This document shows positions 1 to 64,000 of a stretch of DNA of 64,000 nucleotides, in pieces. A model generated the notes under the pieces. That model saw nothing but the letters and a program-made list of their open reading frames with translations, had not been told where the DNA came from and made no database searches. Both the position numbers and the translations under genes were made by a program. Source of the stretch: Candidatus Ozemobacteraceae bacterium (GTDB lineage Bacteria > Muiribacteriota > Ozemobacteria > Ozemobacterales > Ozemobacteraceae); NCBI GenBank assembly GCA_965140445.1, contig OZ223236.1, positions 3,586,498-3,650,497 of the forward strand, in the 5' to 3' direction. How positions within the stretch are numbered: the first letter of the stretch is position 1; each line of letters begins with the position of its first letter.

Positions 1-563
1 TTCGGAAATATTGTTAAATTCTTCGTGAAACAGATTTCTACTTCTTAGATCATCAAATTTTTTCACTAATGACGACTTCAGGAAAGTCGGAACCATAAAG
101 ATTCTTGAATCTCCAGTTTTTGCAAGATAGATTGAACCACCAACAGGAACATCATTTCCAATGATTAATTCTTCTGTTTTATCAGCAATTTTTACAATTA
201 ACTTTGAAGAGTTGGTTCCAATTCCGTAATCAGAAGTCTGAGTAGCATTTTCAGCAATTACTAATTCGGATTTCAGGTCTTTGAGATGATTGAAAACCCC
301 ATCAAGTTCGGAAGCTTCAACAAAACAGGGCAAAGGTTTTGTAATACTAAAATCACCCTTTTCATTTTTGGAGACTTCAACTAGTTCTTTACCATTTTTA
401 TTCCAGGTTATTGAGGAAACGTTTTCCCTTGTAGCTTTAAGTAATTCTACAGGCTTCTCAACACCCTGTGGCAAAATTTCCTCTGTTTCAAAGTAGTTAG
501 CATACAAACCCAAAGCTATCAGTATTACTACTGCAATAATTGTGGGCATAAATCTTTTTTTCA
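1..563 (-). CDS. Partial DUF4340-like secreted protein; likely last gene of the GldG/ABC-2 operon. It runs off the window edge, with the N-terminus at 563.
   Basis: Reverse-strand ATG at 561-563 gives MKKRFMPTIIAVVILIALGLYA (signal/TM) and stays open to position 1. The ORF track misses it because it is truncated. A DUF4340-type gene typically sits next to GldG. Confidence 0.45.
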
Positions 564-566
564 TAT

Positions 567-2177
567 TTAAACCCTCCTTCTAATCAAAAACACAATTCCA
601 CCAAAAATAATTACAGCAAGTGGCGAAATAATTACGCTCAAGGTAAAAATTCTATTTGCAGAATCTTTATCCAGAAGAATTCTCGGGGTTTCTAATTCTT
701 TTGGTCTGATTGAGATTAGCTGCTCCTGGTCTGTCAACCAGTTAACTGAATTCACAAGTAAGTCTTTGTGTCCTGAATTGGCAAGCAGGTAGTTAGACGC
801 AAAATCCGAATCCCCGAAAATTATCATTTTGCTACCAGAAGCAACTTCAGTGTTTTCAATAGCAGCTCCAAGTACCATCTTTCCTCGGGTGTCATTTTTC
901 TCATCATAGTTTGGAGATGCTGCTGCACCAGATTCAACATTGTTTTTAGCCCATGCTTGAGGAATAGTTGTGAGGATTTCACTGGATTTTATTCCTTTTC
1001 GAGCTTCAATAGTCAGGGATCGGCAATGGAACATCAATACATTTAAATTGCCATCTCGAATCGGGTTAACGATCTGATGATTTCCAAGTTCTCCTGCAAC
1101 CAGCCAATAGTTATTTTGAATTCCTCTTGGATCTACAACCAGGTTATTGTTTGGCAATACTCCAAATTTTCTGGTTAGAAAACTATCAAGTCGCGGAGTA
1201 TCCACCATAGGATCCAAAGCGACTAACAATCGACCGTTTTTATTAACAAAATTTTCGATTTTTGTTATTTCTGAATCCAAAAAGTCTTTCTTTGGAGATA
1301 CAATAGCCAGAACTGAAAGATCTTCTTCAATATCACTTTCAAGAAGGCTCACTTCACCGACATCATAATTTTCGCGAACCAGGATTTCGTTTGCACCTGC
1401 AAAACCGGCTCTTTTGAAATCACTGATTTTACCTTCCCCATGGCCAGTAACAAATTGTATCTTCTGCTTCTTTCCGCTAATTACATTAATGATTGCAGAA
1501 GTTATCATTTGCTCACCCTTAAAGCGAGGCTGGCTATCTGGGCCTGCATTTGGGCCCTGCTGTTCAATCAAATCCTGCGGAAAAATATCTTTCCTATTTG
1601 TTTCACATTGAACAACAATCGTTCCTGGTTGCAAAATCCTCATAGCTTTTGTGGTCATTGGATCTCTTAATGGATCAACAAAAACGACTTTAAGCTTGTC
1701 AGACTGCCTTTTGTATTCGTTTAAAAGATCTTTAATCAAACTCTCGTCTGATGTGTTTTTTGGAAAAAAGGCACTTATTTTTACTTCTCTGTCGAGTGAC
1801 CTAAGTGTCTTTATAGTCTGATCAGAAATAGAAAACATTTTGTTGCGGGTAAAGTCGTAGCGGAAATTTCTGCGAAAACCTATATGAGCTACCAATACCC
1901 CAATTCCAATAATAGTCAAAATCAAAACAAGGTCGTTAACCCACAGTAGCGTCTTTTTGCTGGCAAAAATTTCTTTAAACAATGCAGGGCGAAGTATAAT
2001 TGACAAAGCAATCAAACCTATTCCCAGGCCAAGACTTCCATAGGTATAATTCAATTGACTTGGAAAATTAATAAAAAACAGTCCAGCGGCCAATGCGCTA
2101 ATTAGCCCTAATATAAAAATAATATATGGATAAACTGGTATTTCTATTCTTCTTTTGTCATTCATATTTATCTCCAC
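567..2177 (-). CDS. GldG-family auxiliary component of an ABC-type export system
   Basis: 536 aa with N- and C-terminal TM helices and a large periplasmic domain. It overlaps the upstream ABC-2 permease gene by 10 nt, suggesting translational coupling. Confidence 0.65.
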   Translation of the reverse strand: MEINMNDKRRIEIPVYPYIIFILGLISALAAGLFFINFPSQLNYTYGSLGLGIGLIALSIILRPALFKEIFASKKTLLWVNDLVLILTIIGIGVLVAHIGFRRNFRYDFTRNKMFSISDQTIKTLRSLDREVKISAFFPKNTSDESLIKDLLNEYKRQSDKLKVVFVDPLRDPMTTKAMRILQPGTIVVQCETNRKDIFPQDLIEQQGPNAGPDSQPRFKGEQMITSAIINVISGKKQKIQFVTGHGEGKISDFKRAGFAGANEILVRENYDVGEVSLLESDIEEDLSVLAIVSPKKDFLDSEITKIENFVNKNGRLLVALDPMVDTPRLDSFLTRKFGVLPNNNLVVDPRGIQNNYWLVAGELGNHQIVNPIRDGNLNVLMFHCRSLTIEARKGIKSSEILTTIPQAWAKNNVESGAAASPNYDEKNDTRGKMVLGAAIENTEVASGSKMIIFGDSDFASNYLLANSGHKDLLVNSVNWLTDQEQLISIRPKELETPRILLDKDSANRIFTLSVIISPLAVIIFGGIVFLIRRRV

Positions 2178-2878
2178 CTTTCTGATTCAAGTACTCTAGT
2201 AGCCAGAAATAGCCAGATAAAAGTAAAAACGATAAAAAAGGCAACGTTCCCTGAATCCACTATTCCGCGAATGAAATCAGAATACCTATCAAAAATTGAT
2301 AATCCGCCTAGCATTTGTCCAAACTCATTATCCAGAGCATGTTTGGCCCAACCAAAAACCCAAAACATTATGGAAGCGCCAAAGCTGATCATTGCTGAGA
2401 TCACTTGATTCTCTGTTAAGCTGCTGGCAAATATTCCAAGAGAAATAAAGGCAGCTCCCAGTAGCGCCAAACCAATATAGCCACTATAAATTGGTCCAAG
2501 ATCTACATTGTTCGCATACTGAAGAAGAATTGCAGGAAATTGAAAGGTTAATATTATTAGAATTAGATACAGAACAAAACAAGCAAGAAACTTCCCCGTA
2601 ACAATTTCTACAGGAGAAATCGGAGAAGTCAAAAGCAGTTCCATAGTCTTATTCTTTTTTTCCTCACTAATTAATCTCATCGTTAAAACGGGAGAAGCGA
2701 GAAGCAGGATAAAAGCAGCATTGTAAAGAAGAGGCTGAATTGATGCGACTTTCGTTCCAACCAGAACAACCCAGAAAAGATAGCCTACGATTAGCAAAAA
2801 TGAAGAAAAAACAATATAGGCTATGGGAGAAAAGAAATAAGATTGAAGCTCTTTTTTCATTATGGCCCAAATTTTCAT
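2168..2878 (-). CDS. ABC-2 family transporter permease (GldF-like)
   Basis: 236 aa, six TM helices, ABC-2 type. Its start overlaps the ATPase stop (ATGA, 4 nt). Confidence 0.7.
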   Translation of the reverse strand: MKIWAIMKKELQSYFFSPIAYIVFSSFLLIVGYLFWVVLVGTKVASIQPLLYNAAFILLLASPVLTMRLISEEKKNKTMELLLTSPISPVEIVTGKFLACFVLYLILIILTFQFPAILLQYANNVDLGPIYSGYIGLALLGAAFISLGIFASSLTENQVISAMISFGASIMFWVFGWAKHALDNEFGQMLGGLSIFDRYSDFIRGIVDSGNVAFFIVFTFIWLFLATRVLESERWR

Positions 2879-3864
2879 GCTGCCTCCTTCTTCTCTTCGC
2901 GTCCGGTAAGTTTGAGGAATACATCTTCGAGAGTTGCTTTTACCGGAGTTATTTCTCTAAAAATGATTCCAGATTTAACTGCCTCACTGAATAATTCATC
3001 AAATCGATTCTCATCTTTCATCGAAAGTGAAAAAGCAAACTCATCGCCCATTGGCTCCAGGGAAGTAATAATTGCTCCGGAAAAGTTGTCGAAGGTTTGA
3101 CGCCATTTCTCATCTTTTGATTTAAGTTTGATTTTCCAAGAAGACTCACCAGAAGCTTTTCTTTCAAGATTTTCAACAGAATCTTCTGCAACAATCTCGC
3201 CTTCATTAATGATTACAACCTTGCTACAGGTCATTCTCACTTCTGACAAAATATGAGTTGATAAAATAATGGTATGATCGCTGGAAAGATTTTTAATCAA
3301 TTCCCTAATTTCAATAATCTGATTGGGATCTAGCCCGACAGTAGGTTCATCCAGAATTAAAACTTCCGGGTCATGCAACAGAGCCTGGGCAAGGCCAACG
3401 CGTTGCCTGTAACCTTTAGACAGAGTTCCGATAATTCTATGGAAATTATCTTTCAGGCCTATTCTTTCTATTACCTCTTGAATCTTTTTGTTCTTAATTC
3501 TGGACGGTAGTTCTTTAATATCAGCAATAAAACTTAGATAAGAACTGACTGTCATTTCATGATATAAGGGCGGGGTTTCAGGTAAATATCCCAGCCTACG
3601 ACGAACTTCAATTGAATCTTCAAAAATATCAAATCCTGCAACCTTTGCTTGCCCAGAAGTCGCTGGGAGAAAGCAGGTTAGAATTCTCATTGCCGTAGTT
3701 TTACCTGCACCATTAGGTCCAAGCAAGCCCAAAACTTCACCAGCCTCGACTTCAAGACTGATATTGTTAAGCGCTCTAAAGTTATCATAATACTTTGTGA
3801 TGTTTTTCATCTCAATCACAGGCATTTCCCTCCTTATAAGTTTTGCAATTGTGAAGTCGGCCAA
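2875..3864 (-). CDS. ABC transporter ATP-binding protein
   Basis: Walker A GPNGAGKTT, signature LSKGYRQRV, Walker B LILDEPT. Confidence 0.9.
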   Translation of the reverse strand: MADFTIAKLIRREMPVIEMKNITKYYDNFRALNNISLEVEAGEVLGLLGPNGAGKTTAMRILTCFLPATSGQAKVAGFDIFEDSIEVRRRLGYLPETPPLYHEMTVSSYLSFIADIKELPSRIKNKKIQEVIERIGLKDNFHRIIGTLSKGYRQRVGLAQALLHDPEVLILDEPTVGLDPNQIIEIRELIKNLSSDHTIILSTHILSEVRMTCSKVVIINEGEIVAEDSVENLERKASGESSWKIKLKSKDEKWRQTFDNFSGAIITSLEPMGDEFAFSLSMKDENRFDELFSEAVKSGIIFREITPVKATLEDVFLKLTGREEKKEAA

Positions 3865-3996
3865 ATAGACTATTCAAATTTCAAAAGGTTCCGACTTTCT
3901 TTAAATTTTCTTGTTTCTTTGTATACTCGTGCACTATAAACTTGAAGATGCACCATTTTTCTGGGATAATTCCGTCATACCATTAAGGAACTTAAT

Positions 3997-4767
3997 ATGC
4001 AAACGCTAGGAATATCACTTATAGCACATAATGAAGAAAAGCAAATTGCCAATGCGATTGAATCGGCAATGTTTGCTGATGATATCGTTCTCATTAACTG
4101 TGAGTCAACCGATAAAACAGTGGAAATTGCACAAAAATTTCCAAAAGTAAGAATTTTTGATAGAGCTAACAATAAAAACCTGAATTTGAATAAATCTTTC
4201 GGCTTTGAGCAGCTTACCACAGATTGGATTTTTTACCTTGATCCAGATGAAGTAATAACACCACAACTTGCAGCTGAAATCCGGCAGATAATTAACTCTG
4301 ACAGTGAATGTTGTGCATATAAACTCCCAAGAAAAAATTTCTTTTTTGAAAGATGGTTAAGCCATGGTGGTCAATATCCAGACACACAACTGCGACTATT
4401 TAAAAGAGGAAAAGCTGCTTTTCCAAACAAGCATGTACATGAAATGCTTAAAGTAGAAGGAAAAACCGGCCGTCTAAAAGAAGCCTTTGAGCACCATCCA
4501 TATCCATATGTGGAAGACTATGTAAGAAAAATGAATTTTTACACAACTTTTCAGGCTAATTTTTGGATTGAACAAAACCTTTCACCGTCGATTTTCAATA
4601 CCCTTAAATTTATGTTTTTTAAACCCTATTTCAGGTTTTTACGCAGGTATTTGTTAAAAGGCGGATTTAAAAATGGCTGGCAAGGGTTTGTGGCTGCAAT
4701 TGGTGATTCTTTTCAGCATGCGGTTAGCTATGCCAAATTCCTGGAGATGGTAAGAGATAAAAAATGA
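3997..4767 (+). CDS. Family 2 glycosyltransferase (LPS-core/KdtX-like)
   Basis: N-terminal ISLIAHNEE...DDIVLINCESTD and a DPDE motif, the GT-A fold hallmarks. Confidence 0.75.
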   Translation: MQTLGISLIAHNEEKQIANAIESAMFADDIVLINCESTDKTVEIAQKFPKVRIFDRANNKNLNLNKSFGFEQLTTDWIFYLDPDEVITPQLAAEIRQIINSDSECCAYKLPRKNFFFERWLSHGGQYPDTQLRLFKRGKAAFPNKHVHEMLKVEGKTGRLKEAFEHHPYPYVEDYVRKMNFYTTFQANFWIEQNLSPSIFNTLKFMFFKPYFRFLRRYLLKGGFKNGWQGFVAAIGDSFQHAVSYAKFLEMVRDKK

Positions 4768-5882
4768 AAATTTTGCAGATTTTAAATTCACCCAACTGGA
4801 GCGGGGCTTCAAACTATTGTATTCAAGTTTCTAAGGAGCTTATGGATCTTGGTCACGAAGTTCTTTTAATAACAGAGCCAGGTAAACCATTAAAAAGAGC
4901 AACAGAAGTTGGAATACCAACCGACGATACCATTCGGCTCAACCATAGAAACCCATATCTCTACTTGCATGCTTTTAAACGCATGAAGCGAATTATTTCA
5001 AAATTTAAACCAGATATTATTTCTGCCCACATCAATGAAGGTGCCTGGATGGCTGGCCTAATTGCTAAAAGCTATTTTCCAGAAACGGTAGTTGCAAGAG
5101 TGAGAACTGACATAGATCCCCCTAAAGGACATGCAATAAATAGATATGTTCATCATAAATGGACAGACCACATAGTTGTTGGTTCTATTCAACACAAAAA
5201 GCTTTGTCAGCAGATTCTTGATTACTCCCCGGAAGACCTGTCCGTCGTTTACGGTGGCGTGGACACCCAAAAATTTCACGCAGAAAATGACCCAGAAAAA
5301 AGCTTCCGCAAAGAAATCGGAGCAAGAAAAGAGGAAGTTTTGGTTGGCTTGCTTGCCCGTTTAGATCCTGTGAAAGGCCATGAATATGCAATTGAAGCTT
5401 TTTCAAAAATAAAGGACATAGAAACTCCTTTCAGAATTATTGCTTTAGGTTACGAAAATGAAAGAACCTTTTCATGGTTAAAGGAACTTGCCCAAAAATT
5501 TGGTGTTTTAGACAGACTCCATTGCTTTGATTACAGAAACGATATTGAAAAGGTTTTGTCTTCATTGGATTTGGGTCTAATAAGTTCAATTGGTTCGGAA
5601 GCAAATTCGCGTGCAGCCCTTGAATTTATGGCCTGCTCTAAGCCAATGGTAGCAACTTCTGTCGGAGTTATTCCTGAGATAATCCAGGATGGTGAACAAG
5701 GATTTATTGTGCCTCCTGGCAATTCAGTAAAAACTGCGGAAGCTTTGAAAAAAATAATTCAAAATCCATTTTTAAGAGAAAAAATGGGAAAAAGTGCCAG
5801 ATCAAGAACCATGGAAAATTTTTCTTTAAAAAAGTTTGGCTCAGTAATGGAGCACGTTTACCAAAAGCTATTAACTAAATAA
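4764..5882 (+). CDS. Family 4 (GT-B) glycosyltransferase
   Basis: C-terminal EANSRAALEFMACSKPMVATSVGVIPEII...GFIV motif region typical of GT4. It overlaps the GT2 stop. Confidence 0.75.
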   Translation: MKILQILNSPNWSGASNYCIQVSKELMDLGHEVLLITEPGKPLKRATEVGIPTDDTIRLNHRNPYLYLHAFKRMKRIISKFKPDIISAHINEGAWMAGLIAKSYFPETVVARVRTDIDPPKGHAINRYVHHKWTDHIVVGSIQHKKLCQQILDYSPEDLSVVYGGVDTQKFHAENDPEKSFRKEIGARKEEVLVGLLARLDPVKGHEYAIEAFSKIKDIETPFRIIALGYENERTFSWLKELAQKFGVLDRLHCFDYRNDIEKVLSSLDLGLISSIGSEANSRAALEFMACSKPMVATSVGVIPEIIQDGEQGFIVPPGNSVKTAEALKKIIQNPFLREKMGKSARSRTMENFSLKKFGSVMEHVYQKLLTK

Positions 5883-5952
5883 CATAGACCTGCCATTGAC
5901 TTTTTTCTCTCTCTAAAATAGAATCCATTCATTCTAAACGGGGTACACTGAC

Positions 5953-7401
5953 TTGAATTTATTCCGCAGTTTCTCAATAAAACTAAGAATCCTGACTACA
6001 TTTGTTCTATCTGCTCTACTGCCGATTATTCTGTTTATATATATTCAGTTTACCGGAATAGTTGTAAGCGATTCTGTTGCGTTGTTTCTTGGCGCAGTTT
6101 GCCTTTTCGTTGCAATTGTCAGCGCAATACTTGTCTCTGCATCAATTGCTTTCCCAATAGATTCTATACTTAGTGCATTGAAAGCCTTTCAAACAAAAAA
6201 ATCAGCCGCTTCGGTTTCGGATAGTGGCTCTGATGAATTATCTGAAGTTGCTTCTGAGTTAAACAGAATTTTTTCTGAATGGAATCACGACATTGTTTCT
6301 ATGGGGAAAAAACAATTTCAGCAATCAAGAGACATAGAAAAGAATGAATTGCAACTTTCTCAGGCTGAAAAGAACCTTGATCTAACAAGATCTTGTTTAA
6401 AAGTAGCCCAGCAGCTTAATACTACTTTTGACTTTCAAGCAAATCTAAAAGCGATACTCGATGAAGCATTAAGAACTATGAATGTTCAATGGGCATCGGT
6501 TCTCCTTATCAACCGGGAAAAACATGAACTTGCAGTGGCCTGTGTTCGCGGTGTTGAGCAAACTTTGATGGATGACCTTACTGATTCAGACTATCCAGCA
6601 ATAAGACTTAAACCAAATGAAGGTTTAGCCGGACATGTTATTAAAGAAGGACTTCCTGTGATTGCAAATAAAGGGCACAAAGATCCAAGATTCAAGCTCT
6701 TTAGTGAATTTTCAAAAAAAGATCATAAAGTAGCCAGCATATTATGTTCACCCATAATCGGCACTGATGGGACTGTTTTAGGAGTTTTAAATCTTATTAA
6801 CAGAATTTCTCCTCCGGTATTTAGAAATGAAGATTTGCCTTACACCCAAGATCTATGCACGCTCACTTCTATAATTATCGAACGCAATAAAATGTATAAA
6901 AATCTTTTTGAAGACTCTCAGACTGGATTGGCTGCATACAACGTCTGGAATGGCTTTTTCCAGGAAGAATCTTCCAGGGCAGTTCGTTATCTTCAGCCCC
7001 TTACCGTCTGTGTAATAGATATTGATAATTATAAAGCCATCGCCACAGAAACAAATCCGGAATTTGCTTCTGAAGTAACTACCGCCTTAGGAACTATTGT
7101 TAAAAGAGCCTTGAGAGACACGGATCTTGCTGCAAATATTCAGGAAAGGTTTTATCTTTTACTGCCAAACACTGATCCTTCTGGTGGAGTATTTTTGATT
7201 GGTCGCTTAAAAGAAGATCTGGAAAAGGAAACTTTTTCTTACAACCAGAAAAACTTCTCAATAACTATTTCTGCTGGAATTGCCAGCTATCCTGATTCAA
7301 TTACAGACGCAAAGCAGCTTCCTGCATGCGCAATTTCCTCCCTGTCTCTCGCAAAGAATCAGGGTGGAAACAGAGCAATAATTTTCCAGAAAACTAATTG
7401 A
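5953..7401 (+). CDS. Membrane-anchored GAF domain protein with a degenerate GGDEF-like C-terminal domain
   Basis: Two N-terminal TM helices and a central GAF-like region. The C-terminal diguanylate-cyclase fold (VIDIDNYKAI...RFYLLLPNTD) lacks the GG[DE]EF signature. Confidence 0.5.
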   Translation: MNLFRSFSIKLRILTTFVLSALLPIILFIYIQFTGIVVSDSVALFLGAVCLFVAIVSAILVSASIAFPIDSILSALKAFQTKKSAASVSDSGSDELSEVASELNRIFSEWNHDIVSMGKKQFQQSRDIEKNELQLSQAEKNLDLTRSCLKVAQQLNTTFDFQANLKAILDEALRTMNVQWASVLLINREKHELAVACVRGVEQTLMDDLTDSDYPAIRLKPNEGLAGHVIKEGLPVIANKGHKDPRFKLFSEFSKKDHKVASILCSPIIGTDGTVLGVLNLINRISPPVFRNEDLPYTQDLCTLTSIIIERNKMYKNLFEDSQTGLAAYNVWNGFFQEESSRAVRYLQPLTVCVIDIDNYKAIATETNPEFASEVTTALGTIVKRALRDTDLAANIQERFYLLLPNTDPSGGVFLIGRLKEDLEKETFSYNQKNFSITISAGIASYPDSITDAKQLPACAISSLSLAKNQGGNRAIIFQKTN

Positions 7402-7426
7402 TTACAATCTATATCAGAGGTTAAAC

Positions 7427-9379
7427 ATGTCATCCAACAAGACTTACTACATCACCACCCCCCTCTATTATGCTAATGACGAGTTGCATATAGGACACGC
7501 ATTCACAACATTGGCCGCAGACATAGCTAGCCGTTTCCAAAGATCAATGGGAAATGACGTGTTTTTCTTAACAGGTTCTGATGAACACGGGCAAAAAGTT
7601 GAACAGGCTGCAAAGAAAAGAGGCATTACTCCAATCCAGCATACCGATGAACTCGTTGCCAAATTTGAAAATCTTTGGGAAAAGCTCAACATCACCCATG
7701 ATGATTTCATTAGAACAACTCAGGATAGACATAAAGACGTTGTAATTCATATTTTAAACAAGCTTTACGAAAAAGGTGACATTTATTCATCTAACTACAG
7801 TGGCTGGTATTGCACACCATGTGAAAGATTTTGGACGGAAAAAGAAGTTCCAGAGAAAATTTGCCCTGATTGCTCAAGAGAAGTTCAGCAGATTGAAGAA
7901 AAAAGCTACTTCTTTAAAATGTCCGCCTATCAGGAAAAACTGATTGATTACATTAATAATACGCCCGGTTTTATCCGACCTGAAAACAGAAAAAATGAAG
8001 TGTTGGGCTTTTTAAAACAGCCTTTAAACGATCTTTGCATTTCCAGACCAAAATCCAGACTTGAATGGGGCATAGAACTCCCATTTGATAAAGATTTCGT
8101 CACTTATGTCTGGTTTGATGCTCTTACGAACTACATTTCAGCAGCCGGCTACAATTCTGATGCTGATAAATTTAAAAATCTCTGGCCAGCAAACTGCCAG
8201 ATCATTGGAAAAGACATTTTAACTACCCATGCAGTTTATTGGACAACAATGCTCATGGCTCTTGACCTTCCACTCCCGAAAACCATCTTTGCTCATGGCT
8301 GGTGGGTTTCAGCTGGCGGAAAAATGTCTAAATCAGTTGGAAACGTTATAAGTCCACTTGAACTTGTGGACAAATATGGACTTGATCCATTTAGATTTTA
8401 TCTTTTCCGTGAAATGGTTTTTGGCATGGATGCCAGCTTTACTGAAGAAAATTTTATCTTCAGATACAATGCTGATCTTGCTAATGACTACGGAAACCTT
8501 TGCCAAAGAACCCTGCCTTTGCTATTGAAAAATCGGGAAGGAAAATTCCATAAGGCCGCTCCCCAATTGATTCAATCAAAAGAAATCGTTCAAATGGCTG
8601 CGGAAGTGAAAAAAGATTACATTGAAGCAATGGAAAATTTCCTTTTCCACGAAGCACTGAAACGAATCTGGGATCTAATCCAGCGCTTAAATAAATATGT
8701 TGATGAAACAGCTCCATGGGCGCTTGCTAAAGCCCAGGAGTTCGATAAGCTTGATGAAGTTTTCTACACCATAGGTGAAGGAATCCGATTTTGCTCACAT
8801 CTTGTAGAGCCGTTTATGCCTGGACTTGCTCCTAAGTTTTTTGAACAAATTGGCTGGACCAAGGGCTTCATAAAACTTCCAGAACTTGAATGGGGTCAGT
8901 TAGAAGAAGGAACTGTATGTATTCAACCGACACCTTTGTTTCCAAGATTAGAAACAAAGCGCATTCAGGAGCTGAAATCCGGCAAGAAATCAACTGATAA
9001 AGCAGCTGAAAAGGCTGCTGCCAAACCTGCTAAAACTCCGGAAAACACAGAAGGAATTATCTCTTTCGATGATTTCCTTAAAACGGAACTTTGTGTTGCA
9101 AGAATTGAAACTGCTGAGAAGCATGAAAATGCAGATAAATTGTTGAAGCTTACTGTTTCAATTGGCGAAGAAACAAGAAGTCTCGTGGCTGGGATTGCAG
9201 ATTATTATTCACCAGAAGAGCTTATCGGGAAACAGGTAGTAATGGTTAAAAACCTGAAACCAGCCAAGATAAGAGGAACAGTTTCCCAGGGAATGATCCT
9301 GGCGGCGCAAACTGAGGACGGTGGATTGGCACTTGTAACTCCTGACAAACCAGCCAAAGTGGGAATAAAAGTCAAATAA
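7427..9379 (+). CDS. metG: Methionyl-tRNA synthetase with C-terminal tRNA-binding (EMAP/Trbp111-like) domain
   Basis: HIGH motif (ELHIGHAFT), KMSKS, the CPDC...CxxC zinc knuckle, and a C-terminal OB-fold tRNA-binding tail. Confidence 0.95.
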   Translation: MSSNKTYYITTPLYYANDELHIGHAFTTLAADIASRFQRSMGNDVFFLTGSDEHGQKVEQAAKKRGITPIQHTDELVAKFENLWEKLNITHDDFIRTTQDRHKDVVIHILNKLYEKGDIYSSNYSGWYCTPCERFWTEKEVPEKICPDCSREVQQIEEKSYFFKMSAYQEKLIDYINNTPGFIRPENRKNEVLGFLKQPLNDLCISRPKSRLEWGIELPFDKDFVTYVWFDALTNYISAAGYNSDADKFKNLWPANCQIIGKDILTTHAVYWTTMLMALDLPLPKTIFAHGWWVSAGGKMSKSVGNVISPLELVDKYGLDPFRFYLFREMVFGMDASFTEENFIFRYNADLANDYGNLCQRTLPLLLKNREGKFHKAAPQLIQSKEIVQMAAEVKKDYIEAMENFLFHEALKRIWDLIQRLNKYVDETAPWALAKAQEFDKLDEVFYTIGEGIRFCSHLVEPFMPGLAPKFFEQIGWTKGFIKLPELEWGQLEEGTVCIQPTPLFPRLETKRIQELKSGKKSTDKAAEKAAAKPAKTPENTEGIISFDDFLKTELCVARIETAEKHENADKLLKLTVSIGEETRSLVAGIADYYSPEELIGKQVVMVKNLKPAKIRGTVSQGMILAAQTEDGGLALVTPDKPAKVGIKVK

Positions 9380-10164
9380 TGAGAACAAGACGGATTATTG
9401 ATGTGCATGCACATCTGCAAGATGAAAAATTTCTTGATGACCAGTCTGAAGTTATACAAAGAGCTAAAGAAAGCGGTGTAGTAGCAATAATAAATGCGGG
9501 CACCTGTGTCGAAAGCTCTCGACAAGCGCTATCAATCAGTGAAAAGTATGATTCATGCTTTTCACTGATTGGAATACACCCGCACGATGCTTCAAGTTTT
9601 AATGAAAATTCTGTTGCAGAAATTTCTCAAATGCTTGAGCATAAATCGGCACTTGCTGTTGGAGAAATTGGTCTTGATTACCATTACGACTTTTCTCCGA
9701 GGGAAAAACAAAAACAGGTCTTTAAAACTCTTTGGTTGCTTGCCGCTGAAAAGCAGCTTCCAGCAATAATTCATATTAGAGAAGCTTTTGATGATTTCTT
9801 TGAAATTATAAAAAACATACCTCATCCACCAAAGGTCATGCTCCACTGCTTCTCTGGAGACTCTAAAATCGCTGCCAAAGCTGTAGAATTAGGATTTTAT
9901 TTTTCAATAGGTGGACCTTTAACCTTTAAGAATTCTCAAGAAACCAGAGATACCTTTAAAACCATTCCTATTGAAAGAATCCATCTTGAAACAGATTGCC
10001 CATATCTAGCACCAGTTCCCAAAAGGGGAAAAAGAAATGAACCGGCTTATATACAGCATACCTTTGCAGCAATGGTTCAACTTAGAGAAATGTCAGATTC
10101 AGAGCTGGAATCCCAATTAATTCAAAATTCCAGAGACTTTTTTGGTTCTAAATTGGAGATTTAA
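9379..10164 (+). CDS. tatD: TatD-family metal-dependent hydrolase/DNase
   Basis: N-terminal IDVHAHL, an internal HxH and a C-terminal ETDCPYL motif. Its start overlaps the metG stop. Confidence 0.85.
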   Translation: MRTRRIIDVHAHLQDEKFLDDQSEVIQRAKESGVVAIINAGTCVESSRQALSISEKYDSCFSLIGIHPHDASSFNENSVAEISQMLEHKSALAVGEIGLDYHYDFSPREKQKQVFKTLWLLAAEKQLPAIIHIREAFDDFFEIIKNIPHPPKVMLHCFSGDSKIAAKAVELGFYFSIGGPLTFKNSQETRDTFKTIPIERIHLETDCPYLAPVPKRGKRNEPAYIQHTFAAMVQLREMSDSELESQLIQNSRDFFGSKLEI

Positions 10165-10166
10165 CT

Positions 10167-11258
10167 TTGGAAACACAAAAATTTGATTTTAAAAGAACTG
10201 CGACCTCTGAAGTTATCCTCGGTAGCGATTTACTCAAAGAATCGGTATCCAAAATTATTCGACTGAGATACCCAAAAAAGTGTGCTGTTTTAACAGACGA
10301 AACGGTTTCCAGATGGTATTTGCAGCCTCTTCTTGCTGAGCTTAGAACCAAGGGTTTTGAGGTTAACGAAATAATTGTCCAAGAAGGTGAAAAAAGCAAA
10401 AGCCCGGAAACCTTGATTGAAGTTTTAACCAAACTTCAGGGATTTGGCATAGACAGAGATTGCCCGCTTATAACCCTTGGCGGAGGCGTTGTTGGCGATC
10501 TGGGTGGCTTTGCGGCATCTATTTACAAAAGAGGCATTCCCTTAATCCATATGCCTACTACCCTTCTTTCAATGGTTGATGCCTCAATAGGTGGTAAAAC
10601 AGGAATAAATTTTAATGGTGGAAAGAACCTTATTGGAACTTTCTATCAGCCTCAAATGGTAATTATGGATGTCTCAACTCTTAACACCTTGCCACTAACT
10701 CAGATCTCTTATGGCCTGGTAGAAGCAATAAAACATGGAGCCATAGCTGATTCCGCATATTACCGTTTTATTTTGAAAAATACCGATGCAATTAAATCAA
10801 AACAATTACCACTACTTCAAAGACTGGTAAGAAGATCGGTACACATTAAAAAGAGTTTTGTAATTGACGATGAAACCGACAAAGGCAAACGAGCCTTTCT
10901 AAACTTTGGGCACACTCTTGGCCACGCTTTTGAATCCGCAGGAAATTTCAGGCGGTTACATCATGCTGAAGCGGTTGGTCTAGGCATGCTTTATGCCTTA
11001 AAAATAGCAAACAAAAAAAAGATTTTAGCTGAAGACTACACTGATAGTCTGATTCAACTCTTAAGTGATTTTAACCTGCCAATAAAATTGCCAGAAGAGC
11101 TTGAAAAGTCTGAAATTTTAAATACAATTTCTCAAGATAAGAAAAAGAAGAATCAGGAGATAACTTTTATCCTTCCAGAAACTCTGGGAAAAGTAATTTC
11201 AAAACAAATCAGCCCAGACAATCTTTCAGATCTTCTTGATTCTTTCTTTCAACGCTAA
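10167..11258 (+). CDS. aroB: 3-dehydroquinate synthase
   Basis: GGGVVGDLGGFAA...MPTTLLSMVDASIGGKTGIN nucleotide and metal binding motifs. Confidence 0.9.
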   Translation: METQKFDFKRTATSEVILGSDLLKESVSKIIRLRYPKKCAVLTDETVSRWYLQPLLAELRTKGFEVNEIIVQEGEKSKSPETLIEVLTKLQGFGIDRDCPLITLGGGVVGDLGGFAASIYKRGIPLIHMPTTLLSMVDASIGGKTGINFNGGKNLIGTFYQPQMVIMDVSTLNTLPLTQISYGLVEAIKHGAIADSAYYRFILKNTDAIKSKQLPLLQRLVRRSVHIKKSFVIDDETDKGKRAFLNFGHTLGHAFESAGNFRRLHHAEAVGLGMLYALKIANKKKILAEDYTDSLIQLLSDFNLPIKLPEELEKSEILNTISQDKKKKNQEITFILPETLGKVISKQISPDNLSDLLDSFFQR

Positions 11259-11294
11259 AAAAAACATATATAAAGAAAAAATAAGGACGACAAA

Positions 11295-13589
11295 ATGAAC
11301 CCAACGACAACGCTTTCTCATCGATTTTCACCTAATGCTCAGAAAGTTCTAGCAAAACGATACCTGACTAAAGGCCCTGATGGAAAACCAATAGAAACCA
11401 TAGAGGGATTATTTAGAAGAGTGGCTTCCCACCTTGCAAAAGCCGAGAAAGCTTACCCTAAATCTCAATATAAAGTAGAAGAGCTTGAAGATCTTTTCTA
11501 TACAATGATGACTGACCTTGATTTCCTTCCCAATAGCCCTACCCTTATGAACGCAGGGAAAGAACTTGGCCAACTTTCAGCATGTTTTGTTTTGCCAGTA
11601 GACGATTCCATGGAAGGTATTTTCGAAGCAATCAAACACGCAGCGCTTATACACAAATCAGGCGGCGGAACAGGTTTCAGCTTTTCCAGACTAAGACCTG
11701 CAAACGATATAGTTGCTTCTACCAGCGGAGTAAGTTCTGGCCCAATCTCCTTTATGAAGGTATTTAATACCGCAACTGAAACAATCAAACAAGGTGGCAC
11801 AAGAAGAGGCGCTAACATGGCAATTCTTAGAGTTGATCATCCTGATATTTTGAATTTCATCACCTCCAAGGAGAGAGATAACGAGCTTACCAATTTCAAC
11901 ATATCCGTTGCCATTACCGATGCTTTCATGGAAGCTCTTGAACGTGACGGGGACTATAACGTTATTAATCCTCGAACCAAGGAAACGGTAAAATCACTAA
12001 AAGCTTCAAAAGTTTTCAACATGATAGTTGATAGAGCATGGAGAAACGGAGAGCCAGGTATTGTATTTATCGATAGAATTAATAGATACCAACCTACTCC
12101 ACACATAGGCGAAATAGAATCAACAAACCCTTGTGGCGAACAGCCTCTACTTCCTTATGAATCCTGTAATCTTGGGTCATTAAACCTTGCCCGTTTTGTT
12201 GAAATTATTGATGATGAGCCACAAATCAACTATGACCGTTTAAAAGAGATCATTAAACTTTCAGTAAGATTTCTGGATAACGTAATAGATCAAAACAAAT
12301 ATCCCATACCGGAAATAGACCGAACAACGAAATCTAATCGAAAAATTGGCCTTGGAGTCATGGGTTGGGCCGATCTCCTGATAAAAATGGGTATTCCTTA
12401 TGATTCAGAAGAAGCCTTAAATCTTGCAGAAAAAGTAATGGGATTTGTAAAAAGAGAATCCTGGACAGCTTCTCAGGAGCTCGCAAAAGAAAGAGGAGCT
12501 TTCCCTAATTTTGAAGGTTCTATTTATCATCAGAAGAATATGGCTCCAATGAGGAATGCAACTGTAACAACAATTGCCCCCACAGGAACAATAAGCCTTA
12601 TCGCAGGTTGTTCAAGCGGAATTGAGCCTATTTTTGCAATTGCTTACGAAAAACATGTAATGGATAACGAAAAACTGGTTGAGGTACATCCGGAATTTCT
12701 AAGAGTAGCTCGCGAAAACAAATTTTATTCTGAAAACCTTCTCGAAGAAATTGCAAAAACAGGCAACATTGAAGAGATAAAAGAAATTCCTGCTGAAATC
12801 AGAAGAATTTTTGTTACCAGCCACAGAATTTCTCCTGAATGGCATGTAAGATCACAAGCTGCTTTTCAAAACTTCACAGACAATGCAGTAAGTAAAACTG
12901 TGAATTTTCCTTTCGAAGCAACAAAAAAAGATGTGGAAACAGTTTTCAAGCTTTCCCATACCCTCGGCTGCAAAGGTATTACTGTTTATCGTGACGGTTC
13001 CAGAGAAGAGCAGGTATTAAACATTGGTGAGCAAAAAAATAAGAAAGCCGAACCAGAAAGCCCTTATATTAACCCAAGAAACAGACCAGAAAGAACCATT
13101 GGGATGACTGACAGGGTACAAATTGGCTGCGGAAGCCTCTATGTTACAGTAAATTCAGATTCCAAGGGAATTTGCGAAGTTTTTGCCAGTCTTGGAAGAG
13201 GCGGCGGATGTCCTTCTCAATCCGAAGCTGCGGCCCGTTTGGCCTCACTTGCTCTAAGAGCAGGAATAGATGTACAGGAAGTAATTGATCAGCTCAAAGG
13301 CATTCGTTGTATGTCAACTATTAGACGTGGTGCATCACAAAATGGCATCAAAGTCCTTTCTTGTCCAGATGCTATTGGTAAAGCAATTGAAGAATATTAC
13401 ATGAGCGCCAAAGATACTTTCAAAGCACCGATTCCTCAACTAAAAAACAAGCCAAAAGCTGATTCTAAGCAGGATTTGTTGGTGGACAACGGTTTACCCG
13501 GCAGAAATTGTCCAGAATGTAGCGAATCATTAGAACATGAAGGCGGATGTGTAATCTGCAAAAGTTGCGGATACTCAAAATGCGGATAA
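11295..13589 (+). CDS. nrdJ: Class II (adenosylcobalamin-dependent) ribonucleoside-triphosphate/diphosphate reductase with C-terminal Cys4 zinc ribbon
   Basis: 764 aa with a ribonucleotide reductase barrel and an NPCGEQ...SCNLGS active-site region. The C-terminal CPEC...CxxC is typical of monomeric NrdJ. Confidence 0.9.
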   Translation: MNPTTTLSHRFSPNAQKVLAKRYLTKGPDGKPIETIEGLFRRVASHLAKAEKAYPKSQYKVEELEDLFYTMMTDLDFLPNSPTLMNAGKELGQLSACFVLPVDDSMEGIFEAIKHAALIHKSGGGTGFSFSRLRPANDIVASTSGVSSGPISFMKVFNTATETIKQGGTRRGANMAILRVDHPDILNFITSKERDNELTNFNISVAITDAFMEALERDGDYNVINPRTKETVKSLKASKVFNMIVDRAWRNGEPGIVFIDRINRYQPTPHIGEIESTNPCGEQPLLPYESCNLGSLNLARFVEIIDDEPQINYDRLKEIIKLSVRFLDNVIDQNKYPIPEIDRTTKSNRKIGLGVMGWADLLIKMGIPYDSEEALNLAEKVMGFVKRESWTASQELAKERGAFPNFEGSIYHQKNMAPMRNATVTTIAPTGTISLIAGCSSGIEPIFAIAYEKHVMDNEKLVEVHPEFLRVARENKFYSENLLEEIAKTGNIEEIKEIPAEIRRIFVTSHRISPEWHVRSQAAFQNFTDNAVSKTVNFPFEATKKDVETVFKLSHTLGCKGITVYRDGSREEQVLNIGEQKNKKAEPESPYINPRNRPERTIGMTDRVQIGCGSLYVTVNSDSKGICEVFASLGRGGGCPSQSEAAARLASLALRAGIDVQEVIDQLKGIRCMSTIRRGASQNGIKVLSCPDAIGKAIEEYYMSAKDTFKAPIPQLKNKPKADSKQDLLVDNGLPGRNCPECSESLEHEGGCVICKSCGYSKCG

Positions 13590-13719
13590 TCTAAAAAAAT
13601 ATTACAAAATTTTAACTTTTTTTACCCATGGCATTGACACTTATGTGTACCATGGGTAAAATTGTATCTGAGTATAATTTTCGGGCAATGTATAGGCGCG
13701 AATAAGGAGTATAAGAGTA

Positions 13720-16239
13720 ATGATTAAGGCAACCGCGCGTTATTTATGCGTATTATCGCTATTTTTAATTGTTTTAAGTGCTGTGGGCGCAGCTCCACTT
13801 ATGCGAGTCACCTTCATCGATGTTGAACAAGGTGATTGTATTTTAATTAGAACCGCAGAAAAAACGGTTCTTATAGATGCCGGTGATGATAAAAGGGATG
13901 CAGCTAATTCTTATATCATTCCTTACCTTAAACGAGAAGGCATCAAGCACATTGATACTGTAGTAATTTCTCATCCTCACCGAGATCACTTTGGCGGAAT
14001 GCTTGACTTGATTCCTGCTATCAGCATTGGTGAAGTTTATTATTCAACTGATGAACTCTCCGAAATTGGCGAAGAAGATACCGAAAGAGAAACCATTAAA
14101 GGTTCCGAAGCCCAGCTGTATCAAAGAATGCATGATATGCTTGTTGAAAGAGACATTCCATATATTAAATGCAAAATGTCTGACAAGCTTGATTGGGGCA
14201 AGGGAATTAAAGTAGAAATTTTTCATACTGAAGACAAAAAGGCTTCTGGCGCAGAAAATGATCCGCTTAAAGCTAACCAAAACGAAAATTCTATTATCAT
14301 GAAAGTAACCGCTGGAAAGGTTTCTTATCTTTTCACTGGTGATGCGGAAAAAGGTGCTGAAGAATATGTTGTTCAAAACTTTGCTAAAAAGTTGAAATCT
14401 ACAGTTCTTAAATCTGGACATCACGGAAGTGTTACTTCATCAAGCCACCCATTTCTTGATGCTGTAAGACCAGAATATGCCGTAATCATGGTTGGTGCCA
14501 GAAATTCATTTGGACATCCAAGACAAGAAACTCTTGATAAATATGAATACTATAAAACAAAAACTTTCAGAACGGACCTTGATGGCAATGTAGAAAGTTT
14601 TACAGATGGAGAAACTGTTCAGTTTGTAACTAACAATTCTCCTGTTGCATTTGCAAAAAATCCTGAATTGATTTCCTTAACTCCAAATTCAGCAACAATA
14701 CAGTGGACAACTAATAAAGAAGCCACTACTGCTCTTCAATATGGATCTACTGCTCTTTCAAAAGAAAAAGTTATTGATCATTCAGTAAAAACTCACACTG
14801 TTACAATCACAGGACTCAAACCAAATCAGCAATACATTTTTAAAGCGATTTCCAACGATCCTAGAGAACCTCAAAAATTTGTTGAATTCGATGGAACATT
14901 TAAAACTCCAGAAGGCAATGGAATTGCTCTTCCAGTTATAAAAAGTGTAGAAACCAACTTCGATAAAATCTACATGAAACATCCATTTAAACTTTTGATT
15001 CCGGTTGAAAACAAAAGTGAAGAAGCAGCAAAAGATATTTATCTGGATATTTACCATTCTGCAATGGATCCATCTAACCTGATAGATCAGGTGAAGTTTA
15101 CTTCTATTCCTGCACAGGGATCAGTAGACGCCGTTGTTCCAACTGAAATTGGTTGGGTTGGGAATGTAGAAATAATTGCCGTTCTCCGTCAGGGAAAATC
15201 AATCATTGATACAGTTTCAATGAACATTAAGGTTCTCTCAAAGCTGTTCCTGGTAGATTGTGCACATGGCAATATTGATTATTTCATCGGTAAATTCTCC
15301 GGAATGAAAATGGATCTCTATCAGAAACTTGGCTTCCAAATGAGAAGTATTTCAAAATCTATTACAACCAAAGCAATTGAAGATGCTTTTGTGGTTGCAA
15401 TCCCTCATCCTGATAAAGATTTTACTGCAGCTGAACTTACTGCACTTAAAAAGTATGTAACTGAAGGCGGCTCAATTATAATGTTTGGACAGGCGGATTA
15501 CAGAGATACATCTAATCCACAGTTCCAAAACAAGCTTCTTGCAAAAATTGGAAGCCGAATCAGATTTAATGATGATGAAGTTTGCGATGATACCAATAAC
15601 ATTGGCGCTCCATGGAGATTCTTTGTTACAACTTTCCCTGCAGACCACATTACCACTGGCGGAGTTAAACAACTCCTTACCAAAAGCTGTTGTTCACTAC
15701 TAAACAAGGATATGAAAGGGCTTAAATCTCTTAAAAACCTTTATGTTCTAGCTTCTGGTGATAATGACACTTACAATATTGAAGTTGATGGTAAAGCAGA
15801 TGGCGTTATCTATGCCAGTATGACTACAAAGCTTCCAGTTCCAATAGCTGCATGTGAAGATCTTGGAACTGGCCGCGTTGCTTGTATTGGTGATAAATTC
15901 TATCAGGATTCATACTATAATCCAAAATCTGAATTGCAAACCCCTCTCTTTAACAGTCAGGTAATCTCATGGCTCAGTCTCAGCAAAGAAAAAACCTTAA
16001 AAGAACTTTTCTCCTATGCTGCTTCTCTTGATAATGAAGATGATGCTGAATTGAAAGCAGATAGAGCATCTGCTGTAGTTGAAAAGCTTATTAAGAAAAT
16101 CAGAGCTGACCTTGATGCCAAGAACACTTCTCCAGAAGAGATTAATGCAATGATGAACAACTTTGATAGCCGAACGGTTGATGGTTTAAAACCTGCAATC
16201 AATTCAATGATTAAATTCAAAGAAGTTCACGAAGAATAA
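13720..16239 (+). CDS. Secreted multidomain protein: N-terminal ComEC-type metallo-beta-lactamase-fold hydrolase domain plus fibronectin-III-like domain(s) and a C-terminal uncharacterised region
   Basis: Signal peptide, then the MBL motifs HPHRDHFGG and LKSGHHGS typical of the ComEC C-terminal domain. This is followed by an FN3/purple-acid-phosphatase-N-like segment (IQWTTNKEATTALQYG...GLKPNQQYIFKA). Confidence 0.6.
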   Translation: MIKATARYLCVLSLFLIVLSAVGAAPLMRVTFIDVEQGDCILIRTAEKTVLIDAGDDKRDAANSYIIPYLKREGIKHIDTVVISHPHRDHFGGMLDLIPAISIGEVYYSTDELSEIGEEDTERETIKGSEAQLYQRMHDMLVERDIPYIKCKMSDKLDWGKGIKVEIFHTEDKKASGAENDPLKANQNENSIIMKVTAGKVSYLFTGDAEKGAEEYVVQNFAKKLKSTVLKSGHHGSVTSSSHPFLDAVRPEYAVIMVGARNSFGHPRQETLDKYEYYKTKTFRTDLDGNVESFTDGETVQFVTNNSPVAFAKNPELISLTPNSATIQWTTNKEATTALQYGSTALSKEKVIDHSVKTHTVTITGLKPNQQYIFKAISNDPREPQKFVEFDGTFKTPEGNGIALPVIKSVETNFDKIYMKHPFKLLIPVENKSEEAAKDIYLDIYHSAMDPSNLIDQVKFTSIPAQGSVDAVVPTEIGWVGNVEIIAVLRQGKSIIDTVSMNIKVLSKLFLVDCAHGNIDYFIGKFSGMKMDLYQKLGFQMRSISKSITTKAIEDAFVVAIPHPDKDFTAAELTALKKYVTEGGSIIMFGQADYRDTSNPQFQNKLLAKIGSRIRFNDDEVCDDTNNIGAPWRFFVTTFPADHITTGGVKQLLTKSCCSLLNKDMKGLKSLKNLYVLASGDNDTYNIEVDGKADGVIYASMTTKLPVPIAACEDLGTGRVACIGDKFYQDSYYNPKSELQTPLFNSQVISWLSLSKEKTLKELFSYAASLDNEDDAELKADRASAVVEKLIKKIRADLDAKNTSPEEINAMMNNFDSRTVDGLKPAINSMIKFKEVHEE

Positions 16240-16252
16240 GAAACTCAACAAT

Positions 16253-16293
16253 AAAAGGCGCTTCACCTTTACGGGTGAAGCGCCTTTTATTTT
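16253..16293. terminator. Bidirectional Rho-independent terminator between convergent genes
   Basis: An 11-bp perfect stem (ggcgcttcacc/ggtgaagcgcc) with a 6-nt loop, flanked by an A-run upstream and a T-run downstream. Confidence 0.8.
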
Positions 16294-16714
16294 ACCGCTT
16301 TTTGCTGTTAACTCTATTTTAAAACCTCTTCGAGGACTTCGGGCTTAGCGTTTGCCGAGGAGTTTGTTAAAAGGCCAGTTAAAGCCGTCTCTCTCTGTAA
16401 TATTCTTTAAAGGATACATTCCTTTTAAGAAAAAAACCGGGAACTTAATAAACCGTAAAAAAAGAATGTTAAGTTAAGAAAGACAAAGATCCTTATACTC
16501 CTTTTTACGGGAGTGTCACATAACAATCAGATCTGATTCTTTAACAGAACTAAAAGCAATAAGAAAGTGCCATTAAGAAGTATGAGTGTTTTTAAAATCC
16601 ACAGATGAAAAAGATTGCTTGCTCTTAAATAACAAAATTCAATGCCAGGCTATAAAAGGAATATTCAAAATATAAACAATTCGCACTTGTAGAAACAATG
16701 TTACTACAAGTAAT

Positions 16715-18946
16715 TTATTTGCCCTTTACTTCTTCAGCATTTTCTTCCTGGCTACCTTCTGAGGCTTCAATAACTTCGACCTCTTCACCCTTATTATGGC
16801 TAAGCAATAAATCCTCGCCCATGTCTCGAGTCTCAAGAATAAAGTGAGCCAGCATTCTATTCAATTCTTCAGAAACCATACTCAAATGGCGTGTAATCTT
16901 AGCCATATCCTGAATTGAATCACGTTGAGTTTTTAATGAATTCAAAACTTCATCAACCTCATTAGTTGTGGTCTTTGTTGTAATTGAAAGATTCTCAATT
17001 GAGAGGCTGATTGCTTCAATATTCTTACTTTGCTCAATAGAGGACTTACTAATATCTTGCACCTGAACATTAACGCTTTCAGAAGCCATTCCAATTTCAT
17101 CAAGATAAGCACCGGCCTGGTTAATAATTTTAACCCCTTCTTGTACTCTTTCTTTACCAAGATTCATTTCTTCAACTGCTTTGTTTGTCTTGGTCTGGAT
17201 TTCATTAATCAAAGCCCCGATTTCTTCTGCAGCTTTCGCACTCTGCTCTGCAAGTTTTTTAACGTTAGCAGCAACAACGACAAATCCCTTGCCTTGCTCC
17301 CCTGCCCTTGCCGCTTCAATCGATGCATTTAAGGCTAGAAGGTTGGTTTGTCTTGAAATAGCAGTGATTGTAAGAACAATTTTTCCAATTCTTCTGGATT
17401 GGGATTTTAGCTCTTCCAAAACTCTTGAAGAATCACCAACCGCTCTTTCAATTTCTTTAATTGTAGTTGATGCCTCTCTAACCGATTCCATCCCTTGACT
17501 CGCTTTCAAACGGTTTTGGACAGATTCTTCATAAGCCCTATTTGATCTCTTGGCAATCAGCTGGGAATTAGCTGAGATCTCTTGAATTGCGGCTGCGGTT
17601 GATTCCAGAGTAATTGCAGAATCCTTCGAAGCCTTAGTAATTCTCTGAGTATTCCCAAAGATATTTTGAATTGATTCATTTGATTGAATTGTTGAATCTG
17701 AAATCTGATTTGCCATTGATGCAAGACGATTAATGACATCCTGGATTTGTAGAAGAAGCTTTTGAATGTAACCAATGAATCTGTTAAAGCGGTCAGAAAC
17801 TTCAGTAAGCTCATCTTTACCAACAATAGCAAGACGTTTTGTCAAATCACCACGACCGCGGGAAATTTCCTCCAAACCTTGGGAAACTCCTCGAATTGAA
17901 GTAACAACACCACTGATAACCGCCATTGTAATTCCTGTCATTACTATAAGTCCAAAAATTATCAGGAATAAAGAGAAGTTCTGCGCTTTGTTAAGCGCTC
18001 CCATCATTCCCCTGGTATCAACCATGGTAATAAGAACCCAATTCGTTCCCTGAACCGGTATCGCATTCAAAAATATGTTAGCTCTATTTCCCTTTAAAAA
18101 TGTTTTAAAAACACTTTTATTATTAATAATCTTTTCTGCGTGATCTTGTAGTTCAGGCTCAGCAGAGTTTAGAAAAATATTTCTCTGCGGATCAAGAATA
18201 GTGTCTTTGTCTTTATGAGTTAAGTAAAAACCATTTTGAACAGGCTCACGAGTCACCACAGCGCAGCGCCCCTGCAAGGCATTTAAAGCGTTTGGAATAG
18301 ATTCAAGAATTCTTTCCAAACTGATCCCCACCATTACAACACCAATTGTTTTTTTCAAATATGTAACTGGCTTAGCAATATAAATAATGCGCTCTCGGGT
18401 ATCAAGATCTGATGAAGAGAAAACAACCGGAGTTTTATAAACTCCTTCATTTTCGAAAAAGTCTTCCATTCTAACCGTAATAAATTTCTCATATGGTGGT
18501 GATTCAATCGATAACTCAGCACCATTAATCCCCAATCTGTAGTAGGTCTTGCCATCTTCTGATAAAAGGGCCACCTCAACAAGATCAGTGCCCCCCCCAG
18601 TTTCTTCGCTCTTTCTTAACAATCCCTCCAGAGGAGACTTAAGCACTTGAAGCCATTGATTGATAAGTTCTTCCTGATCGGGAGCCTGGTCTTTCCAGGA
18701 TAAATACTGAACTGTGGAATTCAATTTTGAAACATAATCACAAAGGTTTTCATAAAACCGGACAGAGGCTGTTATACGCTTTCCTTCTGTGGCAAGAACA
18801 GTTTCAATCTGCAAAGGAATCTGACTCTTTACAGCCCCTCTAATTTTATCTGAGGTAAAAAATGTGAGTCCAAGAAGAATGAACGAGACAACCACCATTG
18901 TTATAAACAATCTGGCTTTAATCTTTAAATTTGAAAAGAATTCCAC
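16715..18946 (-). CDS. Methyl-accepting chemotaxis protein (Cache-like sensor, HAMP, MCP signalling domain)
   Basis: N-terminal TM, a periplasmic sensor and a second TM. The signalling domain is highly conserved ([34 protein letters not shown]). Confidence 0.9.
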
Positions 18947-18955
18947 AATATTTCC

Positions 18956-20416
18956 TTATCTTCTGGGTATAAGTAACGTTTTTCCGGCAATTAAAGTCGA
19001 TTTGGTTGAAATGCCATTTAAGTAACAAATACTGCTAATAGAAACCTTAAATTTCTTGGCAATTTTTGCTAAATAGTCGCCTTTCCTGATTTTATACTTT
19101 CTAGCTCTCTTCTTAGCTCTTTCAAGCTTCTCTTTCGCCAGAGCTTTTCTCTTTTCACGGCTCTTTTTTAAACTTTCCTGTTTTTGAATATAAGCTAAGT
19201 AGGTCTGATCGACGCCTTTTTCAATATTTCCTGACAGGAAATCTTTTACGCCAAGATAAACCCCTTGAGCGAGCCGAGTTCTGTAGGTATAGTTTTTTAA
19301 AATTTTAGAATCTTGAAGATTTGAAGTATAACCGAATTCAACAAGTATTGAAGGCATTGCCATTGAATGTAAGACTTTAAAGCCAGCTCTTTTTACACCT
19401 CGCGAAGGCATACTTTTTACAGACTGCTTAAGGCGCGATTCAATTTTTTCCGCCAACTTATGGCTTTGAAACATTGTTTCAGCCTGCTGTTTAACAATTG
19501 TGCGTTTAACCTTCTTAACAGCTGGTTTGCCATAGCTTCCAGAAAAATCTACTTCATTTTCTTTCTCAGCAACTAGCCTTTCGGCCTCTCCAACTGCACC
19601 TTTTGGCGATTCGTAATAAACTTCAATTCCACGGATCTGTTTTTTGCGATTATAATTGACGTGCAGACTTACAAAGGCATCCGCGCCAAGTCGCTCAGAG
19701 ATTTCTCTACGCCTTTCCAATGGAATAATGTAATCTCCGCTTCTGGTCAAAATCGCTTTAAACCGGGGATCTCTATCAAAGTAAGCTTTAATCAATTTCC
19801 CTATGGTTAGCACATAATGTTTTTCAATTATTCCATTGTGGCTTGTTCCAGGGTCTTCACCGCCATGACCAGGATCTAAGACAACAATTTTTACATTGTT
19901 GGATTTAAGCTTTTTAACTTCAGTTATCTCAGCTTTTCTTCTTTTCTCAAAGGTTGAAACCGGTTCTCTAAGAAAAATTACAATTCGGTCAGACTTTTTT
20001 GGGTTTTTGGGCAATACAAAGGTTTTGGCCTCAACCCCCATTGGAACTCGAAAAAAGACTCTAACTATTCCTTTAGTTCTCTCTTGAACGGTAAGTATAT
20101 CCAGAAATGGGTTTTTTAATGGATATCTCTGCCTTCCTGGCCTAAAAGAACACCCAGAAACATCAAAAAACAGGGTTCCATCCCGAAGCTTCCCAACTGG
20201 CGAAACACGAGGAGCAAAACTTAGATCCAGAACCACTTGTGCTTCTTCAGGGCTTTGCCAGAATCTAATATCAGTTATTCTTCCTATGTCTTCAGCAAAT
20301 GCTTCAATATGAAAAGAAAGAAAAAATAAAAGAAAAATACAAACTGAAAAAGCAGCAAACAAACCTTTATTAATAGGCTTAACGAGTTTTTTATTTGTGT
20401 AGAATTTATTCATCAT
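18956..20416 (-). CDS. N-acetylmuramoyl-L-alanine amidase (AmiC-like: AMIN domain, Amidase_3, C-terminal LysM)
   Basis: VVLDPGHGGEDPG...SLHVN catalytic Amidase_3 motifs. C-terminal LysM (GDYLAKIAKKFKVSISSICYLNGI). Confidence 0.8.
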   Translation of the reverse strand: MMNKFYTNKKLVKPINKGLFAAFSVCIFLLFFLSFHIEAFAEDIGRITDIRFWQSPEEAQVVLDLSFAPRVSPVGKLRDGTLFFDVSGCSFRPGRQRYPLKNPFLDILTVQERTKGIVRVFFRVPMGVEAKTFVLPKNPKKSDRIVIFLREPVSTFEKRRKAEITEVKKLKSNNVKIVVLDPGHGGEDPGTSHNGIIEKHYVLTIGKLIKAYFDRDPRFKAILTRSGDYIIPLERRREISERLGADAFVSLHVNYNRKKQIRGIEVYYESPKGAVGEAERLVAEKENEVDFSGSYGKPAVKKVKRTIVKQQAETMFQSHKLAEKIESRLKQSVKSMPSRGVKRAGFKVLHSMAMPSILVEFGYTSNLQDSKILKNYTYRTRLAQGVYLGVKDFLSGNIEKGVDQTYLAYIQKQESLKKSREKRKALAKEKLERAKKRARKYKIRKGDYLAKIAKKFKVSISSICYLNGISTKSTLIAGKTLLIPRR

Positions 20417-20502
20417 ATTTAGTTTAAAGTATTATAACAACAAGGAAGTATAACAATTTTCTCTTGAGGTTTAAAGAAATTTGGAAGGTTATTTTACAAT
20501 TT

Positions 20503-21150
20503 TTAAATAAATTTGCAATCCCTTTTAAGCGCTTTTGCCAAACGCGACATATATTCTTTTCTTGGGATCTCAATTGCACCAAGACGTGCAGTATGTGGAG
20601 TAATTACCTGACTATCGAATAAAAAGTAGCCTTGATTTTTCAATCTCTTAATAAGGGCCTGGAGAGCAATTGTAGAGGCATTTGATCTTCGGTAAAACAT
20701 AGATTCGCCAGCAAAAAAGCCCCTTATTGCTACCCCATAAATACCTCCCACCAGTTCAGACTCTTCCCAAACCTCCACGCTGTGTGCCAATCCCAACTCA
20801 AACATCTTGCAATATGCACTAATGAATTCCTTAGTAACCCAACTCTCTTCCCTTCCCGGAAAAGGTTCAGCACATTTTTCCATAACTTTTTTAAAAGCTT
20901 CATCAAAAGAAATCCTGAACTTCGAATTCCGAAAATATCTTTCCGCTCTTTTGGAAATGGCGAAATTGTCTATATCGAAGATTGCTCTAGGATCAGGTGA
21001 CCACCAGGTAATCGGATGGACCGTCCAGGGAAATATTCCGCTAGTATATGCGGTTACAAGAGTTTCAGGCCTCAGATCTCCACCGAAAGCTAACAATCCG
21101 TCTTCATCTGCAATTTCAACGTCGGGAAAAATGATTCTTCCTGTATTCAA
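20503..21150 (-). CDS. aat: Leucyl/phenylalanyl-tRNA--protein transferase
   Basis: GIFPW, WWSPDPR, GESMF and NAS motifs collinear with the Aat family. Confidence 0.9.
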   Translation of the reverse strand: MNTGRIIFPDVEIADEDGLLAFGGDLRPETLVTAYTSGIFPWTVHPITWWSPDPRAIFDIDNFAISKRAERYFRNSKFRISFDEAFKKVMEKCAEPFPGREESWVTKEFISAYCKMFELGLAHSVEVWEESELVGGIYGVAIRGFFAGESMFYRRSNASTIALQALIKRLKNQGYFLFDSQVITPHTARLGAIEIPRKEYMSRLAKALKRDCKFI

Positions 21151-21344
21151 TGCTGTGATTCCAATGAAAAAGATTTATCTCTACTTATAGCAGTTTTTTC
21201 AAATGCATTAAAGCCCTAATTGCTACCATAAATTTTTTTCCCATAAAACCATTCAAATAGAGAAGAAAAGTTTGAATTTTTTTGCAATATTGTGTTACTT
21301 TTACCTTCCTTTACAAGGATTGTACCTTTCAGGAGAAAAAAATA

Positions 21345-22685
21345 ATGAAGGAACCCATGACATTTTCAGGAGGCTTGCATCCTCCAGAATTGAAGACAAC
21401 CTCAGCAGAAAACATAGTCGAACTACCAATTCCAGAGAAGGTCATTCTCCATGTTTCCCAACATATCGGAGCACCTGCCAGACCAATTCACAAAATCACA
21501 GATGTGGTTGAATGCGGAAAATGCATAGCTGAGCCCGGTGGCTTTGTTTCAGCACCAGTGCATGCCACAATTGGCGGCAAAATAATAGGGGTTGGCAATT
21601 TCATGCATCCTTTCGGAGTACCGTCTCCTGCCGTAGTTATTGAACGCGACAAAGATATGGCGGAACCAGTCTATGAAAAATGCGATGGATATTCGCTCCC
21701 TGCAGAAGAAATCAAAAATCGCATTCAAAATGCTGGCCTGGTAGGACTTGGCGGAGCAACCTTCCCAACGCACGTTAAGTTATCTCCCCCGGATTCTAAA
21801 CCGATAGATACTGTAATTCTTAATGGGGTAGAATGTGAACCAGCATTAACCTCAGACCACCGCTTGATGTTGGAGCAATCAGATAAGATTATTGATGGCT
21901 TAAAACTAATTATGAAGGTTTTGAATGCTGAAACAGGAATAATTGGTATTGAGTTAAATAAACCTGACGCTATCAAGCTAATGGAACAAAAGGTTAAAAG
22001 CGAAGATCATATTTTTGTTCAACCACTCAAGGTAAAATATCCTCAGGGCGGAGAGAAACAGCTCATTAGCGCATGCATAGGCAAAGAAGTTCCTTCAGGA
22101 AAACTCCCGATGGATGTTGGAGTAGTTGTACAGAATGTGGCTTCAGCAGCAGCAATTTCAGATGCTGTCAATTACAATAAACCATTAATGGAAAGAGTAG
22201 TTACTCTCTCCGGAAATTGCGTAAATAAACCTGGAAATTACAAAGTCAGAATTGGCACCCCTGTAGCAGATTTTATAGATATGGCTGGAGGTCTTAAAGA
22301 AGACGTTCAACTAAAAAAAGTTATTATGGGCGGGCCAATGATGGGATTTGCACTATTTGATCTCAATATCCCAATAATAAAAGGAACCAGCGGAATTCTT
22401 TGTTGGGATGAAAACCAGGCCAAAGTAATGGAAGAAACTTCCTGTCTAAGGTGTGGCAGATGCATAAGAGCCTGCCCCATGGGCTTATTGCCACAACAGC
22501 TTAAAAAGCTTATAGACAGTAAGCAATGGGATCAGGCTGATAAGCTTGGGATTATGGATTGTATGGAATGCGGTTGTTGTTCCTACACTTGCCCTTCTGC
22601 ATTACCACTTGTTCAAACCTTCAAAATGGGTAAAAGATTGGTTATGGCGGAGCGAAAAAAAGCTACACCAATAGAAAAGAAATAA
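21345..22685 (+). CDS. rnfC: Rnf electron-transport complex subunit C
   Basis: NqrA-like N-terminus and two CxxCxxCxxxCP ferredoxin motifs near the C-terminus. An AGGAG RBS lies 10 nt before the ATG at 21345. The track ORF starts at an upstream TTG at 21282, which I consider unlikely to be the true start. Confidence 0.85.
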   Translation: MKEPMTFSGGLHPPELKTTSAENIVELPIPEKVILHVSQHIGAPARPIHKITDVVECGKCIAEPGGFVSAPVHATIGGKIIGVGNFMHPFGVPSPAVVIERDKDMAEPVYEKCDGYSLPAEEIKNRIQNAGLVGLGGATFPTHVKLSPPDSKPIDTVILNGVECEPALTSDHRLMLEQSDKIIDGLKLIMKVLNAETGIIGIELNKPDAIKLMEQKVKSEDHIFVQPLKVKYPQGGEKQLISACIGKEVPSGKLPMDVGVVVQNVASAAAISDAVNYNKPLMERVVTLSGNCVNKPGNYKVRIGTPVADFIDMAGGLKEDVQLKKVIMGGPMMGFALFDLNIPIIKGTSGILCWDENQAKVMEETSCLRCGRCIRACPMGLLPQQLKKLIDSKQWDQADKLGIMDCMECGCCSYTCPSALPLVQTFKMGKRLVMAERKKATPIEKK

Positions 22686-22700
22686 TAAGGGAATAAGATA

Positions 22701-23756
22701 ATGAGCGAAACTAAAAAACTAGCTCCCAGACTTCTGGTAACCAGCTCTCCGCATATTCATGCTGGACTTTCCGCTACCAGAGTTATGTGGGATGTAAATA
22801 TTTCATTGATTCCAGCACTCGCCATGAGTCTTTACGTCTTTGGACCTAAAGCCGCTGTAGTTGTTTTAATGTCTATTCTAGGTGCAGTAAGTGCCGAAGC
22901 TGGAATTCAAAAATTCCTTCTTAAAAAGAAAGTTTCAATTTTTGATGGAAGTGCTTTTTTAACCGGCCTGCTTCTTGCTTTTTGTGTTCCTGCAGCACTT
23001 CCATGGTGGGTGGCCTTCTTAGGTGGTTTTATCGCGGTAGCTTTTGGGAAACAGGTCTATGGTGGTCTTGGGCAAAACATTTTTAACCCTGCACATGTAG
23101 CCAGAGCAATTCTGTTGGCAAGTTATCCTGTATACATGACTACCTGGCTAAAACCTGGCTCTTATTGCTCTGCAGCTAATTGCCTGCCAGATGGCTTAAC
23201 CGGAGCAACACCACTTGCGGTTTTAAAAGGGATAAGTAAAAACACAGAATTGGTAAATCAACTTCAAGCATCTGGAACTTCAATAGTGACTCATGCTTTA
23301 ACCCAGTTAAACATTACATTTAGTGACATGTTTATCGGAAACATTGGTGGCTCTTTAGGGGAAACCAGCAAACTAGCTCTTCTGCTAGGCGGTATTTTCA
23401 TCCTGCTTAGAGGCCATATAACCTGGCATGCACCAGTTACAATGATTGGAACTGTTTTTGCCGGCGCTTTCATTTTTGGAGGCTCAATGGATTTTGCACT
23501 TTATCACCTGCTTGCTGGTGGATTATTTATTGGCGCAATATTTATGGTTACGGATATGGTTACCTCGCCAATGACAACTACCGGGCACCTTATTTTTGGC
23601 TTTGGATGTGGTGCAATAACATTACTGATTCGCTTAAAAGGTGGATACCCAGAAGGTGTTTGTTACTCAATATTAATTATGAACGCATTTGTACCGCTTA
23701 TAGATAAGTTTACCGTTCCAAGAAAATTTGGAACTGAAAAGGAGGTTAAGGCATGA
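22701..23756 (+). CDS. rnfD: Rnf complex subunit D
   Basis: Polytopic NqrB/RnfD family with a conserved FMN-attachment region. Confidence 0.9.
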   Translation: MSETKKLAPRLLVTSSPHIHAGLSATRVMWDVNISLIPALAMSLYVFGPKAAVVVLMSILGAVSAEAGIQKFLLKKKVSIFDGSAFLTGLLLAFCVPAALPWWVAFLGGFIAVAFGKQVYGGLGQNIFNPAHVARAILLASYPVYMTTWLKPGSYCSAANCLPDGLTGATPLAVLKGISKNTELVNQLQASGTSIVTHALTQLNITFSDMFIGNIGGSLGETSKLALLLGGIFILLRGHITWHAPVTMIGTVFAGAFIFGGSMDFALYHLLAGGLFIGAIFMVTDMVTSPMTTTGHLIFGFGCGAITLLIRLKGGYPEGVCYSILIMNAFVPLIDKFTVPRKFGTEKEVKA

Positions 23757-24385
23757 AAGACATGATAAAAATGGGTCTTTTCCTCTTTGTAGTTGCGGCT
23801 ATTGCCGGAATCTTACTTGCAGCGACAGAATCTTTCACAGCCCCTAAGATTGAAGCCAACAAGAAAATGATTCTTGAAAAGGCAAGACTTGAAGTATTGC
23901 CTACAGCTAAAGCCTTTAAGGAAGTAGAACTTGAAGTTCCAGGTCCAGATGGAAAAACTGAAAAAGTAAATATTTATGCAGGATTTGATTCGGCCAATAA
24001 AATCGCTGGAATAGTGGTTAGCGAATCTCCAAAAGGCTATGGTGGACCAATTGAAATGGTATTAGGTATGGATCTTAATGGAAAAATCAGTGGTGTTAAA
24101 ATTCTTTCCCAAAAAGAAACACCAGGTCTTGGAACTAAACTAGCCGAACCCTCATTTTTAAATCCATTTATGAAATTAATTGAATCAAAACCTCAGCCAA
24201 ACTTCAGAGTTAAGCAAGACAGCGGAGATGTTGATGCAATAACAGCAGCAACAATTAGTTCCAGAGCCTTTTGTTCTGGTATCAGGCAAGGCAATGCATT
24301 ATTTGAAACCGTAAAAGAAAAACTTCAAACAATTCAGCCGCCAGTTGCTAGGACTGAAGCCCAACCACAGGGGGAAGTAAAATGA
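23753..24385 (+). CDS. rnfG: Rnf complex subunit G (FMN-binding)
   Basis: Single TM plus the FMN-binding motif DAITAATISS. Confidence 0.85.
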   Translation: MKDMIKMGLFLFVVAAIAGILLAATESFTAPKIEANKKMILEKARLEVLPTAKAFKEVELEVPGPDGKTEKVNIYAGFDSANKIAGIVVSESPKGYGGPIEMVLGMDLNGKISGVKILSQKETPGLGTKLAEPSFLNPFMKLIESKPQPNFRVKQDSGDVDAITAATISSRAFCSGIRQGNALFETVKEKLQTIQPPVARTEAQPQGEVK

Positions 24386-24972
24386 CAAATCTTGAGCAAA
24401 TCACCAAGGGATTCTGGAAAGAAAACCCTATATTTGTAATTGCCCTGGGCCTATGCCCCGCTCTTGCCGTTTCTTCTTCCTTAGTTAACGCCTTAGGAAT
24501 GGGAATTGCTGCAACATTTGTGCTACTTGGCTCAAATGTAATTGTTTCTTTAATCCGAAATCTTGTTCCAGCAAAAATAAGAATCCCCGTTTTTATAGTT
24601 ATTATTGCAACCTTTGTAACAATGATTGATAAATTGATCGCTGCATTTTCTCCTTCTCTTTCAGCGAGTCTGGGAATCTTTATTCCTCTAATTGTTGTTA
24701 ACTGCGTAATTCTTGGAAGGGCTGAATCCTTTGCCAGTAAAAACCCACCACTCGCCTCTGCAATGGACGCGTTGGGAATGGGAGCCGGATTCACAATAGC
24801 TCTTGTTTGTATAGCATTTTTCAGAGAATTACTAGGAGATGGAAAACTTTTAGGTTACTCAATTCCATTTTTTAGCAATGACCCAGCGTTAATAATGATT
24901 ATGGCTCCAGGCGGCTTTATTGTTTTTGGACTATTAATTGCTTTAAAACGCCACATGGAAGCCAGGGGGTAA
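24382..24972 (+). CDS. rnfE: Rnf complex subunit E
   Basis: RnfE/NqrD family membrane protein; overlaps the rnfG stop. Confidence 0.9.
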   Translation: MTNLEQITKGFWKENPIFVIALGLCPALAVSSSLVNALGMGIAATFVLLGSNVIVSLIRNLVPAKIRIPVFIVIIATFVTMIDKLIAAFSPSLSASLGIFIPLIVVNCVILGRAESFASKNPPLASAMDALGMGAGFTIALVCIAFFRELLGDGKLLGYSIPFFSNDPALIMIMAPGGFIVFGLLIALKRHMEARG

Positions 24973-24978
24973 AAAATT

Positions 24979-25557
24979 ATGACTAGTAGCATTATTGCAA
25001 TTTTTATTGTTGCAGTTTTTATTGAAAACTTTGTCTTAAACCAGATCTTGGGTATTTGCCCATTTATTGGCGTTTCAAATAAGCTGGACTCAGCTGTGGG
25101 AATGGGTTTCGCCGTTACTTTTGTAATGGTAATGGCTGGAGTAGTTACATGGACAATTCAAAATTTTATTCTAGTGCCACTCCATCTGGAATATCTTCAA
25201 ACGATTTCTTTTATTCTGGTAATTGCTTCGCTGGTTCAATTTGTAGAAATGGTAGTAAAAAAGACCGCTCCTGCACTTTATCAATCTCTTGGAGTCTTCC
25301 TTCCACTTATCACAACTAACTGTGCTGTTTTGGGAGCTTCATTAATTAACATCAAAAAAGGCTATGGCTTAATGGAAGCTACAGCAAACAGTTTCGGTGC
25401 TGGAATTGGATTTTTCTTCGCTCTCATAATAATGGCAGGAATCCGTGAAAGATTAAACATCTCTGAAATTCCAGAAGCAATGAAAGGCGCCCCAATAACG
25501 TTCATAACAGCTGGATTGCTTGCAACAGCATTTATGGGCTTTTCCGGGTTAGTATAA
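24979..25557 (+). CDS. rnfA: Rnf complex subunit A
   Basis: RnfA/NqrE family membrane protein. Confidence 0.9.
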   Translation: MTSSIIAIFIVAVFIENFVLNQILGICPFIGVSNKLDSAVGMGFAVTFVMVMAGVVTWTIQNFILVPLHLEYLQTISFILVIASLVQFVEMVVKKTAPALYQSLGVFLPLITTNCAVLGASLINIKKGYGLMEATANSFGAGIGFFFALIIMAGIRERLNISEIPEAMKGAPITFITAGLLATAFMGFSGLV

Positions 25558-25564
25558 AGGTAGG

Positions 25565-26584
25565 TTGCAAATGATATCTCAAATTATCCCTGCTGTATTA
25601 GTTTTAGGATGTCTCGGATTTGTTTTCGGAGCCATTCTTTCTTATGCTTCCAAAAAATTTGAAGTAAAAGTAGACCCTAAAGTCGAACAAACACTTGAGC
25701 TCCTTCCAGGCGCTAACTGCGGTGGGTGCGGATTCCCTGGTTGTGCAGGAATGGCAGAAGCCATAGCTTTAAAGGGAGTTTCTGTTACTCTTTGTCCGGT
25801 TATCTCGCCAGAAAACCGAAAGAAAATTGAAGAGCTCATGGGCTCGGACAAGCTTTCAGAAGGTGACAAAAAACCTGTAGTCAAGGCTGCGTTAGTCAAA
25901 TGCAACGGACTCGACGCTGATGAATATAAAAAATTCGAGTATCTGGGAGTTCCAAACTGCCAGGCAGCTGTACTAGTCCAAAATGGCCCGTGGTTATGTC
26001 CTCATAGATGTATGGGACTTGGTTCATGCGCTGCCTCTTGCCCATTTGATGCAATAAAAATTGGGGATAACCATCTTCCAATAGTTGACGAAGATAAATG
26101 TGTTGCCTGTGGAAAATGTGTTTTAGCATGCCCTAAACAACTAATTGAATTAGTTGATAAGGAACAGAAAGTTCACGTCAAATGTAACTCTCCAGAAAAA
26201 GGCGCAGAAACAAGAAAAGTTTGTAAAGTAGGTTGTATAGGCTGTCAACTTTGCAAAAAAGTTTGTGCTTATGATGCAATCATAATAGAAAACAACCTGG
26301 CTAGAATTGATTATGAAAAATGTGTCGGATGCGGAGCCTGTGTAGCAAAATGTCCACAACACACAATAATCATGGAAGACCAACCTGAATTCAAGGGAAA
26401 AGTCGCGGAAATAGCAAAAGACGATTGCATTGGTTGTACCATATGTTATAAAGTCTGCAAATTCGAAGCTGTTATCGGCGGAACCCCGAAAGAAAAGCAC
26501 GAAATAAAATCTGACAAGTGCGTGGGATGCGGGTTGTGTGCGGAAAAATGTCCTAAAAAATGCATTACAATGAAAGACAAATAG
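25565..26584 (+). CDS. rnfB: Rnf complex subunit B (polyferredoxin)
   Basis: N-terminal TM anchor and multiple CxxCxxCxxxCP 4Fe-4S motifs. Confidence 0.85.
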   Translation: MQMISQIIPAVLVLGCLGFVFGAILSYASKKFEVKVDPKVEQTLELLPGANCGGCGFPGCAGMAEAIALKGVSVTLCPVISPENRKKIEELMGSDKLSEGDKKPVVKAALVKCNGLDADEYKKFEYLGVPNCQAAVLVQNGPWLCPHRCMGLGSCAASCPFDAIKIGDNHLPIVDEDKCVACGKCVLACPKQLIELVDKEQKVHVKCNSPEKGAETRKVCKVGCIGCQLCKKVCAYDAIIIENNLARIDYEKCVGCGACVAKCPQHTIIMEDQPEFKGKVAEIAKDDCIGCTICYKVCKFEAVIGGTPKEKHEIKSDKCVGCGLCAEKCPKKCITMKDK

Positions 26585-26597
26585 AGAGAAACCAGAG

Positions 26598-27296
26598 ATG
26601 GAAACCAAGCTTTTTACATTTGCCCTTCTTTCCTACTTAATAGGGAGTATACCCACTGGGACAATAGTCTCAAAAATAAAAGGGCAAAATAGCCTTATTG
26701 AACCTGGAACTCGTTCCACAAAAATGCCAGGGGAGATATTTAAAATTCTTGGCATTCCAACTGGAATATTGGTTTCTTTATTAGATGCATTAAAGGGATT
26801 TCTGGTAGTTACCGTTCTTTTAAAGCATCTCTTTGGCGCAAATGCCGCCGACTCATGGTGGATCGTGAGTATGGGCGGCATGCTCGCAGTTATTGGGCAC
26901 TGTAACTCTGCGCTTCTTGGATTTAGAGGTGGCAGAGGACTTGCTCCAACATTTGGTGTAGCTTTTGGAATTCTCCCAATACCAGCAATACTTTCATGTA
27001 TTCTGGGAATGTCTCTGGCATTCTGGGGACTGTCAAGCAAACCAGGAGCTCTTAGTGCTGCAGGTGCCCTTCCATTGTTTTCAATTTTATGGGTATTGCT
27101 TATTAAACCAACCACTAATGTAAATTATCTTTATGTGGTCGCCTTTTTATCTTTATGGACAATGTGGGAACATCGTGATGAGTTAAAAAACTATATGGGA
27201 ATAAAAACCATCAATCCTGAAATTATTACCTCAGATGCCGATGCCGATGCCGATGCCGATGCCGATGCCGATGCCGAAATATTAGAGAAAAAATAG
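26598..27296 (+). CDS. plsY: Glycerol-3-phosphate acyltransferase PlsY with an unusual C-terminal (Asp-Ala)7 tail
   Basis: Characteristic PlsY N-terminus LSYLIGSIPTGTIVSK and a polytopic topology. The C-terminal DADADADADADADA tail is encoded by the (GATGCC)7 repeat. Confidence 0.75.
   Translation: METKLFTFALLSYLIGSIPTGTIVSKIKGQNSLIEPGTRSTKMPGEIFKILGIPTGILVSLLDALKGFLVVTVLLKHLFGANAADSWWIVSMGGMLAVIGHCNSALLGFRGGRGLAPTFGVAFGILPIPAILSCILGMSLAFWGLSSKPGALSAAGALPLFSILWVLLIKPTTNVNYLYVVAFLSLWTMWEHRDELKNYMGIKTINPEIITSDADADADADADADAEILEKK
27234..27275 (+). repeat. Perfect hexanucleotide microsatellite (GATGCC)x7, in frame at the 3' end of plsY
   Basis: Seven exact tandem copies seen directly in the sequence. 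Confidence 0.95.
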
Positions 27297-27319
27297 CAAA
27301 AATAACTAATTCTTATAAA

Positions 27320-27889
27320 CTATTTTTGAATTTGTGGATCATATCTTAACTCAAGCCTTCCTGATGAAATCAGTGTTCTAAATTTAGATATGTCATTTCC
27401 TTTTAAAAACAAGTCCATAAAAAATTTTCTGGCATTTGGCTCAATCTTTGAAAATGGTGGCTTTGGTTCTATTGAAACCCCACCTACCTTTTGATCCCGG
27501 TCAAAATACATGGTTAAAACATATACCGATAGATTCATTTTGCTATATTTTCCAAATGCATATGAGTAATCTTTTGCCCCGTGATTTCTTAACACCCTTT
27601 CAACATCCCGAATTTTAAGACCAAACAATCCAATATTTTCAATTGGTGCTTTTAAATGGTTATCCATAAATGGATCATAAACTGGAATTCCATTAAACTT
27701 TACCCCTGTAGATTCAGATGCAACAGGTTGTTTTGGATCTTCAGTTTTTGAGGAAGCTGGAGTTTCAGTTTTTTCTCCCCCTGGAGCTGTAGGAGTTGCA
27801 AAGAAATTTTTCATCTGCGCAAAGCCAGGTGAAATGATGAAAAACAGATAAATAAAAATTATCCAAAAAATGTTAAGCTTTCTTTTCAT
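27320..27889 (-). CDS. Hypothetical secreted protein
   Basis: 189 aa with a signal peptide MKRKLNIFWIIFIYLFFIISPGFA. I recognise no family. Confidence 0.4.
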   Translation of the reverse strand: MKRKLNIFWIIFIYLFFIISPGFAQMKNFFATPTAPGGEKTETPASSKTEDPKQPVASESTGVKFNGIPVYDPFMDNHLKAPIENIGLFGLKIRDVERVLRNHGAKDYSYAFGKYSKMNLSVYVLTMYFDRDQKVGGVSIEPKPPFSKIEPNARKFFMDLFLKGNDISKFRTLISSGRLELRYDPQIQK

Positions 27890-27948
27890 AACAAGAGCGT
27901 ACCATATGTTATATTCACTTAACTACAAATTTATTTACAGGAATTTTT

Positions 27949-28401
27949 ATGAGTTTACCGGGAAAAATAATTGAAGTAAACAGCAACCTTGCTATAGTAG
28001 AAGTCAGTCCAAAACCAGAATGTACAGGGTGCCATGCATGTCAGGGTCTATTAGGTGGAGAAAAAAAGTCTTCACTAAAAAGAATTGAAGCCTTTATTGA
28101 TGATGTCGTTCCAGAGCCAGGAGACGAAGTGATTCTTGATACCAAACCAGGTGAAGGAAGCATCGCCGCACTTTTAGTCTTTGGTCTGCCAATGCTATTT
28201 TTCTTCGTGGGACTATTTCTAGGTCCTCAAGTTTCTCTTTATCTGGGCTTTTCTGCTTCAGATTCAACCAGATTAATAACGGGCTTTATTTTCATGGCGA
28301 TTTCATTTGCCATCCTGGCAGGGGTTTCTAAAACAAAATTTGCCAGAAGTATAAGCCTAAAGGTTACTAAAATAACCAAAAGTGCCAAAGAAAGTAGATA
28401 A
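27949..28401 (+). CDS. rseC: RseC/MucC-family (SoxR-reducing-system-associated) membrane protein
   Basis: N-terminal cysteine cluster CTGCHAC followed by two TM helices. Located immediately downstream of the rnf operon, as is common. Confidence 0.65.
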   Translation: MSLPGKIIEVNSNLAIVEVSPKPECTGCHACQGLLGGEKKSSLKRIEAFIDDVVPEPGDEVILDTKPGEGSIAALLVFGLPMLFFFVGLFLGPQVSLYLGFSASDSTRLITGFIFMAISFAILAGVSKTKFARSISLKVTKITKSAKESR

Positions 28402-28703
28402 AAAAAATCCCTGGATCAAAAAGCCAGGGAAAAAGTGAGAGGATCTTTTGAGAGGATACTTGAGTCATCTGGGGAGATGACATAAGATATTAAAAAGTGT
28501 TCTCCGAATCATAAAATAATTTCTTGATTAATCATGGGACAAACTTCAGTGATTTTTGCTGTGATTGTAGTTTATCTAAGGCTTTAACTATATTTTGAGT
28601 GTTTCTTTTAAAAAAATTTATAAGTTCGTTAGTATTTGCTTTATAACAGTATTTTCATACATTAACGATCCGGAAAACACATTTTTACTTTTTCAAAGAG
28701 CTA
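28402..28703 (-). ncRNA. Candidate sigma-54-dependent small RNA, paralog 1 (about 300 nt), bounded by a -24/-12 promoter and an intrinsic terminator
   Basis: Minus-strand promoter TTGGCATCGAAATTGCT (GG-N10-GC). Conserved 5' block, a variable core, a conserved 3' hairpin (gucauc-N6-gaugac) and the AUCCUCUCAAAAGAUCCUCUCAC motif. Terminator hairpin tccctgg/ccaggga followed by a U8 run. No ORF of 60 aa or more. Confidence 0.5.
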
Positions 28704-28714
28704 TTTATATTAGA

Positions 28715-28729
28715 GCAATTTCGATGCCA
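28715..28729 (-). promoter_or_regulatory. Sigma-54 (-24/-12) promoter of sRNA paralog 1
   Basis: Reverse complement reads TGGCATCGAAATTGC with a GG-N10-GC spacing. Confidence 0.55.
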
Positions 28730-28870
28730 ACTTTTCATTTTTATAAATTGATCTCCAAACCATTATAAAAAGTGATAAACTCGCAATTTTCGCCAATTTG
28801 AACTTATTATACGAATGTGCACTTTTTTTTATGGTGGATTTTAGCACACACATAAGCTTCTAATTTGACA

Positions 28871-29178
28871 AAAAAAATCCCCGGTCAAAAAGCCGGGGAC
28901 AAAGTGAGAGGATCTTTTGAGAGGATACTTGAGTCATCTGGGGAGATGACATAAGATATTAAAAAGTGCTTTCCGAACCATGTTATAAATTTTGGTGCGT
29001 TTGTTATTGTGAATAATTTGTAGCTTTTTCGTATATATTAGGTTGTTTTAGAGGATGTATTCGGTTATTTCGATTCAATAGTTATTCTGTGAATTTTGCT
29101 TTTTCGTTTATTTTGACCCAGCACTGTTAATACTGCAAACGATCCGGAAAACACATTTTTACTTTTTTCAAAGAGCTA
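28871..29178 (-). ncRNA. Candidate sigma-54-dependent small RNA, paralog 2 (about 300 nt)
   Basis: Minus-strand promoter TTGGCACGACAATTGCG, a near-perfect sigma-54 consensus. Shares the conserved 5' and 3' blocks of copy 1. Terminator hairpin tccccgg/ccgggga followed by a U-run. Confidence 0.5.
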
Positions 29179-29189
29179 CCCCTACATAC

Positions 29190-29204
29190 GCAATTGTCGT
29201 GCCA
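29190..29204 (-). promoter_or_regulatory. Sigma-54 (-24/-12) promoter of sRNA paralog 2
   Basis: Reverse complement reads TGGCACGACAATTGC, matching the consensus TGGCACG-N4-TTGC. Confidence 0.65.
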
Positions 29205-29363
29205 ACAAAATTCCTTTTCTGTTTTTGTGATGTTTTCTGCTTACAAGCCTTGTGTAGAGACGTTTCACCTGGAAACAAACAAAATAGTATGTGCTTTTTT
29301 TTACAATGTTGTATTTTCACACCCACACTTGGAAACACCTATAAATTTATAACTTACAAATCA

Positions 29364-29676
29364 AAAAAAAATCCCCGGTTTAAAAAAAGCCGGGGACAAA
29401 GTGAGAGGATCTTTTGAGAGGATTCGGGAGTCATCTCCTGAGAGATGACCAATTTATGAAAAGAGCTTTCCGGATCATGCTGTAATTTCTTCTTAACTTA
29501 TACTGTTACTTATTGTGAGGGGAGGATCGACCATACTATAGTTAGGAGAGGATGTTAAGCTATGAGCAGTAAGTCTATTGTAAGAGTATCAAATACTGTG
29601 AATAATAATGTGAACCAGTAACAACTTATACTGTAAACGACCCGGAAAACTACTTTTTACTATTTTCAAAGAGCTA
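29364..29676 (-). ncRNA. Candidate sigma-54-dependent small RNA, paralog 3 (about 310 nt)
   Basis: Minus-strand promoter CTGGCATAGGAATTGCA (GG-N10-GC). Shares the conserved 5' and 3' blocks. Terminator hairpin tccccgg/ccgggga with a longer loop, followed by a U9 run. Confidence 0.5.
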
Positions 29677-29687
29677 CTTAACTATAT

Positions 29688-29702
29688 GCAATTCCTATGC
29701 CA
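29688..29702 (-). promoter_or_regulatory. Sigma-54 (-24/-12) promoter of sRNA paralog 3
   Basis: Reverse complement reads TGGCATAGGAATTGC with a GG-N10-GC spacing. Confidence 0.55.
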
Positions 29703-29943
29703 GCTTTTTTTTATCATTTTTAGCTAATTTTAGGGCATTTCCTTTGTTAACTTTTTTCACCAGTGTTTTTTTTTCACACTCAAAAACAAGCTTCCACACC
29801 CCTATTTCAACACGACATGCATTTTTTGTCAACTACTTTAGGTTTTTTAAAAGTTCTACTTTGTTCTTTTTTTCACGTTCTCCGACGTGTGTGTTTTTTT
29901 TTCACCTTTATATTTTTTCCCCATTAGGCTATATTGCATTCAA

Positions 29944-31866
29944 ATGAAAAAGATAATCCTTTCCGCAATCAACTCAAAGCACACTCACGCTTGTCTGTCG
30001 CTGGCAACTTTAAAAGCTTATCTTGAAAAAAACACATCAGATTTAACCGCATCAATTTTTGAATTTGATTTAAACCAAAACATTGATTCCATTTTTGCTG
30101 AGCTGGTGAGAATCAAGCCTGATTTTTTAGCCTTTTCTACCTACATATGGTCCTTTGAGACCATAATAGAAATTTCTGGCGCTATTAAGTCAGCCTTTCC
30201 ACAGATGAAAATTTGCCTAGGAGGGCCCGAAGTAACATTTCAAGCCGAATCCATTTTGCAAAGATTTCCATGGATTGATTTCATAATAAGAGGCGAAGGA
30301 GAAGAAACCTTTACCGAATTGCTTCTGAGCAATTTTGAGCTTGATGATCTCCTGAAAATAGATGGTTTAAGCTTTCAAAATAATTCTAAAATATACAGCA
30401 ATAATGACAGGAAACTTATTGAAAACCTGGACGTAATACCCTCCCCTTTTGAGCTTGGCATCTATAAAAACGGGAAAGGTTACACATATTACGAAGCATC
30501 AAGGGGTTGCCCCTCTAAATGTTCCTATTGCTTAAGTTCCGTATTGGGCAAGTTGCGCAATTTTTCCATTAATAGAGTTAAAAAGGATTTGGATTGGTTT
30601 TTCAATTCGGACTATGAGCAAATAAGGTTTTCTGATAGAACTTTTAATTTTGATAAAAATAGAGCGAAAAAAATTCTTAATTACATTCTTCAAAATAACG
30701 TTCAAAAAAAGAACTTCCATTTTGAAATTCAAGCAGACATTCTGGATGAAGAAATAGTCGAACTTCTAGCAAGTGAACCGCATGGGATTTTCCATTTAGA
30801 GATTGGAATTCAAAGCTTAAACCTGAAAGCCCTTGCCGCTGTAAATAGAGCTTGCAACCCTCAAAAGCTTGAAAAAATGATTATTTTCCTTAGGGATCAC
30901 ACTAGATGTCATCTTCACCTGGATTTGCTGGGCGGTCTCCCGGAAGATACCTACCTCCAATTCAGGGAAAGTTTTAACAAGGTTTGGAATTTTAAACCTA
31001 ACTGTATTCAGGTTAGTTTAATTAAAGTGCTTCGCGGAACCCCTTTTGAAAATGAAGTAAAAACCAACAGGGTTTCCTGCATGCCAACCCCTCCTTATAC
31101 TCTCACCAGGACTCTTTGGATGTCCCCTGAGGAACTCATTAGGATTCAGGAAATTGGAAAGCTTGTAGAATCAATTCGAAACTCGGAGAGATTTACAATT
31201 TCATTGCACTACATAACTGAAAATATTTATCAAAATAATGCGATTGAATTCTTCGAAGATCTTCTTGATTATTGGTTAAAAATGTCTTTTCTTAATTTTG
31301 GAATGAATCCTCGAACCATTAAAGAGCGCCTTGTGAGCTTTTTAATCCATAAGTTTCCTGAGCATCCAAAAACTAAGGAACTGGAAACCCTTTTTGACCA
31401 TGAGCTTCAAATGAGCCTGCGATCGCCTTCAACAGAATTTTCTTCTTCCCCAGATTTCCCGGACTCCAAAATGAAGGATTATCCATTCAAAGTTCTTCCT
31501 TCATTAAAAGTAATCTGGCAAAAGCACAATATCGAAAGTCTAATCTCAGACCAGGATAAAAATATTAAGGGAAATTACTTTCCGACCTTGTATTTCTTTG
31601 AAAAAAATCCTGCCTTAAAAAACAAAACTGTGCATTTAGAGCTCCCCTTAATTGAAAAATTCACAATCAGCTCTGTTCTTAAAAAACTTTCAACCGATCA
31701 AATGGCTCGGATGTGCCTCCAACTCTACGATTGGGAAATTCTTCCAGACCATTTTGAAAAGGTGCTTGAAAACCTTTGTCAAAGAGGATTAATATATAAT
31801 CTCAATGTAAAAAGCTTTGATGAAATTAAGGACTATATTCCTGAAGAAATCCAAACACAAAGGTGA
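29944..31866 (+). CDS. B12-binding domain-containing radical SAM protein (DUF4080 C-terminal extension)
   Basis: N-terminal cobalamin-binding-like domain and a radical SAM CxxxCxxC motif (GCPSKCSYC). True start is the ATG at 29944 (MKKIILSAIN); the track ORF starts earlier, at 29887. Confidence 0.8.
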   Translation: MKKIILSAINSKHTHACLSLATLKAYLEKNTSDLTASIFEFDLNQNIDSIFAELVRIKPDFLAFSTYIWSFETIIEISGAIKSAFPQMKICLGGPEVTFQAESILQRFPWIDFIIRGEGEETFTELLLSNFELDDLLKIDGLSFQNNSKIYSNNDRKLIENLDVIPSPFELGIYKNGKGYTYYEASRGCPSKCSYCLSSVLGKLRNFSINRVKKDLDWFFNSDYEQIRFSDRTFNFDKNRAKKILNYILQNNVQKKNFHFEIQADILDEEIVELLASEPHGIFHLEIGIQSLNLKALAAVNRACNPQKLEKMIIFLRDHTRCHLHLDLLGGLPEDTYLQFRESFNKVWNFKPNCIQVSLIKVLRGTPFENEVKTNRVSCMPTPPYTLTRTLWMSPEELIRIQEIGKLVESIRNSERFTISLHYITENIYQNNAIEFFEDLLDYWLKMSFLNFGMNPRTIKERLVSFLIHKFPEHPKTKELETLFDHELQMSLRSPSTEFSSSPDFPDSKMKDYPFKVLPSLKVIWQKHNIESLISDQDKNIKGNYFPTLYFFEKNPALKNKTVHLELPLIEKFTISSVLKKLSTDQMARMCLQLYDWEILPDHFEKVLENLCQRGLIYNLNVKSFDEIKDYIPEEIQTQR

Positions 31867-31869
31867 TTT

Positions 31870-32133
31870 ATGCCAATCTATACTTATAGAGCCGTAGACG
31901 AAAATAACTGTTGTGACACTTGTAGAGAAGTTTACGAAACCATTCAGAGCATTAGAGCTGAAGCATTGGAAAAATGCCCAGATTGCGGAAACGCCATCGT
32001 AAGATTAATCAATGCCTCTAACAAAGTTCGAATGACAGACCAGAATAAGCTTTTGTCTGATGAAAACATAAAAAAACATGGGTTTAAAAAGCTTGTTAAC
32101 GTAGGTGGCGGGAAATTTGACGAAGTCGTGTAA
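31870..32133 (+). CDS. FmdB-family zinc-ribbon putative regulatory protein
   Basis: MPIYTYRAVDENNCCDTC...CPDCG; the two CxxC pairs are characteristic. Confidence 0.7.
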   Translation: MPIYTYRAVDENNCCDTCREVYETIQSIRAEALEKCPDCGNAIVRLINASNKVRMTDQNKLLSDENIKKHGFKKLVNVGGGKFDEVV

Positions 32134-32668
32134 ACAAACTTTTAAGCAAATTGTTCCTTTCAAAGGCAAGATTTTCGACCTTGAGGTTAGTTTTACCCCT
32201 TTCTCTTTTTCAAGGGTAATGGCGGATGAATCTCAGGAAATTTTTAAGCTGCTCTTACCCGCATCAATTTCTGATCAAGATAAAGGCTCAGAAATAGCAA
32301 AAAACGTTACAAACTGGCTAAAATCGCAAGCCCGCACTTACGTTCAGAAATTTGTCGTTGAACAACAGGCTTTACACGGATTTAATTTTAATGAAATTCG
32401 TATTAAAGACACTAGATCAAGGTGGGGAAGCTGCTCAAGCAAAAACAATCTAAACTTCAACTGGCGACTAATTTTAGCGCCTGAAAAAGTTTTAAATTAT
32501 GTGGTTGTGCATGAAACCGCACATCTTTTACATCTGGACCATTCCGAAAATTTTTGGAATACAGTGAGCAGTCGGTGCCCCGAATATAAAAGCCACAAAG
32601 CCTGGCTAAAAGCAAACGGCGCAAGAATCCTATCCTGGGATCTTGCACCGAGTTTTGTAACTAATTAA
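32105..32668 (+). CDS. YgjP/DUF45-family metal-dependent hydrolase (M48-like HExxH)
   Basis: WGSCS...VVHETAHLLHLDHS motif. True start is probably the internal Met near 32219; the 5' end of the track ORF overlaps the FmdB gene. Confidence 0.6.
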   Translation: MAGNLTKSCKQTFKQIVPFKGKIFDLEVSFTPFSFSRVMADESQEIFKLLLPASISDQDKGSEIAKNVTNWLKSQARTYVQKFVVEQQALHGFNFNEIRIKDTRSRWGSCSSKNNLNFNWRLILAPEKVLNYVVVHETAHLLHLDHSENFWNTVSSRCPEYKSHKAWLKANGARILSWDLAPSFVTN

Positions 32669-32674
32669 AAAGCT

Positions 32675-34624
32675 TTAGATCTTCCCTGAATTAACAAATT
32701 CCTTAGCTTTTTCATTTCCCTGCATTGCTTCAAACTTTAGGACATCCCTAATTCTATTTCTCAATGAAGCCAACTTACTCTTTTCGTTTGGATTGGCATT
32801 AGAATAATAACTGAGAAATTCATCAGCTACTTCAAAATTGCCTTCTCTAATGCCATCAATTATAGAATCTACAATTAGATTTTCATTTTCAACAGTCTTT
32901 TGAAAGCTGAAATCCAGGCTAACTTCTTTTGAAGATTTTTCAACGTCATCGGTTTCTCCAAGAACAAGATTAATATCTTCTTCAAGTTCTGGCGCAGATG
33001 CTAACTCTTCAATCACAGATCTTGCTCTGGCTCTTGAAACGCTGCTCCTGCTTCGGCTGGTTGAACTTCTTCTGGCTGTAGTTGCACGTCGTGGTTTAGT
33101 AGATTTTTTCTTAGCAACCTTTTTTCTTTTCTTTGGAGCCGATTGGTTTGTTGGTGTAATAGAAAAGGAAAACTGTGCAGGCGGACACCCTTTGGCAAAG
33201 GCTGTTTCAACCTTCATGGTGTCTGGACCACTATTTACAACTACAAGCATCATTCTATCGCGTTCTCCAAGTTTTTCTGTTAACACCTGAGAAGCTTTAA
33301 ATTCTCGGATATTAAGCCATTCAACTGTAGGCTTAACTTTTTTTGAACTGTGGTACATTACTGCTGCAACATCAAATCTATTGCAATACTTGGAAGAATT
33401 TATTCGCTGACCATCAAATGTTACCTTGATATTTGAATCTCTTAAGCTTTGAGGGTTTATTAGCACAGCTTTTGAAGACCAACACTTCACATTGTCCCGG
33501 CCTGCAAAAGGAGCATTTGCAATTTTGATAGAGGGATTCAAAGCTAATTTCGCCAGAAATTTATCGTAGCCATAATCGCCGCCGCTAAAACTGCTGTCAT
33601 TTAAGAAGTTTGCTACACAGAAATTTCTAAAAATGTTTTTTGCACTGTTTTTTATTCGTTGTTTTTTTATAGCAGCATTCAACCCGGAAAGTCCCTGAGA
33701 AGTTTGCGCAACCATTCTTCGAACAAAAGCTTTCCTTCTCTCTACCGAATCAGATATGTGGGTGGAAATATAATATGCCCACAAATAAACCTGTCCATAG
33801 TTTGAGAGCATATCATCATTTGCCCATGCACAAAGATTGTTATCAGAATTTCTTATGAAAGCATGCACCTGAGGCGGGTGACCATAGCCACAAAGGAATG
33901 GAGCAAGCTGTGAAAGGCTTTCATTAACCCAGGTATATTCTTTAGGGTCATTGTTCCAGTGAACCATATGCTGAAATTCATGCGCAACAACACTTAAGAA
34001 TTTTTTATCGCCAGCAACTCCAGGATAAATATCAAGGTAAAGCATTTCTCTTTCATTGCTCTTGGGGTTTTTGCTGCGATTGTATTCATCTCCGGCATAG
34101 AAATATCCGGCTGTGAATCCCTTTTGTCCACGGTCTGGATTATATGTGTCTTTGATATCCATTAAAAGCAGAGTAATTTTGGGATCACCATCAATTCCAG
34201 GATTCCACTCCTCGCCAAACATGGAACGAACTTCTGGATAAATCTTTTTATCAAAGTCATCCACTATTTTATTGATTGCTTTTGCATCAACCTTACGTCC
34301 AGTTTCAACAAATACATAGCAATGTTTACCTATTTTTTTAAGCTGAGCTTTAATTCTTTCATGCCCATTTTTAGCAATATTAAAGGAGTTAAAAGATTCA
34401 ACATCACCAACTTCAACAGGTTTAGTATCAGCATATTGAACAAAGCCGCGAGTTCTAATACTGAATTCATCTTTGGATTCTTTCTGCACATTATCAGCCA
34501 ACCAGCTTACTTCTTCTTCAAACAAGTGGGTAGCATCAAACAGATCTTGTGCAAAAGCGCTGCTACAAGCACATCCAACAATGAGAATCATGGTCAGAAA
34601 AATGACCTTGACTGATTTTTTCAA
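32675..34624 (-). CDS. Secreted or lipoprotein zinc metallopeptidase (gluzincin-like HExxH...E) with a basic Ser/Arg/Lys-rich linker and a C-terminal domain
   Basis: Signal peptide ending in a lipobox-like VGCAC and the catalytic motif VVAHEFQHM...NE. The KKRKKVAKKKSTKPRRATTARRSSTSRSRSS low-complexity segment follows. Paralog of 34746..36584. Confidence 0.55.
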   Translation of the reverse strand: MKKSVKVIFLTMILIVGCACSSAFAQDLFDATHLFEEEVSWLADNVQKESKDEFSIRTRGFVQYADTKPVEVGDVESFNSFNIAKNGHERIKAQLKKIGKHCYVFVETGRKVDAKAINKIVDDFDKKIYPEVRSMFGEEWNPGIDGDPKITLLLMDIKDTYNPDRGQKGFTAGYFYAGDEYNRSKNPKSNEREMLYLDIYPGVAGDKKFLSVVAHEFQHMVHWNNDPKEYTWVNESLSQLAPFLCGYGHPPQVHAFIRNSDNNLCAWANDDMLSNYGQVYLWAYYISTHISDSVERRKAFVRRMVAQTSQGLSGLNAAIKKQRIKNSAKNIFRNFCVANFLNDSSFSGGDYGYDKFLAKLALNPSIKIANAPFAGRDNVKCWSSKAVLINPQSLRDSNIKVTFDGQRINSSKYCNRFDVAAVMYHSSKKVKPTVEWLNIREFKASQVLTEKLGERDRMMLVVVNSGPDTMKVETAFAKGCPPAQFSFSITPTNQSAPKKRKKVAKKKSTKPRRATTARRSSTSRSRSSVSRARARSVIEELASAPELEEDINLVLGETDDVEKSSKEVSLDFSFQKTVENENLIVDSIIDGIREGNFEVADEFLSYYSNANPNEKSKLASLRNRIRDVLKFEAMQGNEKAKEFVNSGKI

Positions 34625-34698
34625 AACACGCGGCTCCTTATCTCTAAAACTTATTTTAATAAGTATACTGATTATCTTTATAGACCGTAATACCCAAA

Positions 34699-34731
34699 CA
34701 AAAAAAGCCCTGAAAAATCAGGGCTTTTTTC
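34699..34731. terminator. Rho-independent terminator between the two peptidase paralogs
   Basis: aaaaaagccctgaaaaatcagggctttttt: a 7-bp GC-rich stem with flanking A- and T-runs. Confidence 0.75.
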
Positions 34732-34745
34732 ATTATTTATCTTCA

Positions 34746-36584
34746 TCATAATGAATTGATTTTATCTAACAAAGACTCCAGTTCTGCAAAATCTTGATTC
34801 TGTTGGAGATGAAAAGCTCCTACAGAGCTAGCCTGCTTTATTAGTGGTCTAACATTATTTTTATCCACATTGCCACTTTCGATTCCCTCTACTAATGACC
34901 TCAGTGAATCCAATTTACCATTTTCAAGCTCTTGCTTAATCTGCTCAGAAAATTTGTAGTTCAAACTTTCAAGATTGGTTAAAGCAATGTTTAGGGCAAC
35001 TTCATTTGAGCTATCCAAGCTAGCTGAGGTTCTAGAATAATTTTTAAGTAATTCCAGACTATCTACAGATGCAGCAATTCTTTCAACCTGCTCGCCCTTA
35101 TCGTTAAATTGGACAAAGTATTTCATAGCTGGAGCCTTGGCATAAGCTTTATCTGGAATACTTTCCGGAGCATGAGCAATAACTACAAGCTTTAGGCTGT
35201 CATAATCTTTTTCAATAGCAAATTTTAAAGAACCTGCCTGTAAATTCTTTCCATCAATTGGTGATATTTCAAGAAATCTAACAAAGGGTTTTGCTTTATC
35301 ACGCGAATTCATTAAAACAGCAGCAACCGTAAACGAATTGTATTTTCCTTCTGAAAATTTTGCTCTTGTTCCACCAAAAATTATTTCCATCTCTTCTTTA
35401 GCTGCTGAAAGATCAACATCTATGCAATCAGAGCTCCATAAAAACACCTCGTTCTGAACTTTTCCAGGGAAAGCTCTAACTTCTTGAGTTACAGGGAGTT
35501 TTAACCGACCAAGAGTTTTATCGTAATTATACAAATCATTTTCAGCAAGCTTCGGATTATTAACAAAGTTGGTAATCGCAAATTTATCAAAAGTGTCGGT
35601 AAACTTTGCTTTAAACTCTTTTAGTGCGGTTGAATATCCGTCAATTCCTTGCTTTTTGGAGTCGACAAGCTTTTTAAAGAAAACACCGGCTTTACTGTTG
35701 TCTCTTCCCAGAAATCGATTAAAAATGTAATAGTTCCAGAGATAAACCTGACCATAGTTAGCAAGCATTTGTTCCTGAGACCATGCAGTAAGACTATTGT
35801 CTGGAGTTTTCATGTATGATGTAATCTGGCTTGCGTGACCAAATCCACACAAATAAGGGGCTATCTGTGAACAAGCTTCATTAACCCAGGTATTTTCTTT
35901 GGGATCGTGGTTAAAATGAATCATGTGCTGAAATTCATGGGCAACTACAGCCATGTAGTGGTCTTTGGTTGGATCAGAAGGATTAATGTCCAGGTAAAAC
36001 ATTTCTCTTTCATTGGTTTTAACATCAATATTTGCTGGAATCTGAGACTGCATATACTCATCACCGGCAAAGAAATAGCCGCCAACGAATCCGCCTGAAC
36101 CGTTGTAACCGTCCTTGATATCAAACATCAGTAAAGTGATTTTTTCATCCCCATCAATGCCAGGTTTCCACTCAAAACCGAAACTGGAAGTATTTACCGG
36201 ATATATTTTTTCGTCAAATTCTTTCTGAATCTTTTCAATTGCTGCATTCGTAAGAGACTTTGTTTCTTCAACAAAAACATAGCAATGCTTTCCAATCGCT
36301 TTTAATATGGCTGGAGTTTTTTCAAACTTGTTTTCTTTGATGTTCTTTGTCCAGAAAACTTCTTTATCGCCAACTGTATATTTTTTTGGCTCTGGAGCTG
36401 GAGCTTTAACTCTTTTGGCATGCTCTTTACGAGTCTCAAGCTTTACATTGTCAACAAGCTTGGCAACATCAGCTTCAAAAATATGTGTAGCATCCATCCA
36501 TTGCGGTCCTACAGCGCTTGCGCTAACCGTGCCCAGCAAACTGACTCCAAGTAAAATTCCCAAAATTCTATTTGTTTTTTTCAT
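34746..36584 (-). CDS. Secreted zinc metallopeptidase, paralog of 32675..34624
   Basis: Signal peptide and the same VVAHEFQHM...NE catalytic block, collinear with the adjacent paralog. Confidence 0.55.
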   Translation of the reverse strand: MKKTNRILGILLGVSLLGTVSASAVGPQWMDATHIFEADVAKLVDNVKLETRKEHAKRVKAPAPEPKKYTVGDKEVFWTKNIKENKFEKTPAILKAIGKHCYVFVEETKSLTNAAIEKIQKEFDEKIYPVNTSSFGFEWKPGIDGDEKITLLMFDIKDGYNGSGGFVGGYFFAGDEYMQSQIPANIDVKTNEREMFYLDINPSDPTKDHYMAVVAHEFQHMIHFNHDPKENTWVNEACSQIAPYLCGFGHASQITSYMKTPDNSLTAWSQEQMLANYGQVYLWNYYIFNRFLGRDNSKAGVFFKKLVDSKKQGIDGYSTALKEFKAKFTDTFDKFAITNFVNNPKLAENDLYNYDKTLGRLKLPVTQEVRAFPGKVQNEVFLWSSDCIDVDLSAAKEEMEIIFGGTRAKFSEGKYNSFTVAAVLMNSRDKAKPFVRFLEISPIDGKNLQAGSLKFAIEKDYDSLKLVVIAHAPESIPDKAYAKAPAMKYFVQFNDKGEQVERIAASVDSLELLKNYSRTSASLDSSNEVALNIALTNLESLNYKFSEQIKQELENGKLDSLRSLVEGIESGNVDKNNVRPLIKQASSVGAFHLQQNQDFAELESLLDKINSL

Positions 36585-36761
36585 GTTTCACACTCCATAA
36601 GTTGGGACAATTCTTTTACATAATTAAAGCAATTTCTTTGCCACACCAAAAACCCTTTACCAAGAACGTTCTTAAGGTTTTGTTTAAAATTTTTGCTTAA
36701 TTTTTAACAATGATTGTAGTAATTTTTGGCATTAGATTGAAGTTGTGCTATAATCCCTTTC

Positions 36762-37640
36762 ATGAAAGACTACTACAAAGTTTTAGGCATAGATTCTTCT
36801 GCTTCAAAAGATGAAGTTAAAAAGGCGTTCAAAAAACTCGCCAAACAGCATCATCCCGATATAAACAAGGGGAATCCCAAGTCTGAGGAAAAATTCAAAG
36901 AAATTTCTGAGGCTTACGAAGTTCTTAGCCGTGACGATGAACGGCGGAAATACGATGCTGCGCGTAGTGGTGGGCATAACTTCAGATTTGATGGTTTTTC
37001 GCAAGACGGTCCATTTCGAGACTTCTTTTCTCAAGGCTCACAGGGTGGATCAGATTTTTTCGAAGATATCCTTAGAGGTTTTGGCGGATTTGGTGGTTCT
37101 TCTAGTCGACAGGGCTCACCATTTTCTGGATTTGAAAGCATTTTCGGCGGGGGCTCCCGACAAAGACCATCTGCACCAAATGCAACTTTAAAAGTACCTC
37201 TTGATACAGCTGTTAATGGTGGAAAAATCCAGGTTAGTGGGCTTCCAGGAGGAACACAAACAATCGATGTTCCTGCTGGCACTGCAAACAACTCTGTTTT
37301 AAAAGTTAATTCTAATCAGGGCACTATTCACCTGAAAATTTCAGTTGAAGACGAAGCTCCATTCAAAGTAAATGGTAAAAACATTGAAACCACAATTACC
37401 ATTAACCTCGCTCAAGCCCTTCTCGGAAGTAAGGTAAAATTGAAATCTCCAGCTCGCGAGAACTTCATTTTAACCATTCCCAAAGGTTCAAAGCCTGGAG
37501 ATGTATTAAAACTCAAACATCAAGGCCTCGGCGGAGGCGACTTATTGGTAAAGCTGGATATAGATTTCCCCAAGAACATGACTGAAGAGCAAATCGATCT
37601 GTTCAAGGCTTTTGCCGAAGAAATGGGCTGGAGATACTAG
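36762..37640 (+). CDS. cbpA: CbpA-like J-domain co-chaperone (DnaJ homolog lacking the CxxCxGxG zinc finger)
   Basis: N-terminal J domain with HPD (DYYKVLGI...HHPDIN), a G/F-rich linker, C-terminal substrate-binding domains, and no zinc-finger repeats. Confidence 0.75.
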   Translation: MKDYYKVLGIDSSASKDEVKKAFKKLAKQHHPDINKGNPKSEEKFKEISEAYEVLSRDDERRKYDAARSGGHNFRFDGFSQDGPFRDFFSQGSQGGSDFFEDILRGFGGFGGSSSRQGSPFSGFESIFGGGSRQRPSAPNATLKVPLDTAVNGGKIQVSGLPGGTQTIDVPAGTANNSVLKVNSNQGTIHLKISVEDEAPFKVNGKNIETTITINLAQALLGSKVKLKSPARENFILTIPKGSKPGDVLKLKHQGLGGGDLLVKLDIDFPKNMTEEQIDLFKAFAEEMGWRY

Positions 37641-37656
37641 AATAGAATTAAGGGGT

Positions 37657-38091
37657 TTATTTTTTAAAACCAAGAATCAAAACCCCGGTTGCGACAAGTG
37701 TGATACCAAACCATTCGCGCATATTTGGTCTTTCTTTTAGAAAAATGAAAGCAAATATTGCCACAAGAACCAAACTTAGCTTATCAACTGGAGCAACTTT
37801 TGAAGCTTCCCCGACCTGCAACGCCCTAAAATAGCAGACCCACGATGCACCGGTGGCCAGGCCAGATAAAGTTAGAAACAGCCAGTTTTTGGGAGAAAGA
37901 GAAAACGGATCTGTCCATTTGCCCGTAAACTTAACGAATATTGTCAAAACAAGAAAAATGATGGTTGTACGGATTAGGGTAGCAAAATCAGAGTTTATCC
38001 CCTGAATACCTATTTTTGCAAAAATAGCCGTTAATGCAGCAAAGACGGCTGAGCCAAGAGCCCAATAAAACCATTCGGGAGAGTTTGTCAT
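37657..38091 (-). CDS. EamA/DMT-family small membrane transporter
   Basis: 144 aa, four TM helices, EamA-like. Confidence 0.55.
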   Translation of the reverse strand: MTNSPEWFYWALGSAVFAALTAIFAKIGIQGINSDFATLIRTTIIFLVLTIFVKFTGKWTDPFSLSPKNWLFLTLSGLATGASWVCYFRALQVGEASKVAPVDKLSLVLVAIFAFIFLKERPNMREWFGITLVATGVLILGFKK

Positions 38092-38121
38092 ACCGTTGAC
38101 CTCGTTGATTTCTTAATAAGT

Positions 38122-38880
38122 TTATTCGGAAAAAACACTCCAGCGTATAATCCAGACCGGCTGCTTAAACCAATTGTTTTTATTATCTGGTGCTTTAACT
38201 ATTATTACTTTCATTTCTACAGGATCCGCTTCGATCCATTCTGAAGATCCAAGATATGCCAGTATATGTATCCCATCAGCTGTTACGGCCAGATCGCCGG
38301 GATAAAGCATTTTCTCTGGAATCTGATTTATTGCCTGTGCTTCAAAAATTCTTTTGGTATGGCCTCGATAGCCGTTCATTAGTTCCAGGGCAGTGCAATC
38401 GTTGAACCAAACCTGAAACGATTCTTTAACAAGTGCAAAATCCAGATCGACAAATCCACGGTATAGGCAGGCTTTTATGTAACCTTGTCTTATAAGACCT
38501 GAGCAATCAATGCCGCTTCTAGTTTCACCACCCCAAACATACTTTGTTCCTTTAAAAGACTTTAATGCTTCAAGGTTTTCTTTTACCAACTTTTCCTTGT
38601 TAAAATTTGGTTTCGGAAAGGCGATTAAAATGAAGATAATGATTCCACCAATCCAGAATACCTTTTTATAGCAATTTCTCTTGATGGCAAAAACAAAAAT
38701 CCCTGACAAAAATATCGTAAAAAGTCCGAGAATTGTTATTCGCATTGCTGTGTTAACAATTGGTATAAAAGATAAAAGTGAGATTATTGGGATACTTAAA
38801 ACCCATAAAAGCCAAAAGCAGGAAAACCAAAGACTCTTTTCAGGTTTTCCAGGTTCTTTATCTGCAGGCCTTCTGTTCAT
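38122..38880 (-). CDS. Membrane-anchored NlpC/P60-family peptidoglycan endopeptidase
   Basis: N-terminal TM helices. The C-terminal GIDCSGLIRQGY catalytic Cys region and a downstream His are typical of NlpC/P60. Confidence 0.6.
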   Translation of the reverse strand: MNRRPADKEPGKPEKSLWFSCFWLLWVLSIPIISLLSFIPIVNTAMRITILGLFTIFLSGIFVFAIKRNCYKKVFWIGGIIIFILIAFPKPNFNKEKLVKENLEALKSFKGTKYVWGGETRSGIDCSGLIRQGYIKACLYRGFVDLDFALVKESFQVWFNDCTALELMNGYRGHTKRIFEAQAINQIPEKMLYPGDLAVTADGIHILAYLGSSEWIEADPVEMKVIIVKAPDNKNNWFKQPVWIIRWSVFSE

Positions 38881-38912
38881 TACAAAGTTAAGCTTTTACT
38901 TTTCTCTAATCG

Positions 38913-40058
38913 TTACCAATTCTTGGGCTGGTAATTCTGATTAGCCTGATTAGAAGTGCTTGATTGAGATGACTGATCGGCATTTCCAGGAATTGGAGCA
39001 GTTCCAGTTGAAATCAAACCTTCCTGAAAAAGTGATTCTCGTAAAATCGCTGGATCATTCCAAACAATTAGTTTAGCGACCTTTTTTAACCCATCATATC
39101 TTGAATGAGAAAATGGCTGATTCGTTATATTACGTATAACAACCAGGCGTATTCTTTCTGGAAATAGCTCTGCAAGCTTTTGATAAATTTCAGGATCATG
39201 AGCTACCGAATCGCCAAGCATTATGACCGGAGTGTTAGGGAACCACTTAAATAGTTTACCCAATTGGATAAGCTTATATTCCATGGTTTTAGAAGAAAGC
39301 TCCCGAGTTTTATTACTCTTAAAAAAATGATTTTGAAAAAGCTCCCTTGGTCCAACATTTTGAAGAATTAACGCATGTTCAGGAAACTTTTTATCTGCAA
39401 AAAACTTTTCTATTCTGGGTGCAAGATATACAGGAGAACCAGAAAGGAATACGAGTAAACTATCTATTCCATTTACTCCTTTGATAAGCTCCCTATAAAT
39501 CTCTGGAGTTCCGGCGACTGGCTTTCTTTTATGTATTGGTTTGAAAAGCGAATTTACCACAGATTTAAAAATCTTATTGCTATCGGTTACCAAAACCGAC
39601 TCATCGACGTCACTTATAATGAGATATTCAGGTTTCATCGGGAAACTAAAAGTAGCAACGGCTTTAAAATCCGGATATTGAGGACATGTAAAGAAAATAG
39701 ATTCTTCTGAATCCATCTGCGAAACTACAGTGGCAGGTATAACAGCCGCAAAATCACCAACAACGTTAGTTTTGGTTTCTACAACCGAAGATTTTACAGT
39801 TATATTAAGTTTTAAGTTCTTTGCACGTCGTCTTAGAAAAACCCTGAACTGATCATCAACGATGGGTTCATCGACCCTGTCTGCCTCCATCAACAAAACT
39901 TTACCATAAATCATAAGTCTGCTATCAGGCAGAGGCAAAAAGGCTTTATGTAAAATCTGGGGTAACTTTTCGCCGGCAAAAGCCTGCAATGGAAATAAAA
40001 CAGAAACCGCCAGAATAAGCAAAACCCAATTCTTAAAATTTTTCATTTTTTGTCCCAA
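38913..40058 (-). CDS. App1-like (DUF2183) putative phosphatidate phosphatase, secreted
   Basis: Signal peptide, a DxDx[TV]-like motif (ISDVDESVLVTDS) and a conserved App1-family core. The C-terminal Q/S/N-rich tail is low complexity. Confidence 0.45.
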   Translation of the reverse strand: MGQKMKNFKNWVLLILAVSVLFPLQAFAGEKLPQILHKAFLPLPDSRLMIYGKVLLMEADRVDEPIVDDQFRVFLRRRAKNLKLNITVKSSVVETKTNVVGDFAAVIPATVVSQMDSEESIFFTCPQYPDFKAVATFSFPMKPEYLIISDVDESVLVTDSNKIFKSVVNSLFKPIHKRKPVAGTPEIYRELIKGVNGIDSLLVFLSGSPVYLAPRIEKFFADKKFPEHALILQNVGPRELFQNHFFKSNKTRELSSKTMEYKLIQLGKLFKWFPNTPVIMLGDSVAHDPEIYQKLAELFPERIRLVVIRNITNQPFSHSRYDGLKKVAKLIVWNDPAILRESLFQEGLISTGTAPIPGNADQSSQSSTSNQANQNYQPKNW

Positions 40059-40213
40059 TTTAATTAATTGTAATAATTATAGCACGCTTACAACTGAATG
40101 CCAAAAAAGACTATTAACCCTACTCGGTTAGATGGCGTTGCCACCAAAATGAGAAAAAGTTTTCCCTATATATAGGGTTCCTACATATATTGTCTATATG
40201 TTAAGATAGCTTC

Positions 40214-42124
40214 ATGAAAAAATTAATCATTCTGTTTTCTTTTTTGTTTGTAATTTCTCTGGCTTCCAATTTATGGGCGCAGAGCCTATCTCCACTTAGG
40301 GGAGTCACTATTTTACTTGACCCGGGACACGGCGGAGCTGATCCAGGTGCAGTTGGTCCAACAGGTTTAAAAGAATCTGAAGTTAATCTTCGAGTAGCCA
40401 GATATTTAAAAACGCTATTAGAAGCGGACGGCGCAAAGGTTCAACTGACAAGAACAAAAGACGTATATCTTTCTTTAAAAGAAAGAGTAAACCTGGCTGA
40501 AAAGCTGGTTCCAGATCTTTTTGTTTCAATTCATCACAACGCTTCATTGAGTCCAGTTAAAAAGAATAAAAGCGAAGTCTATTATAACGCCATGGATCAG
40601 GGGCTCTCAGCAAAAGTTGGTAGTTCCATGATTACAGAATTTGCTGAACGGGGTTTTGGAGATGAATCTGTAGTGATTCCAGGCGGTTTCTTTGTTTTAA
40701 GAAACAACCCCTCACCAGCGATTCTAACTGAAGGAAGTTACATTACAATTCCCAAGATAGAACAAGAACTTAAAACCGGTAAAGCTTTAACAAATCAAGC
40801 GCAGGCAATTAGAAAAGCCATTCAAAAAGCATTTATTAAAGGACCTTTAAAGGTAAAAATATTTACCGCGGAAAAACCTGTAAAGATTAATACTCCGTAT
40901 TTTAATTTTCTTTTTGATGCAAATAAAGAAATAGCCAAAGTAAAGGTCAGATCAAAACCAGAAGGAATGGAAGCCTTTATTTTTTCAAAAATCCCTTCCA
41001 CAGGATTTACCTACAGCCTTTACAACCAGATTCCACTTACTAGTGGAGACTATGAACTTGAACTCACTTTTGTTGCCAAAGACGGCTCAATTGCTCCAAG
41101 AATTTCAGTGCCAATTAGTGTAAATCTTCCGGTGGCTCAAAGTGTCATCAGGCCGGTTGCTCCATATATTCCTGAAGGCTTCATGGGCCGCTTCCCAGTA
41201 AAGATTGCATTGAAAGATATGCTTCACAAGCTCAATCCACGTGCTTTACCAGTAACGGTCAAATATGGTGAAAAATCCATTACTGAGACCAGTTCAGAGA
41301 AAGGTGAAACAACTCTTTTTCTTGAATTATCCGGAAATGAAAGATTCTCGCTTGAAGCACAGTTGATTATTGACAATAAAATTGTTGGAAAGACAACAAT
41401 CCCGATAAAAAAACCCATCAAGACATTTGTTCTTGGGAGAGTGTTAAATCACAACAACGAAGGCCTTGAAAACGTGAAAATTCGTTATGGATTCAATGGA
41501 AAATCTTCAACAGATCCAGACGGATTCTTTTATTTAGAATACCCACGAATGTATCACAACCTGAAGCTCATGGTAGAGCCAGGTCTGGGATACGCAAAAA
41601 AAGAATACTGGATCAGAACGGAAGGCGAACCAGTTGTTCTCCCACTGGTAAAAGTATCTCCCGTTTCTGAAAGACTTTTGACCACTACAATCGGGATTAT
41701 GGCTCCTATGTCATTTGATAATCTTATAAGAAAGCTGGTTCGCGATGTAATGCAAGCTGGAGCAAAAGTATATCGGCTTCATCTTCCAGAAAATGATCTC
41801 AAACCAGAATACCAGGCTGTTATGGAAGCGAACTTAAAAGAAAATATGGACATCCTGTTTTCTTTCAAGCGCGGTCTGGTTAACACTATTACCATGCGCC
41901 ATTATCATCGTGGCGGTAAGGGAAAAAGATTTGCTGAAGCTGTTGCCTTTGGCCTGTCTGGTGCAAACCCACCAATAAGAATTAAAGTTGAAGCTGGAAG
42001 TGATTACGAAATTAATCACACCGGTTCCACTGCTGTTGTAATAGTTTTACCACAGCAATTGCCCCCTGATTACCCGGAAAAATTGATTATGCATATTGCC
42101 GCTGTATTAAAAGCAGGATTTTAA
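40214..42124 (+). CDS. N-acetylmuramoyl-L-alanine amidase (Amidase_3) with large C-terminal extension
   Basis: Signal peptide, then LLDPGHGGADPGA...SIHHNA catalytic motifs. Confidence 0.75.
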   Translation: MKKLIILFSFLFVISLASNLWAQSLSPLRGVTILLDPGHGGADPGAVGPTGLKESEVNLRVARYLKTLLEADGAKVQLTRTKDVYLSLKERVNLAEKLVPDLFVSIHHNASLSPVKKNKSEVYYNAMDQGLSAKVGSSMITEFAERGFGDESVVIPGGFFVLRNNPSPAILTEGSYITIPKIEQELKTGKALTNQAQAIRKAIQKAFIKGPLKVKIFTAEKPVKINTPYFNFLFDANKEIAKVKVRSKPEGMEAFIFSKIPSTGFTYSLYNQIPLTSGDYELELTFVAKDGSIAPRISVPISVNLPVAQSVIRPVAPYIPEGFMGRFPVKIALKDMLHKLNPRALPVTVKYGEKSITETSSEKGETTLFLELSGNERFSLEAQLIIDNKIVGKTTIPIKKPIKTFVLGRVLNHNNEGLENVKIRYGFNGKSSTDPDGFFYLEYPRMYHNLKLMVEPGLGYAKKEYWIRTEGEPVVLPLVKVSPVSERLLTTTIGIMAPMSFDNLIRKLVRDVMQAGAKVYRLHLPENDLKPEYQAVMEANLKENMDILFSFKRGLVNTITMRHYHRGGKGKRFAEAVAFGLSGANPPIRIKVEAGSDYEINHTGSTAVVIVLPQQLPPDYPEKLIMHIAAVLKAGF

Positions 42125-42144
42125 ACTACAAGGAAAGAGGAGTT

Positions 42145-43023
42145 ATGGACCAGGAAAAAAACGAGACTCAATCAAAAGAAGAATTGTATCGCGCAGAAAC
42201 CCACTGCCCCAGTTGTGGCAGATTTGTTGGCGTCTATACCAGATGCCCTTATTGTCAGGCACTTACCCAGAAAAGACTCTCTATAAGAGTTTTTAAAGCA
42301 ATTGCTCTTCTAACCTCAACCGTGGGTTTAGTTCTCTTGTTATTCTTTGCCAAACACGTAGAGACTCCACTTGTGGAAGTTGCTGACCTTGGCCCATTAA
42401 GTAATTTTGCTCATGTAAGAATTAAAGGTATCGTAAAAAGCAGTTACGGAATACATCCTAGCTGGAAATCATTAAGCTTCACTGTTCAATCTGGTGAAGG
42501 TGAAAAAACAAGAGATATCAGAGTTTCAGCTTACTCAAAAATAGCTGCCGGAATCGAAAAGCTTGGTGCTGTCCCTGAACAAGGTGATGAAGTTACAGTT
42601 GAAGGGCAAGTGCGCTTCCAGAAAAATTCCCCCAGCCTTCTTCTAAATGCTCCAGAGCACATCAAGGTAATCAAAAAATCTAAAAAGGCTTCCGGAATAA
42701 AATCTGTTACACCGGCAGAAATTACCACAGAACTGCTAAATAGATTTGTGAAAGTCACTGGTAGCGTAATAGGCCAACATAAGTTTGAATCAGGAATTCA
42801 AATAGAGTTGGATAATGGAGATAAAGGCATTATAGTTTGGATTCCAAACGAATTCTTCCCTGCTCAAACGGTTGTTAATAGCGGAGATCTAATTGAAGCA
42901 ACTGGTCAGGTTTTAACTTTTAAAGATAAATTGGAAGTAAAAGTAAACCGCGCCAACTCATTCAAGGTAGTAAACTCTGTTGAACCAACCACCTCAGCTG
43001 GAGAAGAAAAGGAAGGAGATTAA
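42145..43023 (+). CDS. Hypothetical membrane protein with N-terminal zinc ribbon and C-terminal OB-fold-like domain
   Basis: CPSCG...CPYC, then one TM helix. Confidence 0.4.
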   Translation: MDQEKNETQSKEELYRAETHCPSCGRFVGVYTRCPYCQALTQKRLSIRVFKAIALLTSTVGLVLLLFFAKHVETPLVEVADLGPLSNFAHVRIKGIVKSSYGIHPSWKSLSFTVQSGEGEKTRDIRVSAYSKIAAGIEKLGAVPEQGDEVTVEGQVRFQKNSPSLLLNAPEHIKVIKKSKKASGIKSVTPAEITTELLNRFVKVTGSVIGQHKFESGIQIELDNGDKGIIVWIPNEFFPAQTVVNSGDLIEATGQVLTFKDKLEVKVNRANSFKVVNSVEPTTSAGEEKEGD

Positions 43024-43025
43024 TA

Positions 43026-44372
43026 ATGGTAATACTGGAACATCTGTTAAATCCAGAATACCTTGATCTCTTCTACTTCAGCGGTCTGGGTGTCCTGTTC
43101 TCCCTGATAATTTCATTCCTACCTGCGTTGCATATTTACAATGTAATCGGGATATTTCTCCTGGTAGTATTAAAATTTGAAGCCACAATGGCACCGATGC
43201 AGCTAGTAGCATTATGTATCGGTATGATAGTTGGCTATTCAATCCTCAATACTGTTCCAGCAACTTACTTTGGACCAGGCGATGAAAGCATGTCTTATTA
43301 TGTTCTTCCAAGTGCAGCATGGGTTGCTAAAGGCAGGGGCTATGAATCGGTAATTCTTACTGGAGTTGGCGCATTAGGCGGAATAATACTTCTAGCCATT
43401 CTTGCACCAGTCTTTGTCTGGATAATGCCTGGTTTGAAAACTATTACAGCTCCACACATGTTCTGGATCATTGGAGCAGTAATTTCTTATTGTCTCCTCT
43501 CTGAATGGCCTAAAGGACTTGGACAATCACTAAATTGCTGGGAAAATTTCTTCGAAGGTTGGAAATACCTCGGCGTTGGTCTGGTAACGTTCCTGCTTTC
43601 AGGCATTCTAGGCTTTATCGTAATGGCCAAAACAATGGTTCCAATCGATTTTGCTTTCCAGAGTATAACTCCTGTTTTTGTTGGTCTTTTCGCTATTCCG
43701 TGGCTGATTACCAATGTTATAAACATTGGAATTATTCCCAAGCAACATGAAGCAGAATCCATGGAACTGGACTGGGATCTTGTAGTAAGAGGAACCTTTG
43801 GCGGCTTCCTTGGTGGCTTTTTTGCAGCATTTGTGCCAATCGTCACCGCTGGAGTGGGCGGACTCATGGCTGGCCATGCCACAGCTCAGCGAGATGGAAG
43901 ATTATTTGTAATGTCCTACGGAACCTGTAAAACGGTTTATTATGTTGGATCTTTTCTGTTCTTTTTCATTCCTGGCTTAAGCCTTACCAGAGGTGGATTA
44001 GCCTGGATTGTTACTCCTGTAGTAAATGTATTAACCATGAAAGAATACGCTTTGTTCGTCGCGTTAATGCTTTTCTCAGCAGGACTTGCATTTCTAATGC
44101 TTGGCACTTTTACTCGATTATGCATAAAGCTGATCGAAAACATCGACTATCATATTGTTTCGGTTATTGCTTTATTAATTGTTGTGCCCGCTATTTTCAG
44201 CTTAACTGGTGTTGGTGGACTCGCCATCATGACCGTTGCTACAGGAATTGGCTTATTGCCAGTCATGTTCCAGGCTAGAAGGATGAACCTGATGGGAGTT
44301 CTTCTGTTACCTGTCTGCCTAAATATGGCGGGCTATGGAAATGAAATACTAAGATTGCTGGGGTTACTATAA
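43026..44372 (+). CDS. Polytopic membrane protein (TctA-like putative transporter)
   Basis: 448 aa with 10 or more TM helices. The family assignment is tentative. Confidence 0.35.
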   Translation: MVILEHLLNPEYLDLFYFSGLGVLFSLIISFLPALHIYNVIGIFLLVVLKFEATMAPMQLVALCIGMIVGYSILNTVPATYFGPGDESMSYYVLPSAAWVAKGRGYESVILTGVGALGGIILLAILAPVFVWIMPGLKTITAPHMFWIIGAVISYCLLSEWPKGLGQSLNCWENFFEGWKYLGVGLVTFLLSGILGFIVMAKTMVPIDFAFQSITPVFVGLFAIPWLITNVINIGIIPKQHEAESMELDWDLVVRGTFGGFLGGFFAAFVPIVTAGVGGLMAGHATAQRDGRLFVMSYGTCKTVYYVGSFLFFFIPGLSLTRGGLAWIVTPVVNVLTMKEYALFVALMLFSAGLAFLMLGTFTRLCIKLIENIDYHIVSVIALLIVVPAIFSLTGVGGLAIMTVATGIGLLPVMFQARRMNLMGVLLLPVCLNMAGYGNEILRLLGLL

Positions 44373-44373
44373 T

Positions 44374-45471
44374 ATGAAAGGTTTTACACACTTTATATCT
44401 GGTATTGCGGTAGCCAGCTTTTTTCCGCAAGCAATTCATATGTCGGCTCAAGAACAGTCATTCATCCTGTGTCTAGGCGGAATCTTCGGAATCATGCCAG
44501 ACACCCTGGATTTCAAATTTGCAAAATATTTCCACAAATCTGATTTTGAAATTGCACCTGACCCAAATAACCTGGATGCAAAACTCATCGCAGAAGAAGT
44601 GGCAAAAGCTGTAAATAAAGCAAACAAGGAAGGAAGAGGAACTGTCCAGCTTCATACCATGCAGCTTGGTTCCAACCTATGGAGAAGCTATTCTCTTGGT
44701 TTTGATACAAAAACCAATGAGGTGTGTGTTGATATTGGTCCACTTGTGGATACTGGGCAAATTCCCTTTGACGGAACTGAACTAGAAGACAAGGAAAAAG
44801 CCTCTGCACGCGTAAAAGTTGACGGAGAACTCTTTCAACAGTTTGATAAAAAATCAAATATCGCCATCATGACCGGCCCTTGTTTTGAGTTTGTTAAACG
44901 CGACAATGGAAAAATAGAAATTGTATTCCTTCCATGGCACAGAACCTGGTCTCACAGCTTTACTCTTGGAATTGCCACCTCTATTCTTGTTGGTATTCTC
45001 ACATATTTCCTATATGGAAATATCCCTACTCCGGAAATGTATACAGTGCCAAGATGGCTTCTATATCCGCTAATCATCCTATTTGGATCAGCAGTTCACA
45101 TTATAGAAGACTCAACCGGCTTTATGGGCAATAATCTTTTCTGGCCTTTCACAAAAGACAGAACAGATGGCCTTGGATTCATGAGCGCATCAGATGCTAT
45201 CCCAAACTTCTTCTTTGTTTGGACTTCCTTAATAGCAATCATCTACAATATGGACCGCTTTAGATGGGCTCCAGAATCAACTCCAGCCGGAATTACCAAT
45301 CCTACAGCTTTCTTCTTCTGGTTTTATATCTTGCCGGTGGCAATCATGGCCTTCTTCTTTTTCAAAGGTAAAAGAGATAAAGCCGCATTAAAAGATGGGG
45401 AAAAACCTGGACAAGCAGATTTTGATAATCAAACTTCAGTTGAACGCGAAACAGATGCATCTATAATCTGA
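44374..45471 (+). CDS. Membrane-bound metal-dependent hydrolase-like protein (DUF457/YdjM-like)
   Basis: MKGFTHFISGIAVASFF N-terminus and an internal HRTWSHSF repeat of the same fold. Confidence 0.4.
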   Translation: MKGFTHFISGIAVASFFPQAIHMSAQEQSFILCLGGIFGIMPDTLDFKFAKYFHKSDFEIAPDPNNLDAKLIAEEVAKAVNKANKEGRGTVQLHTMQLGSNLWRSYSLGFDTKTNEVCVDIGPLVDTGQIPFDGTELEDKEKASARVKVDGELFQQFDKKSNIAIMTGPCFEFVKRDNGKIEIVFLPWHRTWSHSFTLGIATSILVGILTYFLYGNIPTPEMYTVPRWLLYPLIILFGSAVHIIEDSTGFMGNNLFWPFTKDRTDGLGFMSASDAIPNFFFVWTSLIAIIYNMDRFRWAPESTPAGITNPTAFFFWFYILPVAIMAFFFFKGKRDKAALKDGEKPGQADFDNQTSVERETDASII

Positions 45472-45493
45472 TCTTAATTTATCTAATATAAAC

Positions 45494-45531
45494 AAAAAGC
45501 CGCCTCCAGAAATGGAAGCGGCTTTTGCTTT
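45494..45531. terminator. Bidirectional Rho-independent terminator
   Basis: aaaaagccgcctccagaaatggaagcggcttttgctttt. Confidence 0.7.
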
Positions 45532-45546
45532 TATAAATTAATAAAT

Positions 45547-46359
45547 TTATTTTGTTTCAAGTATTGAACTATCAATTTTAGCCCTAACCTTAACAATTCC
45601 AACACCGCCCGGCGGGTATAAAGCAAATTCAACCGGACTTCCATCCAAACACTCATAGCTTATCTGTTTTGAATAAAATTGGGCCTTCTCATAAAATTCG
45701 TCCCCTTTTTTAATAACCTTATTTACCTTGAAGGAAATAATATAAACTGAATCTACCAGACTTAAGTCAATCCTGGCTTTCGGGGTATTAAAAAAACCAG
45801 TCCCAATTAAAAATGAAGCAACCAGATCAGCTTTTTCTCTACCGACTTTTGCGTCATAAATAAAAGTTCCTGCCATTACAGGAAATTCTATCTTCCCATT
45901 CATGTCTGCCTGTCTGTCCCTGCTCCCATGAATTGAACATGAAACAGTCATTTCTGATCCAAGATCTACAGCTTCTAATCTTAAAATCCCCTTTGATGGG
46001 CATTGAAATTTTTCCAACTCTTTTAACGGTCCATTTTTTTGAATTTCGCCCCTGCCCACAGGTGATTCGATATTGCTTTTATTATAAGTTGCCACCAATT
46101 CAATAATTTTCTTTTGATTTTCATAACAACTTTTTTTGCTGGTTTTCCAGACATAATCAGAATAAGTTTTCTTTATTTCTGGAGAAAGCAGAATAATTAA
46201 CATCAGAGCAGTAAGCCCAAGAACCTTAAAAACATGGTCAATTCTTGGGCCCTTTTTTTTAAGAACTTTTTTGCCAGAATTTGAATTCGTCACTTCTGGA
46301 ATTTTTTCTAAATCATTGTGATCTCTGTTCTTGTCTTTTCCAGAGCTTGTTTTTTTCAT
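45547..46359 (-). CDS. Hypothetical membrane-anchored/secreted protein
   Basis: 270 aa, one TM helix after a lysine-rich N-terminus; I recognise no family. Confidence 0.35.
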   Translation of the reverse strand: MKKTSSGKDKNRDHNDLEKIPEVTNSNSGKKVLKKKGPRIDHVFKVLGLTALMLIILLSPEIKKTYSDYVWKTSKKSCYENQKKIIELVATYNKSNIESPVGRGEIQKNGPLKELEKFQCPSKGILRLEAVDLGSEMTVSCSIHGSRDRQADMNGKIEFPVMAGTFIYDAKVGREKADLVASFLIGTGFFNTPKARIDLSLVDSVYIISFKVNKVIKKGDEFYEKAQFYSKQISYECLDGSPVEFALYPPGGVGIVKVRAKIDSSILETK

Positions 46360-46390
46360 AAATCCTTCCTATTAACTGTTAAAAGGTTTT

Positions 46391-46996
46391 GTGTTATCTT
46401 GTAAAACTAAATCCAATTGTATCAGAGGCCGCATGTTCGCAAGTAAATTTTTATTGAATCGACAGAAAATTTTCAACCCAATTGAGATCCTAAACTGCAT
46501 AAAGAATTTTTTAACCGATAAAAAGGCAAAACCAGGAAATGATTTCTTCTACCGTCTTGAATGGTATAGGATCGGGGTTTCCGTTCCAATTCTTGTATAT
46601 TCAAAGCAACGTCCCGAACTTGTTGTTATGAAGGAATTTAAATTTCTTGAATCAACCGAGATTACCCAACCTGATTGGAAAATTGGTGATGAAATTTCCT
46701 TTTCGATATTTATTCACCCTGAAATTAAAATTGATTGGGAGTCACCTGAAGATTCAGAAGAAGCTGCCGAAATCTGGTTGAAAAAGCAGTTAAAAGCAGC
46801 AGGCGACATAGAGATTCAAAGAACTGGTCCACATAATACCGTCTACTATGAAGTTGGCGAAGAGAAAAAAAGCTTTCCAACTTTAACCTTTAATGGGGCT
46901 ATAAAAATAAAGTCTCCTGAAAAGCTTTTCAAAATATCTTGTAAGCCCATTGGTAAGGGGGCAGAGTTTGGATGTGGCCTTCTATTTTTAAAATAA
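46391..46996 (+). CDS. Hypothetical protein
   Basis: ORF with a Gly-rich C-terminal motif GKGAEFGCG. The true start is probably an internal Met. Confidence 0.3.
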   Translation: MLSCKTKSNCIRGRMFASKFLLNRQKIFNPIEILNCIKNFLTDKKAKPGNDFFYRLEWYRIGVSVPILVYSKQRPELVVMKEFKFLESTEITQPDWKIGDEISFSIFIHPEIKIDWESPEDSEEAAEIWLKKQLKAAGDIEIQRTGPHNTVYYEVGEEKKSFPTLTFNGAIKIKSPEKLFKISCKPIGKGAEFGCGLLFLK

Positions 46997-47035
46997 TAAA
47001 CTAAAATGAAAAACGCCCCGTAAGGGGCTTTCTTT

Positions 47036-47989
47036 TTAAGGTTTTGTAAGAGGTGGAGCTGTTGTAGTAACAGCTTTATTATCCATTCCTGGAATAATTT
47101 TGGCTCCCTTTAATGGGGCTTTTGTCTTTACTTCGGTAACCTTCTTGTTAGCGACCTGCTGTTTTTCAGCTAGTTTCGCTTTGCTAACTTTCCCTTTCGA
47201 TGCGTCTTTTTTCTCTGCTTTAAATACTGCTTTTACTTCTGGTTTTTCTTCAGATGAACCAGGCATTTGGCCATCTGTCATATACTCATTGAAACTGGTT
47301 CTTTCACCTTCAATAACCATTATTCCAGGGCCTTGAACTTCTCGTTCTTTGCCTAGAAGAATGTTATCAATTTTTTCCTCGGTAAATGAAGATCCAGTGC
47401 GAGAGAACTCACTTCTAAAGCCCACTTCAGGATCATTTCCAGAAAATCTACCTTTCAGAAATTCTTTAGCCATGCGGCCCCAAGCACTATTCGGGTCACG
47501 ATGCACATATTCCGAAAGATACTTTTCAGTCTGGTCATTTTCCTTTAACTTGTAAGAAATTGCGGCCATGTTCCAGAGTGATTCCATATCAGATCTGTCT
47601 CTAAGATAGGTTTGTAAAAACCAATAAAGAGCCTCTCGATCCTGGCCGTTCCTTAAGCATGTTAGTGCGAGTTTTCTTGTCAATCTGACAGAGGTAGGGT
47701 TTTTCTTTTGGAGTTTCATCAGCAATGGAATTACATCAGCTGACTCCCCCTTCTGAAATATTCGAGGGTGAAGGAAATCTACGGGATTTAATCCAGGTCT
47801 TTCTTCGTTGTAGTTGGGCTTTACATATGGCTTGGGATCAATAAATCTTTCCATTTTCTTGTGACGCGCAACTTCTTCAAAGATGTAGCTTTGAGTATAG
47901 CCCATATCTTTTACAACACTGATAGGGTCTTCTGCCATTACCGGCCCAGCAAGTAGACCCAGCAACAACGCGATTATGTTTTTTTTCAT
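47036..47989 (-). CDS. Secreted TPR-like protein with lysine-rich C-terminal tail
   Basis: Signal peptide and alpha-helical repeats. Confidence 0.4.
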   Translation of the reverse strand: MKKNIIALLLGLLAGPVMAEDPISVVKDMGYTQSYIFEEVARHKKMERFIDPKPYVKPNYNEERPGLNPVDFLHPRIFQKGESADVIPLLMKLQKKNPTSVRLTRKLALTCLRNGQDREALYWFLQTYLRDRSDMESLWNMAAISYKLKENDQTEKYLSEYVHRDPNSAWGRMAKEFLKGRFSGNDPEVGFRSEFSRTGSSFTEEKIDNILLGKEREVQGPGIMVIEGERTSFNEYMTDGQMPGSSEEKPEVKAVFKAEKKDASKGKVSKAKLAEKQQVANKKVTEVKTKAPLKGAKIIPGMDNKAVTTTAPPLTKP

Positions 47990-48163
47990 TTATAATGCCT
48001 ATCCGATGGATTGCGAACATTTCGTTCTTGACCAATTTTCGGCAACTTGCGCTAATTTTTCATCTATTTTTTAAAAAAAATTTATTTTTTTTGCATTAAA
48101 TGCGGTTTTTAGCTTTGGAACAGTTTTTGCGAGTATAAAGCAAAATTTCCCTGGAGAACAATT

Positions 48164-48901
48164 ATGAGATTAATAAGACCAGGTTTCTTGAGATTCGGAA
48201 TTTCCGCAATAGCAGCGGTTTTGTGCGCTATATTTCTCGCTGGCTGCCCAGGCGGAGGCGGCGGAGGCGGTGGAACAGTTACGCCTCCAACAACCAACCC
48301 TGTTCATACCACGTTTTCTAATTCTCCAGCATATGTAGCACAAGCTGGTCAAAGTTTTTTTGCTTCAGTAACAATTTCAGAAACTCGCGGCGATGAAATC
48401 CAATTCAATAAAATGTACACTTACCGAACATTTGCTGACAATTACAACTCCGGCAAAACAAACTATTATTATAATTCTGGACCTTCAGTGGTATATGGAT
48501 GGATGTTCGCACCAGCCGGTACAATTAGTGGTGATATAAGAGATGCCATCATTCAAAACTCAAGCAGCGCATCAGGCTGGACACCACAAAGGTTGCAAGC
48601 CTATGAAAGAAGAACCCTGACCGCACAGGTAATGCTTGGCACCCAGAACCAAACTAAACCAGCTGGTTTTACCGGAATATTCATTCCTTTTTCAGAATAT
48701 TCACAATGGGTAATGCAAGGACAAAAAGGTGTTAGATACTGGGTCAGTCTCGAAGGATTTGACGCCAAACTCAATGAAACTTATAATGTTCATATTCCAT
48801 TAGAAATCCAGTTCCCTTTCAGCATTACAACAGATCCTTACGACTCTACAAACAATACGGGAACAGATACAAATACCGATCCTTACGATCCGTTCGGATG
48901 A
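48164..48901 (+). CDS. Lipoprotein with poly-Gly/Pro-Thr linker
   Basis: Lipobox LAGC, then GGGGGGGGTVTPPTTNP. Confidence 0.45.
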   Translation: MRLIRPGFLRFGISAIAAVLCAIFLAGCPGGGGGGGGTVTPPTTNPVHTTFSNSPAYVAQAGQSFFASVTISETRGDEIQFNKMYTYRTFADNYNSGKTNYYYNSGPSVVYGWMFAPAGTISGDIRDAIIQNSSSASGWTPQRLQAYERRTLTAQVMLGTQNQTKPAGFTGIFIPFSEYSQWVMQGQKGVRYWVSLEGFDAKLNETYNVHIPLEIQFPFSITTDPYDSTNNTGTDTNTDPYDPFG

Positions 48902-48911
48902 GGAAAATAAT

Positions 48912-50204
48912 ATGAAAAAATTAATCCTACTTGTGGCGCTTGCGGTTGTTTTAGTCGCTCCGTCTGCCAAAGCAGATCTGCTATCAGATAACTACCGGCT
49001 TCTATTTCCCAGAGTAGATTCATGGCCGGGACAACCTGGCAATCCTGGGGGTGGATTTCCACCTACTACCCCTCCAACAGTTCCACCAACTTACCCGCCA
49101 ACAACTCCAGGTTATCCAGGTAACGGTGGGGGCTATCAGTCAGCCTATCAGCTTTTCACTCGAGGGCAGGCTGCTTACAATCAGGGCAACCTCTATAATG
49201 CAATTCAGTTATTTCAGCGATTGCTGAATCAGTACCCCTATGACACTAATGCCCCAATGGCTTGCTACCTCACCGCAGAATCATATAGGCTCCTGAATAA
49301 CTTTTACAACGCGATAACCTACTACCAGAAAGTTTCTATAAGCTACCCAACTTTTACACAAGCCGACCGAGCTACCTATTATATTGGCTTTTGCAAAGTA
49401 AAGTTAAACGACTATTATGGCGCTATAAATGAATTCCGCAACTTCATCGCACGTTTCCCAATGAGCCAACTTATTGACGATGCATTCTATGTTATGGGCC
49501 GGACCTACGAAAATCTTGGTGATAACCAAAATGCCATTGATGCCTACGAAAAGGTCATTTATAACTATCCCAACTCTGACTATTATTCAAAGTGCAGAGA
49601 GCGCTTGTCTCTGCTCAAACCTGATGCAACATATCCCGACATGAACCCTACTCCACCGGAGTATCCAATCCCTCCAGGAAACTCTAATCCAGGCTTATCC
49701 GACCTGGAACTTTTCAACCGAGGACATTCCGAGCTTTTAAAAGGCAACACAGACAATGCAGTTACTTATTTTAATGAGCTGTTAAAAAGGTATCCCGCCT
49801 CAATTTATGCCGACGATGCCTTACTTTGGAAGGGCAAAGCATACCTCCAGCGCCAATCATACCTGCAGGCAATAGATGCTTTCGAGCTTTTCATGCGAAC
49901 TTACACATACTCAGATCTATACCCTGAAGCCGTTTATACCCTTGCTTATTCAGAATTCCAGCAAGGAAAGCAAAACGTTACCTTCAGACAGTATTTTGTT
50001 AGAGCAGCACAGCATTTCGCCTACTTCCAACAAAACTATCCAGTTCACAAGTGGGCATCTGAAGCACTGTTTGCTGCTGGCGAATGCTACGAAAATCTTG
50101 GCGATTACCACACTGCCAGAGGTTATTTCCAGCAAATCGTTGACCAGTATCCAAACACATCTACAGCCCAAAAGGCTCGCGAAAAGCTTAACAATACTTA
50201 TTAA
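48912..50204 (+). CDS. Secreted tetratricopeptide-repeat protein with proline-rich linker
   Basis: Signal peptide, a PPTTPPTVPPTYPPTTPGYPG linker and multiple TPR-like repeats. Confidence 0.6.
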   Translation: MKKLILLVALAVVLVAPSAKADLLSDNYRLLFPRVDSWPGQPGNPGGGFPPTTPPTVPPTYPPTTPGYPGNGGGYQSAYQLFTRGQAAYNQGNLYNAIQLFQRLLNQYPYDTNAPMACYLTAESYRLLNNFYNAITYYQKVSISYPTFTQADRATYYIGFCKVKLNDYYGAINEFRNFIARFPMSQLIDDAFYVMGRTYENLGDNQNAIDAYEKVIYNYPNSDYYSKCRERLSLLKPDATYPDMNPTPPEYPIPPGNSNPGLSDLELFNRGHSELLKGNTDNAVTYFNELLKRYPASIYADDALLWKGKAYLQRQSYLQAIDAFELFMRTYTYSDLYPEAVYTLAYSEFQQGKQNVTFRQYFVRAAQHFAYFQQNYPVHKWASEALFAAGECYENLGDYHTARGYFQQIVDQYPNTSTAQKAREKLNNTY

Positions 50205-50288
50205 GCAATAAAATTTAAAAGTTCCCCTTCTCAATTTTTGAGTTGGGGACTTTTTTTAATCAATTAAAATCACGCAAAGGCCCAAACC

Positions 50289-51473
50289 ATGGAACTATCA
50301 ATTGCCGAAGCCAGACAAATCATCCTACAACAACAGCTTCTTAGCGGTTTCAACGGCGCAACACAAGAGGCAATTAAACACCTGGGATACATTCAAATAG
50401 ATTCAATAAATGTTATAGAAAGAGCTCACAATCATATCTTATGGTCTCGCAACAGGGATTTTTTGCCTGGTCATCTAAGCGAACTTCATCATGATAAAAA
50501 AGAAGTTTTTGAATACTGGGCCCACGCCATGTCGTATCTGCCAACTAGCGACTATAGATATGTTTTGCCAATCATGAAGCGATTTAAAGAGCGAGCAGAT
50601 TGCCGCGAAATTTTGGCTGACAATAAGGGTCTGGTAAAAGAAATTCGCAAAAGAGTGGCTGAAGAAGGTCCCTTGTCTGCATCGGATTTTACCAATCCCA
50701 AAGAGTTTCAAGGTGGCGGCTGGTGGAACAGAAAACCAGCGAAGCAAGTATTAGAGGTTCTATACTGGCAAGGCGAGCTGGCCATTTCCCATCGAAAGAA
50801 TTTTAAGCGGTTCTACGACCTTACTGAAAGAGTCTTAAAGCTATCAAAAACGGATAAGAAAATGCCTTCTGTAAAAGAAGTAATGAAGCACCATATTGCC
50901 AAGGTATTGCGAACCCTTGGCGTTGCCTGCAAAGCTGATTTAACATGGTTTGTGCGCGATAAGTCCAATCTAATGTTGGCCTTGGAAGAAATGCTATCTG
51001 GCGAACAGGTTCAAATAATAAACCTTGAAGGTCAGGATCAGCCATTTTACGCGCTTTCTGAAGTATTGAACAATTTTTCAGCCGTCGAAACGGCAGCAAC
51101 AATGCACATCCTTTCCCCATTTGATAACATGGTTATTCGTAGAGACTTTGTTAAACGAATGTTTAACTTTGATTTCGTATTTGAGTGCTATGTTCCGCAA
51201 GCCAAACGGCGATTTGGGTATTTCTCATGTCCGATTTTATCTGGTCTGGAAATTATTGGAACCATTGACTGCAAAGCAGACAGAGCGAAAAAAGAGTTGA
51301 TTATAAAAAATCTGCACCTTAATACCAAAGGCTTAAAAGCAAAACAAATCAGCAATCTTCTTGAGAACTTATCAATTCAGGTCAAAGAGTTTTCACAATT
51401 TAATGGATGCAACAAATTTTCAGTAGAGTGCCAGAACAAAGATTCCAAAAGGCTCAGCAAAATTTTGGAGTAA
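50289..51473 (+). CDS. YcaQ/AlkZ-family winged-helix DNA-binding protein (putative interstrand-crosslink DNA glycosylase)
   Basis: 394 aa with an N-terminal region collinear with YcaQ/HTH_42 proteins. Confidence 0.6.
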   Translation: MELSIAEARQIILQQQLLSGFNGATQEAIKHLGYIQIDSINVIERAHNHILWSRNRDFLPGHLSELHHDKKEVFEYWAHAMSYLPTSDYRYVLPIMKRFKERADCREILADNKGLVKEIRKRVAEEGPLSASDFTNPKEFQGGGWWNRKPAKQVLEVLYWQGELAISHRKNFKRFYDLTERVLKLSKTDKKMPSVKEVMKHHIAKVLRTLGVACKADLTWFVRDKSNLMLALEEMLSGEQVQIINLEGQDQPFYALSEVLNNFSAVETAATMHILSPFDNMVIRRDFVKRMFNFDFVFECYVPQAKRRFGYFSCPILSGLEIIGTIDCKADRAKKELIIKNLHLNTKGLKAKQISNLLENLSIQVKEFSQFNGCNKFSVECQNKDSKRLSKILE

Positions 51474-51718
51474 TTGTATTTAACTTTTAATTTCGCCAGA
51501 GCGTTCACCAAAAAACTTTTTTCTTTCAAATCGCTGATAAGATAGCCAACCATAAACTTAATAACGCCGTATATAGAATACGAATCCCATTAAGGCAAAT
51601 TATGTACCCTTTTAATTTAAGCTGATTTAGCTTAAATTATTTGTATAAATTCTAAATCCGCATTTTTTTAAATGCGTTAAAATAGATTGTAAAATAAGGA
51701 ATCTTTCTGGAGGCGCTA

Positions 51719-54700
51719 ATGAGTTTTTTTGAACGAACTGTTTTTCTGTTAATTTTTTTTGCTTTAACTTTTGCCATGCCATCTAATGCACAAACACGTG
51801 AAGATTTGTGGAAAGATGTTAATAAAGCAAAAAGCAAAGGTTTGCCAAAGACAGCAATTGAGCATCTTGATAAAATTTATAAGATGGCTGTAGACGACAA
51901 AGACCTGCCAGACATCGTAAAATCGGTTTGTGAAAAAATCGTTCTTGAAGGCAACATACAAGGGAACAAGCCTGAAGAAAAAATTGTCAGACTCGAAGAA
52001 GTAATTAAAACTGCTGATGAAAGTGCAAAACCAATCTTAAAAATAGTATTAGCTAAGTGGTATTGGCATTATTACTCAAGAAATCGTTACAGATTTATGA
52101 ATAGATCCAGAACCGAAGGACTTAACGACAAAGACTTCACCACCTGGGATCTACCTAAGTTGTTTGAATATATAGGCAACCTCTATGAAAATGTTTTAAA
52201 ACAGGAAGAAGCTTTAAAAGCAATACCGATAAGCAAGCTTTATGGCTTTATTGAAAAAGGAAACCAGCCAGAAAAATTGCGCCCAACCCTTTTTGATTTC
52301 TTTGCCCACGAAGCTCTGTTTTTCTATATGGTTGATGATCAAAGCTCTGCTAAGCCAATGCGCGCATTTGAAATCGAAAGTGACTCACCAGCACTTCAAA
52401 GTGTAGATAAGTTCCTTAAATGGCGCCCTGATACAGTTGATAACACATCATGTAATTTTAGAGCTGTTGCCCTTTTCCAAAAGGTATTAAACAACGCCAA
52501 AGAATCTAATAATCTTGATGCTCTTCTGGACAATGATTTGATGAGAATCGAATGGGCCCATAGAGTAGCAGTGGGTGAAGCTGTTTCAGATTATTACCAG
52601 AAAATCCTGACCAGTTTTGCCGAAGAATACGCAAACCACCCCTACTCTGCCACTGCACTTGGGAAATTAGCACAGGAACTTGTAAAACAAAACGACCCTG
52701 TTAAAGCAATGGAAGTTTTGGAAAAAGGCTTAAGTGCTTATCCAAACTCTTATGGAGCTTCAATCTGCAAGGCAGTTAAAGCCCAGATTCTCCAGAAAAC
52801 TTTAACCCTGGAAACCGAAAGAATTCTTCTGCCAAAAGGATCTCAAGTAAGGATTTCCTATAAAAATATAGAAAATGTATATTTTAGACTGATTCCAAGA
52901 ACCGAAGATTCACTTACCGCTGATAAAAGACCATCTCCAGATAGTATTAACTGGGATGATTATGAGAAGATTCTAAAGGAGTATCCTTCCAAAGAATGGA
53001 GTGTAGCTCTTCACCCCACTAATGACTACAAAGAGAAAACTGTAATCATTGATTTACCAGACTTTGATAAAGGTCTCTATTACATTGCAGCTAGCGTTAA
53101 TTCGGACTTTAAACAATCTAACAACTGTATTAAGCTATCTCCAATTACAGTAACCAAACTTGCCATGGTTCTCAGAAAACTTGAAGGCAAAATCGAAGTA
53201 GTTATTCTTAACAGCGTTTCAGGGCAACCGGTAAAAGGAGTAAAGGTTAAGGGCCACTCATTCAATTGGGATACAGGTTGGAAAAGAATTCTATCAGCCA
53301 CTACAGACAAATTTGGAAAGGTAGAATTCCCTGGACAAAGAGGAAGCGGACTCTTCCTTGCTGACTACAAAGGTCACCTCGTTTACAAAAATTTCGACTT
53401 CTATTCTTATGAACCAAGCATCTATGGAAGCGGCGACAACGTATACTTTTTCACAGACAGAAAACTTTATAGACCAGGACAGATGCTTTATTTCAAGGGA
53501 GTTGCAGTTCACTATTCAACCAGCAACAATGATTATAAAGTTTTAAAAAATAAAAAAATCAGGGTTAGCCTGAGAGATCCGAATTATCAGGAAGTCACCG
53601 CAAAAGACTTCCAGACAAATGAATTTGGATCATTCTCTGGCACTTTTGATGCTCCATCAGATAGGCTTACCGGATCTTACCAACTAGTCTGCGAAAAAAT
53701 TTCTGGATCAACTCAAATTAAAATTGAGGAATATAAACGACCAAAATTCAAAGTTGAAATCGAAACCCCAAAAGAATCATTTCAGCTCGGAAAAAGTGTA
53801 AAAGTTCAGGGAACTGCTCTTGCCTACACTGGCGCAAAAGTTGATGGCGCAAAGGTCAAATATAGAGTAGTTAGAGAAGTGCAAATGCCCAGATGGTGCT
53901 GGTGGTATTATCCCGTTTCCAGCTCACAGGAAATTACTCATGGAGTTGCAGAAACGGATAAAGATGGGAAATTCACCATCCGTTTTACAGCCAAACCAGA
54001 CCTCTCAATATCAAGAGACACAGAGCCAGTCTTCACCTATAAAATTCATGCGGACGTCACTGATTCAAATGGCGAAACCAGATCTGCTGATCAGTTTATC
54101 AGGATTGGTTACACTTCTTTGAGCCTCAATCTAACCCTGGACGAAAAGCAATTCGCCAGAAAAGATTTTGAAATAGGAATCAAGACCTCGACTCTGGACG
54201 GAAAAGGACTTCCTGGAGCAGGAAAGATTCAGATTCATGAGCTAATTCAACCTGACAGAGCTTATCGGCAGAGCTATTTTTCAGACTATGAAAGCCGAAA
54301 AAATGATAAATCTAATCCTCGAACCTGGAAAGAAGGGAAAGTTGTAAAAGAACACAGCTTCAACAATAGCCTTGACGGCTCCTCATCTTTCAAAGTCAGT
54401 CTGCCAGTTGGCGCTTACAGGATTATTGGTCAAAGCAGAGACAAATATAATAACCCGGTTAAATCAATAAATGATTTTATCGTGATTGATCCCGAATCAG
54501 ATAAATTGGGAATCAATATTCCAAGTCTTTTCATTCCACTAAAACAAACTCTGCAACCAGGTGAAACATTTAAAGCCATTTGGGCTACGGGCTACAAACA
54601 AGGTCCTGCTTACATTGAAATAGAACATAAAAGCAAAGTCATTAAGTCTTTCTGGACAGAGAACTCTGAAACAGTGAAAACAATTGAATTGCCTATAACA

Positions 54701-57679
54701 GAGGACTTTAGAGGCGGTTTCACTGTCAGAGCATTTCATATCAAGGAAAACAAAGAATACTTCTATAACATTCGGGTTAATGTCCCATGGGAAAATAAAA
54801 AACTCCATCTTCGCTTTGCGCACATGACATCAAAGCTTCAACCTGGCCAAAAAGATACATGGAAAATCGAAATTAAAGGTGAAAACGCCGAATTTGGAGC
54901 GATAGAAATGCTGGCCGCCATGTATGATGCATCTCTAGATGCGTTTGCAGCTAATAGCTGGGCGGATTCTTTCCCGGTTTTCTATAATGATCGATCCTAT
55001 ATTCAACAGGTATATTCAAATCATGGTCAGCAGATGCAGACCTGGCGCGATAACCTGAATAGCTACTATGGCATACCTGATAGATCTTACCCCTCACTCC
55101 CACGTGAAGTTGTAAACAATTTCATGTCCTATGGATTCCCCGGAGGTCGCGATGGAATCAGGTTGATGAAATCCGGCAGAGGAATTCCTTCTCCATCGGC
55201 AATGGCTCCAAGAGCCAAAAAAATGGAAAGCATTTCAATGGCCAAAGAATCTTTTGCCGATAGCGAAATGTCTGATAGCATGGTCATGGAGGCAGCCCCT
55301 GCAGCTCCACCAGCAGATCAGGCTGCTGCAAACCAGGGCCCGGATCTTGATAAAGTGGCTGCCAGAAAAAATCTAAATGAAACAGCTTTCTTCTTCCCGC
55401 ACCTGACAGTTGATTCAGATGGAATGGTTTCTATAGAATTTACGGTTCCTGAGGCATTGACTACCTGGAAATTCCTCGGCTTCGCTCATGGAACCAAGTG
55501 TGAAGCCGGTGGCCTGATTGGTGAAACCGTAACCCAGAAAGATCTTATGGTTCAACCTAATCCCCCTAGATTTTTGCGAGAAGGCGATAGCCTTAGATTT
55601 TCAGCCAAAGTAACAAATCTCTCTGAAACAACCCAAACAGGAAAAATTAAACTTAAACTTGAAGATCCAGTTTCAGAAAAGCTAAGAACCAGCGAATTTG
55701 GACTAGATCAGGATACATTTGAATTTTCTGTTCCAGCTGGTGAATCCAAAGCGTTTGGATGGGTTCTTAAAGTTCCTGAAACCCCGGGACTTGTTAAATA
55801 TACCGTAGTGGGTGCAACCAATAAACTTTCTGATGGCGAAGAAGGATTGTTACCAATTCTTTCCAGAAGAATCTTTGTAACAGAGTCCCTTCCTTTACCT
55901 ATAATTGGACCTAAGAAAAAGAACTTCACCTTCCAAAAGCTTCTCGATTCCAAAAAGTCTGATACTCTGGTAAACCAGGGTTTAACGGTAGAGGTAACAT
56001 CTAATCCCGCATGGTATGCAGTTCAAGCTCTGCCGTATCTCATGGAATTCCCACACGAATGTTCTGAGCAAATCTTCAACCGAATTTATGCAAATCAGAT
56101 TGCCGGCTTTATTGCAAACTCAGATCCAAAAATCAAAAAAGTTTTTGAAACATGGAAAGCAGATGAAGCCAACGGGGGAAAAGCTCTATACTCCAACCTG
56201 GAGAAAAATGAACATTTAAAATCGGTAACCCTGTTAGAAACCCCATGGGTTCTTGACGCAAAATCAGAGAATGAGCAAAAGCACAGAATCGGTGTTTTGT
56301 TTGATAGAAACCGCATTGATAATGAACTATCAAGAGCAATGAAAAAGCTGGCAAATGCACAACTAGGTGATGGCAGTTTCTCATGGTTCCCAGGTGGCAG
56401 ACCTAACTCATTCATTACCCTTTATATAATGACAGGCTTCGGAAGGATGAGGCACCTTGGGGTTGATATAGATGTCAGCATGGCCCTTAAATCCCTTAAC
56501 CATCTTGATAATTGGATAGACGAATACTACAGAGAAATAATCAGACATTCTGGTTACGCCTCACGTGTGAATATTAATCCAACCGTCGCCCTATATCTAT
56601 ATGGAAGAAGCTTCTTCCTGAAAGAAAGACCAATACCTTCTTCAAGTAAAAAAGCTGTTGAATTCTTCCTTGATGAGGCAAGAGAAAAATGGCTGAAAGT
56701 AAATTCCAGACTTGCCCAAGGTCAAATAGCGCTTGCCCTTAAACGCTTTGGAGATAAATCAGTTCCGGCAGCTATAGTTGATAGTATTAGAGAAAGAAGT
56801 GTTACCGACGAAGAACTTGGTATGTTCTGGCGGGAGAATGAGCTTTCATTCTGGTGGTATCGCGCTGAGATTGAAACCCAGGCCGTTATGATAGAACTGT
56901 TTGATGAGGTTGCAAAAGATGAAAAAGCTGTAGAAAGCTGTAAGGTATGGCTTCTCAAGCAAAAGCAAACTCAAAACTGGAAAACCACTAAAGCTACGGC
57001 TGATGCTATATACGCTCTGTTACTAAAAGGCGCTAACCTACTTGCATCAGATAAACTTGTTAAGGTTTCCCTTGGCGGCACAGAAGTTAAACCTGAAAAG
57101 GTGGAGGCTGGCACAGGTTACTATCAAAAGATCTATGCGCCCTCTGAAGTAAAGGCAGAAATGGGCAATATTACACTTACCAAAGAAGACAAAGGCGTTG
57201 CATGGGGCGCGGTTCACTGGCAGTATCTTGAAGACATGACCAAGGTAACTCCTCATGAAACAAATCTTAAACTCAAAAAGACCATTTTTGTAAAAAAGGA
57301 TACTGAGAAAGGTCCTACTATTTCGCCAGTTAACGGGCCACTGAAAATTGGTGATCTGGTCGTTATAAGAATTGAGTTAAGAACAGACAGAGACATGGAA
57401 TTCATCCACATGAAAGATCAGCGCGGTAGTGGTATGGAGCCTGTTAATGTTATTTCACGATACAAGTATCAGGATGGGTTAGCTTATTACGAAGCAACTA
57501 AAGATACAGCAACCCATTTCTACATGGATTACCTACCCAAAGGCGTATACGTGTTTGAATATGAAACAAGAATTCAACACGCCGGACAATATCAAACCGG
57601 TATGGCTGAAATTCAATGCATGTATGCTCCAGAGTTTAACAGTCACTCACAAAGTTTCTCTCTGGATGTTAGACAATAG
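51719..57679 (+). CDS. Bacterial alpha-2-macroglobulin family protein (1986 aa) with thioester-like CSEQ motif
   Basis: Signal peptide, an MG-domain beta-rich N-terminal two-thirds, FPHECSEQ at the thioester position, and an alpha-helical TED followed by a receptor-binding-like C-terminus. Confidence 0.8.
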   Translation: MSFFERTVFLLIFFALTFAMPSNAQTREDLWKDVNKAKSKGLPKTAIEHLDKIYKMAVDDKDLPDIVKSVCEKIVLEGNIQGNKPEEKIVRLEEVIKTADESAKPILKIVLAKWYWHYYSRNRYRFMNRSRTEGLNDKDFTTWDLPKLFEYIGNLYENVLKQEEALKAIPISKLYGFIEKGNQPEKLRPTLFDFFAHEALFFYMVDDQSSAKPMRAFEIESDSPALQSVDKFLKWRPDTVDNTSCNFRAVALFQKVLNNAKESNNLDALLDNDLMRIEWAHRVAVGEAVSDYYQKILTSFAEEYANHPYSATALGKLAQELVKQNDPVKAMEVLEKGLSAYPNSYGASICKAVKAQILQKTLTLETERILLPKGSQVRISYKNIENVYFRLIPRTEDSLTADKRPSPDSINWDDYEKILKEYPSKEWSVALHPTNDYKEKTVIIDLPDFDKGLYYIAASVNSDFKQSNNCIKLSPITVTKLAMVLRKLEGKIEVVILNSVSGQPVKGVKVKGHSFNWDTGWKRILSATTDKFGKVEFPGQRGSGLFLADYKGHLVYKNFDFYSYEPSIYGSGDNVYFFTDRKLYRPGQMLYFKGVAVHYSTSNNDYKVLKNKKIRVSLRDPNYQEVTAKDFQTNEFGSFSGTFDAPSDRLTGSYQLVCEKISGSTQIKIEEYKRPKFKVEIETPKESFQLGKSVKVQGTALAYTGAKVDGAKVKYRVVREVQMPRWCWWYYPVSSSQEITHGVAETDKDGKFTIRFTAKPDLSISRDTEPVFTYKIHADVTDSNGETRSADQFIRIGYTSLSLNLTLDEKQFARKDFEIGIKTSTLDGKGLPGAGKIQIHELIQPDRAYRQSYFSDYESRKNDKSNPRTWKEGKVVKEHSFNNSLDGSSSFKVSLPVGAYRIIGQSRDKYNNPVKSINDFIVIDPESDKLGINIPSLFIPLKQTLQPGETFKAIWATGYKQGPAYIEIEHKSKVIKSFWTENSETVKTIELPITEDFRGGFTVRAFHIKENKEYFYNIRVNVPWENKKLHLRFAHMTSKLQPGQKDTWKIEIKGENAEFGAIEMLAAMYDASLDAFAANSWADSFPVFYNDRSYIQQVYSNHGQQMQTWRDNLNSYYGIPDRSYPSLPREVVNNFMSYGFPGGRDGIRLMKSGRGIPSPSAMAPRAKKMESISMAKESFADSEMSDSMVMEAAPAAPPADQAAANQGPDLDKVAARKNLNETAFFFPHLTVDSDGMVSIEFTVPEALTTWKFLGFAHGTKCEAGGLIGETVTQKDLMVQPNPPRFLREGDSLRFSAKVTNLSETTQTGKIKLKLEDPVSEKLRTSEFGLDQDTFEFSVPAGESKAFGWVLKVPETPGLVKYTVVGATNKLSDGEEGLLPILSRRIFVTESLPLPIIGPKKKNFTFQKLLDSKKSDTLVNQGLTVEVTSNPAWYAVQALPYLMEFPHECSEQIFNRIYANQIAGFIANSDPKIKKVFETWKADEANGGKALYSNLEKNEHLKSVTLLETPWVLDAKSENEQKHRIGVLFDRNRIDNELSRAMKKLANAQLGDGSFSWFPGGRPNSFITLYIMTGFGRMRHLGVDIDVSMALKSLNHLDNWIDEYYREIIRHSGYASRVNINPTVALYLYGRSFFLKERPIPSSSKKAVEFFLDEAREKWLKVNSRLAQGQIALALKRFGDKSVPAAIVDSIRERSVTDEELGMFWRENELSFWWYRAEIETQAVMIELFDEVAKDEKAVESCKVWLLKQKQTQNWKTTKATADAIYALLLKGANLLASDKLVKVSLGGTEVKPEKVEAGTGYYQKIYAPSEVKAEMGNITLTKEDKGVAWGAVHWQYLEDMTKVTPHETNLKLKKTIFVKKDTEKGPTISPVNGPLKIGDLVVIRIELRTDRDMEFIHMKDQRGSGMEPVNVISRYKYQDGLAYYEATKDTATHFYMDYLPKGVYVFEYETRIQHAGQYQTGMAEIQCMYAPEFNSHSQSFSLDVRQ

Positions 57680-57705
57680 TAAAATAGATACCGTCTAAAT
57701 GAATT

Positions 57706-57740
57706 AAGCGGCCAGTGATTATTCACTGGCCGCTTTTCAT
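57706..57740. terminator. Bidirectional Rho-independent terminator
   Basis: aagcggccagtga-ttat-tcactggccgctt with a 13-bp stem, followed by a T-run. Confidence 0.8.
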
Positions 57741-57780
57741 TCAAAAAGCCTGGAATTCTACTTCAATACAACTTTTGTAA

Positions 57781-59415
57781 CTATTTTTTTGGATTATGTA
57801 AGCTCTCGAATTTTTCAGTCTGCTCTTGATACAATGAAGTCATCTTTTTTCCAGATTCCAGGCTTTCAGGAAGGCTTTTGTAAATCTCTGAAGGTGAGAT
57901 AATAAACATGGAAATTCTGACATAGTCCTCAAGCTGTCCGTCAGAATTATAGAACATTACCAAAGGAAGCTCGCCATTAATCTCTCGATCTTTATTTCTG
58001 CTGACACTTCCCCACCTGATATTTTCAGGCTTATTTCTTTTCTTCCAAATAATTTTTGAACTAAGAATTCCAAGAAAATTGATAGATTTAAGCTCCGGCA
58101 TGGCCGCCAAAGCTTCCAAATATTGTGCCTCCAGGGCAAGCTCGGGACCGACCAGGCCTTGAGGAAACTGAACAACCACGAGAGGTTTTCCACTAAGCTT
58201 GCTGGAAATTTTTTCTGGAATCTTAGGACTATCAGCCAAAACAATACTATATGAAGGCTGAACAGCTATTGTTGGAGCATTGGTAAATGTCACTGAGACA
58301 GGATCTGAGGGAGCTGACTGCCCTGTTCCATTTACTGCAATAACTGTATACGTAGCGGTATTTCCCTCAACAACGTTCTCAGTAACAGTTACATTATTAA
58401 TAGAGGAAGGCACATTAAATATTGCCCACTCCTGATTTTCATAAACCTTGTAATAAGTAGCACCATTAGCAGCTGTCCACTGCAATGTGCATGAAAATGA
58501 AGATACCGCGGTAACTGCCAGAACAGGCTTAGCTGGAAGCAACTGGACAATTATTGATTCAGACAAATCTGAGCCACCGGATGAGTTTATAACTTTCATT
58601 TGAACACTTACAGTGTTTCCCTCAGTAAATCCTTCAGCCAGGTATTCAAAGGTATCAGAGCCTAATTTAGCTTTTTCCTCACCATTGATAACGACAAAAT
58701 AGTTCTCCGCATTTTCTGTTTTGCTCCAGGTTACCTTAAACCAGGTATCCCCAATGTCTGTATTTTTTATGGTTATCTCTGGTGGCGGTGGTAAAAGCTG
58801 AAACTGAATTTTGGACGACAAATAGGACTCACCGGTTGAGTTTACCGCGGTAACAGCTACTCCCATTAAGTTACCAGTTATCAAGCCATTCGCTATAAAA
58901 GCAGAATTTTTGTCACCAGACACGGTTGCCAGTAATTTATTCGGATACTCATACACTCGATACTCGGTTGCACTTGGCACCTTTCTCCATATAATTCCAA
59001 AAGATGCAGAGCCAATATCATAAGCATTTACACCCTCTGGTGAAGCTGGAGCCATCAAAATTCGTGATGCGGTTGAAACACCTACGGCTGATCCATTCTG
59101 AAATGTCACAACGGTAACATCGTATATTCCACCTGGTTGGAGCCCTACAAGCTTTTCAGAAGTAAATTTAGTAGATGAACCATAAAATGTATGATTGAGC
59201 TGGACCTGATAGTGCGTTGTTTTGTTAAATTCAGTATAGGTATCCCATGAAACGGTCATACCATCAGACTTAACCTCTGAAACCACAGGCGGTTTAGCAA
59301 AATAATCCCTTGCACCTCTATTGGTCTGAGCAATCAGATTCCCCCCTACCAGAAGTGCCACAAAAATAGAAAACAGACACAATCCCTGTAGAAAGCTTCT
59401 ATTAGATTTTTTCAT
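57781..59415 (-). CDS. Secreted protein with tandem fibronectin-III-like domains and a C-terminal thioredoxin-like/unknown domain
   Basis: Signal peptide and repeated Ig/FN3-like beta modules (YTVTAV.., YVVING..). Confidence 0.45.
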   Translation of the reverse strand: MKKSNRSFLQGLCLFSIFVALLVGGNLIAQTNRGARDYFAKPPVVSEVKSDGMTVSWDTYTEFNKTTHYQVQLNHTFYGSSTKFTSEKLVGLQPGGIYDVTVVTFQNGSAVGVSTASRILMAPASPEGVNAYDIGSASFGIIWRKVPSATEYRVYEYPNKLLATVSGDKNSAFIANGLITGNLMGVAVTAVNSTGESYLSSKIQFQLLPPPPEITIKNTDIGDTWFKVTWSKTENAENYFVVINGEEKAKLGSDTFEYLAEGFTEGNTVSVQMKVINSSGGSDLSESIIVQLLPAKPVLAVTAVSSFSCTLQWTAANGATYYKVYENQEWAIFNVPSSINNVTVTENVVEGNTATYTVIAVNGTGQSAPSDPVSVTFTNAPTIAVQPSYSIVLADSPKIPEKISSKLSGKPLVVVQFPQGLVGPELALEAQYLEALAAMPELKSINFLGILSSKIIWKKRNKPENIRWGSVSRNKDREINGELPLVMFYNSDGQLEDYVRISMFIISPSEIYKSLPESLESGKKMTSLYQEQTEKFESLHNPKK

Positions 59416-59664
59416 TCCAAAACTTACTCCCTGGCAAACATATGCGCTTTTGATTCAGATCGAAGATGTTATTTAAAATGCAAACATTTGCCAGTAGTTT
59501 TTTATTAATTTTGCACTTTTAAAATTTTAGACTTTTATCGCTTTGGTAACAGTTAATTATCTAGCTTTTGCATTTTTTCCTAAAAATAACTTTCCTCAAA
59601 ATAAAGTTGTTTAAATTACTGCAAAACCCTAGAATTAACAGAACATCATCAAGGAGAAAAGCAA

Positions 59665-59856
59665 ATGGCAAATTGCTCAAACAATCTTCCATGTTCCTGC
59701 ACCTATTCTTGCGGAAAAAGGCATAAATGTTGTGAATGTGTAGCCTATCACCGAGATATGAATCAAATTCCTGGATGCTTCTTTTCCAAAAATGGAGAAA
59801 AATCCTACGATAGAAGCATTGAAAACTTTATCAAGGATTACCAAAATCGGAGTTAA
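59665..59856 (+). CDS. Small cysteine-rich protein (63 aa, 9 Cys)
   Basis: A strong AAGGAG RBS 7 nt upstream of the ATG. CSNNLPCSCTYSCGKRHKCCEC cluster. Confidence 0.5.
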   Translation: MANCSNNLPCSCTYSCGKRHKCCECVAYHRDMNQIPGCFFSKNGEKSYDRSIENFIKDYQNRS

Positions 59857-59864
59857 AATACAGT

Positions 59865-60647
59865 ATGAGACAATGGTATTACGCACCTAAAGGCAATCAA
59901 ACCGGGCCAATTTCAGAAGAAGAGCTTATTAATTTATTCTTAAACGAAAGCATCCCTGGCGACACCTACGTCTGGATAACAGGCATGCCTCAATGGCTCC
60001 CGGTAGAAAAATCTGAACTTTACGCTCTAATTTCTCAAGCTAAACAGGCAAGAGCTCAACTGATTGCTTCTGAAGAAATTTCACATCAAAGCCTATCTGA
60101 ACAAGGTGCAAAAGAAGATTCAATACAGGACTCCTATCTTGCTTGTGAAGATTATGAAGATGTCAGTTTAACAGAAGAAATATTTTACCCTGTCTCAATC
60201 AAAAAATTCATCTTAATGAGCTACAGCACTTTTGGTTTCTATGAGCTTTACTGGTTTTATAAAAATTGGAAAAACTTAAAAGAAAACCATGGTTCAGATG
60301 TTTCACCAACCGCAAGAACCATTTTTGCAGCCTTCTTTGTTTTTCCACTGGCAGATAGAATAAAAAAGCAACTCGAAATTAAATCAATGTCAGTTGCTAC
60401 CAACCCGATTTTCTTTGCCTTCGTGTTCTTTGTAATGTCTCTTTTCTGGAGACAAAATGGAATCACAAACCTACTCAGCTTTTTTTCATTCCTCCCGCTT
60501 GTTCCCCTACAAAACATGATTAATAATCTAAACAAAGGCATAACAGAGCCAGAATCAGATTTTTCAACTCTGGAAATCATAATTTGTCTGGCTGGTGGAT
60601 TGCTCGCAACCCTTGGGATCATGGGAAGATTTCTTACACTACAATAG
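59865..60647 (+). CDS. DUF4339 (GYF-like) domain protein with C-terminal membrane domain
   Basis: N-terminal WYYAPKGNQTGPISEEEL...GDTYVW motif typical of DUF4339, plus C-terminal TM helices. Confidence 0.45.
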   Translation: MRQWYYAPKGNQTGPISEEELINLFLNESIPGDTYVWITGMPQWLPVEKSELYALISQAKQARAQLIASEEISHQSLSEQGAKEDSIQDSYLACEDYEDVSLTEEIFYPVSIKKFILMSYSTFGFYELYWFYKNWKNLKENHGSDVSPTARTIFAAFFVFPLADRIKKQLEIKSMSVATNPIFFAFVFFVMSLFWRQNGITNLLSFFSFLPLVPLQNMINNLNKGITEPESDFSTLEIIICLAGGLLATLGIMGRFLTLQ

Positions 60648-60651
60648 GTGT

Positions 60652-61632
60652 TTATACAGGGCCCAAAAAGTCATTTAAAAAATGCACGACCTCTTTCAGG
60701 TGATTTCCTGCTGCCGATTCATCAGATAAAACGATTCCTTTATATCCCATTTCAATAGAATCATACAAATGAACAATTTCGCTTCTGGATGGAAATGGCT
60801 GATTCACCATCGATCCAAGGACTTCTCCGGCCAGAATGCATTCCGTTGCGGTATGACCTATAAAGCTGCCAAACTTCTTTTGAAATTTTCCAAGCTGCTT
60901 TAATCCTACCTCAGAGCCCAGATCTCCGCGACAAAGCCATAGCTCATCAAATTTATCTGCAATTTTAGGCAAATAATCAAAATTCTCGGGTCTTTCAATT
61001 TTTGCGATTAATTTCCTGCCACCGACAAGTGGACGAAATAAATCAGATTCATTCCCATCAAATACAAACGAAACTGCAAAATTTACATTCTCGTATTTTA
61101 GTCCGACTTCAATTGCATGCCTATCCAGATCAGTAACCTGAGCAAGCTCAAAATTCCTCGTAGGAGAATTAATTCCCTTATTGGCACTTAACGCCCCATT
61201 CTTTATTACTTTTGCTCTGATAGAATTACCATCTTTGCTTTGAACAATTAACTCAACCTTCCTGTCATTAAGCATAAGATGATCGCCCACCTCAGTCTTA
61301 TCAAATACGCTCTTATGTGGAACAGCTATCTGGTCAACGTTCACAGATTTTTCCCCAAAAAACAATTCCACCTCTTCTGGAAGGGCTTGCTGCGTCGGGT
61401 ATTCGCCAATACGTGTTTTTGCGCCTTGTAAATCCAGCGTCAAACTTAAATCTCTGTTCAAAGAAGACAAAACTCCATTAATTTTTTCGATTTGACTCTT
61501 TAAATCTTTCTGTGGAATATGAGCAATATTTAATCTAAAGCTTGTGGCCGCCTCGCTTAATAAAGCAATTGATTTATTTTCCGAAGAGGCTGGCCCTATC
61601 GTTAAAATTCTTTGCATGTGGTTTGTCTCCAA
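60652..61632 (-). CDS. Pyruvate-kinase-like barrel-domain protein lacking the C-terminal regulatory domain
   Basis: TIGPAS, IAKIERPENF and LWLCRGDLGSEVG are collinear with the PK motifs TIGP, AKIEN and MVARGDLG. It is only 326 aa. Confidence 0.5.
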   Translation of the reverse strand: METNHMQRILTIGPASSENKSIALLSEAATSFRLNIAHIPQKDLKSQIEKINGVLSSLNRDLSLTLDLQGAKTRIGEYPTQQALPEEVELFFGEKSVNVDQIAVPHKSVFDKTEVGDHLMLNDRKVELIVQSKDGNSIRAKVIKNGALSANKGINSPTRNFELAQVTDLDRHAIEVGLKYENVNFAVSFVFDGNESDLFRPLVGGRKLIAKIERPENFDYLPKIADKFDELWLCRGDLGSEVGLKQLGKFQKKFGSFIGHTATECILAGEVLGSMVNQPFPSRSEIVHLYDSIEMGYKGIVLSDESAAGNHLKEVVHFLNDFLGPV

Positions 61633-61807
61633 TTGCGAAAAAAATGCTTTTTCAATAATACCATTGTAGCTGAATGGCTTTTAAGAAATTTATGTCTGGA
61701 AATCTTATTTTTTAAGCATCATTTAAATATTTCTTTTAAGTTCCCGAAAAAGGTAAGATTAGATTCTTATCTGCTTACTAAACTACAAATTACAACAAAG
61801 GAGAATA

Positions 61808-62182
61808 ATGCCAATGAAAAAGCCACACAAGCATTCAACAACCTATGATGGGAAAAAATATACATGGGATGTGTATAAATTATGGGAATCATCTAAAGAT
61901 TTGCCTGTAAATGAAATGCCGGTTGATAAGCTTACAATTCTTGATAGAAATTGCTGGTTTAGCACTGCTCAGGATGCAACTGTCAGGGAAGTAAGTAAGC
62001 ATTGTCTGAAAGCAATGCAGGCTGATCTCTCATTTCCAGTAATCTTAAATGTGGATGGCACAGTTATGGACGGTGGTCACAGAGCTCTAAAGTGCATTCT
62101 CAATGGCCAGGAAACCATAAAATACGTTCAATTTACCCAGATGCCACCCGCAGATGACATTTGTGATCTACCAAAAAATTAG
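61808..62182 (+). CDS. Hypothetical protein, possible ParB/Srx-like fold
   Basis: MDGGHRALK resembles the ParB-type DGxHR motif, but the match is weak. Confidence 0.3.
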   Translation: MPMKKPHKHSTTYDGKKYTWDVYKLWESSKDLPVNEMPVDKLTILDRNCWFSTAQDATVREVSKHCLKAMQADLSFPVILNVDGTVMDGGHRALKCILNGQETIKYVQFTQMPPADDICDLPKN

Positions 62183-62216
62183 AAAAGCCATATTTGCGAC
62201 TTTAGTATTGCCACAG

Positions 62217-63707
62217 CTACTTTTTAGAAGATCTTTTTGCACTATCAATTTGTATCTTTTTTAGTTCTTCCTTGGAAATAGGTACACAAAATCTATTGTA
62301 TTCTCTTAAAGAGCCACATTGATTCGCAAACTCCAGATCAATGGTTTCTTTTTCCCAATTATAGCTTCCCTCTGCCTTGCCGAAAGCCTTAATAAACTTT
62401 AGCCAATGTTCTCCAGCAGCACCGATTTCAGCTCCTTTTGAACTAGAAATTGCAGCTACGGAAAGAATGCCAAAAGCATGATACCAAGGACCTATTTTAT
62501 CTCCAGTATGATCACCAGCTGGCCTAAGGTTTCGCAATTTTTTAACAATATCGCTATGCGGACGAAGCTTTTTCCTTAGCAAAAAGGCTTCTTTCATTTT
62601 TCCCTGTTTATTCCGTGCAAACATAGGGGTTAAACCATCGCTCCTCCCATTTTTTGCTGTTTCTTTTAAAACAGCATGGGCAGTTAATACAGCCAGTGGA
62701 TAGTTTCCTTTACATATGTCCAATGACTTTTTCATTACCTGAAAAGGCAACAAACTATCATCAGGAGAGTTTAAAATTTCTTGCCGAAGGGCTGCTTCCG
62801 TTTTCTCGGTTAGAGCTGCATAAATATTGGTCTTTCGATTTTCTGAAGGGATTTCATCCATTGCCATAAGCCTGGCAAGATCTCCAGTATCATCTTTCAA
62901 AAAGCCTTTAACCAGACCATCGTCAATATGTTTTTGTGTTTCATTTGGAACAACAAGCCTATTGTGAACACCAGGATAAGCCTTAACTGTTTTAACTAAA
63001 TTTCCAACACATGCTTTTATCCATCTTTCCCAGATAATTGGCGAAACACGCTTGTCCCAAACTCCTCGAAAATCCCTAAATTCCTCAATATCCTCAAGGG
63101 TCTTCGGGATATCTTTCTTTGAAATTGCAGCGCCCTGTAATTTTTCAATGGCCAAAACCGCAATCTTAGAAAAAATTTCTTTATAAATTGGCCATTTTGC
63201 TTTTAGATCGGTTTTATTTTTAAAAATGATTCTAAAATGGTATGCGTATTTTCCAACAATCCTGCCGTATTCTATAGAATCAGAACTACTAGAATGTTGC
63301 CAAAGTTTTTTTATTTCGAAACCTTTATCATCCTTGATTACTTCTAATTTCAATCCTTCACTCTTGTCATCATTAAAAAAATCCCAGAACCTTTCAACGG
63401 CATATTCTTCTCTTGCCGTGTGATAAGTAGGAAGAAATAAATGTATTTGAATGTGATCCTTGGCTTTTCCGCCAAAGTAAACGACTTCTAAAAGAGTATG
63501 AGACCTATGGGTAGTCTGAAAATTAGGTTTAATAGCAGATTCAAAGCCTTCAAACTCATCGGGAATGTTTAGATCTGCTATATCAATGTCATGCCCGGGA
63601 ATTGTGCCTGATTTATGAAATTGAGACCCGGCATAAAGCAAACTGTTACACAAAATCAGCAGGGTCAGGAAAATCCAGATTTTCCCCTTAAATAAATGTA
63701 TATACAT
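62217..63707 (-). CDS. Hypothetical secreted protein
   Basis: Signal peptide, 496 aa; I recognise no family. Confidence 0.4.
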   Translation of the reverse strand: MYIHLFKGKIWIFLTLLILCNSLLYAGSQFHKSGTIPGHDIDIADLNIPDEFEGFESAIKPNFQTTHRSHTLLEVVYFGGKAKDHIQIHLFLPTYHTAREEYAVERFWDFFNDDKSEGLKLEVIKDDKGFEIKKLWQHSSSSDSIEYGRIVGKYAYHFRIIFKNKTDLKAKWPIYKEIFSKIAVLAIEKLQGAAISKKDIPKTLEDIEEFRDFRGVWDKRVSPIIWERWIKACVGNLVKTVKAYPGVHNRLVVPNETQKHIDDGLVKGFLKDDTGDLARLMAMDEIPSENRKTNIYAALTEKTEAALRQEILNSPDDSLLPFQVMKKSLDICKGNYPLAVLTAHAVLKETAKNGRSDGLTPMFARNKQGKMKEAFLLRKKLRPHSDIVKKLRNLRPAGDHTGDKIGPWYHAFGILSVAAISSSKGAEIGAAGEHWLKFIKAFGKAEGSYNWEKETIDLEFANQCGSLREYNRFCVPISKEELKKIQIDSAKRSSKK

Positions 63708-63918
63708 TTAGATCCTCCAAATTTTTTACAGCTATCTGTAGTAAAATCATACACTAAAAATTAAGCGCTCGTTTAACCCTATTTTAAACAAGGCTTAATA
63801 TGATAATTTTTATAAATGAATTGATTTTAACCTATTCATTTTTGTAAAATTTAGTTAACATTAAAAGTGAAAGAAGAAAAGGAGGCTGTTGTACAAATCA
63901 TTCTAAAATGGAGGCACA

Positions 63919-64000
63919 ATGAAAGAGACACCACAAAACGCCTTTGATGACGAATTTGATGATTATGAAGAGGACACACAATCAAACAGGTTTCTAGAAT
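63919..64000 (+). CDS. Partial ORF running off the window (acidic N-terminus)
   Basis: ATG preceded by GGAGG; only 27 codons are visible. Confidence 0.25.
   Translation, partial: MKETPQNAFDDEFDDYEEDTQSNRFLE

Follow-up and report, generated by a model that had tools for sequence, protein, structure and literature searches.

Three Tandem, Probable Sigma-54-Type Small RNA Genes beside rseC and a Predicted RNA Family of the Riflebacteria

What does an intergenic gap hold when it contains no credible protein gene? The question is raised by a 1.5-kb gap in the 64-kb window (the whole stretch of 64,000 nucleotides that was analysed), which is bounded by the stop codon of rseC at 28401 and the ATG of a radical SAM gene at 29944. 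Three modules are arranged head-to-tail on the minus strand of this ORF-poor gap, at 28400-29702. They form a three-copy direct repeat with spacings of 469 and 497 bp. Judging from their sequence, the modules are very probably bona fide genes for sigma-54-type small RNAs (sRNAs).

The window comes from a Riflebacteria-like genome. The Riflebacteria, in which relatives of these genes are found, are an uncultivated phylum, often present in anaerobic digesters, groundwater, and guts. Searches of the literature returned no work on post-transcriptional regulation in Riflebacteria, no Riflebacteria small-RNA paper, none containing the core sequence string, and none linking the phylum with sigma-54 in a relevant way. 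The RNA could be a ready regulatory module to study, with a candidate activator site, a sigma-54-type promoter, a structured sRNA, and a near-invariant sequence of 22 nt.

The Three Gene Copies

The predicted RNAs run from a start 12 nt past the -12 GC of a promoter to the end of a U-run.

29363..29676, minus strand: sRNA copy A, predicted 314 nt, ending in U9
28870..29178, minus strand: sRNA copy B, predicted 309 nt
28400..28703, minus strand: sRNA copy C, predicted 304 nt

Copy A is nearest to the radical SAM gene. It is likely the ortholog of the single copy found in relatives such as L004 and L007, because the 3′ modules are alike. Copy C and rseC are convergent, and the U-run of copy C stops 1 base from the rseC stop codon. 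A profile-HMM search and pattern scans of the window found exactly three copies and no more.

The first-pass annotation had described three tandem paralogous modules on the minus strand, in a gap without a credible ORF. It had given each an exact -24/-12 promoter and a terminator in the minus orientation only, and had placed the 5′ ends near 28703, 29178, and 29676. All of these elements were found where it had put them. No ORF between rseC and the radical SAM gene exceeds 72 aa, and the one of that length is not shared among the copies. The promoter matches are the sole ones in 64 kb, and the predicted 5′ ends fall exactly at the onset of sequence conservation. Each copy ends with a GC-rich hairpin and U8-9; a simple terminator scanner calls copy B only, whereas hairpin and U-run are present in all three.

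Promoters and Upstream Sites

The pattern TGGCAY-N5-TTGC has exactly three matches in the window, all on the minus strand. Shuffled sequences are expected to hold 0.35, and none of 100 shuffles reached three.

29688..29702, minus strand: sigma-54-type -24/-12 promoter of copy A, TGGCATAGGAATTGC
29190..29204, minus strand: sigma-54-type promoter of copy B, TGGCACGACAATTGC
28715..28729, minus strand: sigma-54-type promoter of copy C, TGGCATCGAAATTGC
29746..29781, minus strand: upstream activator-like sequence of copy A, GAGTGTGAAAAAAAAACACTGGTGAAAAAAGTTAAC, a degenerate GTGYGA-W3-TCRCAC tandem palindrome
29286..29324, minus strand: upstream activator-like sequence of copy B, GGGTGTGAAAATACAACATTGTAAAAAAAAGCACATAC
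28815..28852, minus strand: upstream activator-like sequence of copy C, TGTGTGTGCTAAAATCCACCATAAAAAAAAGTGCACAT

Among genome-derived matches with the canonical seed (described below), 67 of 73 have a -24/-12 element of the form TGGCAC-N5-TTGCW; these 67, all chosen for having the promoter match, are the family members that were analysed. In this promoter-selected set the promoter lies 105-390 nt 5′ of the seed, and in most members a conserved 5′ box begins about 11-14 nt past the -12 GC.

The promoters of relatives are preceded by tandem GTGYGA-W3-TCRCAC palindromes. With a strict pattern, 35 of 65 loci have TGTG-N6-9-CACA tandem palindromes at -70 to -100, and upstream palindromes number 1.15 per locus compared with 0.015 in shuffles. 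Such palindromes are candidate activator sites. Those before the three window copies are all degenerate, and a scan of the window found no match to the strict pattern.

Enhancer-binding proteins with GAFTGA and Sigma54_activat domains are encoded on the related contigs L006, L046, L102, and L109. A search for a linked activator found that GAFTGA proteins are not consistently near the RNA gene, and no enhancer-binding protein gene was found in the 64-kb window.

Structure of the RNA

The RNA folds into a long closing helix (P2) around a core, followed by a small hairpin (P3), a stretch predicted to be largely unpaired, and the terminator; covariation supports this fold.

29663..29676, minus strand: 5′ box of copy A, UAGCUCUUUGAAAA
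29163-29178, minus strand: equivalent box of copy B
28689-28703, minus strand: equivalent box of copy C
29638..29650, minus strand: P2 5′ strand of copy A, GUUUUCCGGGUCG
29465..29477, minus strand: P2 3′ strand of copy A, UGAUCCGGAAAGC, pairing with 29638-29650
29140-29152 with 28968-28980, minus strand: P2 of copy B, from the fold
28666-28678 with 28499-28511, minus strand: P2 of copy C, from the fold
29478..29637, minus strand: paralog-specific core of copy A, about 150 nt inside P2
29545-29554, minus strand: extra CU-rich motif in the copy A core, CAUCCUCUCC
29515-29528, minus strand: extra CU-rich motif in the copy A core, GAUCCUCCCCUCAC
29430..29449, minus strand: hairpin P3 of copy A, GUCAUCUC-UCAG-GAGAUGAC
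28933-28950, minus strand: P3 of copy B, from the fold
28464-28481, minus strand: P3 of copy C, GUCAUCU-CCCC-AGAUGAC
29363..29397, minus strand: terminator of copy A, UCCCCGG-loop-CCGGGGA then U9
28870-28900, minus strand: terminator of copy B, hairpin and U-run
28400-28431, minus strand: terminator of copy C, hairpin and U-run

A single global alignment of core-excised constructs from all subfamilies lost the register of the P2 strands, and the terminator was the one element that RNAalifold recovered from it. Covariation was therefore measured within two subfamilies, using plain MAFFT alignments. An alignment of the 3′ module was misregistered at P3 and the terminator; the search for further copies used the profile HMM.

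Within subfamilies, all 12 pairs of P2 are 100% paired across 25 homologues, with double changes at 4 pairs, and in the short subfamily 5 of 10 P2 pairs covary. P3, which is missing from some relatives, has double changes at 4 of 6 pairs. The terminator stems vary in sequence among relatives while complementarity is kept. Taken together, P2, P3, and the terminator hold 9 covarying pairs compared with 1.9 in shuffles. The two analyses gave 9 and 6 such pairs, values reached by none of 500 shuffles. Helix cells are 98% paired, compared with 25-63% in slid controls, and many U-G pairs in the helices are valid on the minus strand only.

The 5′ box, with the family consensus YAGYUCWUUGAWAA, lies at the predicted 5′ end. 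It is able to pair with the spacer of the seed (UCAAAAGA), forming a helix P1. RNAalifold predicts this pairing in the short subfamily, and P1 has predicted probabilities of 0.86, 0.73, and 0.49 in the three window copies. The pairing of box and spacer is invariant, so P1 has no covariation support, and it is absent from the predictions for UCAUUGA-type members.

The annotation had read the modules as a noncoding sRNA family with conserved ends and a variable middle, and about three times longer than its closest analogues, the sigma-54-dependent Qrr, GlmY, and Pxr RNAs. The first reading agrees with homologues across the phylum, in which sigma-54 promoter, terminator, and helices are all retained and the helices change in a compensatory way on the minus strand. 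The variable middle holds between paralogs, the three window cores being about 53% identical, but not between orthologs, where the middle is conserved. Ortholog cores have 78-96% identity in close pairs and 49-72% in more distant ones, while the untranscribed upstream DNA of the same pairs has 42-85%, mostly 45-75%. The window holds a lineage-specific triplication with diverged cores. A length of about 300 nt is right for the window copies but not unprecedented, as CrcZ is about 400 nt long. Family members range from 140 to 421 nt, and therefore the conserved unit is the 5′ box, the closing helix, the 3′ seed, and the terminator, not the length.

The 3′ blocks might instead encode small proteins. 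Similar short minus-strand ORFs of 30-38 aa (MSSPQMTQVSSQKILSL...) run through P3, seed, and terminator at 28367-28483, 28860-28952, and 29354-29452. They have no Shine-Dalgarno sequence, however, and cross the terminator hairpin. Indels of 1 nt between P3 and the seed (ACTCAAGTATCC, ACTTCAAGTATCC, ACTAAGTATCC) shift the frame of the invariant block, the ATG is missing in many homologues, and variation tracks base pairing, as in the covariation of P3, rather than codons. Small protein genes are thus an extremely improbable explanation.

Distribution and Synteny

A search that started from homologues of the radical SAM protein, by which relatives' loci were located, turned up this RNA in the genomes of about 44 Riflebacteria species and in 64 metagenome contigs. 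The window RseC protein had no exact match in the contig index. A profile search yielded 146 matches in about 1 Mb of Riflebacteria DNA, with 1-3 copies per contig. The RNA usually occurs at two syntenic loci. Locus 1 (about 40 loci) lies between rseC and the DUF4080 radical SAM gene, with the RNA gene convergent to rseC and divergent to the radical SAM gene. Locus 2 lies between Hsp33 and an FAD-dependent protein. At both, the RNA is always a stand-alone gene that converges on the downstream gene. The two conserved positions adjoin redox-related genes (Rnf/RseC and Hsp33).

The constant position of locus 1, and a copy C terminator that abuts the rseC stop codon, would fit regulation of the flanking genes. 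Either transcripts reading through from copy C would run antisense to rseC, or the DUF4080 radical SAM gene would be under the control of the divergent promoter region, and the RNAs would have no function in trans. Against this, every copy has a strong terminator, the same family occurs at the second, unrelated locus and in phage genomes, and the neighbouring genes hold no complement of the invariant single-stranded sequence. Such cis or antisense control is accordingly highly improbable. A cis-regulatory leader was rejected, each RNA being terminated and convergent with the downstream gene.

A dispersed repeat had been named as an outcome that would speak against an sRNA family. Each genome instead has the module at one or two syntenic loci, with promoter and terminator retained. 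A MITE was likewise rejected on the basis of 1-3 copies per contig, two syntenic host loci, and no plasmid or reference phage matches.

The annotation had also expected no Rfam hit if the family were new. At the gathering threshold, Rfam 15 gave no match to a small RNA family in the window or in nine related loci, and none of its families, which include Qrr, GlmY/GlmZ, CrcZ, Pxr, PrrF, and 6S, matched the window. The best sub-threshold score was 27.6 bits against a cut-off of 46. The nine related loci gave one tRNA and otherwise no matches. From these comparisons of sequence, the RNA is a previously undescribed family throughout the Riflebacteria. It could seed a new Rfam family, act as a phylum marker, and help directly to predict targets in complete MAGs and to mine metatranscriptomes of digesters.

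The Invariant 3′ Seed and Its Phage-Borne Versions

The most conserved part of the RNA is a 26-nt seed immediately before the terminator.

29398..29423, minus strand: seed of copy A, 26 nt, AUCCUCUCAAAAGAUCCUCUCACUUU, predicted mostly unpaired apart from the spacer
28901..28926, minus strand: seed of copy B, invariant
28432..28457, minus strand: seed of copy C, invariant

All three copies contain the 26-mer ATCCTCTCAAAAGATCCTCTCACTTT without change, and a search of the window that allowed 3 mismatches found it at no other place. A 22-nt core of it is identical in 64 of 67 genome matches and 65 of 66 metagenome matches. The region carries two copies of AUCCUCUCA, and the two CCUCUC motifs have predicted unpaired probabilities of 0.74 and 0.81. 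In an RNA that is G-poor (17% G), the fold prediction thus places an accessible pyrimidine-rich seed beside the terminator, as in CU-rich base-pairing sRNAs.

Twelve IMG/VR viral contigs carry only a 19-nt core and a terminator. These phage modules stand directly behind sigma-70-like promoters, adjoin terminase or neck genes, and have a terminator that differs from that of the host copies. Because phages carry only the dual motif and a terminator, this 19-nt module points to the active part of the RNA. The minimal versions are an unusual natural experiment in this respect, and suggest that viruses manipulate a host sRNA circuit.

A sequence shared by hosts and phages could also be an attachment site, or the 3′ block could be a repeat terminus left by a mobile element or prophage. 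The 12 viral contigs, and the position of the module next to a predicted tRNA in L138, are compatible with this. Host copies, on the other hand, are syntenic, number 1-3 per locus, and have their own sigma-54 promoter and covarying helices, and none of about 130 host loci has an integrase or prophage inserted. The phage module has promoter-like elements of its own, and in the subset of neighbouring ORFs compared with PHROGs, none within about 3 kb of it was noted as an integrase. Plasmid and reference phage collections gave no match. A mobile-element or attachment-site origin is therefore very improbable.

Proposed Mode of Action

The best joint explanation, held here as probable, is that the window contains three independent tandem genes for a structured, trans-acting, sigma-54-type regulatory sRNA that base-pairs through its CU motifs. 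Each gene would be read by sigma-54 RNA polymerase and activated by an enhancer-binding protein that, from about 70-120 bp upstream, binds the tandem GTGYGA-W3-TCRCAC-like palindromes. The transcript would begin with the conserved 5′ box and end in the intrinsic terminator.

The 3′ module would be the effector. Its CU-rich, G-free motifs may pair with purine-rich, Shine-Dalgarno-like sites in several mRNAs and so control their translation or stability, by analogy with known multicopy CU-rich or sigma-54-dependent sRNAs. Whether such pairing is the main mode of action is judged an even call. Since the 5′ box is able to mask the seed spacer, the upstream domain (5′ box, P2, and core) probably acts on stability, processing, or the accessibility of the seed. 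It may also add paralog-specific targets, and having three copies could supply dosage, or a set of diversified cores, in response to one signal.

An RNAduplex scan with family clustering, which covered 1507 translation-initiation regions from about 1 Mb of fragmentary Riflebacteria DNA, found no convincing conserved target. For the best-scoring gene family the median was -15.1 kcal/mol, compared with -8.8 in the background, and a GGAGGAUC Shine-Dalgarno sequence accounted for this low value. The initiation region of the L006 enhancer-binding protein gene has no special complementarity to the seed. No perfectly complementary site was found in the genome and metagenome collections when both strands were scanned. 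In the window, complements of seed k-mers are self matches only, except for one 9-bp match, which is the Shine-Dalgarno sequence of the ORF at 62217-63707.

Alternatively, the RNA may sequester a protein, as CsrB/RsmZ or CrcZ do. The two AUCCUCUCA motifs at fixed spacing would then bind a conserved RNA-binding protein, probably dimeric, or a ribosome component, which the sRNAs and the minimal phage versions would titrate. This is unlikely, but several observations agree with it. The whole 19-22-nt element, including its AAAAGAU spacer, is invariant across the phylum and the 12 phage contigs, which is more than a typical 6-12-nt seed would seem to need. It has no full complement on either strand of the collections, the scan gave no convincing mRNA target, and some cores hold extra CU-rich motifs. 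Invariance and the lack of a perfect complement are explained no worse by a protein partner than by base pairing.

Known decoys, however, carry 6-22 motifs, compared with only two invariant ones in this RNA. Their own motifs are absent: each RNA has 0-1 AANAANAA and about two GGA. There is no known candidate for the partner protein, and a free CU-rich stretch right before a terminator and U-tail is the standard layout of a base-pairing sRNA. Searches with tblastn for Hfq, CsrA, and CspA had no match in about 1 Mb of Riflebacteria DNA, a result without weight either way. Two specific types were rejected. A CrcZ/CrcY-type Hfq/Crc decoy is contradicted by 1, 1, and 0 AANAANAA motifs in the window copies and at least 3 in only 1 of 67 members. 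A CsrA decoy of the CsrB/RsmZ type is contradicted by 3 GGA per window copy and a family mean of 1.8 in these G-poor RNAs.

A bolder proposal, also doubtful, is that the 19-nt (AU)CCUCUCAAAAGAUCCUCUC is the recognition site of a phylum-wide post-transcriptional master regulator, which host RNAs titrate or guide and phages mimic. The partner could be a dimeric RNA-binding protein or a component related to the ribosome or Shine-Dalgarno sequence. The element alone, placed under constitutive promoters, would have been acquired by Riflebacteria phages to serve as a minimal decoy or mimic with which they take over the host circuit. If true, this would be a new Csr/Crc-like global system with a phage-encoded counter-RNA.

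Relation to Known Small RNAs

The base-pairing sRNA proposed here can be compared with several known systems. The closest in gene organization are Qrr1-5 of Vibrio, which are multicopy, depend on sigma-54 and LuxO, and have a common conserved seed (PMC3730234). As in the Riflebacteria RNA, several paralogs per genome each have their own -24/-12 promoter, upstream activator sites, and intrinsic terminator. Both share an absolutely conserved stretch among paralogs, with differences outside it; in Qrr this stretch is the target-binding region. The two have no sequence or structure homology (no Rfam match) and occur in different phyla. Qrr RNAs are about 100 nt long and dispersed, whereas the Riflebacteria RNA is 140-421 nt, in tandem, and has its seed at the 3′ end, after a variable core enclosed by a long-range helix. 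Upstream, the Qrr genes have LuxO sites and the Riflebacteria genes GTGYGA-W3-TCRCAC-like ones.

LhrC1-5 of Listeria are multicopy, under control of the two-component system LisRK, and have redundant CU-rich target-binding sites (PMC4132741). Like the Riflebacteria RNA, they have CU-rich motifs single-stranded or in loops with a terminator directly after. A two-component-type activator and the binding of CU-rich motifs to purine-rich target sites would be further likenesses. Four of the five LhrC genes are in tandem, and the RNAs are about 110 nt long. Their motif is UCCC, compared with AUCCUCUCA twice at fixed spacing in the Riflebacteria RNA, where the motif block is invariant across the phylum; the two are not homologous. 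We know of no report of sigma-54 dependence for LhrC.

CrcZ and CrcY of Pseudomonas are long sigma-54-dependent sRNAs with paralogs, about 400 nt in length, that act as Hfq/Crc decoys. They resemble the Riflebacteria RNA in their stand-alone terminator and repeated short motifs. The latter lacks the AANAANAA motifs that define CrcZ (0-1 per RNA, family mean 0.18) and has no Rfam match. Its repeated motif is pyrimidine-rich and occurs only about twice, unlike that of CrcZ. The promoters PcrcZ and PcrcY are activated by CbrB (PMC5113210).

The best sub-threshold Rfam matches are mmgR/suhB (RF00519), Betaproteobacteria toxic sRNA (RF02278), and ncS025 (RF02869). All three carry anti-Shine-Dalgarno motifs. 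Such "CCUCCUCCC" sRNAs share the order of hairpin, CU-rich motif, and terminator, a likeness in composition and layout only. They score 20-28 bits against gathering cut-offs of 41-50, and differ in motif sequence, size, and taxon.

ArcZ-type sRNAs have a conserved 3′ module of seed and terminator, a variable 5′ part, and RNase E processing. The Riflebacteria RNA resembles them in conservation focused on the 3′ module, a variable upstream part, and a U/A-rich linker before the module. It differs in its promoter class and in that its 5′ end (box and P2) is also conserved. The likeness extends to the phages, which encode the 3′ module alone, so that the module can stand by itself.

Three Predicted sRNA Genes in Tandem

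The gap between the rseC stop codon (28401) and the ATG of the radical SAM gene (29944) holds three head-to-tail modules on the minus strand. A repeat finder reports them as a threefold direct repeat, spaced 469 and 497 bp apart; aligned three ways, they have a mean column identity of 73%. Each module contains a predicted sRNA, whose start is set 12 nt after the -12 GC of its promoter.

Predicted sRNA genes and promoters in the window
29676→29363, minus strand: sRNA copy A, 314 nt
29688-29702, minus strand: sigma-54-type promoter of copy A, match to TGGCAY-N5-TTGC
29178→28870, minus strand: sRNA copy B, 309 nt
29190-29204, minus strand: sigma-54-type promoter of copy B, match to TGGCAY-N5-TTGC
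28703→28400, minus strand: sRNA copy C, 304 nt
28715-28729, minus strand: sigma-54-type promoter of copy C, match to TGGCAY-N5-TTGC

The first-pass annotation had proposed three minus-strand -24/-12 promoters, transcript starts near 28703, 29178, and 29676, and intrinsic terminators working only in the minus orientation. At the sequence level, all of these hold. The promoter pattern TGGCAY-N5-TTGC occurs exactly three times in the 64 kb, where shuffled sequences are expected to contain 0.35 matches and none of 100 reaches three. Conservation starts exactly at the predicted 5′ ends. Each copy closes with a GC hairpin followed by U8-9; read on the plus strand, this becomes an A-run before the hairpin, with no T-run after it.

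The gap had also been described as free of credible ORFs and as carrying a conserved 3′ block in each module. Its longest ORF indeed has at most 72 aa, and the only frame common to the copies is one of 30-38 aa that crosses the terminator. The 3′ block contains a 26-mer, ATCCTCTCAAAAGATCCTCTCACTTT, that is identical in all three copies and absent from the rest of the window even at 3 mismatches. This “seed” comprises two CCUCUC motifs and a spacer.

In computational terms, each module is laid out like a gene, with a promoter of the sigma-54 class, candidate sites for an activator, and a terminator. The three copies are very probably bona fide sigma-54-type sRNA genes.

RNA Structure

Single-sequence folds of the three copies concur (z-scores -2.1 to -3.0), with a closing helix P2, a hairpin P3, a CU-rich unpaired stretch, and the terminator. 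P2 is a predicted helix of roughly 22 bp, in which the region after the 5′ box pairs with the region before a U/A-rich linker.

This structure is supported by covariation. When 25 full-length homologues are aligned with plain MAFFT, RNAalifold recovers P2, P3, and the terminator with 98.2% of cells paired. Double changes occur in 9 pairs, compared with 1.9 ± 1.2 in shuffles (0/500), and sliding the partners by 1-3 columns reduces pairing to 25-63%. The same helices are found in a shorter subfamily (16 members), where five of ten P2 pairs covary. Since U-G pairs are frequent, the structure is specific to the minus (sRNA) strand.

RNAalifold also predicts a helix P1, in which UCUUU of the 5′ box pairs with AAAGA of the spacer between the CCUCUC motifs. 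Because this pairing is invariant, covariation speaks neither for nor against it. For the window copies it is predicted with a probability of 0.49-0.86, and for members with a UCAUUGA box with one of about 0. The CCUCUC motifs themselves are predicted to be mostly unpaired (probabilities 0.74 and 0.81). By computation, the dual motif is accessible; it is also G-free and invariant in nearly all copies.

Distribution and Synteny

In the window, the gene neighbourhood includes the Rnf cluster, PlsY, RseC, a B12-binding radical SAM protein with DUF4080, a zinc ribbon protein, and YgjP. For the radical SAM protein, the nearest homologues are in MAGs assigned to Candidatus Riflebacteria, Rifleibacteriota, or Ozemobacteraceae. 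Contig L001 is near-identical and shares all three copies. Contig L002, whose neighbouring protein is only 50% identical, has two in the same gap; L003 and L004 have one each, and L006 (42% identity) has a 167-nt version. In all five, the 22-26-nt block is unchanged and the helices show compensatory substitutions.

Scanning one genome per species with TCCTCTCANNNNATCCTCTCAC gave 67 stretches, 64 of which have the exact AAAG spacer followed by a terminator; the other three were rejected as chance matches. A promoter match lies 105-390 nt upstream of all but six of the canonical matches, and four of these six are too near a contig end to tell. The genome matches span about 44 assemblies, nearly all labelled Riflebacteria, 20 of them with two loci. 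Metagenomes contributed 64 more contigs, in which 65 of the 66 matches are canonical. In about 1 Mb of collected DNA, a profile search found 146 copies, with three per contig only in the window lineage and two in seven contigs.

The RNA is also present in MAGs labelled Avigastranaerophilus (L014, L060), Erysipelotrichia (L043, L051), and Methylomirabilis (L056, L070). These labels probably reflect mis-binning or mislabelling. Riflebacteria-type neighbour genes were recognised in L014, L043, L060, and L070, and none in L056; L051 was assigned to the short subfamily, its flanks not being individually confirmed.

The RNA has two conserved genomic positions. At locus 1 (about 40 loci), rseC and the radical SAM gene flank the RNA, which converges on rseC and diverges from the radical SAM gene. 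Locus 2 holds the short subfamily of 212-231 nt, which diverges from the Hsp33 gene and converges on a gene for an FAD-dependent protein (L015, L026, L047, L072, and 12 other loci). Both loci adjoin redox-related genes, namely Rnf/RseC at locus 1 and Hsp33, a redox chaperone, at locus 2.

The core between the conserved ends had been described as divergent, and the three window cores are in fact only about 53% identical to one another. Core identity is 78-96% in close orthologous pairs and 49-72% in more distant ones, compared with 42-85% (mostly 45-75%) for untranscribed upstream DNA of the same pairs. Set against both the upstream DNA and the window paralogs, these values argue that the core has a function and is paralog-specific. 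Within copy A, the core also carries the CU-rich motifs GAUCCUCCCCUCAC and CAUCCUCUCC, which B and C lack; the two sites on the minus strand are 29515-29528 and 29545-29554. A single CAUCCUCUAAAAC occurs in copy B.

In rare paralogs the seed is altered and reads AUUCUCUCAAAAAAUCCUCUCACUUAUU, ...CCUCUCUCUUGUU, or one AAUCCUCUCACUCC alone (L053:3898-4212(+), L075:3255-3337(+), L096:7125-7209(-), and L040:1751-2100(+)). In L040, the variant immediately precedes the radical SAM gene and has the same orientation. In the closest relatives, the sRNA terminators are followed by repeated palindromes about 40 nt long (CAACACATGCG..GCC..GGATGGC..CGTGTTG). These resemble REP-type intergenic repeats, and none was seen in the window's intergenic gap.

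Palindromic repeats of the CAACACATGCG type in related contigs
L002:8390-8560 and 9260-9395, minus strand
L003:1-185, minus strand

Promoters and Candidate Activator Sites

Promoter and 5′ box were analysed in 67 members, all chosen for having a promoter match. In most, the 5′ box YAGYUCWUUGAWAA begins about 11-14 nt after the -12 GC. In L048 and L053 the box is preceded by one more hairpin, an argument for the box functioning in the RNA.

Upstream of the promoters are tandem palindromes, in their clearest form pairs of GTGCGA-W3-TCGCAC. The strict pattern is found at -70 to -100 in 35 of 65 loci, at 1.15 per locus against 0.015 in shuffles; in the window copies the palindromes are recognisable but degenerate. 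GAFTGA enhancer-binding proteins occur in the relatives, not consistently near the RNA.

Further GTG-A7-9-CAC-like sequences, GGTGAAAAAAAAACACACACGTCGGAGAACGTGAAAAAAAGAAC, lie at 29860-29905 (minus strand) of the window, between the copy A upstream region and the radical SAM start. Their position is conserved in L002, L003, and L004. They may represent additional activator sites or a control region of the divergent radical SAM gene.

Phage-Borne Copies

IMG/VR scans found the 19-mer CCTCTCAAAAGATCCTCTC, which holds both CCUCUC motifs, in 13 viral contigs (L138-L150). Twelve of these share one arrangement. A GC hairpin with a U-run begins no more than 4-10 nt downstream, and sigma-70-like elements stand ahead of the 19-mer (TTGACA-N17-TATCTT or an extended -10 TGCTATAYT), which puts the predicted transcription start 5-8 nt before it. 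These 12 lack the sigma-54 promoter, P2, and the core.

Examples of phage elements
L140:5924-5946, minus strand
L139:1140-1162, minus strand
L143:1795-1813, minus strand

In L140, the module is immediately upstream of, and divergent from, the terminase small and large subunits; five related contigs have the same arrangement, by flank sequence similarity. In L139 it adjoins a neck protein gene. No integrase ORF was noted within about 3 kb of a phage module among the subset of neighbouring ORFs scanned against PHROGs.

Host and phage copies have only (AU)CCUCUCAAAAGAUCCUCUC in common, which points to this element plus a terminator as a self-sufficient unit. The phage elements resemble minimal mimics or decoys of the host sRNA, encoded by the phages.

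Novelty of the Family

If the family was new, no Rfam match was expected, and Rfam 15 gave none at the gathering threshold, either for the window or for nine related loci. Sub-threshold matches were to short sRNAs, including mmgR/suhB, ncS025, and a Betaproteobacteria toxic sRNA, which carry anti-Shine-Dalgarno motifs. A literature search found no paper on Riflebacteria small RNAs and none containing the seed string, and the plasmids and reference phages searched had no match to the RNA. A small protein gene was rejected, as the ORF through the seed shifts frame in homologues. Known-decoy motifs (AANAANAA, GGA) were not enriched.

The RNA family is real, well-defined, and previously undescribed. 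Its sequence features assign it to a known class, the activator/sigma-54-controlled multicopy regulatory sRNAs. It is distinguished by a block invariant in nearly all copies phylum-wide, local triplication with diverged cores, and minimal phage-borne copies.

Mode of Action

In the proposed mechanism, an activator and sigma-54 would switch on all copies at both loci together. The 3′ module would then pair with purine-rich, Shine-Dalgarno-like sequences, and the 5′ domain would adjust how stable the RNA is, how it is processed, or how far its seed is masked, and may contribute interactions specific to a paralog. Two known systems serve as models for the 3′ module: LhrC, which pairs with such sequences via redundant CU-rich sites (PMC4132741), and Qrr, which pairs with its targets via a conserved seed (PMC3730234). 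There is about an even chance that base pairing of the CU motifs is the main mode of action.

The main rival model, in which the sRNA is a protein decoy, is rather unlikely. It is favoured by the invariance of the whole 19-mer, spacer included, and by the lack of a perfectly complementary site on either strand of any collection scanned.

For the pairing model, there are two weak target leads. A 496-aa ORF with no Pfam family (62217-63707, minus strand) has upstream, at ~63708-63725, a Shine-Dalgarno region GGAGGAUCU that could pair along 9 nt with AGAUCCUCU in the seed. Among relatives, the best median predicted duplex belongs to a family of 340 aa starting MKNKMVAVL....

Other Genes in the Window

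An unusual (Asp-Ala)6 repeat, DADADADADADA, forms the end of the PlsY homologue (27230-27296). At 51719-57679, the window encodes a bacterial alpha-2-macroglobulin-like protein of 1986 aa, which has the domains MG2, A2M, and bMG10 as well as a TPR segment.

Follow-up and report, generated by a model that had tools for sequence, protein, structure and literature searches.

Three tandem genes for a predicted sigma-54-dependent small RNA with an invariant twin C/U-rich motif, probable members of a family widespread in Candidatus Riflebacteria

Sigma-54 and a response-regulator activator jointly drive several bacterial small RNA (sRNA) genes, namely GlmY/GlmZ, CrcZ/CrcY and Pxr of myxobacteria; Pxr and CrcZ/Y are also tandem or duplicated genes, and titration of proteins is the main mode of action of GlmY and CrcZ. 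The Qrr1-5 genes of Vibrio encode paralogous sRNAs that have their own sigma-54 promoters and sites for one NtrC-type activator, an arrangement shared by the genes described here, in which these elements are predicted. Both sets of RNAs also present a near-identical single-stranded seed in all paralogues and end in an intrinsic terminator. Yfr1 of cyanobacteria is a phylum-wide sRNA with an ultraconserved, unpaired C/U-rich sequence (ACUCCUCACAC) between two stem-loops. Finally, mmgR/alpha-r8 (RF00519), ncS025 and RsaE/RoxS, like the present RNAs, carry unpaired C/U- or C-rich motifs by the terminator, and these motifs pair with ribosome-binding sites, as we propose below for our RNAs.

The locus under study contains three tandem sRNA genes of ~300 nt each, all on the minus strand of a 64-kb window (the whole stretch of DNA that was analysed). 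When the entire window was searched with Rfam 15 at the gathering score no match was found, to Yfr1 or any other family, and the Qrr model gave no match even at E <= 10. The best sub-threshold scores were those of ncS025 (27.6 vs 46 bits), suhB/mmgR (RF00519; 24.3 vs 41) and PrrF (23.6 vs 90), and the resemblance to RF00519 and ncS025 spans the terminator and a CCUC tract only. A literature search for Riflebacteria or Rifleibacteriota with sRNA or Rfam returned nothing relevant, and no regulatory RNA was found described. We consider it probable that the three genes are paralogous members of a previously undescribed, sigma-54-dependent and terminator-ended sRNA family that is widespread in Candidatus Riflebacteria and acts in trans.

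The three genes share the same anatomy (see the table): a conserved 5' block at the predicted start, a closing helix (P1) around a variable domain of 150-190 nt, a hairpin (P2), the unpaired sequence AUCCUCUCAAAAGAUCCUCUCAC and an intrinsic terminator. Covariance model R1 finds exactly three copies in the window, at 28399-28497 (103.8 bits), 28869-28966 (104.2 bits) and 29363-29465 (99.2 bits), and 74 copies in the homologous loci collected. The minimum free energy folds of copy 1 (-57.8 kcal/mol, z = -3.0) and copy 3 (-68.5 kcal/mol, z = -2.25) both contain P1, P2 and the terminator, and the 5' block is kept across all subtypes with the consensus RGYUCWUUGAWAA. There is no open reading frame common to the copies, the sole short ATG frame being one of six codons in copy 1 that is missing from copy 3; this agrees with the sequence-only reading, which had disfavoured a protein-coding element. 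Each gene thus shows the hallmarks of a base-pairing sRNA, namely its own predicted promoter, an intrinsic terminator, a conserved unpaired seed and no conserved reading frame; the transcript and its start site are predictions.

Table. Positions in the window of the features of the three sRNA genes
Feature	Position	Strand	Remarks
sRNA gene, copy 1	28400..28702	-	predicted start (~28702) to end of U8 tail
sRNA gene, copy 2	28870..29177	-	covariance-model match and anatomy
sRNA gene, copy 3	29363..29675	-	covariance-model match and anatomy
Sigma-54 (-24/-12) promoter, copy 1, TGGCATCGAAATTGC	28715..28729	-	predicted; pattern scan
Sigma-54 promoter, copy 2, TGGCACGACAATTGC	29190..29204	-	predicted; pattern scan
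Sigma-54 promoter, copy 3, TGGCATAGGAATTGC	29688..29702	-	predicted; pattern scan
Putative activator sites, copy 1, TGTGTGTGCTAAAATCCACCATAAAAAAAAGTGCACAT	28815..28852	-	degenerate, read by eye
Putative activator sites, copy 2, GGGTGTGAAAATACAACATTGTAAAAAAAAGCACAT	29288..29324	-	~-118, farther upstream, more degenerate
Putative activator sites, copy 3, tandem GTGTGAAAAAAAAACAC and GGTGAAAAAAG	29752..29779	-	~-77 / ~-58 from TGGCA
Conserved 5' block at predicted start, copy 1, AGCUCUUUGAAAA	28690..28702	-	
5' block, copies 2 / 3	29165-29177 / 29663-29675	-	same sequence
P1 5' strand, copy 1	28665..28687	-	copies 2/3: ~29139-29160 / ~29637-29657
P1 3' strand, copy 1	28491..28512	-	copies 2/3: ~28961-28982 / ~29458-29479
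P2 hairpin, copy 1, GUCAUCU-CCCC-AGAUGAC	28464..28481	-	
Invariant twin motif, copy 1, CCUCUCAAAAGAUCCUCUC	28437..28455	-	identical in all three copies
Twin motif, copies 2 / 3	28906-28924 / 29403-29421	-	same 19-mer
Intrinsic terminator, copy 1, UCCCUGG-loop-CCAGGGA + U8	28400..28430	-	
Intrinsic terminators, copies 2 / 3	28870-28900 / 29363-29398	-	

The sequence-only reading had described a long-range pairing between the 5' segment UUUCCGGAUC (28676-28667) and GAUUCGGAGA (28510-28501), with GGUUCGGAAA and GAUCCGGAAA as the partners in copies 2 and 3. This complementarity is confirmed and forms part of a longer helix, since P1 extends over ~20 bp with one mismatch rather than the 10 bp originally noted. 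The partner segments were said to differ by G/A changes that keep pairing; pairing is indeed kept, but one of the differences is U/C (G.U to G-C), and the changes are not confined to the partner strand, for the 5' strand of copy 3 also differs, by an A to G change giving G.U. All four variable positions of the 10-bp segment are one-sided and wobble-compatible, with no double compensation among the three copies, so that the claim of compensatory substitution was overstated for this segment. It holds for the terminator, where UCCCUGG/CCAGGGA in copy 1 and UCCCCGG/CCGGGGA in copies 2 and 3 differ by U:A against C:G, a genuine change of both partners. The extension of P1 contributes one further true compensation in the window, with A-U in copy 3 where the other two copies have U-A, and P2 is as previously described, the first two copies sharing GUCAUCU/AGAUGAC and the third having an 8-bp stem with another loop. 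By themselves, the three copies of the window support the helices weakly, and it is their homologues that settle the matter.

Across the homologues 12 of 14 pairs of P1, 5-6 of 7 pairs of P2 and 3 of 7 terminator pairs are altered on both sides, counts that were judged against shuffled and slid controls; the covarying pair of the terminator is CG in 27 sequences, UA in four and AU in one. RNAalifold, one of the checks proposed earlier, predicts the long-range helix from 40 natural full-length RNAs. In the full alignment 89.3% of cells pair, compared with 82.9% in shuffles and 30-63% in slid controls, and for the 3' module by itself the values are 91.3% and 80.3% in shuffles; in both cases, for four of the five measures, the observed value lay beyond all 500 shuffles. 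The same result emerges from an alignment-free test with RNAduplex, in which 5' strands paired with their own 3' partners at -24.2 kcal/mol but at -12.8 kcal/mol when partners were swapped between sequence clusters. Moreover, the type B members build P1 from unrelated sequence (GGGUUCAAUUA/UAAUUGAGCCU or AGACUGAACUG/CAGUUCAGUUU), with seven compensated pairs and the same architecture as type A. The helices are therefore backed by compensatory changes exceeding those of the controls and the element is a structured RNA; with ~70 homologues and all three helices altered on both sides, the functional RNA originally suggested is supported. A simple terminator scan detects copy 2 only, because it admits loops of up to 8 nt and those of the other two terminators are longer.

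An additional helix, P0, remains an unproven candidate, in which the UCUUU(GA) of the 5' block would pair with a linker, (UC)AAAGA, between the twin motifs (UCAAAAGA). It is predicted repeatedly by RNAalifold and appears also in a single-sequence fold, yet covariation gives it no support and one of its pairs is lost in 14 of the 40 sequences; both strands are fixed, and hence P0 is unable to co-vary. Two divergent paralogues argue against it, for L048 has an uncompensated G-to-A change in the linker and L035 has the 5' block without the linker. If real, P0 would partly mask the seed.

A predicted sigma-54 promoter (TGGCAY-N5-TTGC), with exact spacing of the -24 GG and -12 GC, lies ahead of each copy. 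Scanning the 64 kb with TGGCAYN5TTGC gave three matches (0.35 expected), only at the three copies, and the element is found upstream of 68 of the 76 family matches, most of the remaining ones being cut by contig ends. Farther upstream, tandem dyads approximating TGTGYG-N5-CRCACA are common to all subtypes and occur in most loci, at positions ~-75 and ~-58 in both subtypes; dyads like TGTGCGAAAATCGCACA are visible at many loci, and GTGAAAA and TGTGAAA are present in 43 and 34 of 62 upstream regions, respectively, against 1.6 and 1.4 in shuffles. The putative activator sites of copy 3 are clear, those of the other two copies degenerate, and the call for copy 1 is weak because the strict motif expression has no match there. 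When sigma-54 activator (EBP) genes were sought by their GAFTGA motif, none turned up in the window or adjoining most loci, which indicates that the activator gene does not adjoin the sRNA loci. The sole GAFTGA-positive activator near a locus lies 6 kb away in L041, a related genome that encodes an NtrC-type protein with REC, Sigma54_activat and HTH_8 domains.

Centroid folding leaves the invariant 19-mer CCUCUCAAAAGAUCCUCUC single-stranded in copy 1, and largely so in copy 3. Its two AUCCUCUC units, 13 nt apart, lie inside a ~30-nt single-stranded stretch between P2 and the terminator. A seed-independent metagenome search, keyed on the promoter and 5' block only, retrieved 28 further members with the twin motif, and the 19-mer was identical in 28 of 28. 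AUCCUCU-like motifs recur in the variable domain, where the A2 consensus is ATCCTCT and copies 2 and 3 of the window have ACAUCCUCU, CAUCCUCUCC and GAUCCUCCCCUC. A match to the 19-mer in Peptoniphilus (L060) was rejected as a chance occurrence, for it lies inside a coding region and has no covariance-model match. The promoters, activator sites, invariant twin CCUCUC motif and phylum-wide spread were all absent from the sequence-only reading.

The ~70 homologues lie on contigs of ~45 species-level genomes, nearly all of Riflebacteria, and the 66 loci in species-representative genomes are almost all labelled Riflebacteria, Ozemobacteraceae or Rifleibacterium. (Riflebacteria is a candidate phylum, and no isolate was named among the records retrieved.) In at least 30 loci type A genes have rnf-plsY-rseC on one side and a DUF4080 radical SAM gene on the other; in at least 13 loci type B genes are next to hslO (Hsp33), with flavoproteins also nearby. 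Both orthologous positions adjoin redox-related genes. In the window, rseC (27949-28401, plus strand) is followed by the terminator of copy 1, which begins 7 nt past the rseC stop codon, and a minus-strand gene occupies 27320-27889. An exact sequence look-up of the RseC-like protein gave no record.

On this basis, the most likely function is that of a trans-acting sRNA whose twin anti-Shine-Dalgarno-like motifs would pair with purine-rich sites in mRNA. An NtrC-type activator bound to two tandem dyads ~60-120 bp upstream would drive sigma-54 RNA polymerase at the -24/-12 promoter. In the resulting ~300-nt transcript the ~20-bp P1 would loop out the fast-evolving middle domain and leave a compact 3' module of P2, the ~30-nt single strand with its two AUCCUCUC units and the terminator. 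The twin motifs may then pair chiefly with ribosome-binding sites and alter the translation or stability of the targets, to which the AUCCUCU-like motifs of the middle domain might add, while several copies under one activator could provide dosage or graded control, as in the Qrr sRNAs. Sites of the Shine-Dalgarno type exist as possible targets, given that AGGA, GGAG or GGAGG precedes the start codon in about half of the window genes. Exact complements of at least 10 nt to the seed numbered 20, with 23.5 expected, in 560 kb of Riflebacteria DNA (~8 kb per genome), and two of the 20 are divergent paralogues; duplex-energy target scans over this material returned G-rich noise or recurrent sites antisense to genes. 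This negative is weak because a small fraction of any genome was covered. In the window, the Shine-Dalgarno sequence of the ORF at 62217-63707 (GGAGGAUCU) pairs over 9 nt with the seed, a match not significant on its own. Counting against pairing in trans, we know of no RNA chaperone in Riflebacteria.

The conservation of 19-26 nt without change across the phylum is stricter than in most sRNA seeds and could reflect a protein or ribosomal partner instead. The RNA might accordingly be a decoy whose AUCCUCUC units and AUCCUCU-like motifs sequester an RNA-binding protein or ribosomal component, in the manner of CsrB/RsmZ or CrcZ; the identity of the motif block in all independently found members, its echo in the variable domain and the missing mRNA complements would fit such a function. 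We nevertheless regard it as unlikely, since each RNA has two invariant sites only whereas known sponges have many, one motif is changed or missing in L048 and L035 although the rest of the RNA is retained, the target search spanned too little of any genome for its outcome to weigh much, and no bacterial protein recognising CCUCUC is known to us. That the partner of the twin motif is a universal component instead of a set of mRNAs, either a conserved RNA-binding protein or, with the RNA as an anti-SD mimic competing with 16S rRNA for Shine-Dalgarno sites, the initiation machinery itself, seems to us rather improbable. Were it true, the RNA would slow or re-programme translation globally when triggered through sigma-54, and from its fixed positions next to rnf/rseC and hslO (Hsp33) one would suspect redox or oxidative stress as the signal.

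The constancy of the rseC/radical SAM position, the closeness of the copy 1 terminator to rseC and the presence of extra GTGAAAAAAA-type motifs 40-80 nt ahead of the start codon of the radical SAM gene might instead point to action in cis, by read-through of copy 1 antisense to rseC and into 27320-27889, or by shared activator sites and divergent transcription controlling the DUF4080 gene. This we judge very improbable: all copies end in a strong terminator followed by U7-U10, the start regions of the neighbours lack complementarity to the seed, and type B combines the same seed, promoter and activator sites with another neighbourhood, so the conserved part is not bound to one neighbour. Close to untenable is the view that palindromic TCCGGA cores and repeats are protein-binding sites or mobile or repetitive DNA and the helices their by-products. 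UUCCGGAA-like cores are self-complementary, which makes the 5' and 3' segments look alike, and the control slid by -1 still pairs 62.8% of cells; however, in type B and other subtypes the palindrome gives way to strands that are not palindromic yet still complementary, and G.U pairing is tolerated on one strand only, the minus strand, two facts that largely refute a DNA-level element. Promoter, terminator and U-tail, besides, keep one fixed polarity, and the loci are orthologous and syntenic rather than dispersed.

Returning to the trans-acting sRNA that we favour, its counterpart of the Yfr1 motif is AUCCUCUCAC between P2 and the terminator, but Yfr1, ~50-70 nt long and with no known dependence on sigma-54, has one motif only, whereas here there is a twin motif and a 5' domain closed by P1. 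The sigma-54 promoter and P1 architecture are likewise lacking in mmgR/alpha-r8, ncS025 and RsaE/RoxS, while GlmY/GlmZ, CrcZ/CrcY and Pxr have other seeds or motifs and no similarity in sequence or structure (no Rfam match). The Riflebacteria genes offer a nearly complete predicted regulatory module, from activator sites and sigma-54 promoter to RNA structure and invariant effector motif, a ready-made Rfam-type family for the annotation of metagenome-assembled genomes, and an entry point to a conserved signalling pathway of Riflebacteria, with its activator, signal and targets. Their resemblance to Qrr is a likeness of design, not membership: the Riflebacteria RNA is ~3x longer and has a variable domain enclosed by a long closing helix, its seed is CCUCUCAAAAGAUCCUCUC and not the conserved ~32-nt seed of Qrr, the LuxO site of Qrr differs from the TGTGYG-N5-CRCACA-like dyad, and the phylum is different. 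The family would represent another instance of Qrr-type multi-copy sRNA control arising in a very distant lineage.

The sRNA region is a 1.5-kb gap flanked by two plus-strand genes of the window, and the minus strand of this gap consists of three tandem units of ~300 nt each, hereafter copies 1 to 3. Every unit opens with TGGCAY-N5-TTGC, the sigma-54 -24/-12 consensus, which is matched three times in the 64-kb window against 0.35 expected, and only at the three sRNA units. A conserved 5' block, AGCUCUUUGAAAA.AGUAAAAA...GUUUUCCGGRUCGUU, follows after ~12 nt, then 150-190 nt of poorly conserved sequence, a conserved ~120-nt 3' part (AUGRUYCGGARA, the hairpin GUCAUC../..GAUGAC, then AUCCUCUCAAAAGAUCCUCUCACUUU) and finally a G+C-rich hairpin with U8-U9. 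Transcript starts were placed by their usual distance from the -12 GC.

Coordinates of the features discussed, in the window and in collected homologous loci (L002, L035, L048)
Feature	Location	Strand	Remarks
RseC/MucC-family gene	27949-28401	+	downstream of rnfCDGEAB, plsY and a minus-strand ORF of 189 aa
sRNA copy 1	~28702 to 28400	-	predicted start and end
sRNA copy 2	~29177 to 28870	-	predicted start and end
sRNA copy 3	~29675 to 29363	-	predicted start and end
Tandem dyads, copy 3	29779-29752	-
Activator-site-like motifs	29860-29905	-	GGTGAAAAAAAAACACAC and CGTGAAAAAAAGAAC
B12-binding radical SAM gene	29944-31866	+	DUF4080 domain
Large ORF	32675-34624	-	649 aa
Large ORF	34746-36584	-	612 aa
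Gene for 496-aa protein	62217-63707	-	no Pfam match
Palindromic units	L002:8400-8570 and 9280-9400	-
Divergent paralogue	L048:3830-4213	+	altered seed UUCUCUCAAAAAAUCCUCUC
Divergent paralogue	L035:1750-2100	+	single CCUCUC motif

A sequence-only reading of these copies had proposed compensatory substitutions in the terminator stem and in a long-range 5'/3' closing helix (P1), and its statements on the sequence are right apart from the nature of the differences between partner segments. The terminator stem does show a U:A to C:G exchange between copy 1 and copies 2 and 3, and the 10-nt segment UUUCCGGAUC (28676-28667) is complementary to GAUUCGGAGA, GGUUCGGAAA or GAUCCGGAAA. The partner differences, described as G/A changes throughout that preserve pairing, do preserve it, but one of them is U/C and copy 3 changes the 5' strand as well; double compensation within this segment does not hold, its four variable positions being single-sided Watson-Crick/G.U swaps. 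The real length of P1 is ~20 bp with one mismatch, and in its outer part one pair is truly compensated between copies, reading U-A in copies 1 and 2 but A-U in copy 3. The MFE folds of copy 1 (-57.8 kcal/mol, z = -3.0) and copy 3 (-68.5 kcal/mol, z = -2.25) include P1, the second hairpin (P2) and the terminator. Because three paralogues are by themselves insufficient to prove a structure, we collected relatives.

Judged by protein homologues of its radical SAM gene, the window belongs to Candidatus Riflebacteria (Rifleibacteriota); one near-identical contig (L001) matches at 99%, the next relatives at ~50%. L001 has the same three sRNA copies, and L002, a 50%-identity relative, has two, likewise lying between rseC and the radical SAM gene; in one of the two, P1 is altered on both strands (UUUCCAGGCC with GGUCUGGAAG). 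The two large adjacent ORFs of the window, for which Pfam gives no match at E <= 0.001, have counterparts in L001 that seem to be frameshift-split; downstream of both sRNA terminators of L002 lie repeated imperfect palindromic units, TTTCAACACATGCG...GGATGG..CGAGAGTCGTGTT, which look like intergenic repeats of the REP type and have no counterpart in the window. Scanning the 19-mer CCTCTCAAAAGATCCTCTC, the C/U-rich stretch (or seed) with twin CCUCUC-type units between P2 and the terminator, against one genome per species yielded 66 loci in roughly 45 genomes (counted by assembly prefixes), nearly all labelled Riflebacteria, Ozemobacteraceae or Rifleibacterium. A sigma-54 promoter, followed by the same 5' block, lies 106-390 nt upstream in 68 of 76 matches, and most of the other eight are truncated by contig ends.

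Off-phylum labels are few. L065 (labelled Methylomirabilis) carries the sRNA with the entire rnfB-to-ygjP set, L055 (Avigastranaerophilus) with the zinc-ribbon gene and ygjP, and L038 (Erysipelotrichia) with rseC alone of the neighbour genes; since each contains one or more genes of this cluster, mis-assignment or faulty binning probably explains these labels. No neighbour-gene matches were found in L009, L046 and L051, which have the sRNA under the same labels. L017, a 3.6-kb contig labelled Pseudomonadota, has a variant seed, and a Peptoniphilus locus was rejected as a chance 19-mer match within a coding region, where our covariance model of the 3' module (R1) gives no match. In the window R1 matches the three copies and nothing else, and in the collected genome loci it matches 74. 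Two of the 74 are divergent paralogues (L048 and L035) that retain sigma-54 promoter, 5' block and P1; membership of the family therefore reaches beyond the exact 19-mer.

At least two large subtypes can be distinguished. Type A-like RNAs, the window copies among them, measure ~270-330 nt and are flanked at no fewer than 30 loci by rnfB-plsY-ORF189-rseC on one side and by the DUF4080 radical SAM gene, a zinc-ribbon gene and ygjP on the other; type B RNAs measure ~210-230 nt and lie, at 13 loci or more, between divergent hslO (Hsp33, PF01430) and genes of FAD-dependent flavoproteins. Both settings are redox-related, which is a hint at the signal and not evidence of it.

The helices of this RNA co-vary. 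In A2, a MAFFT alignment of 40 natural full-length type A-like sequences, RNAalifold yields the long-range helix together with the terminator, with double changes in 10 of 14 predicted pairs. The comparison with more homologues that the sequence-only reading had called for bears it out, both-sided changes under the structure that we specified affecting 12/14 pairs of P1, 5/7 of P2 and 3/7 of the terminator; one P1 pair is GC in 15 sequences, AU in 14 and GU in 7, and its neighbour UA in 20, CG in 12 and UG in 4. Pairing cells amount to 89.3% against 82.9% in shuffles, a control that ignores kinship among sequences, with 30-63% in slid controls; on four of five measures the observed value is not attained in any of 500 shuffles. 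For the 3' module by itself (A3, 34 sequences) the figures are 91.3% and 80.3%, again with 0/500 shuffles attaining the observed value on four of five measures, and the terminator pair noted in the window is CG in 27, UA in 4 and AU in 1. RNAalifold recovers the same architecture from type B alone (12 sequences), with seven compensated P1 pairs, and here the closing helix is built from unrelated sequences (GGGUUCAAUUA/UAAUUGAGCCU, GGGUUUAAU/UUAAACCU, AGACUGAACUG/CAGUUCAGUUU, CAGGUUCA/UGAACCUG). In an alignment-free test with RNAduplex, 5' and 3' segments averaged -24.2 kcal/mol with their own partners versus -12.8 kcal/mol with partners exchanged between 13 sequence clusters, the own 3' partner being best or nearly so in most clusters. 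Given the independent sequence classes and this swap test, a purely phylogenetic artefact is unlikely. P2 is missing in some lineages (L005, L039, L047, L050, L056).

As the first search had fixed the 19-mer, we searched again, in metagenomes, with the promoter and 5' block only, obtaining at least 120 loci. Among the matches listed, the twin CCUCUC motif occurs downstream in 28, at 182-292 nt from the promoter, and the 19-mer is identical in all 28; three further members of the family are truncated where their contigs end, and the remaining matches listed are unrelated sigma-54 promoters. The effector stretch is invariant and mostly unpaired: the centroid fold leaves it unpaired in copy 1 and largely so in copy 3. 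RNAalifold and MFE folds also pair UCUUU(GA) of the 5' block with the inter-motif linker (UC)AAAGA, a modelled helix that can have no covariation support because both sides are fixed. Against it, one pair is broken in 14 of 40 sequences, the linker change of L048 is uncompensated and L035 has the block without the linker; we regard this helix as unproven.

Also among the metagenome matches listed, a different conserved transcript start, GAUUCAUUGAUAAAAAAGUACCGAUAAAGCCAAACCACGAGCGAUCGUGGGACGGAAAGC, recurs just downstream of the promoter match in ~20 unrelated contigs (L069, L070, L086, L109, L111, L113, L122, L125, L136, L139, L143-L145, L149, L155, L165, L174, L179, L184-L186), apparently marking a second leader or sRNA driven by sigma-54 in other organisms. 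In L100, L128, L138 and L176, a sigma-54-like promoter with UUCAUUGAAAA (GCUCUUUGAAAA in L138) lies within ~20-30 nt of an apparent tRNA gene downstream (e.g. GTAGCTCAACGGATTAGAGCA).

Upstream of the promoters, GTGAAAA is present in 43 and TGTGAAA in 34 of 62 distinct regions (shuffles, ~1.5). These motifs are arranged as two tandem dyads, with centres ~75 and ~58 bp ahead of TGGCA (e.g. TGTGCGAAAATCGCACA, GTGTGAAAAAAACACAC), common to types A and B; those of copies 1 and 2 are more degenerate and farther upstream than those of copy 3. Their layout is that of enhancer-binding-protein sites, which implies a single activator for the whole family, a conserved gene with its own promoter, activator sites and terminator. 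No activator gene was found in the window or adjoining most loci; L041 encodes an NtrC-type protein (REC + Sigma54_activat + HTH_8), and this activator class thus exists in the phylum. Further motifs of this kind lie 40-80 nt upstream of the start codon of the radical SAM gene, an arrangement repeated in L002, and the same regulator may therefore also act on this divergent gene.

We infer that the sRNA acts in trans, its CCUCU(C) units pairing with purine-rich ribosome-binding sites. CCUCU is complementary to GGAGG and AGAGG, and AGGA, GGAG or GGAGG precedes the start codon in about half of the window's genes. Over the ~8 kb searched per genome, targets sought by exact complement to the seed remained at chance level and energy scans returned noise. 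The gene for the 496-aa protein, possibly a target, has the ribosome-binding site GGAGGAUCU, which pairs over 9 nt with the seed AGAUCCUCU, a match not significant alone. The main rival is an RNA titrating a protein or the ribosome, a reading favoured by how extremely conserved the twin motif is and by the additional AUCCUCU-like motifs in the middle domain, the variable stretch looped out by P1. That the units work in cis, or at the level of DNA, is unlikely because two different neighbourhoods hold the same conserved parts, pairing persists in non-palindromic P1 variants and G.U pairs are confined to one strand.

No Rfam 15 family matches this presumably trans-acting RNA at gathering score, the best sub-threshold matches (ncS025, mmgR/suhB and PrrF) spanning only the CCUC tract and terminator, and among the papers searched we found none on sRNAs of Riflebacteria. 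In design the family resembles the Qrr sRNAs, with several sigma-54-driven paralogues sharing one seed, and also Yfr1 of cyanobacteria, in which two stem-loops flank an unpaired CUCCUCAC-type motif found throughout the phylum, as the present RNA has its unpaired C/U-rich motif across its phylum. It is a member of neither. We rate the family as new and its general kind as already known; its interest would be greater if the invariant block proves to bind a universal partner.

Follow-up and report, generated by a model that had tools for sequence, protein, structure and literature searches.

Tandem CU boxes in an apparently undescribed family of predicted sigma-54-driven sibling small RNAs of Riflebacteria

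What is the role of a CU-rich motif that recurs three times in a stretch of DNA from a Candidatus Ozemobacteraceae bacterium? The stretch analysed, called the window here, is 64 kb long, and the 23-mer GTGAGAGGATCTTTTGAGAGGAT has three exact matches on its plus strand, where none are expected in shuffled sequence. Read in the RNA sense, which is the minus strand, the 23-mer is AUCCUCUC-AAAAG-AUCCUCUC-AC, so that two identical boxes follow each other with a fixed 13-nt period. All three copies are flanked by an internal hairpin and by a Rho-independent terminator with a U8-9 tail. An earlier note on this DNA had described three tandem-box copies between hairpin and terminator, read from the minus strand, and had proposed that they act as an anti-Shine-Dalgarno (anti-SD) seed. 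We find the same three exact copies in the same place and sense, and that description of the motif is correct apart from its coordinates, which were 2 nt too low. The positions of all features are collected in Table 1.

Table 1. Positions in the window of the predicted small RNA genes and their elements.
Feature	Position	Strand	Basis or remark
sRNA gene copy 1 (predicted), sigma-54 box to terminator end	28400..28729	-	unit alignment, sigma-54 box, fold
sRNA gene copy 2 (predicted)	28870..29204	-	predicted transcript about 29178 to 28870; alignment, sigma-54 box, fold, covariance model
sRNA gene copy 3 (predicted)	29363..29702	-	predicted transcript about 29676 to 29363; alignment, sigma-54 box, fold, covariance model
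Putative upstream activator site, copy 1	28813..28851	-	degenerate GTGTG...CAC half-site array
Equivalent putative activator arrays, copies 2 and 3	about 29275-29335; about 29770-29830		
Sigma-54 -24/-12 box TGGCAT-N5-TTGC, copy 1	28715..28729	-	
Sigma-54 box TGGCAC-N5-TTGC, copy 2	29190..29204	-	
Sigma-54 box TGGCAT-N5-TTGC, copy 3	29688..29702	-	
Conserved RNA 5' end AGCUCUUUGAAAA	28690..28702 (copy 1); about 29165-29177, 29663-29675 (copies 2, 3)	-	
P1 long-range helix, 5' strand, copy 1	28664..28688	-	
P1 long-range helix, 3' strand, copy 1	28490..28512	-	
P2 hairpin GUCAUCU-CCCC-AGAUGAC, just 5' of the motif, copy 1	28464..28481	-	covariation
P2 hairpin, copies 2 and 3	28933-28950; 29430-29449	-	
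Tandem CU-box motif, copy 1	28435-28457	-	exact match
Box 1 AUCCUCUC, copy 1	28450-28457	-	
Spacer AAAAG, copy 1	28445-28449	-	
Box 2 AUCCUCUC plus AC, copy 1	28435-28444	-	conserved ACUUU extends to 28431
Tandem CU-box motif, copy 2	28904-28926	-	exact match
Tandem CU-box motif, copy 3	29401-29423	-	exact match
P3 Rho-independent terminator, copy 1	28400..28430	-	stem 28408-28430, U8 tail 28400-28407

Alignment of the minus strand places each motif copy within a unit of ~305 nt, and the three units stand in tandem. Every unit begins with activator-type palindromes, followed by a sigma-54 -24/-12 box, the 5' end AGCUCUUUGAAAA, the long-range helix P1 and a variable, G-poor interior; its 3' part consists of the P2 hairpin, the AUCCUCUCAAAAGAUCCUCUCACUUU linker and the terminator, in this order. 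The predicted transcript of copy 1 runs from about 28703 to 28400 (~304 nt), and its 3' module scores 104 bits with the R1 covariance model. Copy 3 carries additional CU boxes, CAUCCUCUCC and GAUCCUCCCCUCAC, in its interior. The terminator of copy 1 adjoins the stop codon of a convergent, rseC-like gene of the RseC/MucC family (27949-28401, plus strand), and the other flanking genes encode RnfB, a PlsY-like protein, a B12-binding radical-SAM protein with DUF4080, a zinc-ribbon protein and a YgjP-like protein. Since no gene on the same strand lies downstream of the units in the window and the rseC-like neighbour is convergent, a cis-acting attenuator is ruled out; each unit has the features of an independent transcription unit of the sRNA class, with a promoter and a terminator of its own and no downstream cistron. 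A coding or leader-peptide reading is ruled out as well, as open reading frames that span the motif are found in all three frames or are absent. The plus-strand reading, with GGA motifs of the CsrA type, fails because the promoter, the U tail of the terminator and the covarying helices all belong to the minus strand. The earlier proposal that a non-coding RNA of the minus strand contains the motif is supported.

The promoter assignment is based on the pattern TGGCAY-N5-TTGC, which has only three matches in the 64 kb (0.35 expected), all on the minus strand and one per copy. By sequence, these boxes carry the -24 GG and -12 GC elements of the sigma-54 class at its exact spacing (TGGCAC-N5-TTGCW), and the 5' block AGCUCUUUGAAAA starts ~11 nt downstream of the TTGC. 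In other genomes, 52 of the 59 occurrences of the motif likewise have this sigma-54 box 125-390 nt upstream, and four of the seven without it are cut by contig ends. Of these 52 regions, 27 have palindromes of the form GTGYR-N3-11-YRCAC between 70 and 100 nt upstream of the -24 box, compared to a background of 0.023 per 150 nt. They are of the type TGTGYGAAAAnnCRCACA and are enriched more than 20-fold at -70 to -100. Across the family they thus occupy the position of enhancer sites (about 70-150 bp upstream), and the window copies carry degenerate versions, i.e. imperfect palindromes judged by eye. The clustering at -70 to -100 argues for a single enhancer-binding activator shared by the family. 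Neither the window nor the first 58 related loci encode a GAFTGA-type activator protein. From these sequence features we infer that the sRNAs are expressed, with the predicted transcript ends, and that their transcription depends on sigma-54.

An exact scan for the 21-mer ATCCTCTCAAAAGATCCTCTC, with one genome per species, reveals 58 loci in species-representative genomes, nearly all of them Candidatus Riflebacteria/Rifleibacteriota and Ozemobacteraceae MAGs and often two per genome. The predicted transcript starts with AG(C/U)UC(U/A)UUGA(A/U)AA in every case, a feature that was outside this first search. The family falls into at least five subfamilies with different lengths and different P1 and P2 sequences, among them a short A type of ~215 nt and a B type of ~300 nt. 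The B type, to which the window copies belong, is flanked by rnf-plsY-rseC on one side and by the radical-SAM/zinc-ribbon/YgjP genes on the other in ~25-33 loci, and the A type is located beside genes for Hsp33-like and FAD proteins in ~17 loci. That each subfamily has its own conserved neighbourhood indicates that these are sibling genes of long standing, inherited vertically, instead of mobile repeats. The three copies in the window are tandem paralogues of one orthologous locus of this Riflebacteria-wide family. Such a triplet is unusual, as 77 of 79 related loci have one copy and the other two have two. The organism itself represents a distinct lineage of Riflebacteria, with RnfB at most 81% and RseC at most 57% identical to any match. 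In degenerate paralogues at the loci L029 and L040, box 2 is kept and box 1 has decayed.

The first search used the motif itself, and we therefore ran a motif-independent scan of metagenomes with a pattern made up of the promoter and the 5' end only (TGGCAC-N5-TTGC-N12-20-TCTTTGAWAA). Among its 111 matches are 21 complete family members, 19 of which contain the exact 21-mer 180-290 nt downstream; the other two differ from it by a single substitution, which is at position 1 and so outside the CCUCUC cores. In two further matches, also from the family, the contig ends before the unit is complete. No version with a divergent motif emerged when the 3' module's covariance model was applied to the first 100 of the 111 loci, a set that covers all motif-free matches except 9. 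In addition, the ACUUU after box 2 is at least 90% conserved, though it was outside the search pattern. The whole ~26 nt, comprising boxes, spacer and ACUUU, is invariant across the phylum while the flanking helices covary.

For the structure of the 3' module, MAFFT alignment followed by RNAalifold recovered the terminator only, as the hairpin arms were staggered; hence we realigned the sequences with a covariance model. In this realignment P2 and the P3 terminator are 97.5% paired, and 10 of 13 pairs show compensatory changes. None of 500 shuffles reaches these values, and slid registers give 30-62%. Compensatory changes affect all six pairs of P2 across the family, and the terminators of the three window copies already differ in this way (CCCUGG/CCAGGG versus CCCCGG/CCGGGG). 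RNAalifold on a sequence-only alignment of 24 full-length B-type RNAs recovers P1 (16 bp), P2 and P3, and its consensus leaves the 5' block and the entire motif unpaired. P1 is formed in the minimum-free-energy folds of all three window copies by GUGUUUUCCGGAUCG and the complementary GAUUCGGAGAACAC ~170 nt downstream. It is 98.7% paired, and 0 of 500 shuffles match either its pairing or its covariation score. The strands of P1 are wholly different between subfamilies yet complementary within each, with -27.1 kcal/mol for own pairs compared to -18.2 kcal/mol for cross pairs. This complementarity implies that the sigma-54 start and the motif-bearing 3' end are joined in a single transcript. No covarying partner of the motif was found.

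These results also bear on whether the motif acts as RNA at all. An 8-mer direct repeat within tandemly repeated units, as seen in the window, is what a mobile repeat, a recombination site or a direct repeat bound by a protein would look like, and such a DNA-level element would need no RNA function. It would not, however, be expected to have flanking helices that covary at the RNA level, a promoter and terminator conserved on one strand, or orthologous synteny for each subfamily with one copy in 77 of 79 related loci, and the loci lack terminal repeats and transposase genes. We regard a DNA-level element as hardly credible, and the covariation and the synteny effectively refute it.

When 55 full-length members are folded with a partition function, UCCUC in box 1 has unpaired probabilities of 0.83-0.95, UCCUCUC in box 2 has 0.70-0.90 (0.82-0.90 apart from its first C) and the ACUUU that follows has 0.85-0.91; the mean for the whole RNA is 0.48. 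The spacer behaves differently: UC.AAAGA pairs in most members with UCUUUGA of the 5' end (unpaired probability 0.13-0.5), forming a helix of 7 bp with one bulge. Even if this helix forms, both CCUC cores are exposed. The earlier claim that the boxes are unpaired therefore holds for the cores, none of which RNAalifold pairs, but not for the spacer, which tends to pair. Base-pairing of the motif within the RNA had been named in the earlier note as a result that would speak against a seed; looked at in this light, the CCUC cores are predicted to be ~85-95% unpaired. In the long subfamilies the interior is A/C-rich with 9-16% G and varies in sequence; these interiors contain 49 CCUC and 47 CUCC in 6.2 kb, compared to 1 GAGG and 0 GGAG (about 19 expected for these two combined). 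Such avoidance of GAGG and GGAG is expected if the boxes must stay free. It is well supported that the CU-box motif is a conserved single-stranded functional element of the RNA, and it has the properties of the seed class, being single-stranded and better conserved than the remainder of the molecule.

The spacer helix raises the possibility that the motif serves the RNA itself. The spacer and the 5' end could close the molecule and protect its 5' end, and the boxes, the ACUUU and the U tail would then be a chaperone or terminator-efficiency module instead of a seed. The 7-bp helix can form in 97.6% of cells, and both of its partners are invariant, which makes covariation silent. The only variation, a U to A change in 4 of 24 aligned members that also occurs in D- and E-type RNAs, disrupts a pair that no second change restores, and the helix is absent from the RNAalifold prediction. 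Furthermore, an identical 5' block is present on unrelated sigma-54 transcripts that lack the motif, and an intramolecular role does not account for the invariance of the CCUC cores, which are unpaired even in that fold. We consider such a role improbable.

If the exposed cores act on another molecule, ribosome-binding sites (RBSs) are an obvious candidate, and the earlier note had suggested that CCUCUC pairs with them. In 597 RBS windows from the window and related loci the most common elements are AAGGA (90), AGGAG (71) and GGAGG (55). GAGAGG, the full complement of CCUCUC, is found in 1 of the 597, the same as in a control window. GAGGA, present in 27 of the 597, is the only 5-mer complementary to the boxes that overlaps normal SD sequences, so that the overlap is via GAGG(A), or via GGAGG with a G-U pair. 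The proposal of an anti-SD seed thus survives in part: the motif is exposed and conserved and its GAGGA complement overlaps SD sequences, but the boxes are not a generic anti-RBS sequence. As a seed they would select a small, specific set of targets. Binding to the 3' end of 16S rRNA, which had been offered as another option, is implausible, as the motif resembles the CU-rich tail of that RNA and does not complement it.

The enrichment of complementary mRNAs that had been anticipated did not appear: in ~0.6 Mb of Riflebacteria sequence we found no enriched or conserved targets, and no neighbouring gene family has conserved strong complementarity. Within the 64-kb window GAGAGGAT occurs only inside the sRNA genes, and it is not enriched in the related loci (11 occurrences versus 9-18 for control 8-mers). 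The duplex energy of the seed with the 597 initiation regions, which was assessed with shuffled seeds and internal controls, is -10.0 kcal/mol, compared to -10.8 ± 0.7 kcal/mol for shuffled seeds. The hexamer spectrum of the RBSs gave no enrichment either. The top-ranking candidate is a 629-aa protein that is present in only two species. An open reading frame at 62217-63707 on the minus strand, without Pfam domain, has GGAGGAUCU at its SD sequence, an 8-nt match to AGAUCCUC that is the only one of its kind in the window and is within chance. The G-rich, sigma-54-driven leader of loci L146/L168 was considered as a partner and rejected because its context is unrelated.

We favour, with a probability of about 0.5, the reading that the motif is the exposed core of trans-acting sRNAs, transcribed by sigma-54 RNA polymerase under one activator and pairing at purine-rich sites. 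Firing of the activator would lead to transcription by sigma-54 RNA polymerase and to accumulation of the sRNAs. The two redundant CU boxes would then pair with purine-rich sites containing GAGG, as might the additional CCUC/CUCC elements that the long subfamilies carry in their interiors. These sites would most likely lie in a limited number of specific translation-initiation regions, of the GAGAGGAU/GGAGGAUC type, and pairing would occlude the ribosome-binding site, possibly with the help of a chaperone bound at the module of ACUUU plus U tail. The presence of several siblings, three in this window, would increase the dose, as for the Qrr or alphaR8 siblings. Base-pairing at purine-rich sites that overlap SD sequences is in our estimate the most likely mechanism, at about even odds. 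A point against a seed is that the invariance of ~26 nt, spacer included, together with the fixed 13-nt period of the boxes, exceeds what an SD-sized seed needs; it also fits a protein site.

The chaperone in this scheme has a candidate binding site. In E. coli sRNAs an Hfq-type module consists of a terminator U tail of at least seven residues and a U-rich stretch just upstream. The RNAs described here have both elements, namely U8-9 tails and, ahead of the terminator stem, the conserved ACUUU(G/U). A tblastn search with E. coli Hfq, CsrA and ProQ against ~1.1 Mb of related sequence gave no match, a result that is uninformative.

The invariance of the entire ~26 nt, with spacer and ACUUU, together with an interior whose sequence varies while its G-poor (9-16% G), A/C-rich composition is constrained, raises the question of a protein partner. 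The boxes and the CU/CA-rich interior could titrate an RNA-binding regulator away from mRNAs, in the way that RsmY/Z titrate RsmA; candidates would be a dimeric or hexameric protein, a pyrimidine binder of the KH or S1 type, or Hfq. We know of no bacterial regulator with CCUCUC specificity, and no gene for a candidate protein is linked to the loci. Sigma-54 promoters and paralogous copies are shared with CrcZ/CrcY (PMC4063720, PMC5113210), and the absence of mRNA target enrichment in ~0.6 Mb also speaks for a sponge. The interior of the short A type, however, is structured and contains G, yet its boxes are identical, and the avoidance of GAGG/GGAG fits base-pairing seeds equally well. We consider a protein sponge doubtful. 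A more specific version, in which AUCCUCUC-N5-AUCCUCUC-ACUUU is the platform for a CU-specific global regulator and the RNAs are its antagonists, appears unlikely; if true, it would mean a sequestration circuit of the Csr/Crc kind with a new protein-RNA code, conserved across Riflebacteria.

The partner could instead be a purine-rich non-coding RNA, such as an sRNA or a tRNA or rRNA fragment, for which the boxes would act as a sponge or decoy without any mRNA involved. A single conserved RNA partner would suit the extreme conservation of the motif and the lack of an mRNA target in ~0.6 Mb. Against it, no second locus complementary to the full 21-mer is present on either strand of the scanned genomes, and all 58 matches are sRNA genes with a terminator on the sense strand. 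We regard an RNA decoy as quite unlikely. Pairing of the boxes with mRNA remains our preferred reading.

The family has no match in Rfam at gathering thresholds anywhere in the window, and at E<=10 only CU-motif sRNAs are returned below threshold, the best with 20-28 bits versus thresholds of 41-50. The nearest functional analogues are the alphar14/NfeR1 and AbcR sRNAs. In alphar14/NfeR1, ultraconserved and redundant anti-SD motifs in unpaired regions occlude ribosome-binding sites (PMC10746234). As in these alpha-rhizobial RNAs of the alphar14 (NfeR1) and AbcR types, an identical CU-rich motif is repeated and unpaired while the surrounding stems have diverged (PMC10746234). Their motif CCUCCUCCC is a true anti-SD mimic presented in hairpin loops, whereas here AUCCUCUC occurs twice in a linear linker. 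The alphar14/AbcR RNAs also belong to another phylum and share no sequence or Rfam similarity with the present family, and NfeR1 is not driven by sigma-54.

The alphaR8 RNAs (MmgR, SisA-D) are multi-copy siblings, sometimes adjacent, that share a 10-mer with an anti-SD signature (PMC12559287), and mmgR has been reported to be activated by NtrC, according to a study cited as reference 39 in PMC10746234. The family described here resembles them in its multi-copy siblings, and alphaR8 (RF00519 suhB/mmgR) gives one of the highest-scoring sub-threshold Rfam matches for the 3' module. It is not a member of RF00519, since the scores of 24.3 and 21.7 bits are below the gathering threshold of 41, and alphaR8 RNAs are ~80 nt long compared to 215-310 nt here, with an interior domain closed by P1. 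Betaproteobacteria toxic sRNA (RF02278) and Burkholderia ncS025/anti-hemB, which have short CU-rich motifs upstream of a terminator, also match the 3' module below threshold but are similar only in CU-richness and the terminator. Their scores of 20-28 bits are below the gathering thresholds of 46-50, and for RF02278 membership fails at 21.6 and 21.5 bits versus 50.

Qrr1-5 of Vibrio are near-identical siblings that depend on sigma-54 and an enhancer-binding protein, and they have an absolutely conserved single-stranded stretch and a Rho-independent terminator; their targets and their Hfq dependence are proven. The RNAs described here share the sibling organisation, the conserved single-stranded stretch, the terminator and, as judged from sequence, the promoter type. 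They have no Qrr match in Rfam even at E<=10 (28300-29900), and they differ from Qrr in their conserved region, activator site, length and architecture. CrcZ/CrcY of Pseudomonas are sigma-54 (CbrB)-dependent, paralogous RNAs of 300-400 nt that sequester Hfq/Crc (PMC4063720, PMC5113210). Paralogous copies, repeated unpaired motifs and a weakly structured body are found in both families, but the CrcZ motifs are A-rich (AANAANAA type) in place of CU boxes, there is no Rfam match, and here the protein partner is hypothetical. The family is thus new and its kind is already known, as both sigma-54 sibling sRNAs and redundant CU-rich seeds have been described. Given these precedents, the proposed mechanism would not be surprising.

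To our knowledge, Riflebacteria have no cultured representatives. No regulatory RNAs of the phylum are described in Rfam 15 or in the searchable literature, where a search for Riflebacteria and small RNA returned no paper. This family of sigma-54-driven sibling sRNAs, which extends across the phylum and is apparently undescribed, provides Riflebacteria with a first, easily recognised candidate for a post-transcriptional regulator. It also defines a signature of a sigma-54 regulon, composed of an upstream palindrome, the promoter and a conserved 5' end. The 21-mer is a practical marker as well, since it flags contigs with Riflebacteria-type synteny in MAGs labelled as other phyla. Genomes that differ widely in GC content all carry the motif unchanged, so whatever it contacts must be conserved to the same degree. 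Knowing this partner, be it a group of mRNAs or a protein, would uncover a regulatory circuit central to the phylum.

The conserved 5' block of the Riflebacteria sRNA family, the RNA 5' end that starts ~11 nt after the TTGC of the sigma-54 box, may characterise some sigma-54 transcripts more generally instead of being family-specific, since an extended G(C/U)UCUUUGAWAA begins the transcripts of many unrelated sigma-54 promoters. Among the 79 unique non-family matches (L059-L169) of the motif-independent metagenome scan, position -2 is G in 42%, compared to 23% expected, TTGC is followed by T in 52%, and spacer length peaks at 15-16 nt. Eight of the loci in high-GC soil contigs (L059, L079, L111, L135, L154, L156, L158 and L169) carry a sigma-54 box with GCUCUUUGAAAA behind it at the family's own spacing; next comes a stretch that resembles a tRNA, GGCAGGUGCCCCGGUAGCUCAAxGGAUAGAGC...GGGUUCGACUCCC. 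This RNA may be a YrlA/Y-RNA-like RNA under sigma-54 control, and the 5' block is all that it has in common with the Riflebacteria sRNAs. In a second soil group (L064, L096, L101, L102, L112, L113, L143 and L145) the transcripts start with GUAGCUUCUUUGAAAAG.

Within the tandem CU-box motif, the strongest constraint appears to fall on box 2. Two degenerate extra paralogues are listed in the table, one of which keeps box 2 only.

The extra CU boxes inside copy 3 give rise to a strong RBS on the opposite strand; a 19-codon ORF lies behind it, and the whole arrangement is probably fortuitous. The convergent rseC-like gene has its stop codon right next to the terminator of copy 1. Because an A-run and a U-run flank this terminator, its sequence suggests that it may work bidirectionally, ending transcription from both sides.

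Coordinates of the features (window positions unless a locus is named)
Feature	Position	Strand	Detail
Copy 3 interior with extra CU boxes	29520-29625	-	CAUCCUCUCC, GAUCCUCCCCUCAC
Strong RBS opposite these boxes	29544-29553	+	GGAGAGGAU
19-codon ORF	about 29563-29622	+	MSSKSIVRVSNTVNNNVNQ; 8 nt downstream of RBS
PlsY-like protein gene	26598-27296		protein ends in low-complexity (DA)6 repeat, SDADADADADADAEILEKK (27200-27296)
rseC-like gene	27949-28401
Copy 1 terminator	28400-28430
Degenerate paralogue	L029:2022-2098	+	box 2 (AAUCCUCUCAC) before terminator
Degenerate paralogue	L040:4128-4211	+	CAAGUAUUCUCUCAAAAAAUCCUCUCAC

The sRNA is also present on contigs of MAGs labelled Candidatus Methylomirabilis (L043, L055), Avigastranaerophilus (L006, L047), Erysipelotrichia (L031, L038) and Pseudomonadota (L013). 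Clusters of neighbouring genes of the Riflebacteria type include L031 and L055. Such labels are probably the result of mis-binning or misclassification. The exact 21-mer of the CU-box motif could be used as a phylum marker.

Follow-up and report, generated by a model that had tools for sequence, protein, structure and literature searches.

The motifs that lie upstream of three sigma-54-type promoters in this 64-kb stretch of DNA (which, at its full length, we call the window) are probably upstream activating sequences for a DNA-binding bacterial enhancer-binding protein (bEBP) of the NtrC class that is encoded elsewhere. Comparison with related loci revealed that they are copies of a 17-bp dyad found upstream of the sigma-54 promoters of an entire family of small RNAs (sRNAs), indicating that they most likely serve as docking sites for an activator. 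The present analysis thus adds a family of sRNAs and an enhancer motif, neither of them described before, from an uncultured phylum. To our knowledge, the Riflebacteria have no cultured representative, and our literature search found neither experimentally studied regulation in this group nor a paper linking it with sigma-54-dependent sRNAs.

The 50 bases originally singled out for study fall within a 1.5-kb non-coding gap (28402-29943) that is flanked on one side by an RseC/MucC-family gene (27949-28401, plus strand) and on the other by a gene for a B12-binding radical SAM/DUF4080 protein (29944-31866, plus strand), whose ATG at 29944 is divergent from the sRNAs. The gap consists of three tandem units, all on the minus strand and spaced 469 and 497 bp apart. 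Each unit opens with the pattern TGGCAY-N5-TTGC, followed about 12 nt past the GC by a conserved box, AGCTCTTTGAAAA...GTTTTCCGGRTCG, then by roughly 170 variable nucleotides, and finally by a 3' domain of the form CATGRTYCGGARARC...GTCATC-loop-GATGAC...ATCCTCTCAAAAGATCCTCTCAC that leads into a GC hairpin and a run of T8-9. This architecture, together with the promoter pattern, indicates three sRNA genes of about 300 nt with sigma-54-type promoters. In gene 1 (28400..28703, minus strand, about 304 nt, start predicted near 28703), the 5' box AGCTCTTTGAAAA is accompanied by a closing helix, a hairpin rich in C, two copies of AUCCUCUCA (28459-28435) and a terminator, and the T8 tail of this terminator overlaps with the stop codon of RseC. 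Gene 2 occupies 28870..29178 on the same strand (about 309 nt, start predicted near 29178) and gene 3 occupies 29354..29676, also minus (about 323 nt, start predicted near 29676). The predicted fold of gene 3 has the closing helix, the hairpin, a single-stranded CCUCUC region and the terminator, with extra AUCCUC motifs in the apical region.

The promoters themselves were located at 28715..28729 (TGGCATCGAAATTGC), 29190..29204 (TGGCACGACAATTGC) and 29688..29702 (TGGCATAGGAATTGC), all on the minus strand, and each carries the -24 GG and -12 GC elements of a sigma-54 promoter at the exact spacing (TGGCAY-N5-TTGC). Within the 64 kb, TGGCAY-N5-TTGC occurs three times, every time in the gap and on the minus strand, where 0.35 matches would be expected and none of 100 shuffled sequences reached three. 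The conserved sRNA 5' box stands at the predicted start after each of the three. The same TGGCAC-N5-TTGC pattern was found 125-390 nt 5' of the sRNA 3' motif in approximately 53 of 58 full related loci, and its distance to the 5' box is fixed across them. The host presumably possesses rpoN, judging solely from the fact that throughout the phylum this promoter is conserved and keeps a fixed distance to the RNA 5' end; an RpoN box was absent from the window (six frames) and from loci L001-L062.

To delineate the family, we looked for the invariant 3' motif of the sRNA in a set of genomes with one representative of each species, and added a metagenome scan. The search recovered 62 genome loci, 58 of them with the full motif and terminator, and the metagenomes contributed a further 15. 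Where named, these loci derive mostly from MAGs of Candidatus Riflebacteria, Rifleibacteriota or Ozemobacteraceae, with a few labelled otherwise (Avigastranaerophilus, Erysipelotrichia, Methylomirabilis). Two or more loci occur per genome, and the sRNAs fall into two size classes of about 215 nt and about 300 nt. They share a C-rich hairpin loop and, in single-stranded sequence ahead of the terminator, two invariant AUCCUCUCA motifs, and often bear one to three more AUCCUC motifs apically. Pairing in the hairpin that precedes the CCUCUC motifs reaches 96% among 42 non-redundant members, as against 12-43% when the partner strand is shifted, and the hairpin shows compensatory changes that include AT/GC/GT/CG and TA/CG exchanges. 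The helix that closes the 5' and 3' parts also covaries, appearing as CCGGAUC/GAUCCGG, CCGGGCC/GGCCCGG, CUGAAC/GUUCAG and UCUAUAUA/UAUAUUAGA. The pairing of the hairpin and this covariation establish the sRNA as a real structured RNA. Rfam 15 gave no match in the window at the gathering threshold and no family at E up to 10 either, and on ten related loci it returned tRNA only; the best similarities were sub-threshold and confined to the 3' domain (20-28 bits, compared with gathering scores of 41-50). The family is therefore undescribed and absent from Rfam.

Gene order around the long-class loci is conserved phylum-wide (PlsY, orf189, RseC, the sRNA or sRNAs, DUF4080 radical SAM, zinc ribbon), and short-class loci are not adjacent to the radical SAM gene. 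The nearest relatives of the window were obtained through homologues of this radical SAM neighbour, which is 99% identical to one ENA contig and 45-51% identical to its other best homologues, some of them labelled Rifleibacteriota. These matches place the window in a Riflebacteria lineage. Apart from the same-species contig L080, the nearest available relative is L078, in which two tandem sRNAs occupy the same gap. The metagenome scan, when used to look for closer relatives of units 1 and 2, brought up mainly a clade with dyads far upstream, and it yielded no AT-rich triple array.

The conserved dyad upstream of the family promoters is 17 bp long, reads TGTG(y)GAAAAnn(r)CACA and is present at nearly every locus, usually as an abutting pair some 75-110 bp upstream of the transcription start. 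Examples of such pairs are TGTGTGAAAAGCACACA-A-TGTGCGAAAAGCGCACA in L016, TGTGTGAAAAAAACACA-G-GTGAAAAAAACACAC in L002 and TGTGCGATTTTCGCACA-A-TGTGCGAAAATCGCACA in L018, the last of these being a perfect 35-bp palindrome of the kind seen in GC-richer genomes, with a 4-nt A/T core. A 17-column matrix was refined from the family sites, and a version that left the window out was used for scoring. In this matrix the most constrained positions are G2, T3, G4, C14, A15 and C16, at frequencies of 0.91-0.98, the centre is A-rich, and the spacing between TGTG and CACA is fixed at 9 nt. The long T runs of the window are accordingly the A/T-filled 9-nt spacer of the dyad in an AT-rich genome. One feature that a symmetric dimer site leaves unexplained counts against the enhancer reading: in nearly all cases it is the sRNA-sense strand that carries the A-rich side of the spacer.

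The sequence-only reading had allowed that the motif might be nothing but T-rich DNA with no enrichment upstream of other sigma-54 promoters. In 54 unique promoters, sites scoring 14 bits or more fell within the stretch from -140 to -30 relative to the T of TGGC in 38 cases, with two such sites in 21 of them, against a control rate of 0.006 per equivalent stretch in about 1 Mb of other locus sequence; the fold-enrichment is optimistic because the matrix was refined on the same promoters that were counted, although the contrast is still very large. The residue in the control consists largely of reverse readings of the same palindromes or of distal modules. When 900 nt upstream were examined, every promoter with enough sequence had at least one site, whereas nine matches to the promoter pattern that lack a following sRNA box, all within these loci, had no dyad (best score 6.7 bits). 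These results lend weight to the earlier suggestion of a dimer-type enhancer site, given a dyad whose 9-nt spacer is fixed across dozens of genomes.

Measured upstream from the T of TGGC, the centres of the sites group at 51/68, 59/77, 63/80 and 65/82 bp. These positions correspond to approximately 77-108 bp upstream of the start and to a pair spacing of 17-18 bp. A point against the enhancer reading is that this spacing is a non-integral number of helical turns and would place adjacent dimers on different faces of the helix. In many long-class loci a second site or pair lies 126-131 bp further upstream, and distal sites at the relative position of the window's own were found in L001, L006, L009, L012, L055, L058, L078 and L079. 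Two clades depart from the usual placement: in L057, L067, L074 and L077 the two-module arrangement is found at 333-463 bp, with nothing closer, and in L029, L053, L064, L070, L072 and their relatives it is found 610-745 bp upstream of the promoter; in both clades the intervening DNA is unrelated to the sRNA. The insert of approximately 550 bp between dyad and promoter in the L072 clade was considered as a decayed sRNA copy and rejected, as it showed no similarity, and no sigma-54 promoter was seen in it by eye. Around the dyads the intergenic DNA is otherwise unalignable, and its composition upstream ranges from AT-rich to GC-rich.

The three copies in the window differ markedly in quality. 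Copy 3 is the canonical full module. Its proximal pair consists of TGTGAAAAAAAAACACT at 29778-29762 (minus strand, 19.2 bits) and GGTGAAAAAAGTTAACA at 29761-29745 (minus, 11.3 bits), with centres 68 and 51 bp upstream of the TGGC T, or about -94 and -77 from the start; this layout, including the variant second site (GTG...TTAAC), matches that of L001, L006, L033, L055 and L072. The distal module, which lies 38 bp from the ATG (29944) of the radical SAM gene and 128 bp further upstream than the proximal pair, consists of GGTGAAAAAAAAACACA at 29906-29890 (minus, 18.7 bits) and a weak neighbour, CGTGAAAAAAAGAACAA, at 29877-29861 (minus, 8.4 bits with the first matrix). The scores of 19.2 and 18.7 bits are the two best of about 128,000 window positions (both strands, window-left-out matrix), and the best score outside the gap, in 64 kb and on both strands, is 10.2 bits. 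Copy 2, which extends over 29289-29328 on the minus strand, amounts to one moderate site: its site A, GGTGTGAAAATACAACA at 29323-29307 (minus), scores 12.1 bits and ranks in the top 5 of 128,000 window positions, and its site B, TTGTAAAAAAAAGCACA at 29306-29290 (minus), has the right half-site alone intact and falls below 3 bits. Copy 1, the motif originally flagged (28815..28852, minus strand), is a decayed version. Site A, TGTGCTAAAATCCACCA at 28848-28832, reaches 3.4 bits because 8 or 10 nt, and not 9, separate its GTG from its CAC; site B, TAAAAAAAAGTGCACAT at 28831-28815 (minus), keeps GCACA only, and the two centres lie at about -137 and -120 from the predicted start. By itself copy 1 is not significant; only through its position can it be recognised as the homologue of copy 2.

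The motifs quoted in the sequence-only reading are present in the DNA: copy 1 as atgtgcac-T8/9-atggtggatttt-agcacacac at 28815-28852, copy 2 at 29289-29328, and a fourth instance, gtgtgtg-T9-cacc, at 29887-29908. For copy 3 (29762-29781) the quoted flanks cagtg...cacac are there, and the T run is T9, not T10 as had been given. All of them do lie on the upstream side of the three minus-strand TGGCAY-N5-TTGC promoters. Their distances, however, are wider than the 65-100 bp given for them: measured from the T of TGGC, copy 1 lies at 86-123, copy 2 at 85-124, and copy 3 at 43-79 and 188-204 bp. The further proposal that a conserved motif precedes each promoter holds for copy 3, weakly for copy 2, and fails for copy 1.

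It is quite possible, though not the reading that we favor, that copy 1 is a non-functional relic of the tandem duplication, and that gene 1 is either driven from stronger sites upstream or poorly expressed. The low score and disturbed half-site spacing of copy 1 fit such a history, as does the residual second site; elsewhere in the family, promoters function with their nearest dyad 333-745 bp away, and the second sRNA gene of L078 has its dyad sites at different distances (156 and 235 bp). Yet no stretch is better conserved than copy 1 when the regions upstream of units 1 and 2 are compared (10-12 identities per 15 columns), and in known enhancers weak sites beside strong ones are commonly filled cooperatively. 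Copy 1 is identical in the same-species contig L080 as well, though that contig is too similar to the window to be informative. The moderate score of copy 2 and the decay of copy 1 lead us to expect that genes 1 and 2 would respond more weakly than gene 3, or would need strong sites 0.5-1 kb upstream. As the family shows, these promoters tolerate dyads at a distance of hundreds of bp, and genes 1 and 2 may therefore depend on the enhancer of unit 3.

Between the dyads and the promoters, the DNA has a regular structure of its own. Across 58 unique promoters, the occupancy by A/T tracts (runs of at least 3) peaks at -6, -17, -27.5, -38 and about -51 from the TGGC T, a periodicity of 10.5 bp, with peaks of 0.5-0.7 and troughs of 0.05-0.2. 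In unit 3, accordingly, A tracts recur at intervals of about 10.5 bp along the spacer from the proximal enhancer to the promoter (29703..29744, minus strand). Tracts phased with the helix in this way make DNA curve, and intrinsic curvature can substitute for IHF at sigma-54 promoters; inspection of unit 1 by eye gave no convincing IHF consensus. We read the phased tracts as a probable intrinsic bend that would aid looping.

The prominence of A/T tracts raises the question of whether the motifs are purely structural, the tracts curving or stiffening the DNA and the GTG and CAC flanks having no meaning and no protein reader. We consider this highly improbable. It would account for dyad centres that are A4-A9 runs, for the consistent location of the A-rich strand on the sense strand and for phased tracts that continue down to the promoter, and it draws some support from the bare pattern GTG-N9-CAC, which occurs 6 times in the window against 4.8 expected and so shows no enrichment. 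It does not explain the pattern of constraint, however: the GTG and CAC positions, at 0.91-0.98, are more constrained than the A tract, and the GC-richer genomes retain a perfect palindrome around a 4-nt A/T core. The 17-bp length is also kept while the A run varies: the distal site of L080 has A7 where the window has A9, and a CACACA repeat keeps the TGTG-N9-CACA register.

A protein that reads the dyads need not be the sigma-54 activator. They could instead be operators through which another kind of regulator (CRP/FNR-like, a repressor or a nucleoid protein) influences the promoters or the radical SAM gene, with the activator acting without a DNA site or from an unrecognised one. Some bEBPs do lack a DNA-binding domain, and the TGTG and CACA half-sites resemble the TGTGA/TCACA of CRP. 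The location of certain dyads points in the same direction: in the window, L078, L079 and L014, the start codon of the radical SAM gene is 33-38 bp away from the distal dyad, and in the clade of L029, L053, L064, L070 and L072 the dyads are nearer to the divergent radical SAM gene (about 200-370 bp) than to the sRNA promoter. We nevertheless regard an operator of this kind as unlikely. The CRP/FNR type of site (TGTGA-N6-TCACA) has an 8-nt spacer, whereas the TGTG-to-CACA spacing in the family is fixed at 9 nt, and we rejected that assignment. The family consensus has no other conserved element upstream of the promoters, and the position and pairing of the dyads are typical of enhancers. In addition, short-class loci, which lie away from the radical SAM gene, have the same dyad pair at 59/77 bp. 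Because both sRNA size classes, at different loci, share one dyad, the common denominator is the sRNA promoter and not the neighboring gene.

No protein-coding target was found among the high-scoring dyads in these loci; those located away from promoters are reverse-strand readings of palindromes, distal modules or isolated sites within coding sequence (L014 at 7002). The dyads were also considered as terminators or RNA hairpins and rejected, as their stems are 4-6 bp, no T run follows and they lie between divergent genes. The sites are in the usual range of enhancers in most loci, and in one clade at 610-745 bp, a distance over which bEBPs can act and classical activators cannot. Recognition by a bEBP is the interpretation that we favor.

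The gene for such a bEBP is not linked to the sRNAs. In six frames the window contains none of the signatures GAFTGA, GESGTGK and ESELFGH, and tblastn with an NtrC central domain as query gave no hit better than E = 0.79 against the window and all loci. Among 20 window ORFs scanned against Pfam, which included all those of activator-like length, none had a Sigma54_activat domain. These negative results agree with the earlier statement that the window encodes no sigma-54 activator AAA+ domain. A search of about 80 related loci for GAFTGA, Walker A and ESELFGH signatures and by tblastn likewise found no activator gene; a GSFSGA match in L021 was rejected, as no Walker A accompanied it. The absence of an activator from both the window and the related loci supports the earlier view that the regulator is encoded elsewhere, and indicates that it is unlinked to its sRNA targets, unlike the qrr1-luxO and crcZ-cbrB pairs.

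We can postulate how such a module may work. Dimers of the bEBP would bind the dyads and assemble into an active AAA+ oligomer, and the curvature imparted by the phased A/T tracts would bring this oligomer into contact with RNA polymerase-sigma-54 at TGGCAY-N5-TTGC, where ATP hydrolysis would open the promoter. The products would be sRNAs of about 300 nt with two to five AUCCUCUC motifs, which probably pair with purine-rich ribosome-binding sites. About half of the window genes have GGAG, GAGG or AGGA ribosome-binding sites, and these, together with the CU-rich motifs of the sRNAs, make pairing with translation-initiation regions likely. The repeated GAUCCUCUCA motifs of the sRNAs also resemble the 3' end of 16S rRNA, so that, more speculatively, the sRNAs could compete for Shine-Dalgarno sequences.

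Several known systems resemble this arrangement in part. One of them is formed by the Qrr1-5 sRNAs of Vibrio quorum sensing and their activator LuxO. There, too, the sRNA genes are multiple and redundant, every one of them is served by a separate sigma-54 promoter with activator sites roughly 100 bp upstream, and the products are terminator-ended, base-pairing RNAs. The LuxO site is TTGCA-N3-TGCAA and qrr1 adjoins luxO, whereas the site here is TGTG-N9-CACA and no activator gene is adjacent. The sRNAs here also differ from Qrr in their length of about 300 nt, with a long variable stem, and in their arrangement as three in tandem. For LuxO, a pair of high-affinity sites that act cooperatively has been described about 100 bp upstream (PMC11407668). 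The present sRNAs have no sequence similarity to Qrr, and the Qrr family gave no Rfam match in the window even at E up to 10, so they do not belong to it. CrcZ and CrcY of Pseudomonas, under CbrB, are likewise sigma-54-dependent sRNAs with several activator subsites and a bend between enhancer and promoter. The CbrB subsites are about 20-25 bp apart with an IHF bend element, and CbrB also controls protein-coding targets (PMC6296734). The CbrB subsites are non-palindromic, unlike the dyads described here, and crcZ adjoins cbrB; the bend is due to IHF there and apparently intrinsic here, in the form of phased A/T tracts. CrcZ titrates Hfq/Crc via A-rich motifs, whereas the sRNA here carries CCUCUC motifs.

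The NtrC enhancer at glnAp2 of enteric bacteria is a 17-bp dyad with strong and weak sites that acts at a distance, and NtrC sites can also overlap and repress a neighboring promoter. It resembles the present arrangement in the length and dyad symmetry of the site and in placing several sites of unequal strength, some strong and some weak, ahead of a sigma-54 promoter. The half-site differs (TGCACC there, TGTGyG here), as does the spacing, the strong NtrC sites being about three helical turns apart and the present dyads abutting at 17-18 bp. GlmY, under GlrR, is again an sRNA transcribed with sigma-54 from a promoter with multiple activator sites; the design is alike, and both the RNA and the site sequence are different. 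At the level of the RNA, anti-Shine-Dalgarno sRNAs (the mmgR/suhB family, the Betaproteobacteria toxic sRNA and ncS025) similarly have CU-rich motifs before the terminator, but all matches to them were sub-threshold, and their promoter type and 5' domain are unrelated.

A broader conjecture, which we offer as speculation and hold only tentatively, is that the Riflebacteria have a phylum-wide, Qrr-like regulon in which one sigma-54 activator reads TGTG-N9-CACA and drives multi-copy sRNAs that compete for Shine-Dalgarno sequences, thereby broadly throttling translation, with an enhancer that is common to the tandem genes over 0.5-1 kb and doubles as an operator of the DUF4080 radical SAM gene. 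Independently of that conjecture, the combination of a defined enhancer sequence, a sigma-54 promoter and a structured sRNA family gives this phylum a concrete regulatory module. The dyad makes the activator and its regulon directly searchable, and could be used as bait for the former and to delimit the latter in MAGs. After Qrr, CrcZ/Y and GlmY, this would be the fourth clear case of sRNAs under sigma-54 and enhancer control, and it comes from a distant lineage.

The three tandem sRNA genes of the window (28400-29676, minus strand), each about 300 nt long, belong to a family with members across Riflebacteria MAGs, in which we distinguished two size classes and found at least two loci per genome. 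Rfam holds no entry for this family, whose members share two invariant copies of the motif AUCCUCUCA and have helices that covary. Additional sigma-54 promoters, accompanied by dyads (TGTG-N9-CACA) scoring 18-23 bits and by the sRNA 5' box, were observed in three related loci, L031 (near 1750), L042 (near 3897) and L063 (near 3020). These had been missed by the search with the exact 3' motif, the invariant sRNA 3' sequence used to collect loci, and the pattern search therefore underestimates the size of the family. The sRNA was also present in MAGs assigned to other phyla, under the labels Candidatus Avigastranaerophilus (L007, L049), Erysipelotrichia (L033, L040) and Methylomirabilis (L045, L058). 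In L049 and L058, at least, Riflebacteria-type neighbouring genes accompany it, a pattern that points to errors of binning or labelling rather than to a broader distribution. In two other loci (L078, 4381-5400; L079, 1-190), every sRNA terminator is followed by two to four copies of a hairpin-like repeat of about 45 nt, CAACACATGCG...GGCCGAGAGTCGTGTTG; the window lacks this repeat.

In the stretch that separates the dyads from the sigma-54 promoter, A/T tracts recur every ~10.5 bp, both in the window (29703-29744) and at 58 related promoters, with peaks at -6, -17, -27.5, -38 and -51 from TGGC, suggesting an intrinsic bend that substitutes for IHF. In one clade (L029, L053, L064, L070, L072, L073 and L076), 610-745 bp separate the sRNA promoter from the complete two-module dyad array upstream of it, as in L072 (array at 8150-8314, promoter at 8903), and the intervening ~550 bp showed no sRNA similarity and no obvious promoter. 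A fourth sigma-54-like match in the window, TGGCAAAGAAATTGC (36629-36643, minus strand), is followed after 45 nt by the ATG of an ORF that encodes 612 aa and gave no Pfam hit. A perfect 12-bp palindrome, AAGAACGTTCTT, is found just upstream, and there is no TGTG-N9-CACA dyad in the vicinity.

The sRNA-1 terminator ends in a T8 tail (28400-28407) that runs into the stop codon (28399-28401) of RseC, the convergent gene, and the terminator hairpin may end both transcripts. On the opposite side of the sRNA cluster, the distal dyad (29890-29906) precedes the ATG, at 29944, of the divergently transcribed radical SAM gene (DUF4080/B12), and in four genomes (the window, L078, L079 and L014) this start codon lies 33-38 bp downstream of the dyad. 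The synteny of the sRNA with the radical SAM gene is phylum-wide. Given the short distance from dyad to start codon, the proposed regulator of the sRNA genes could also occlude the promoter of the radical SAM gene.
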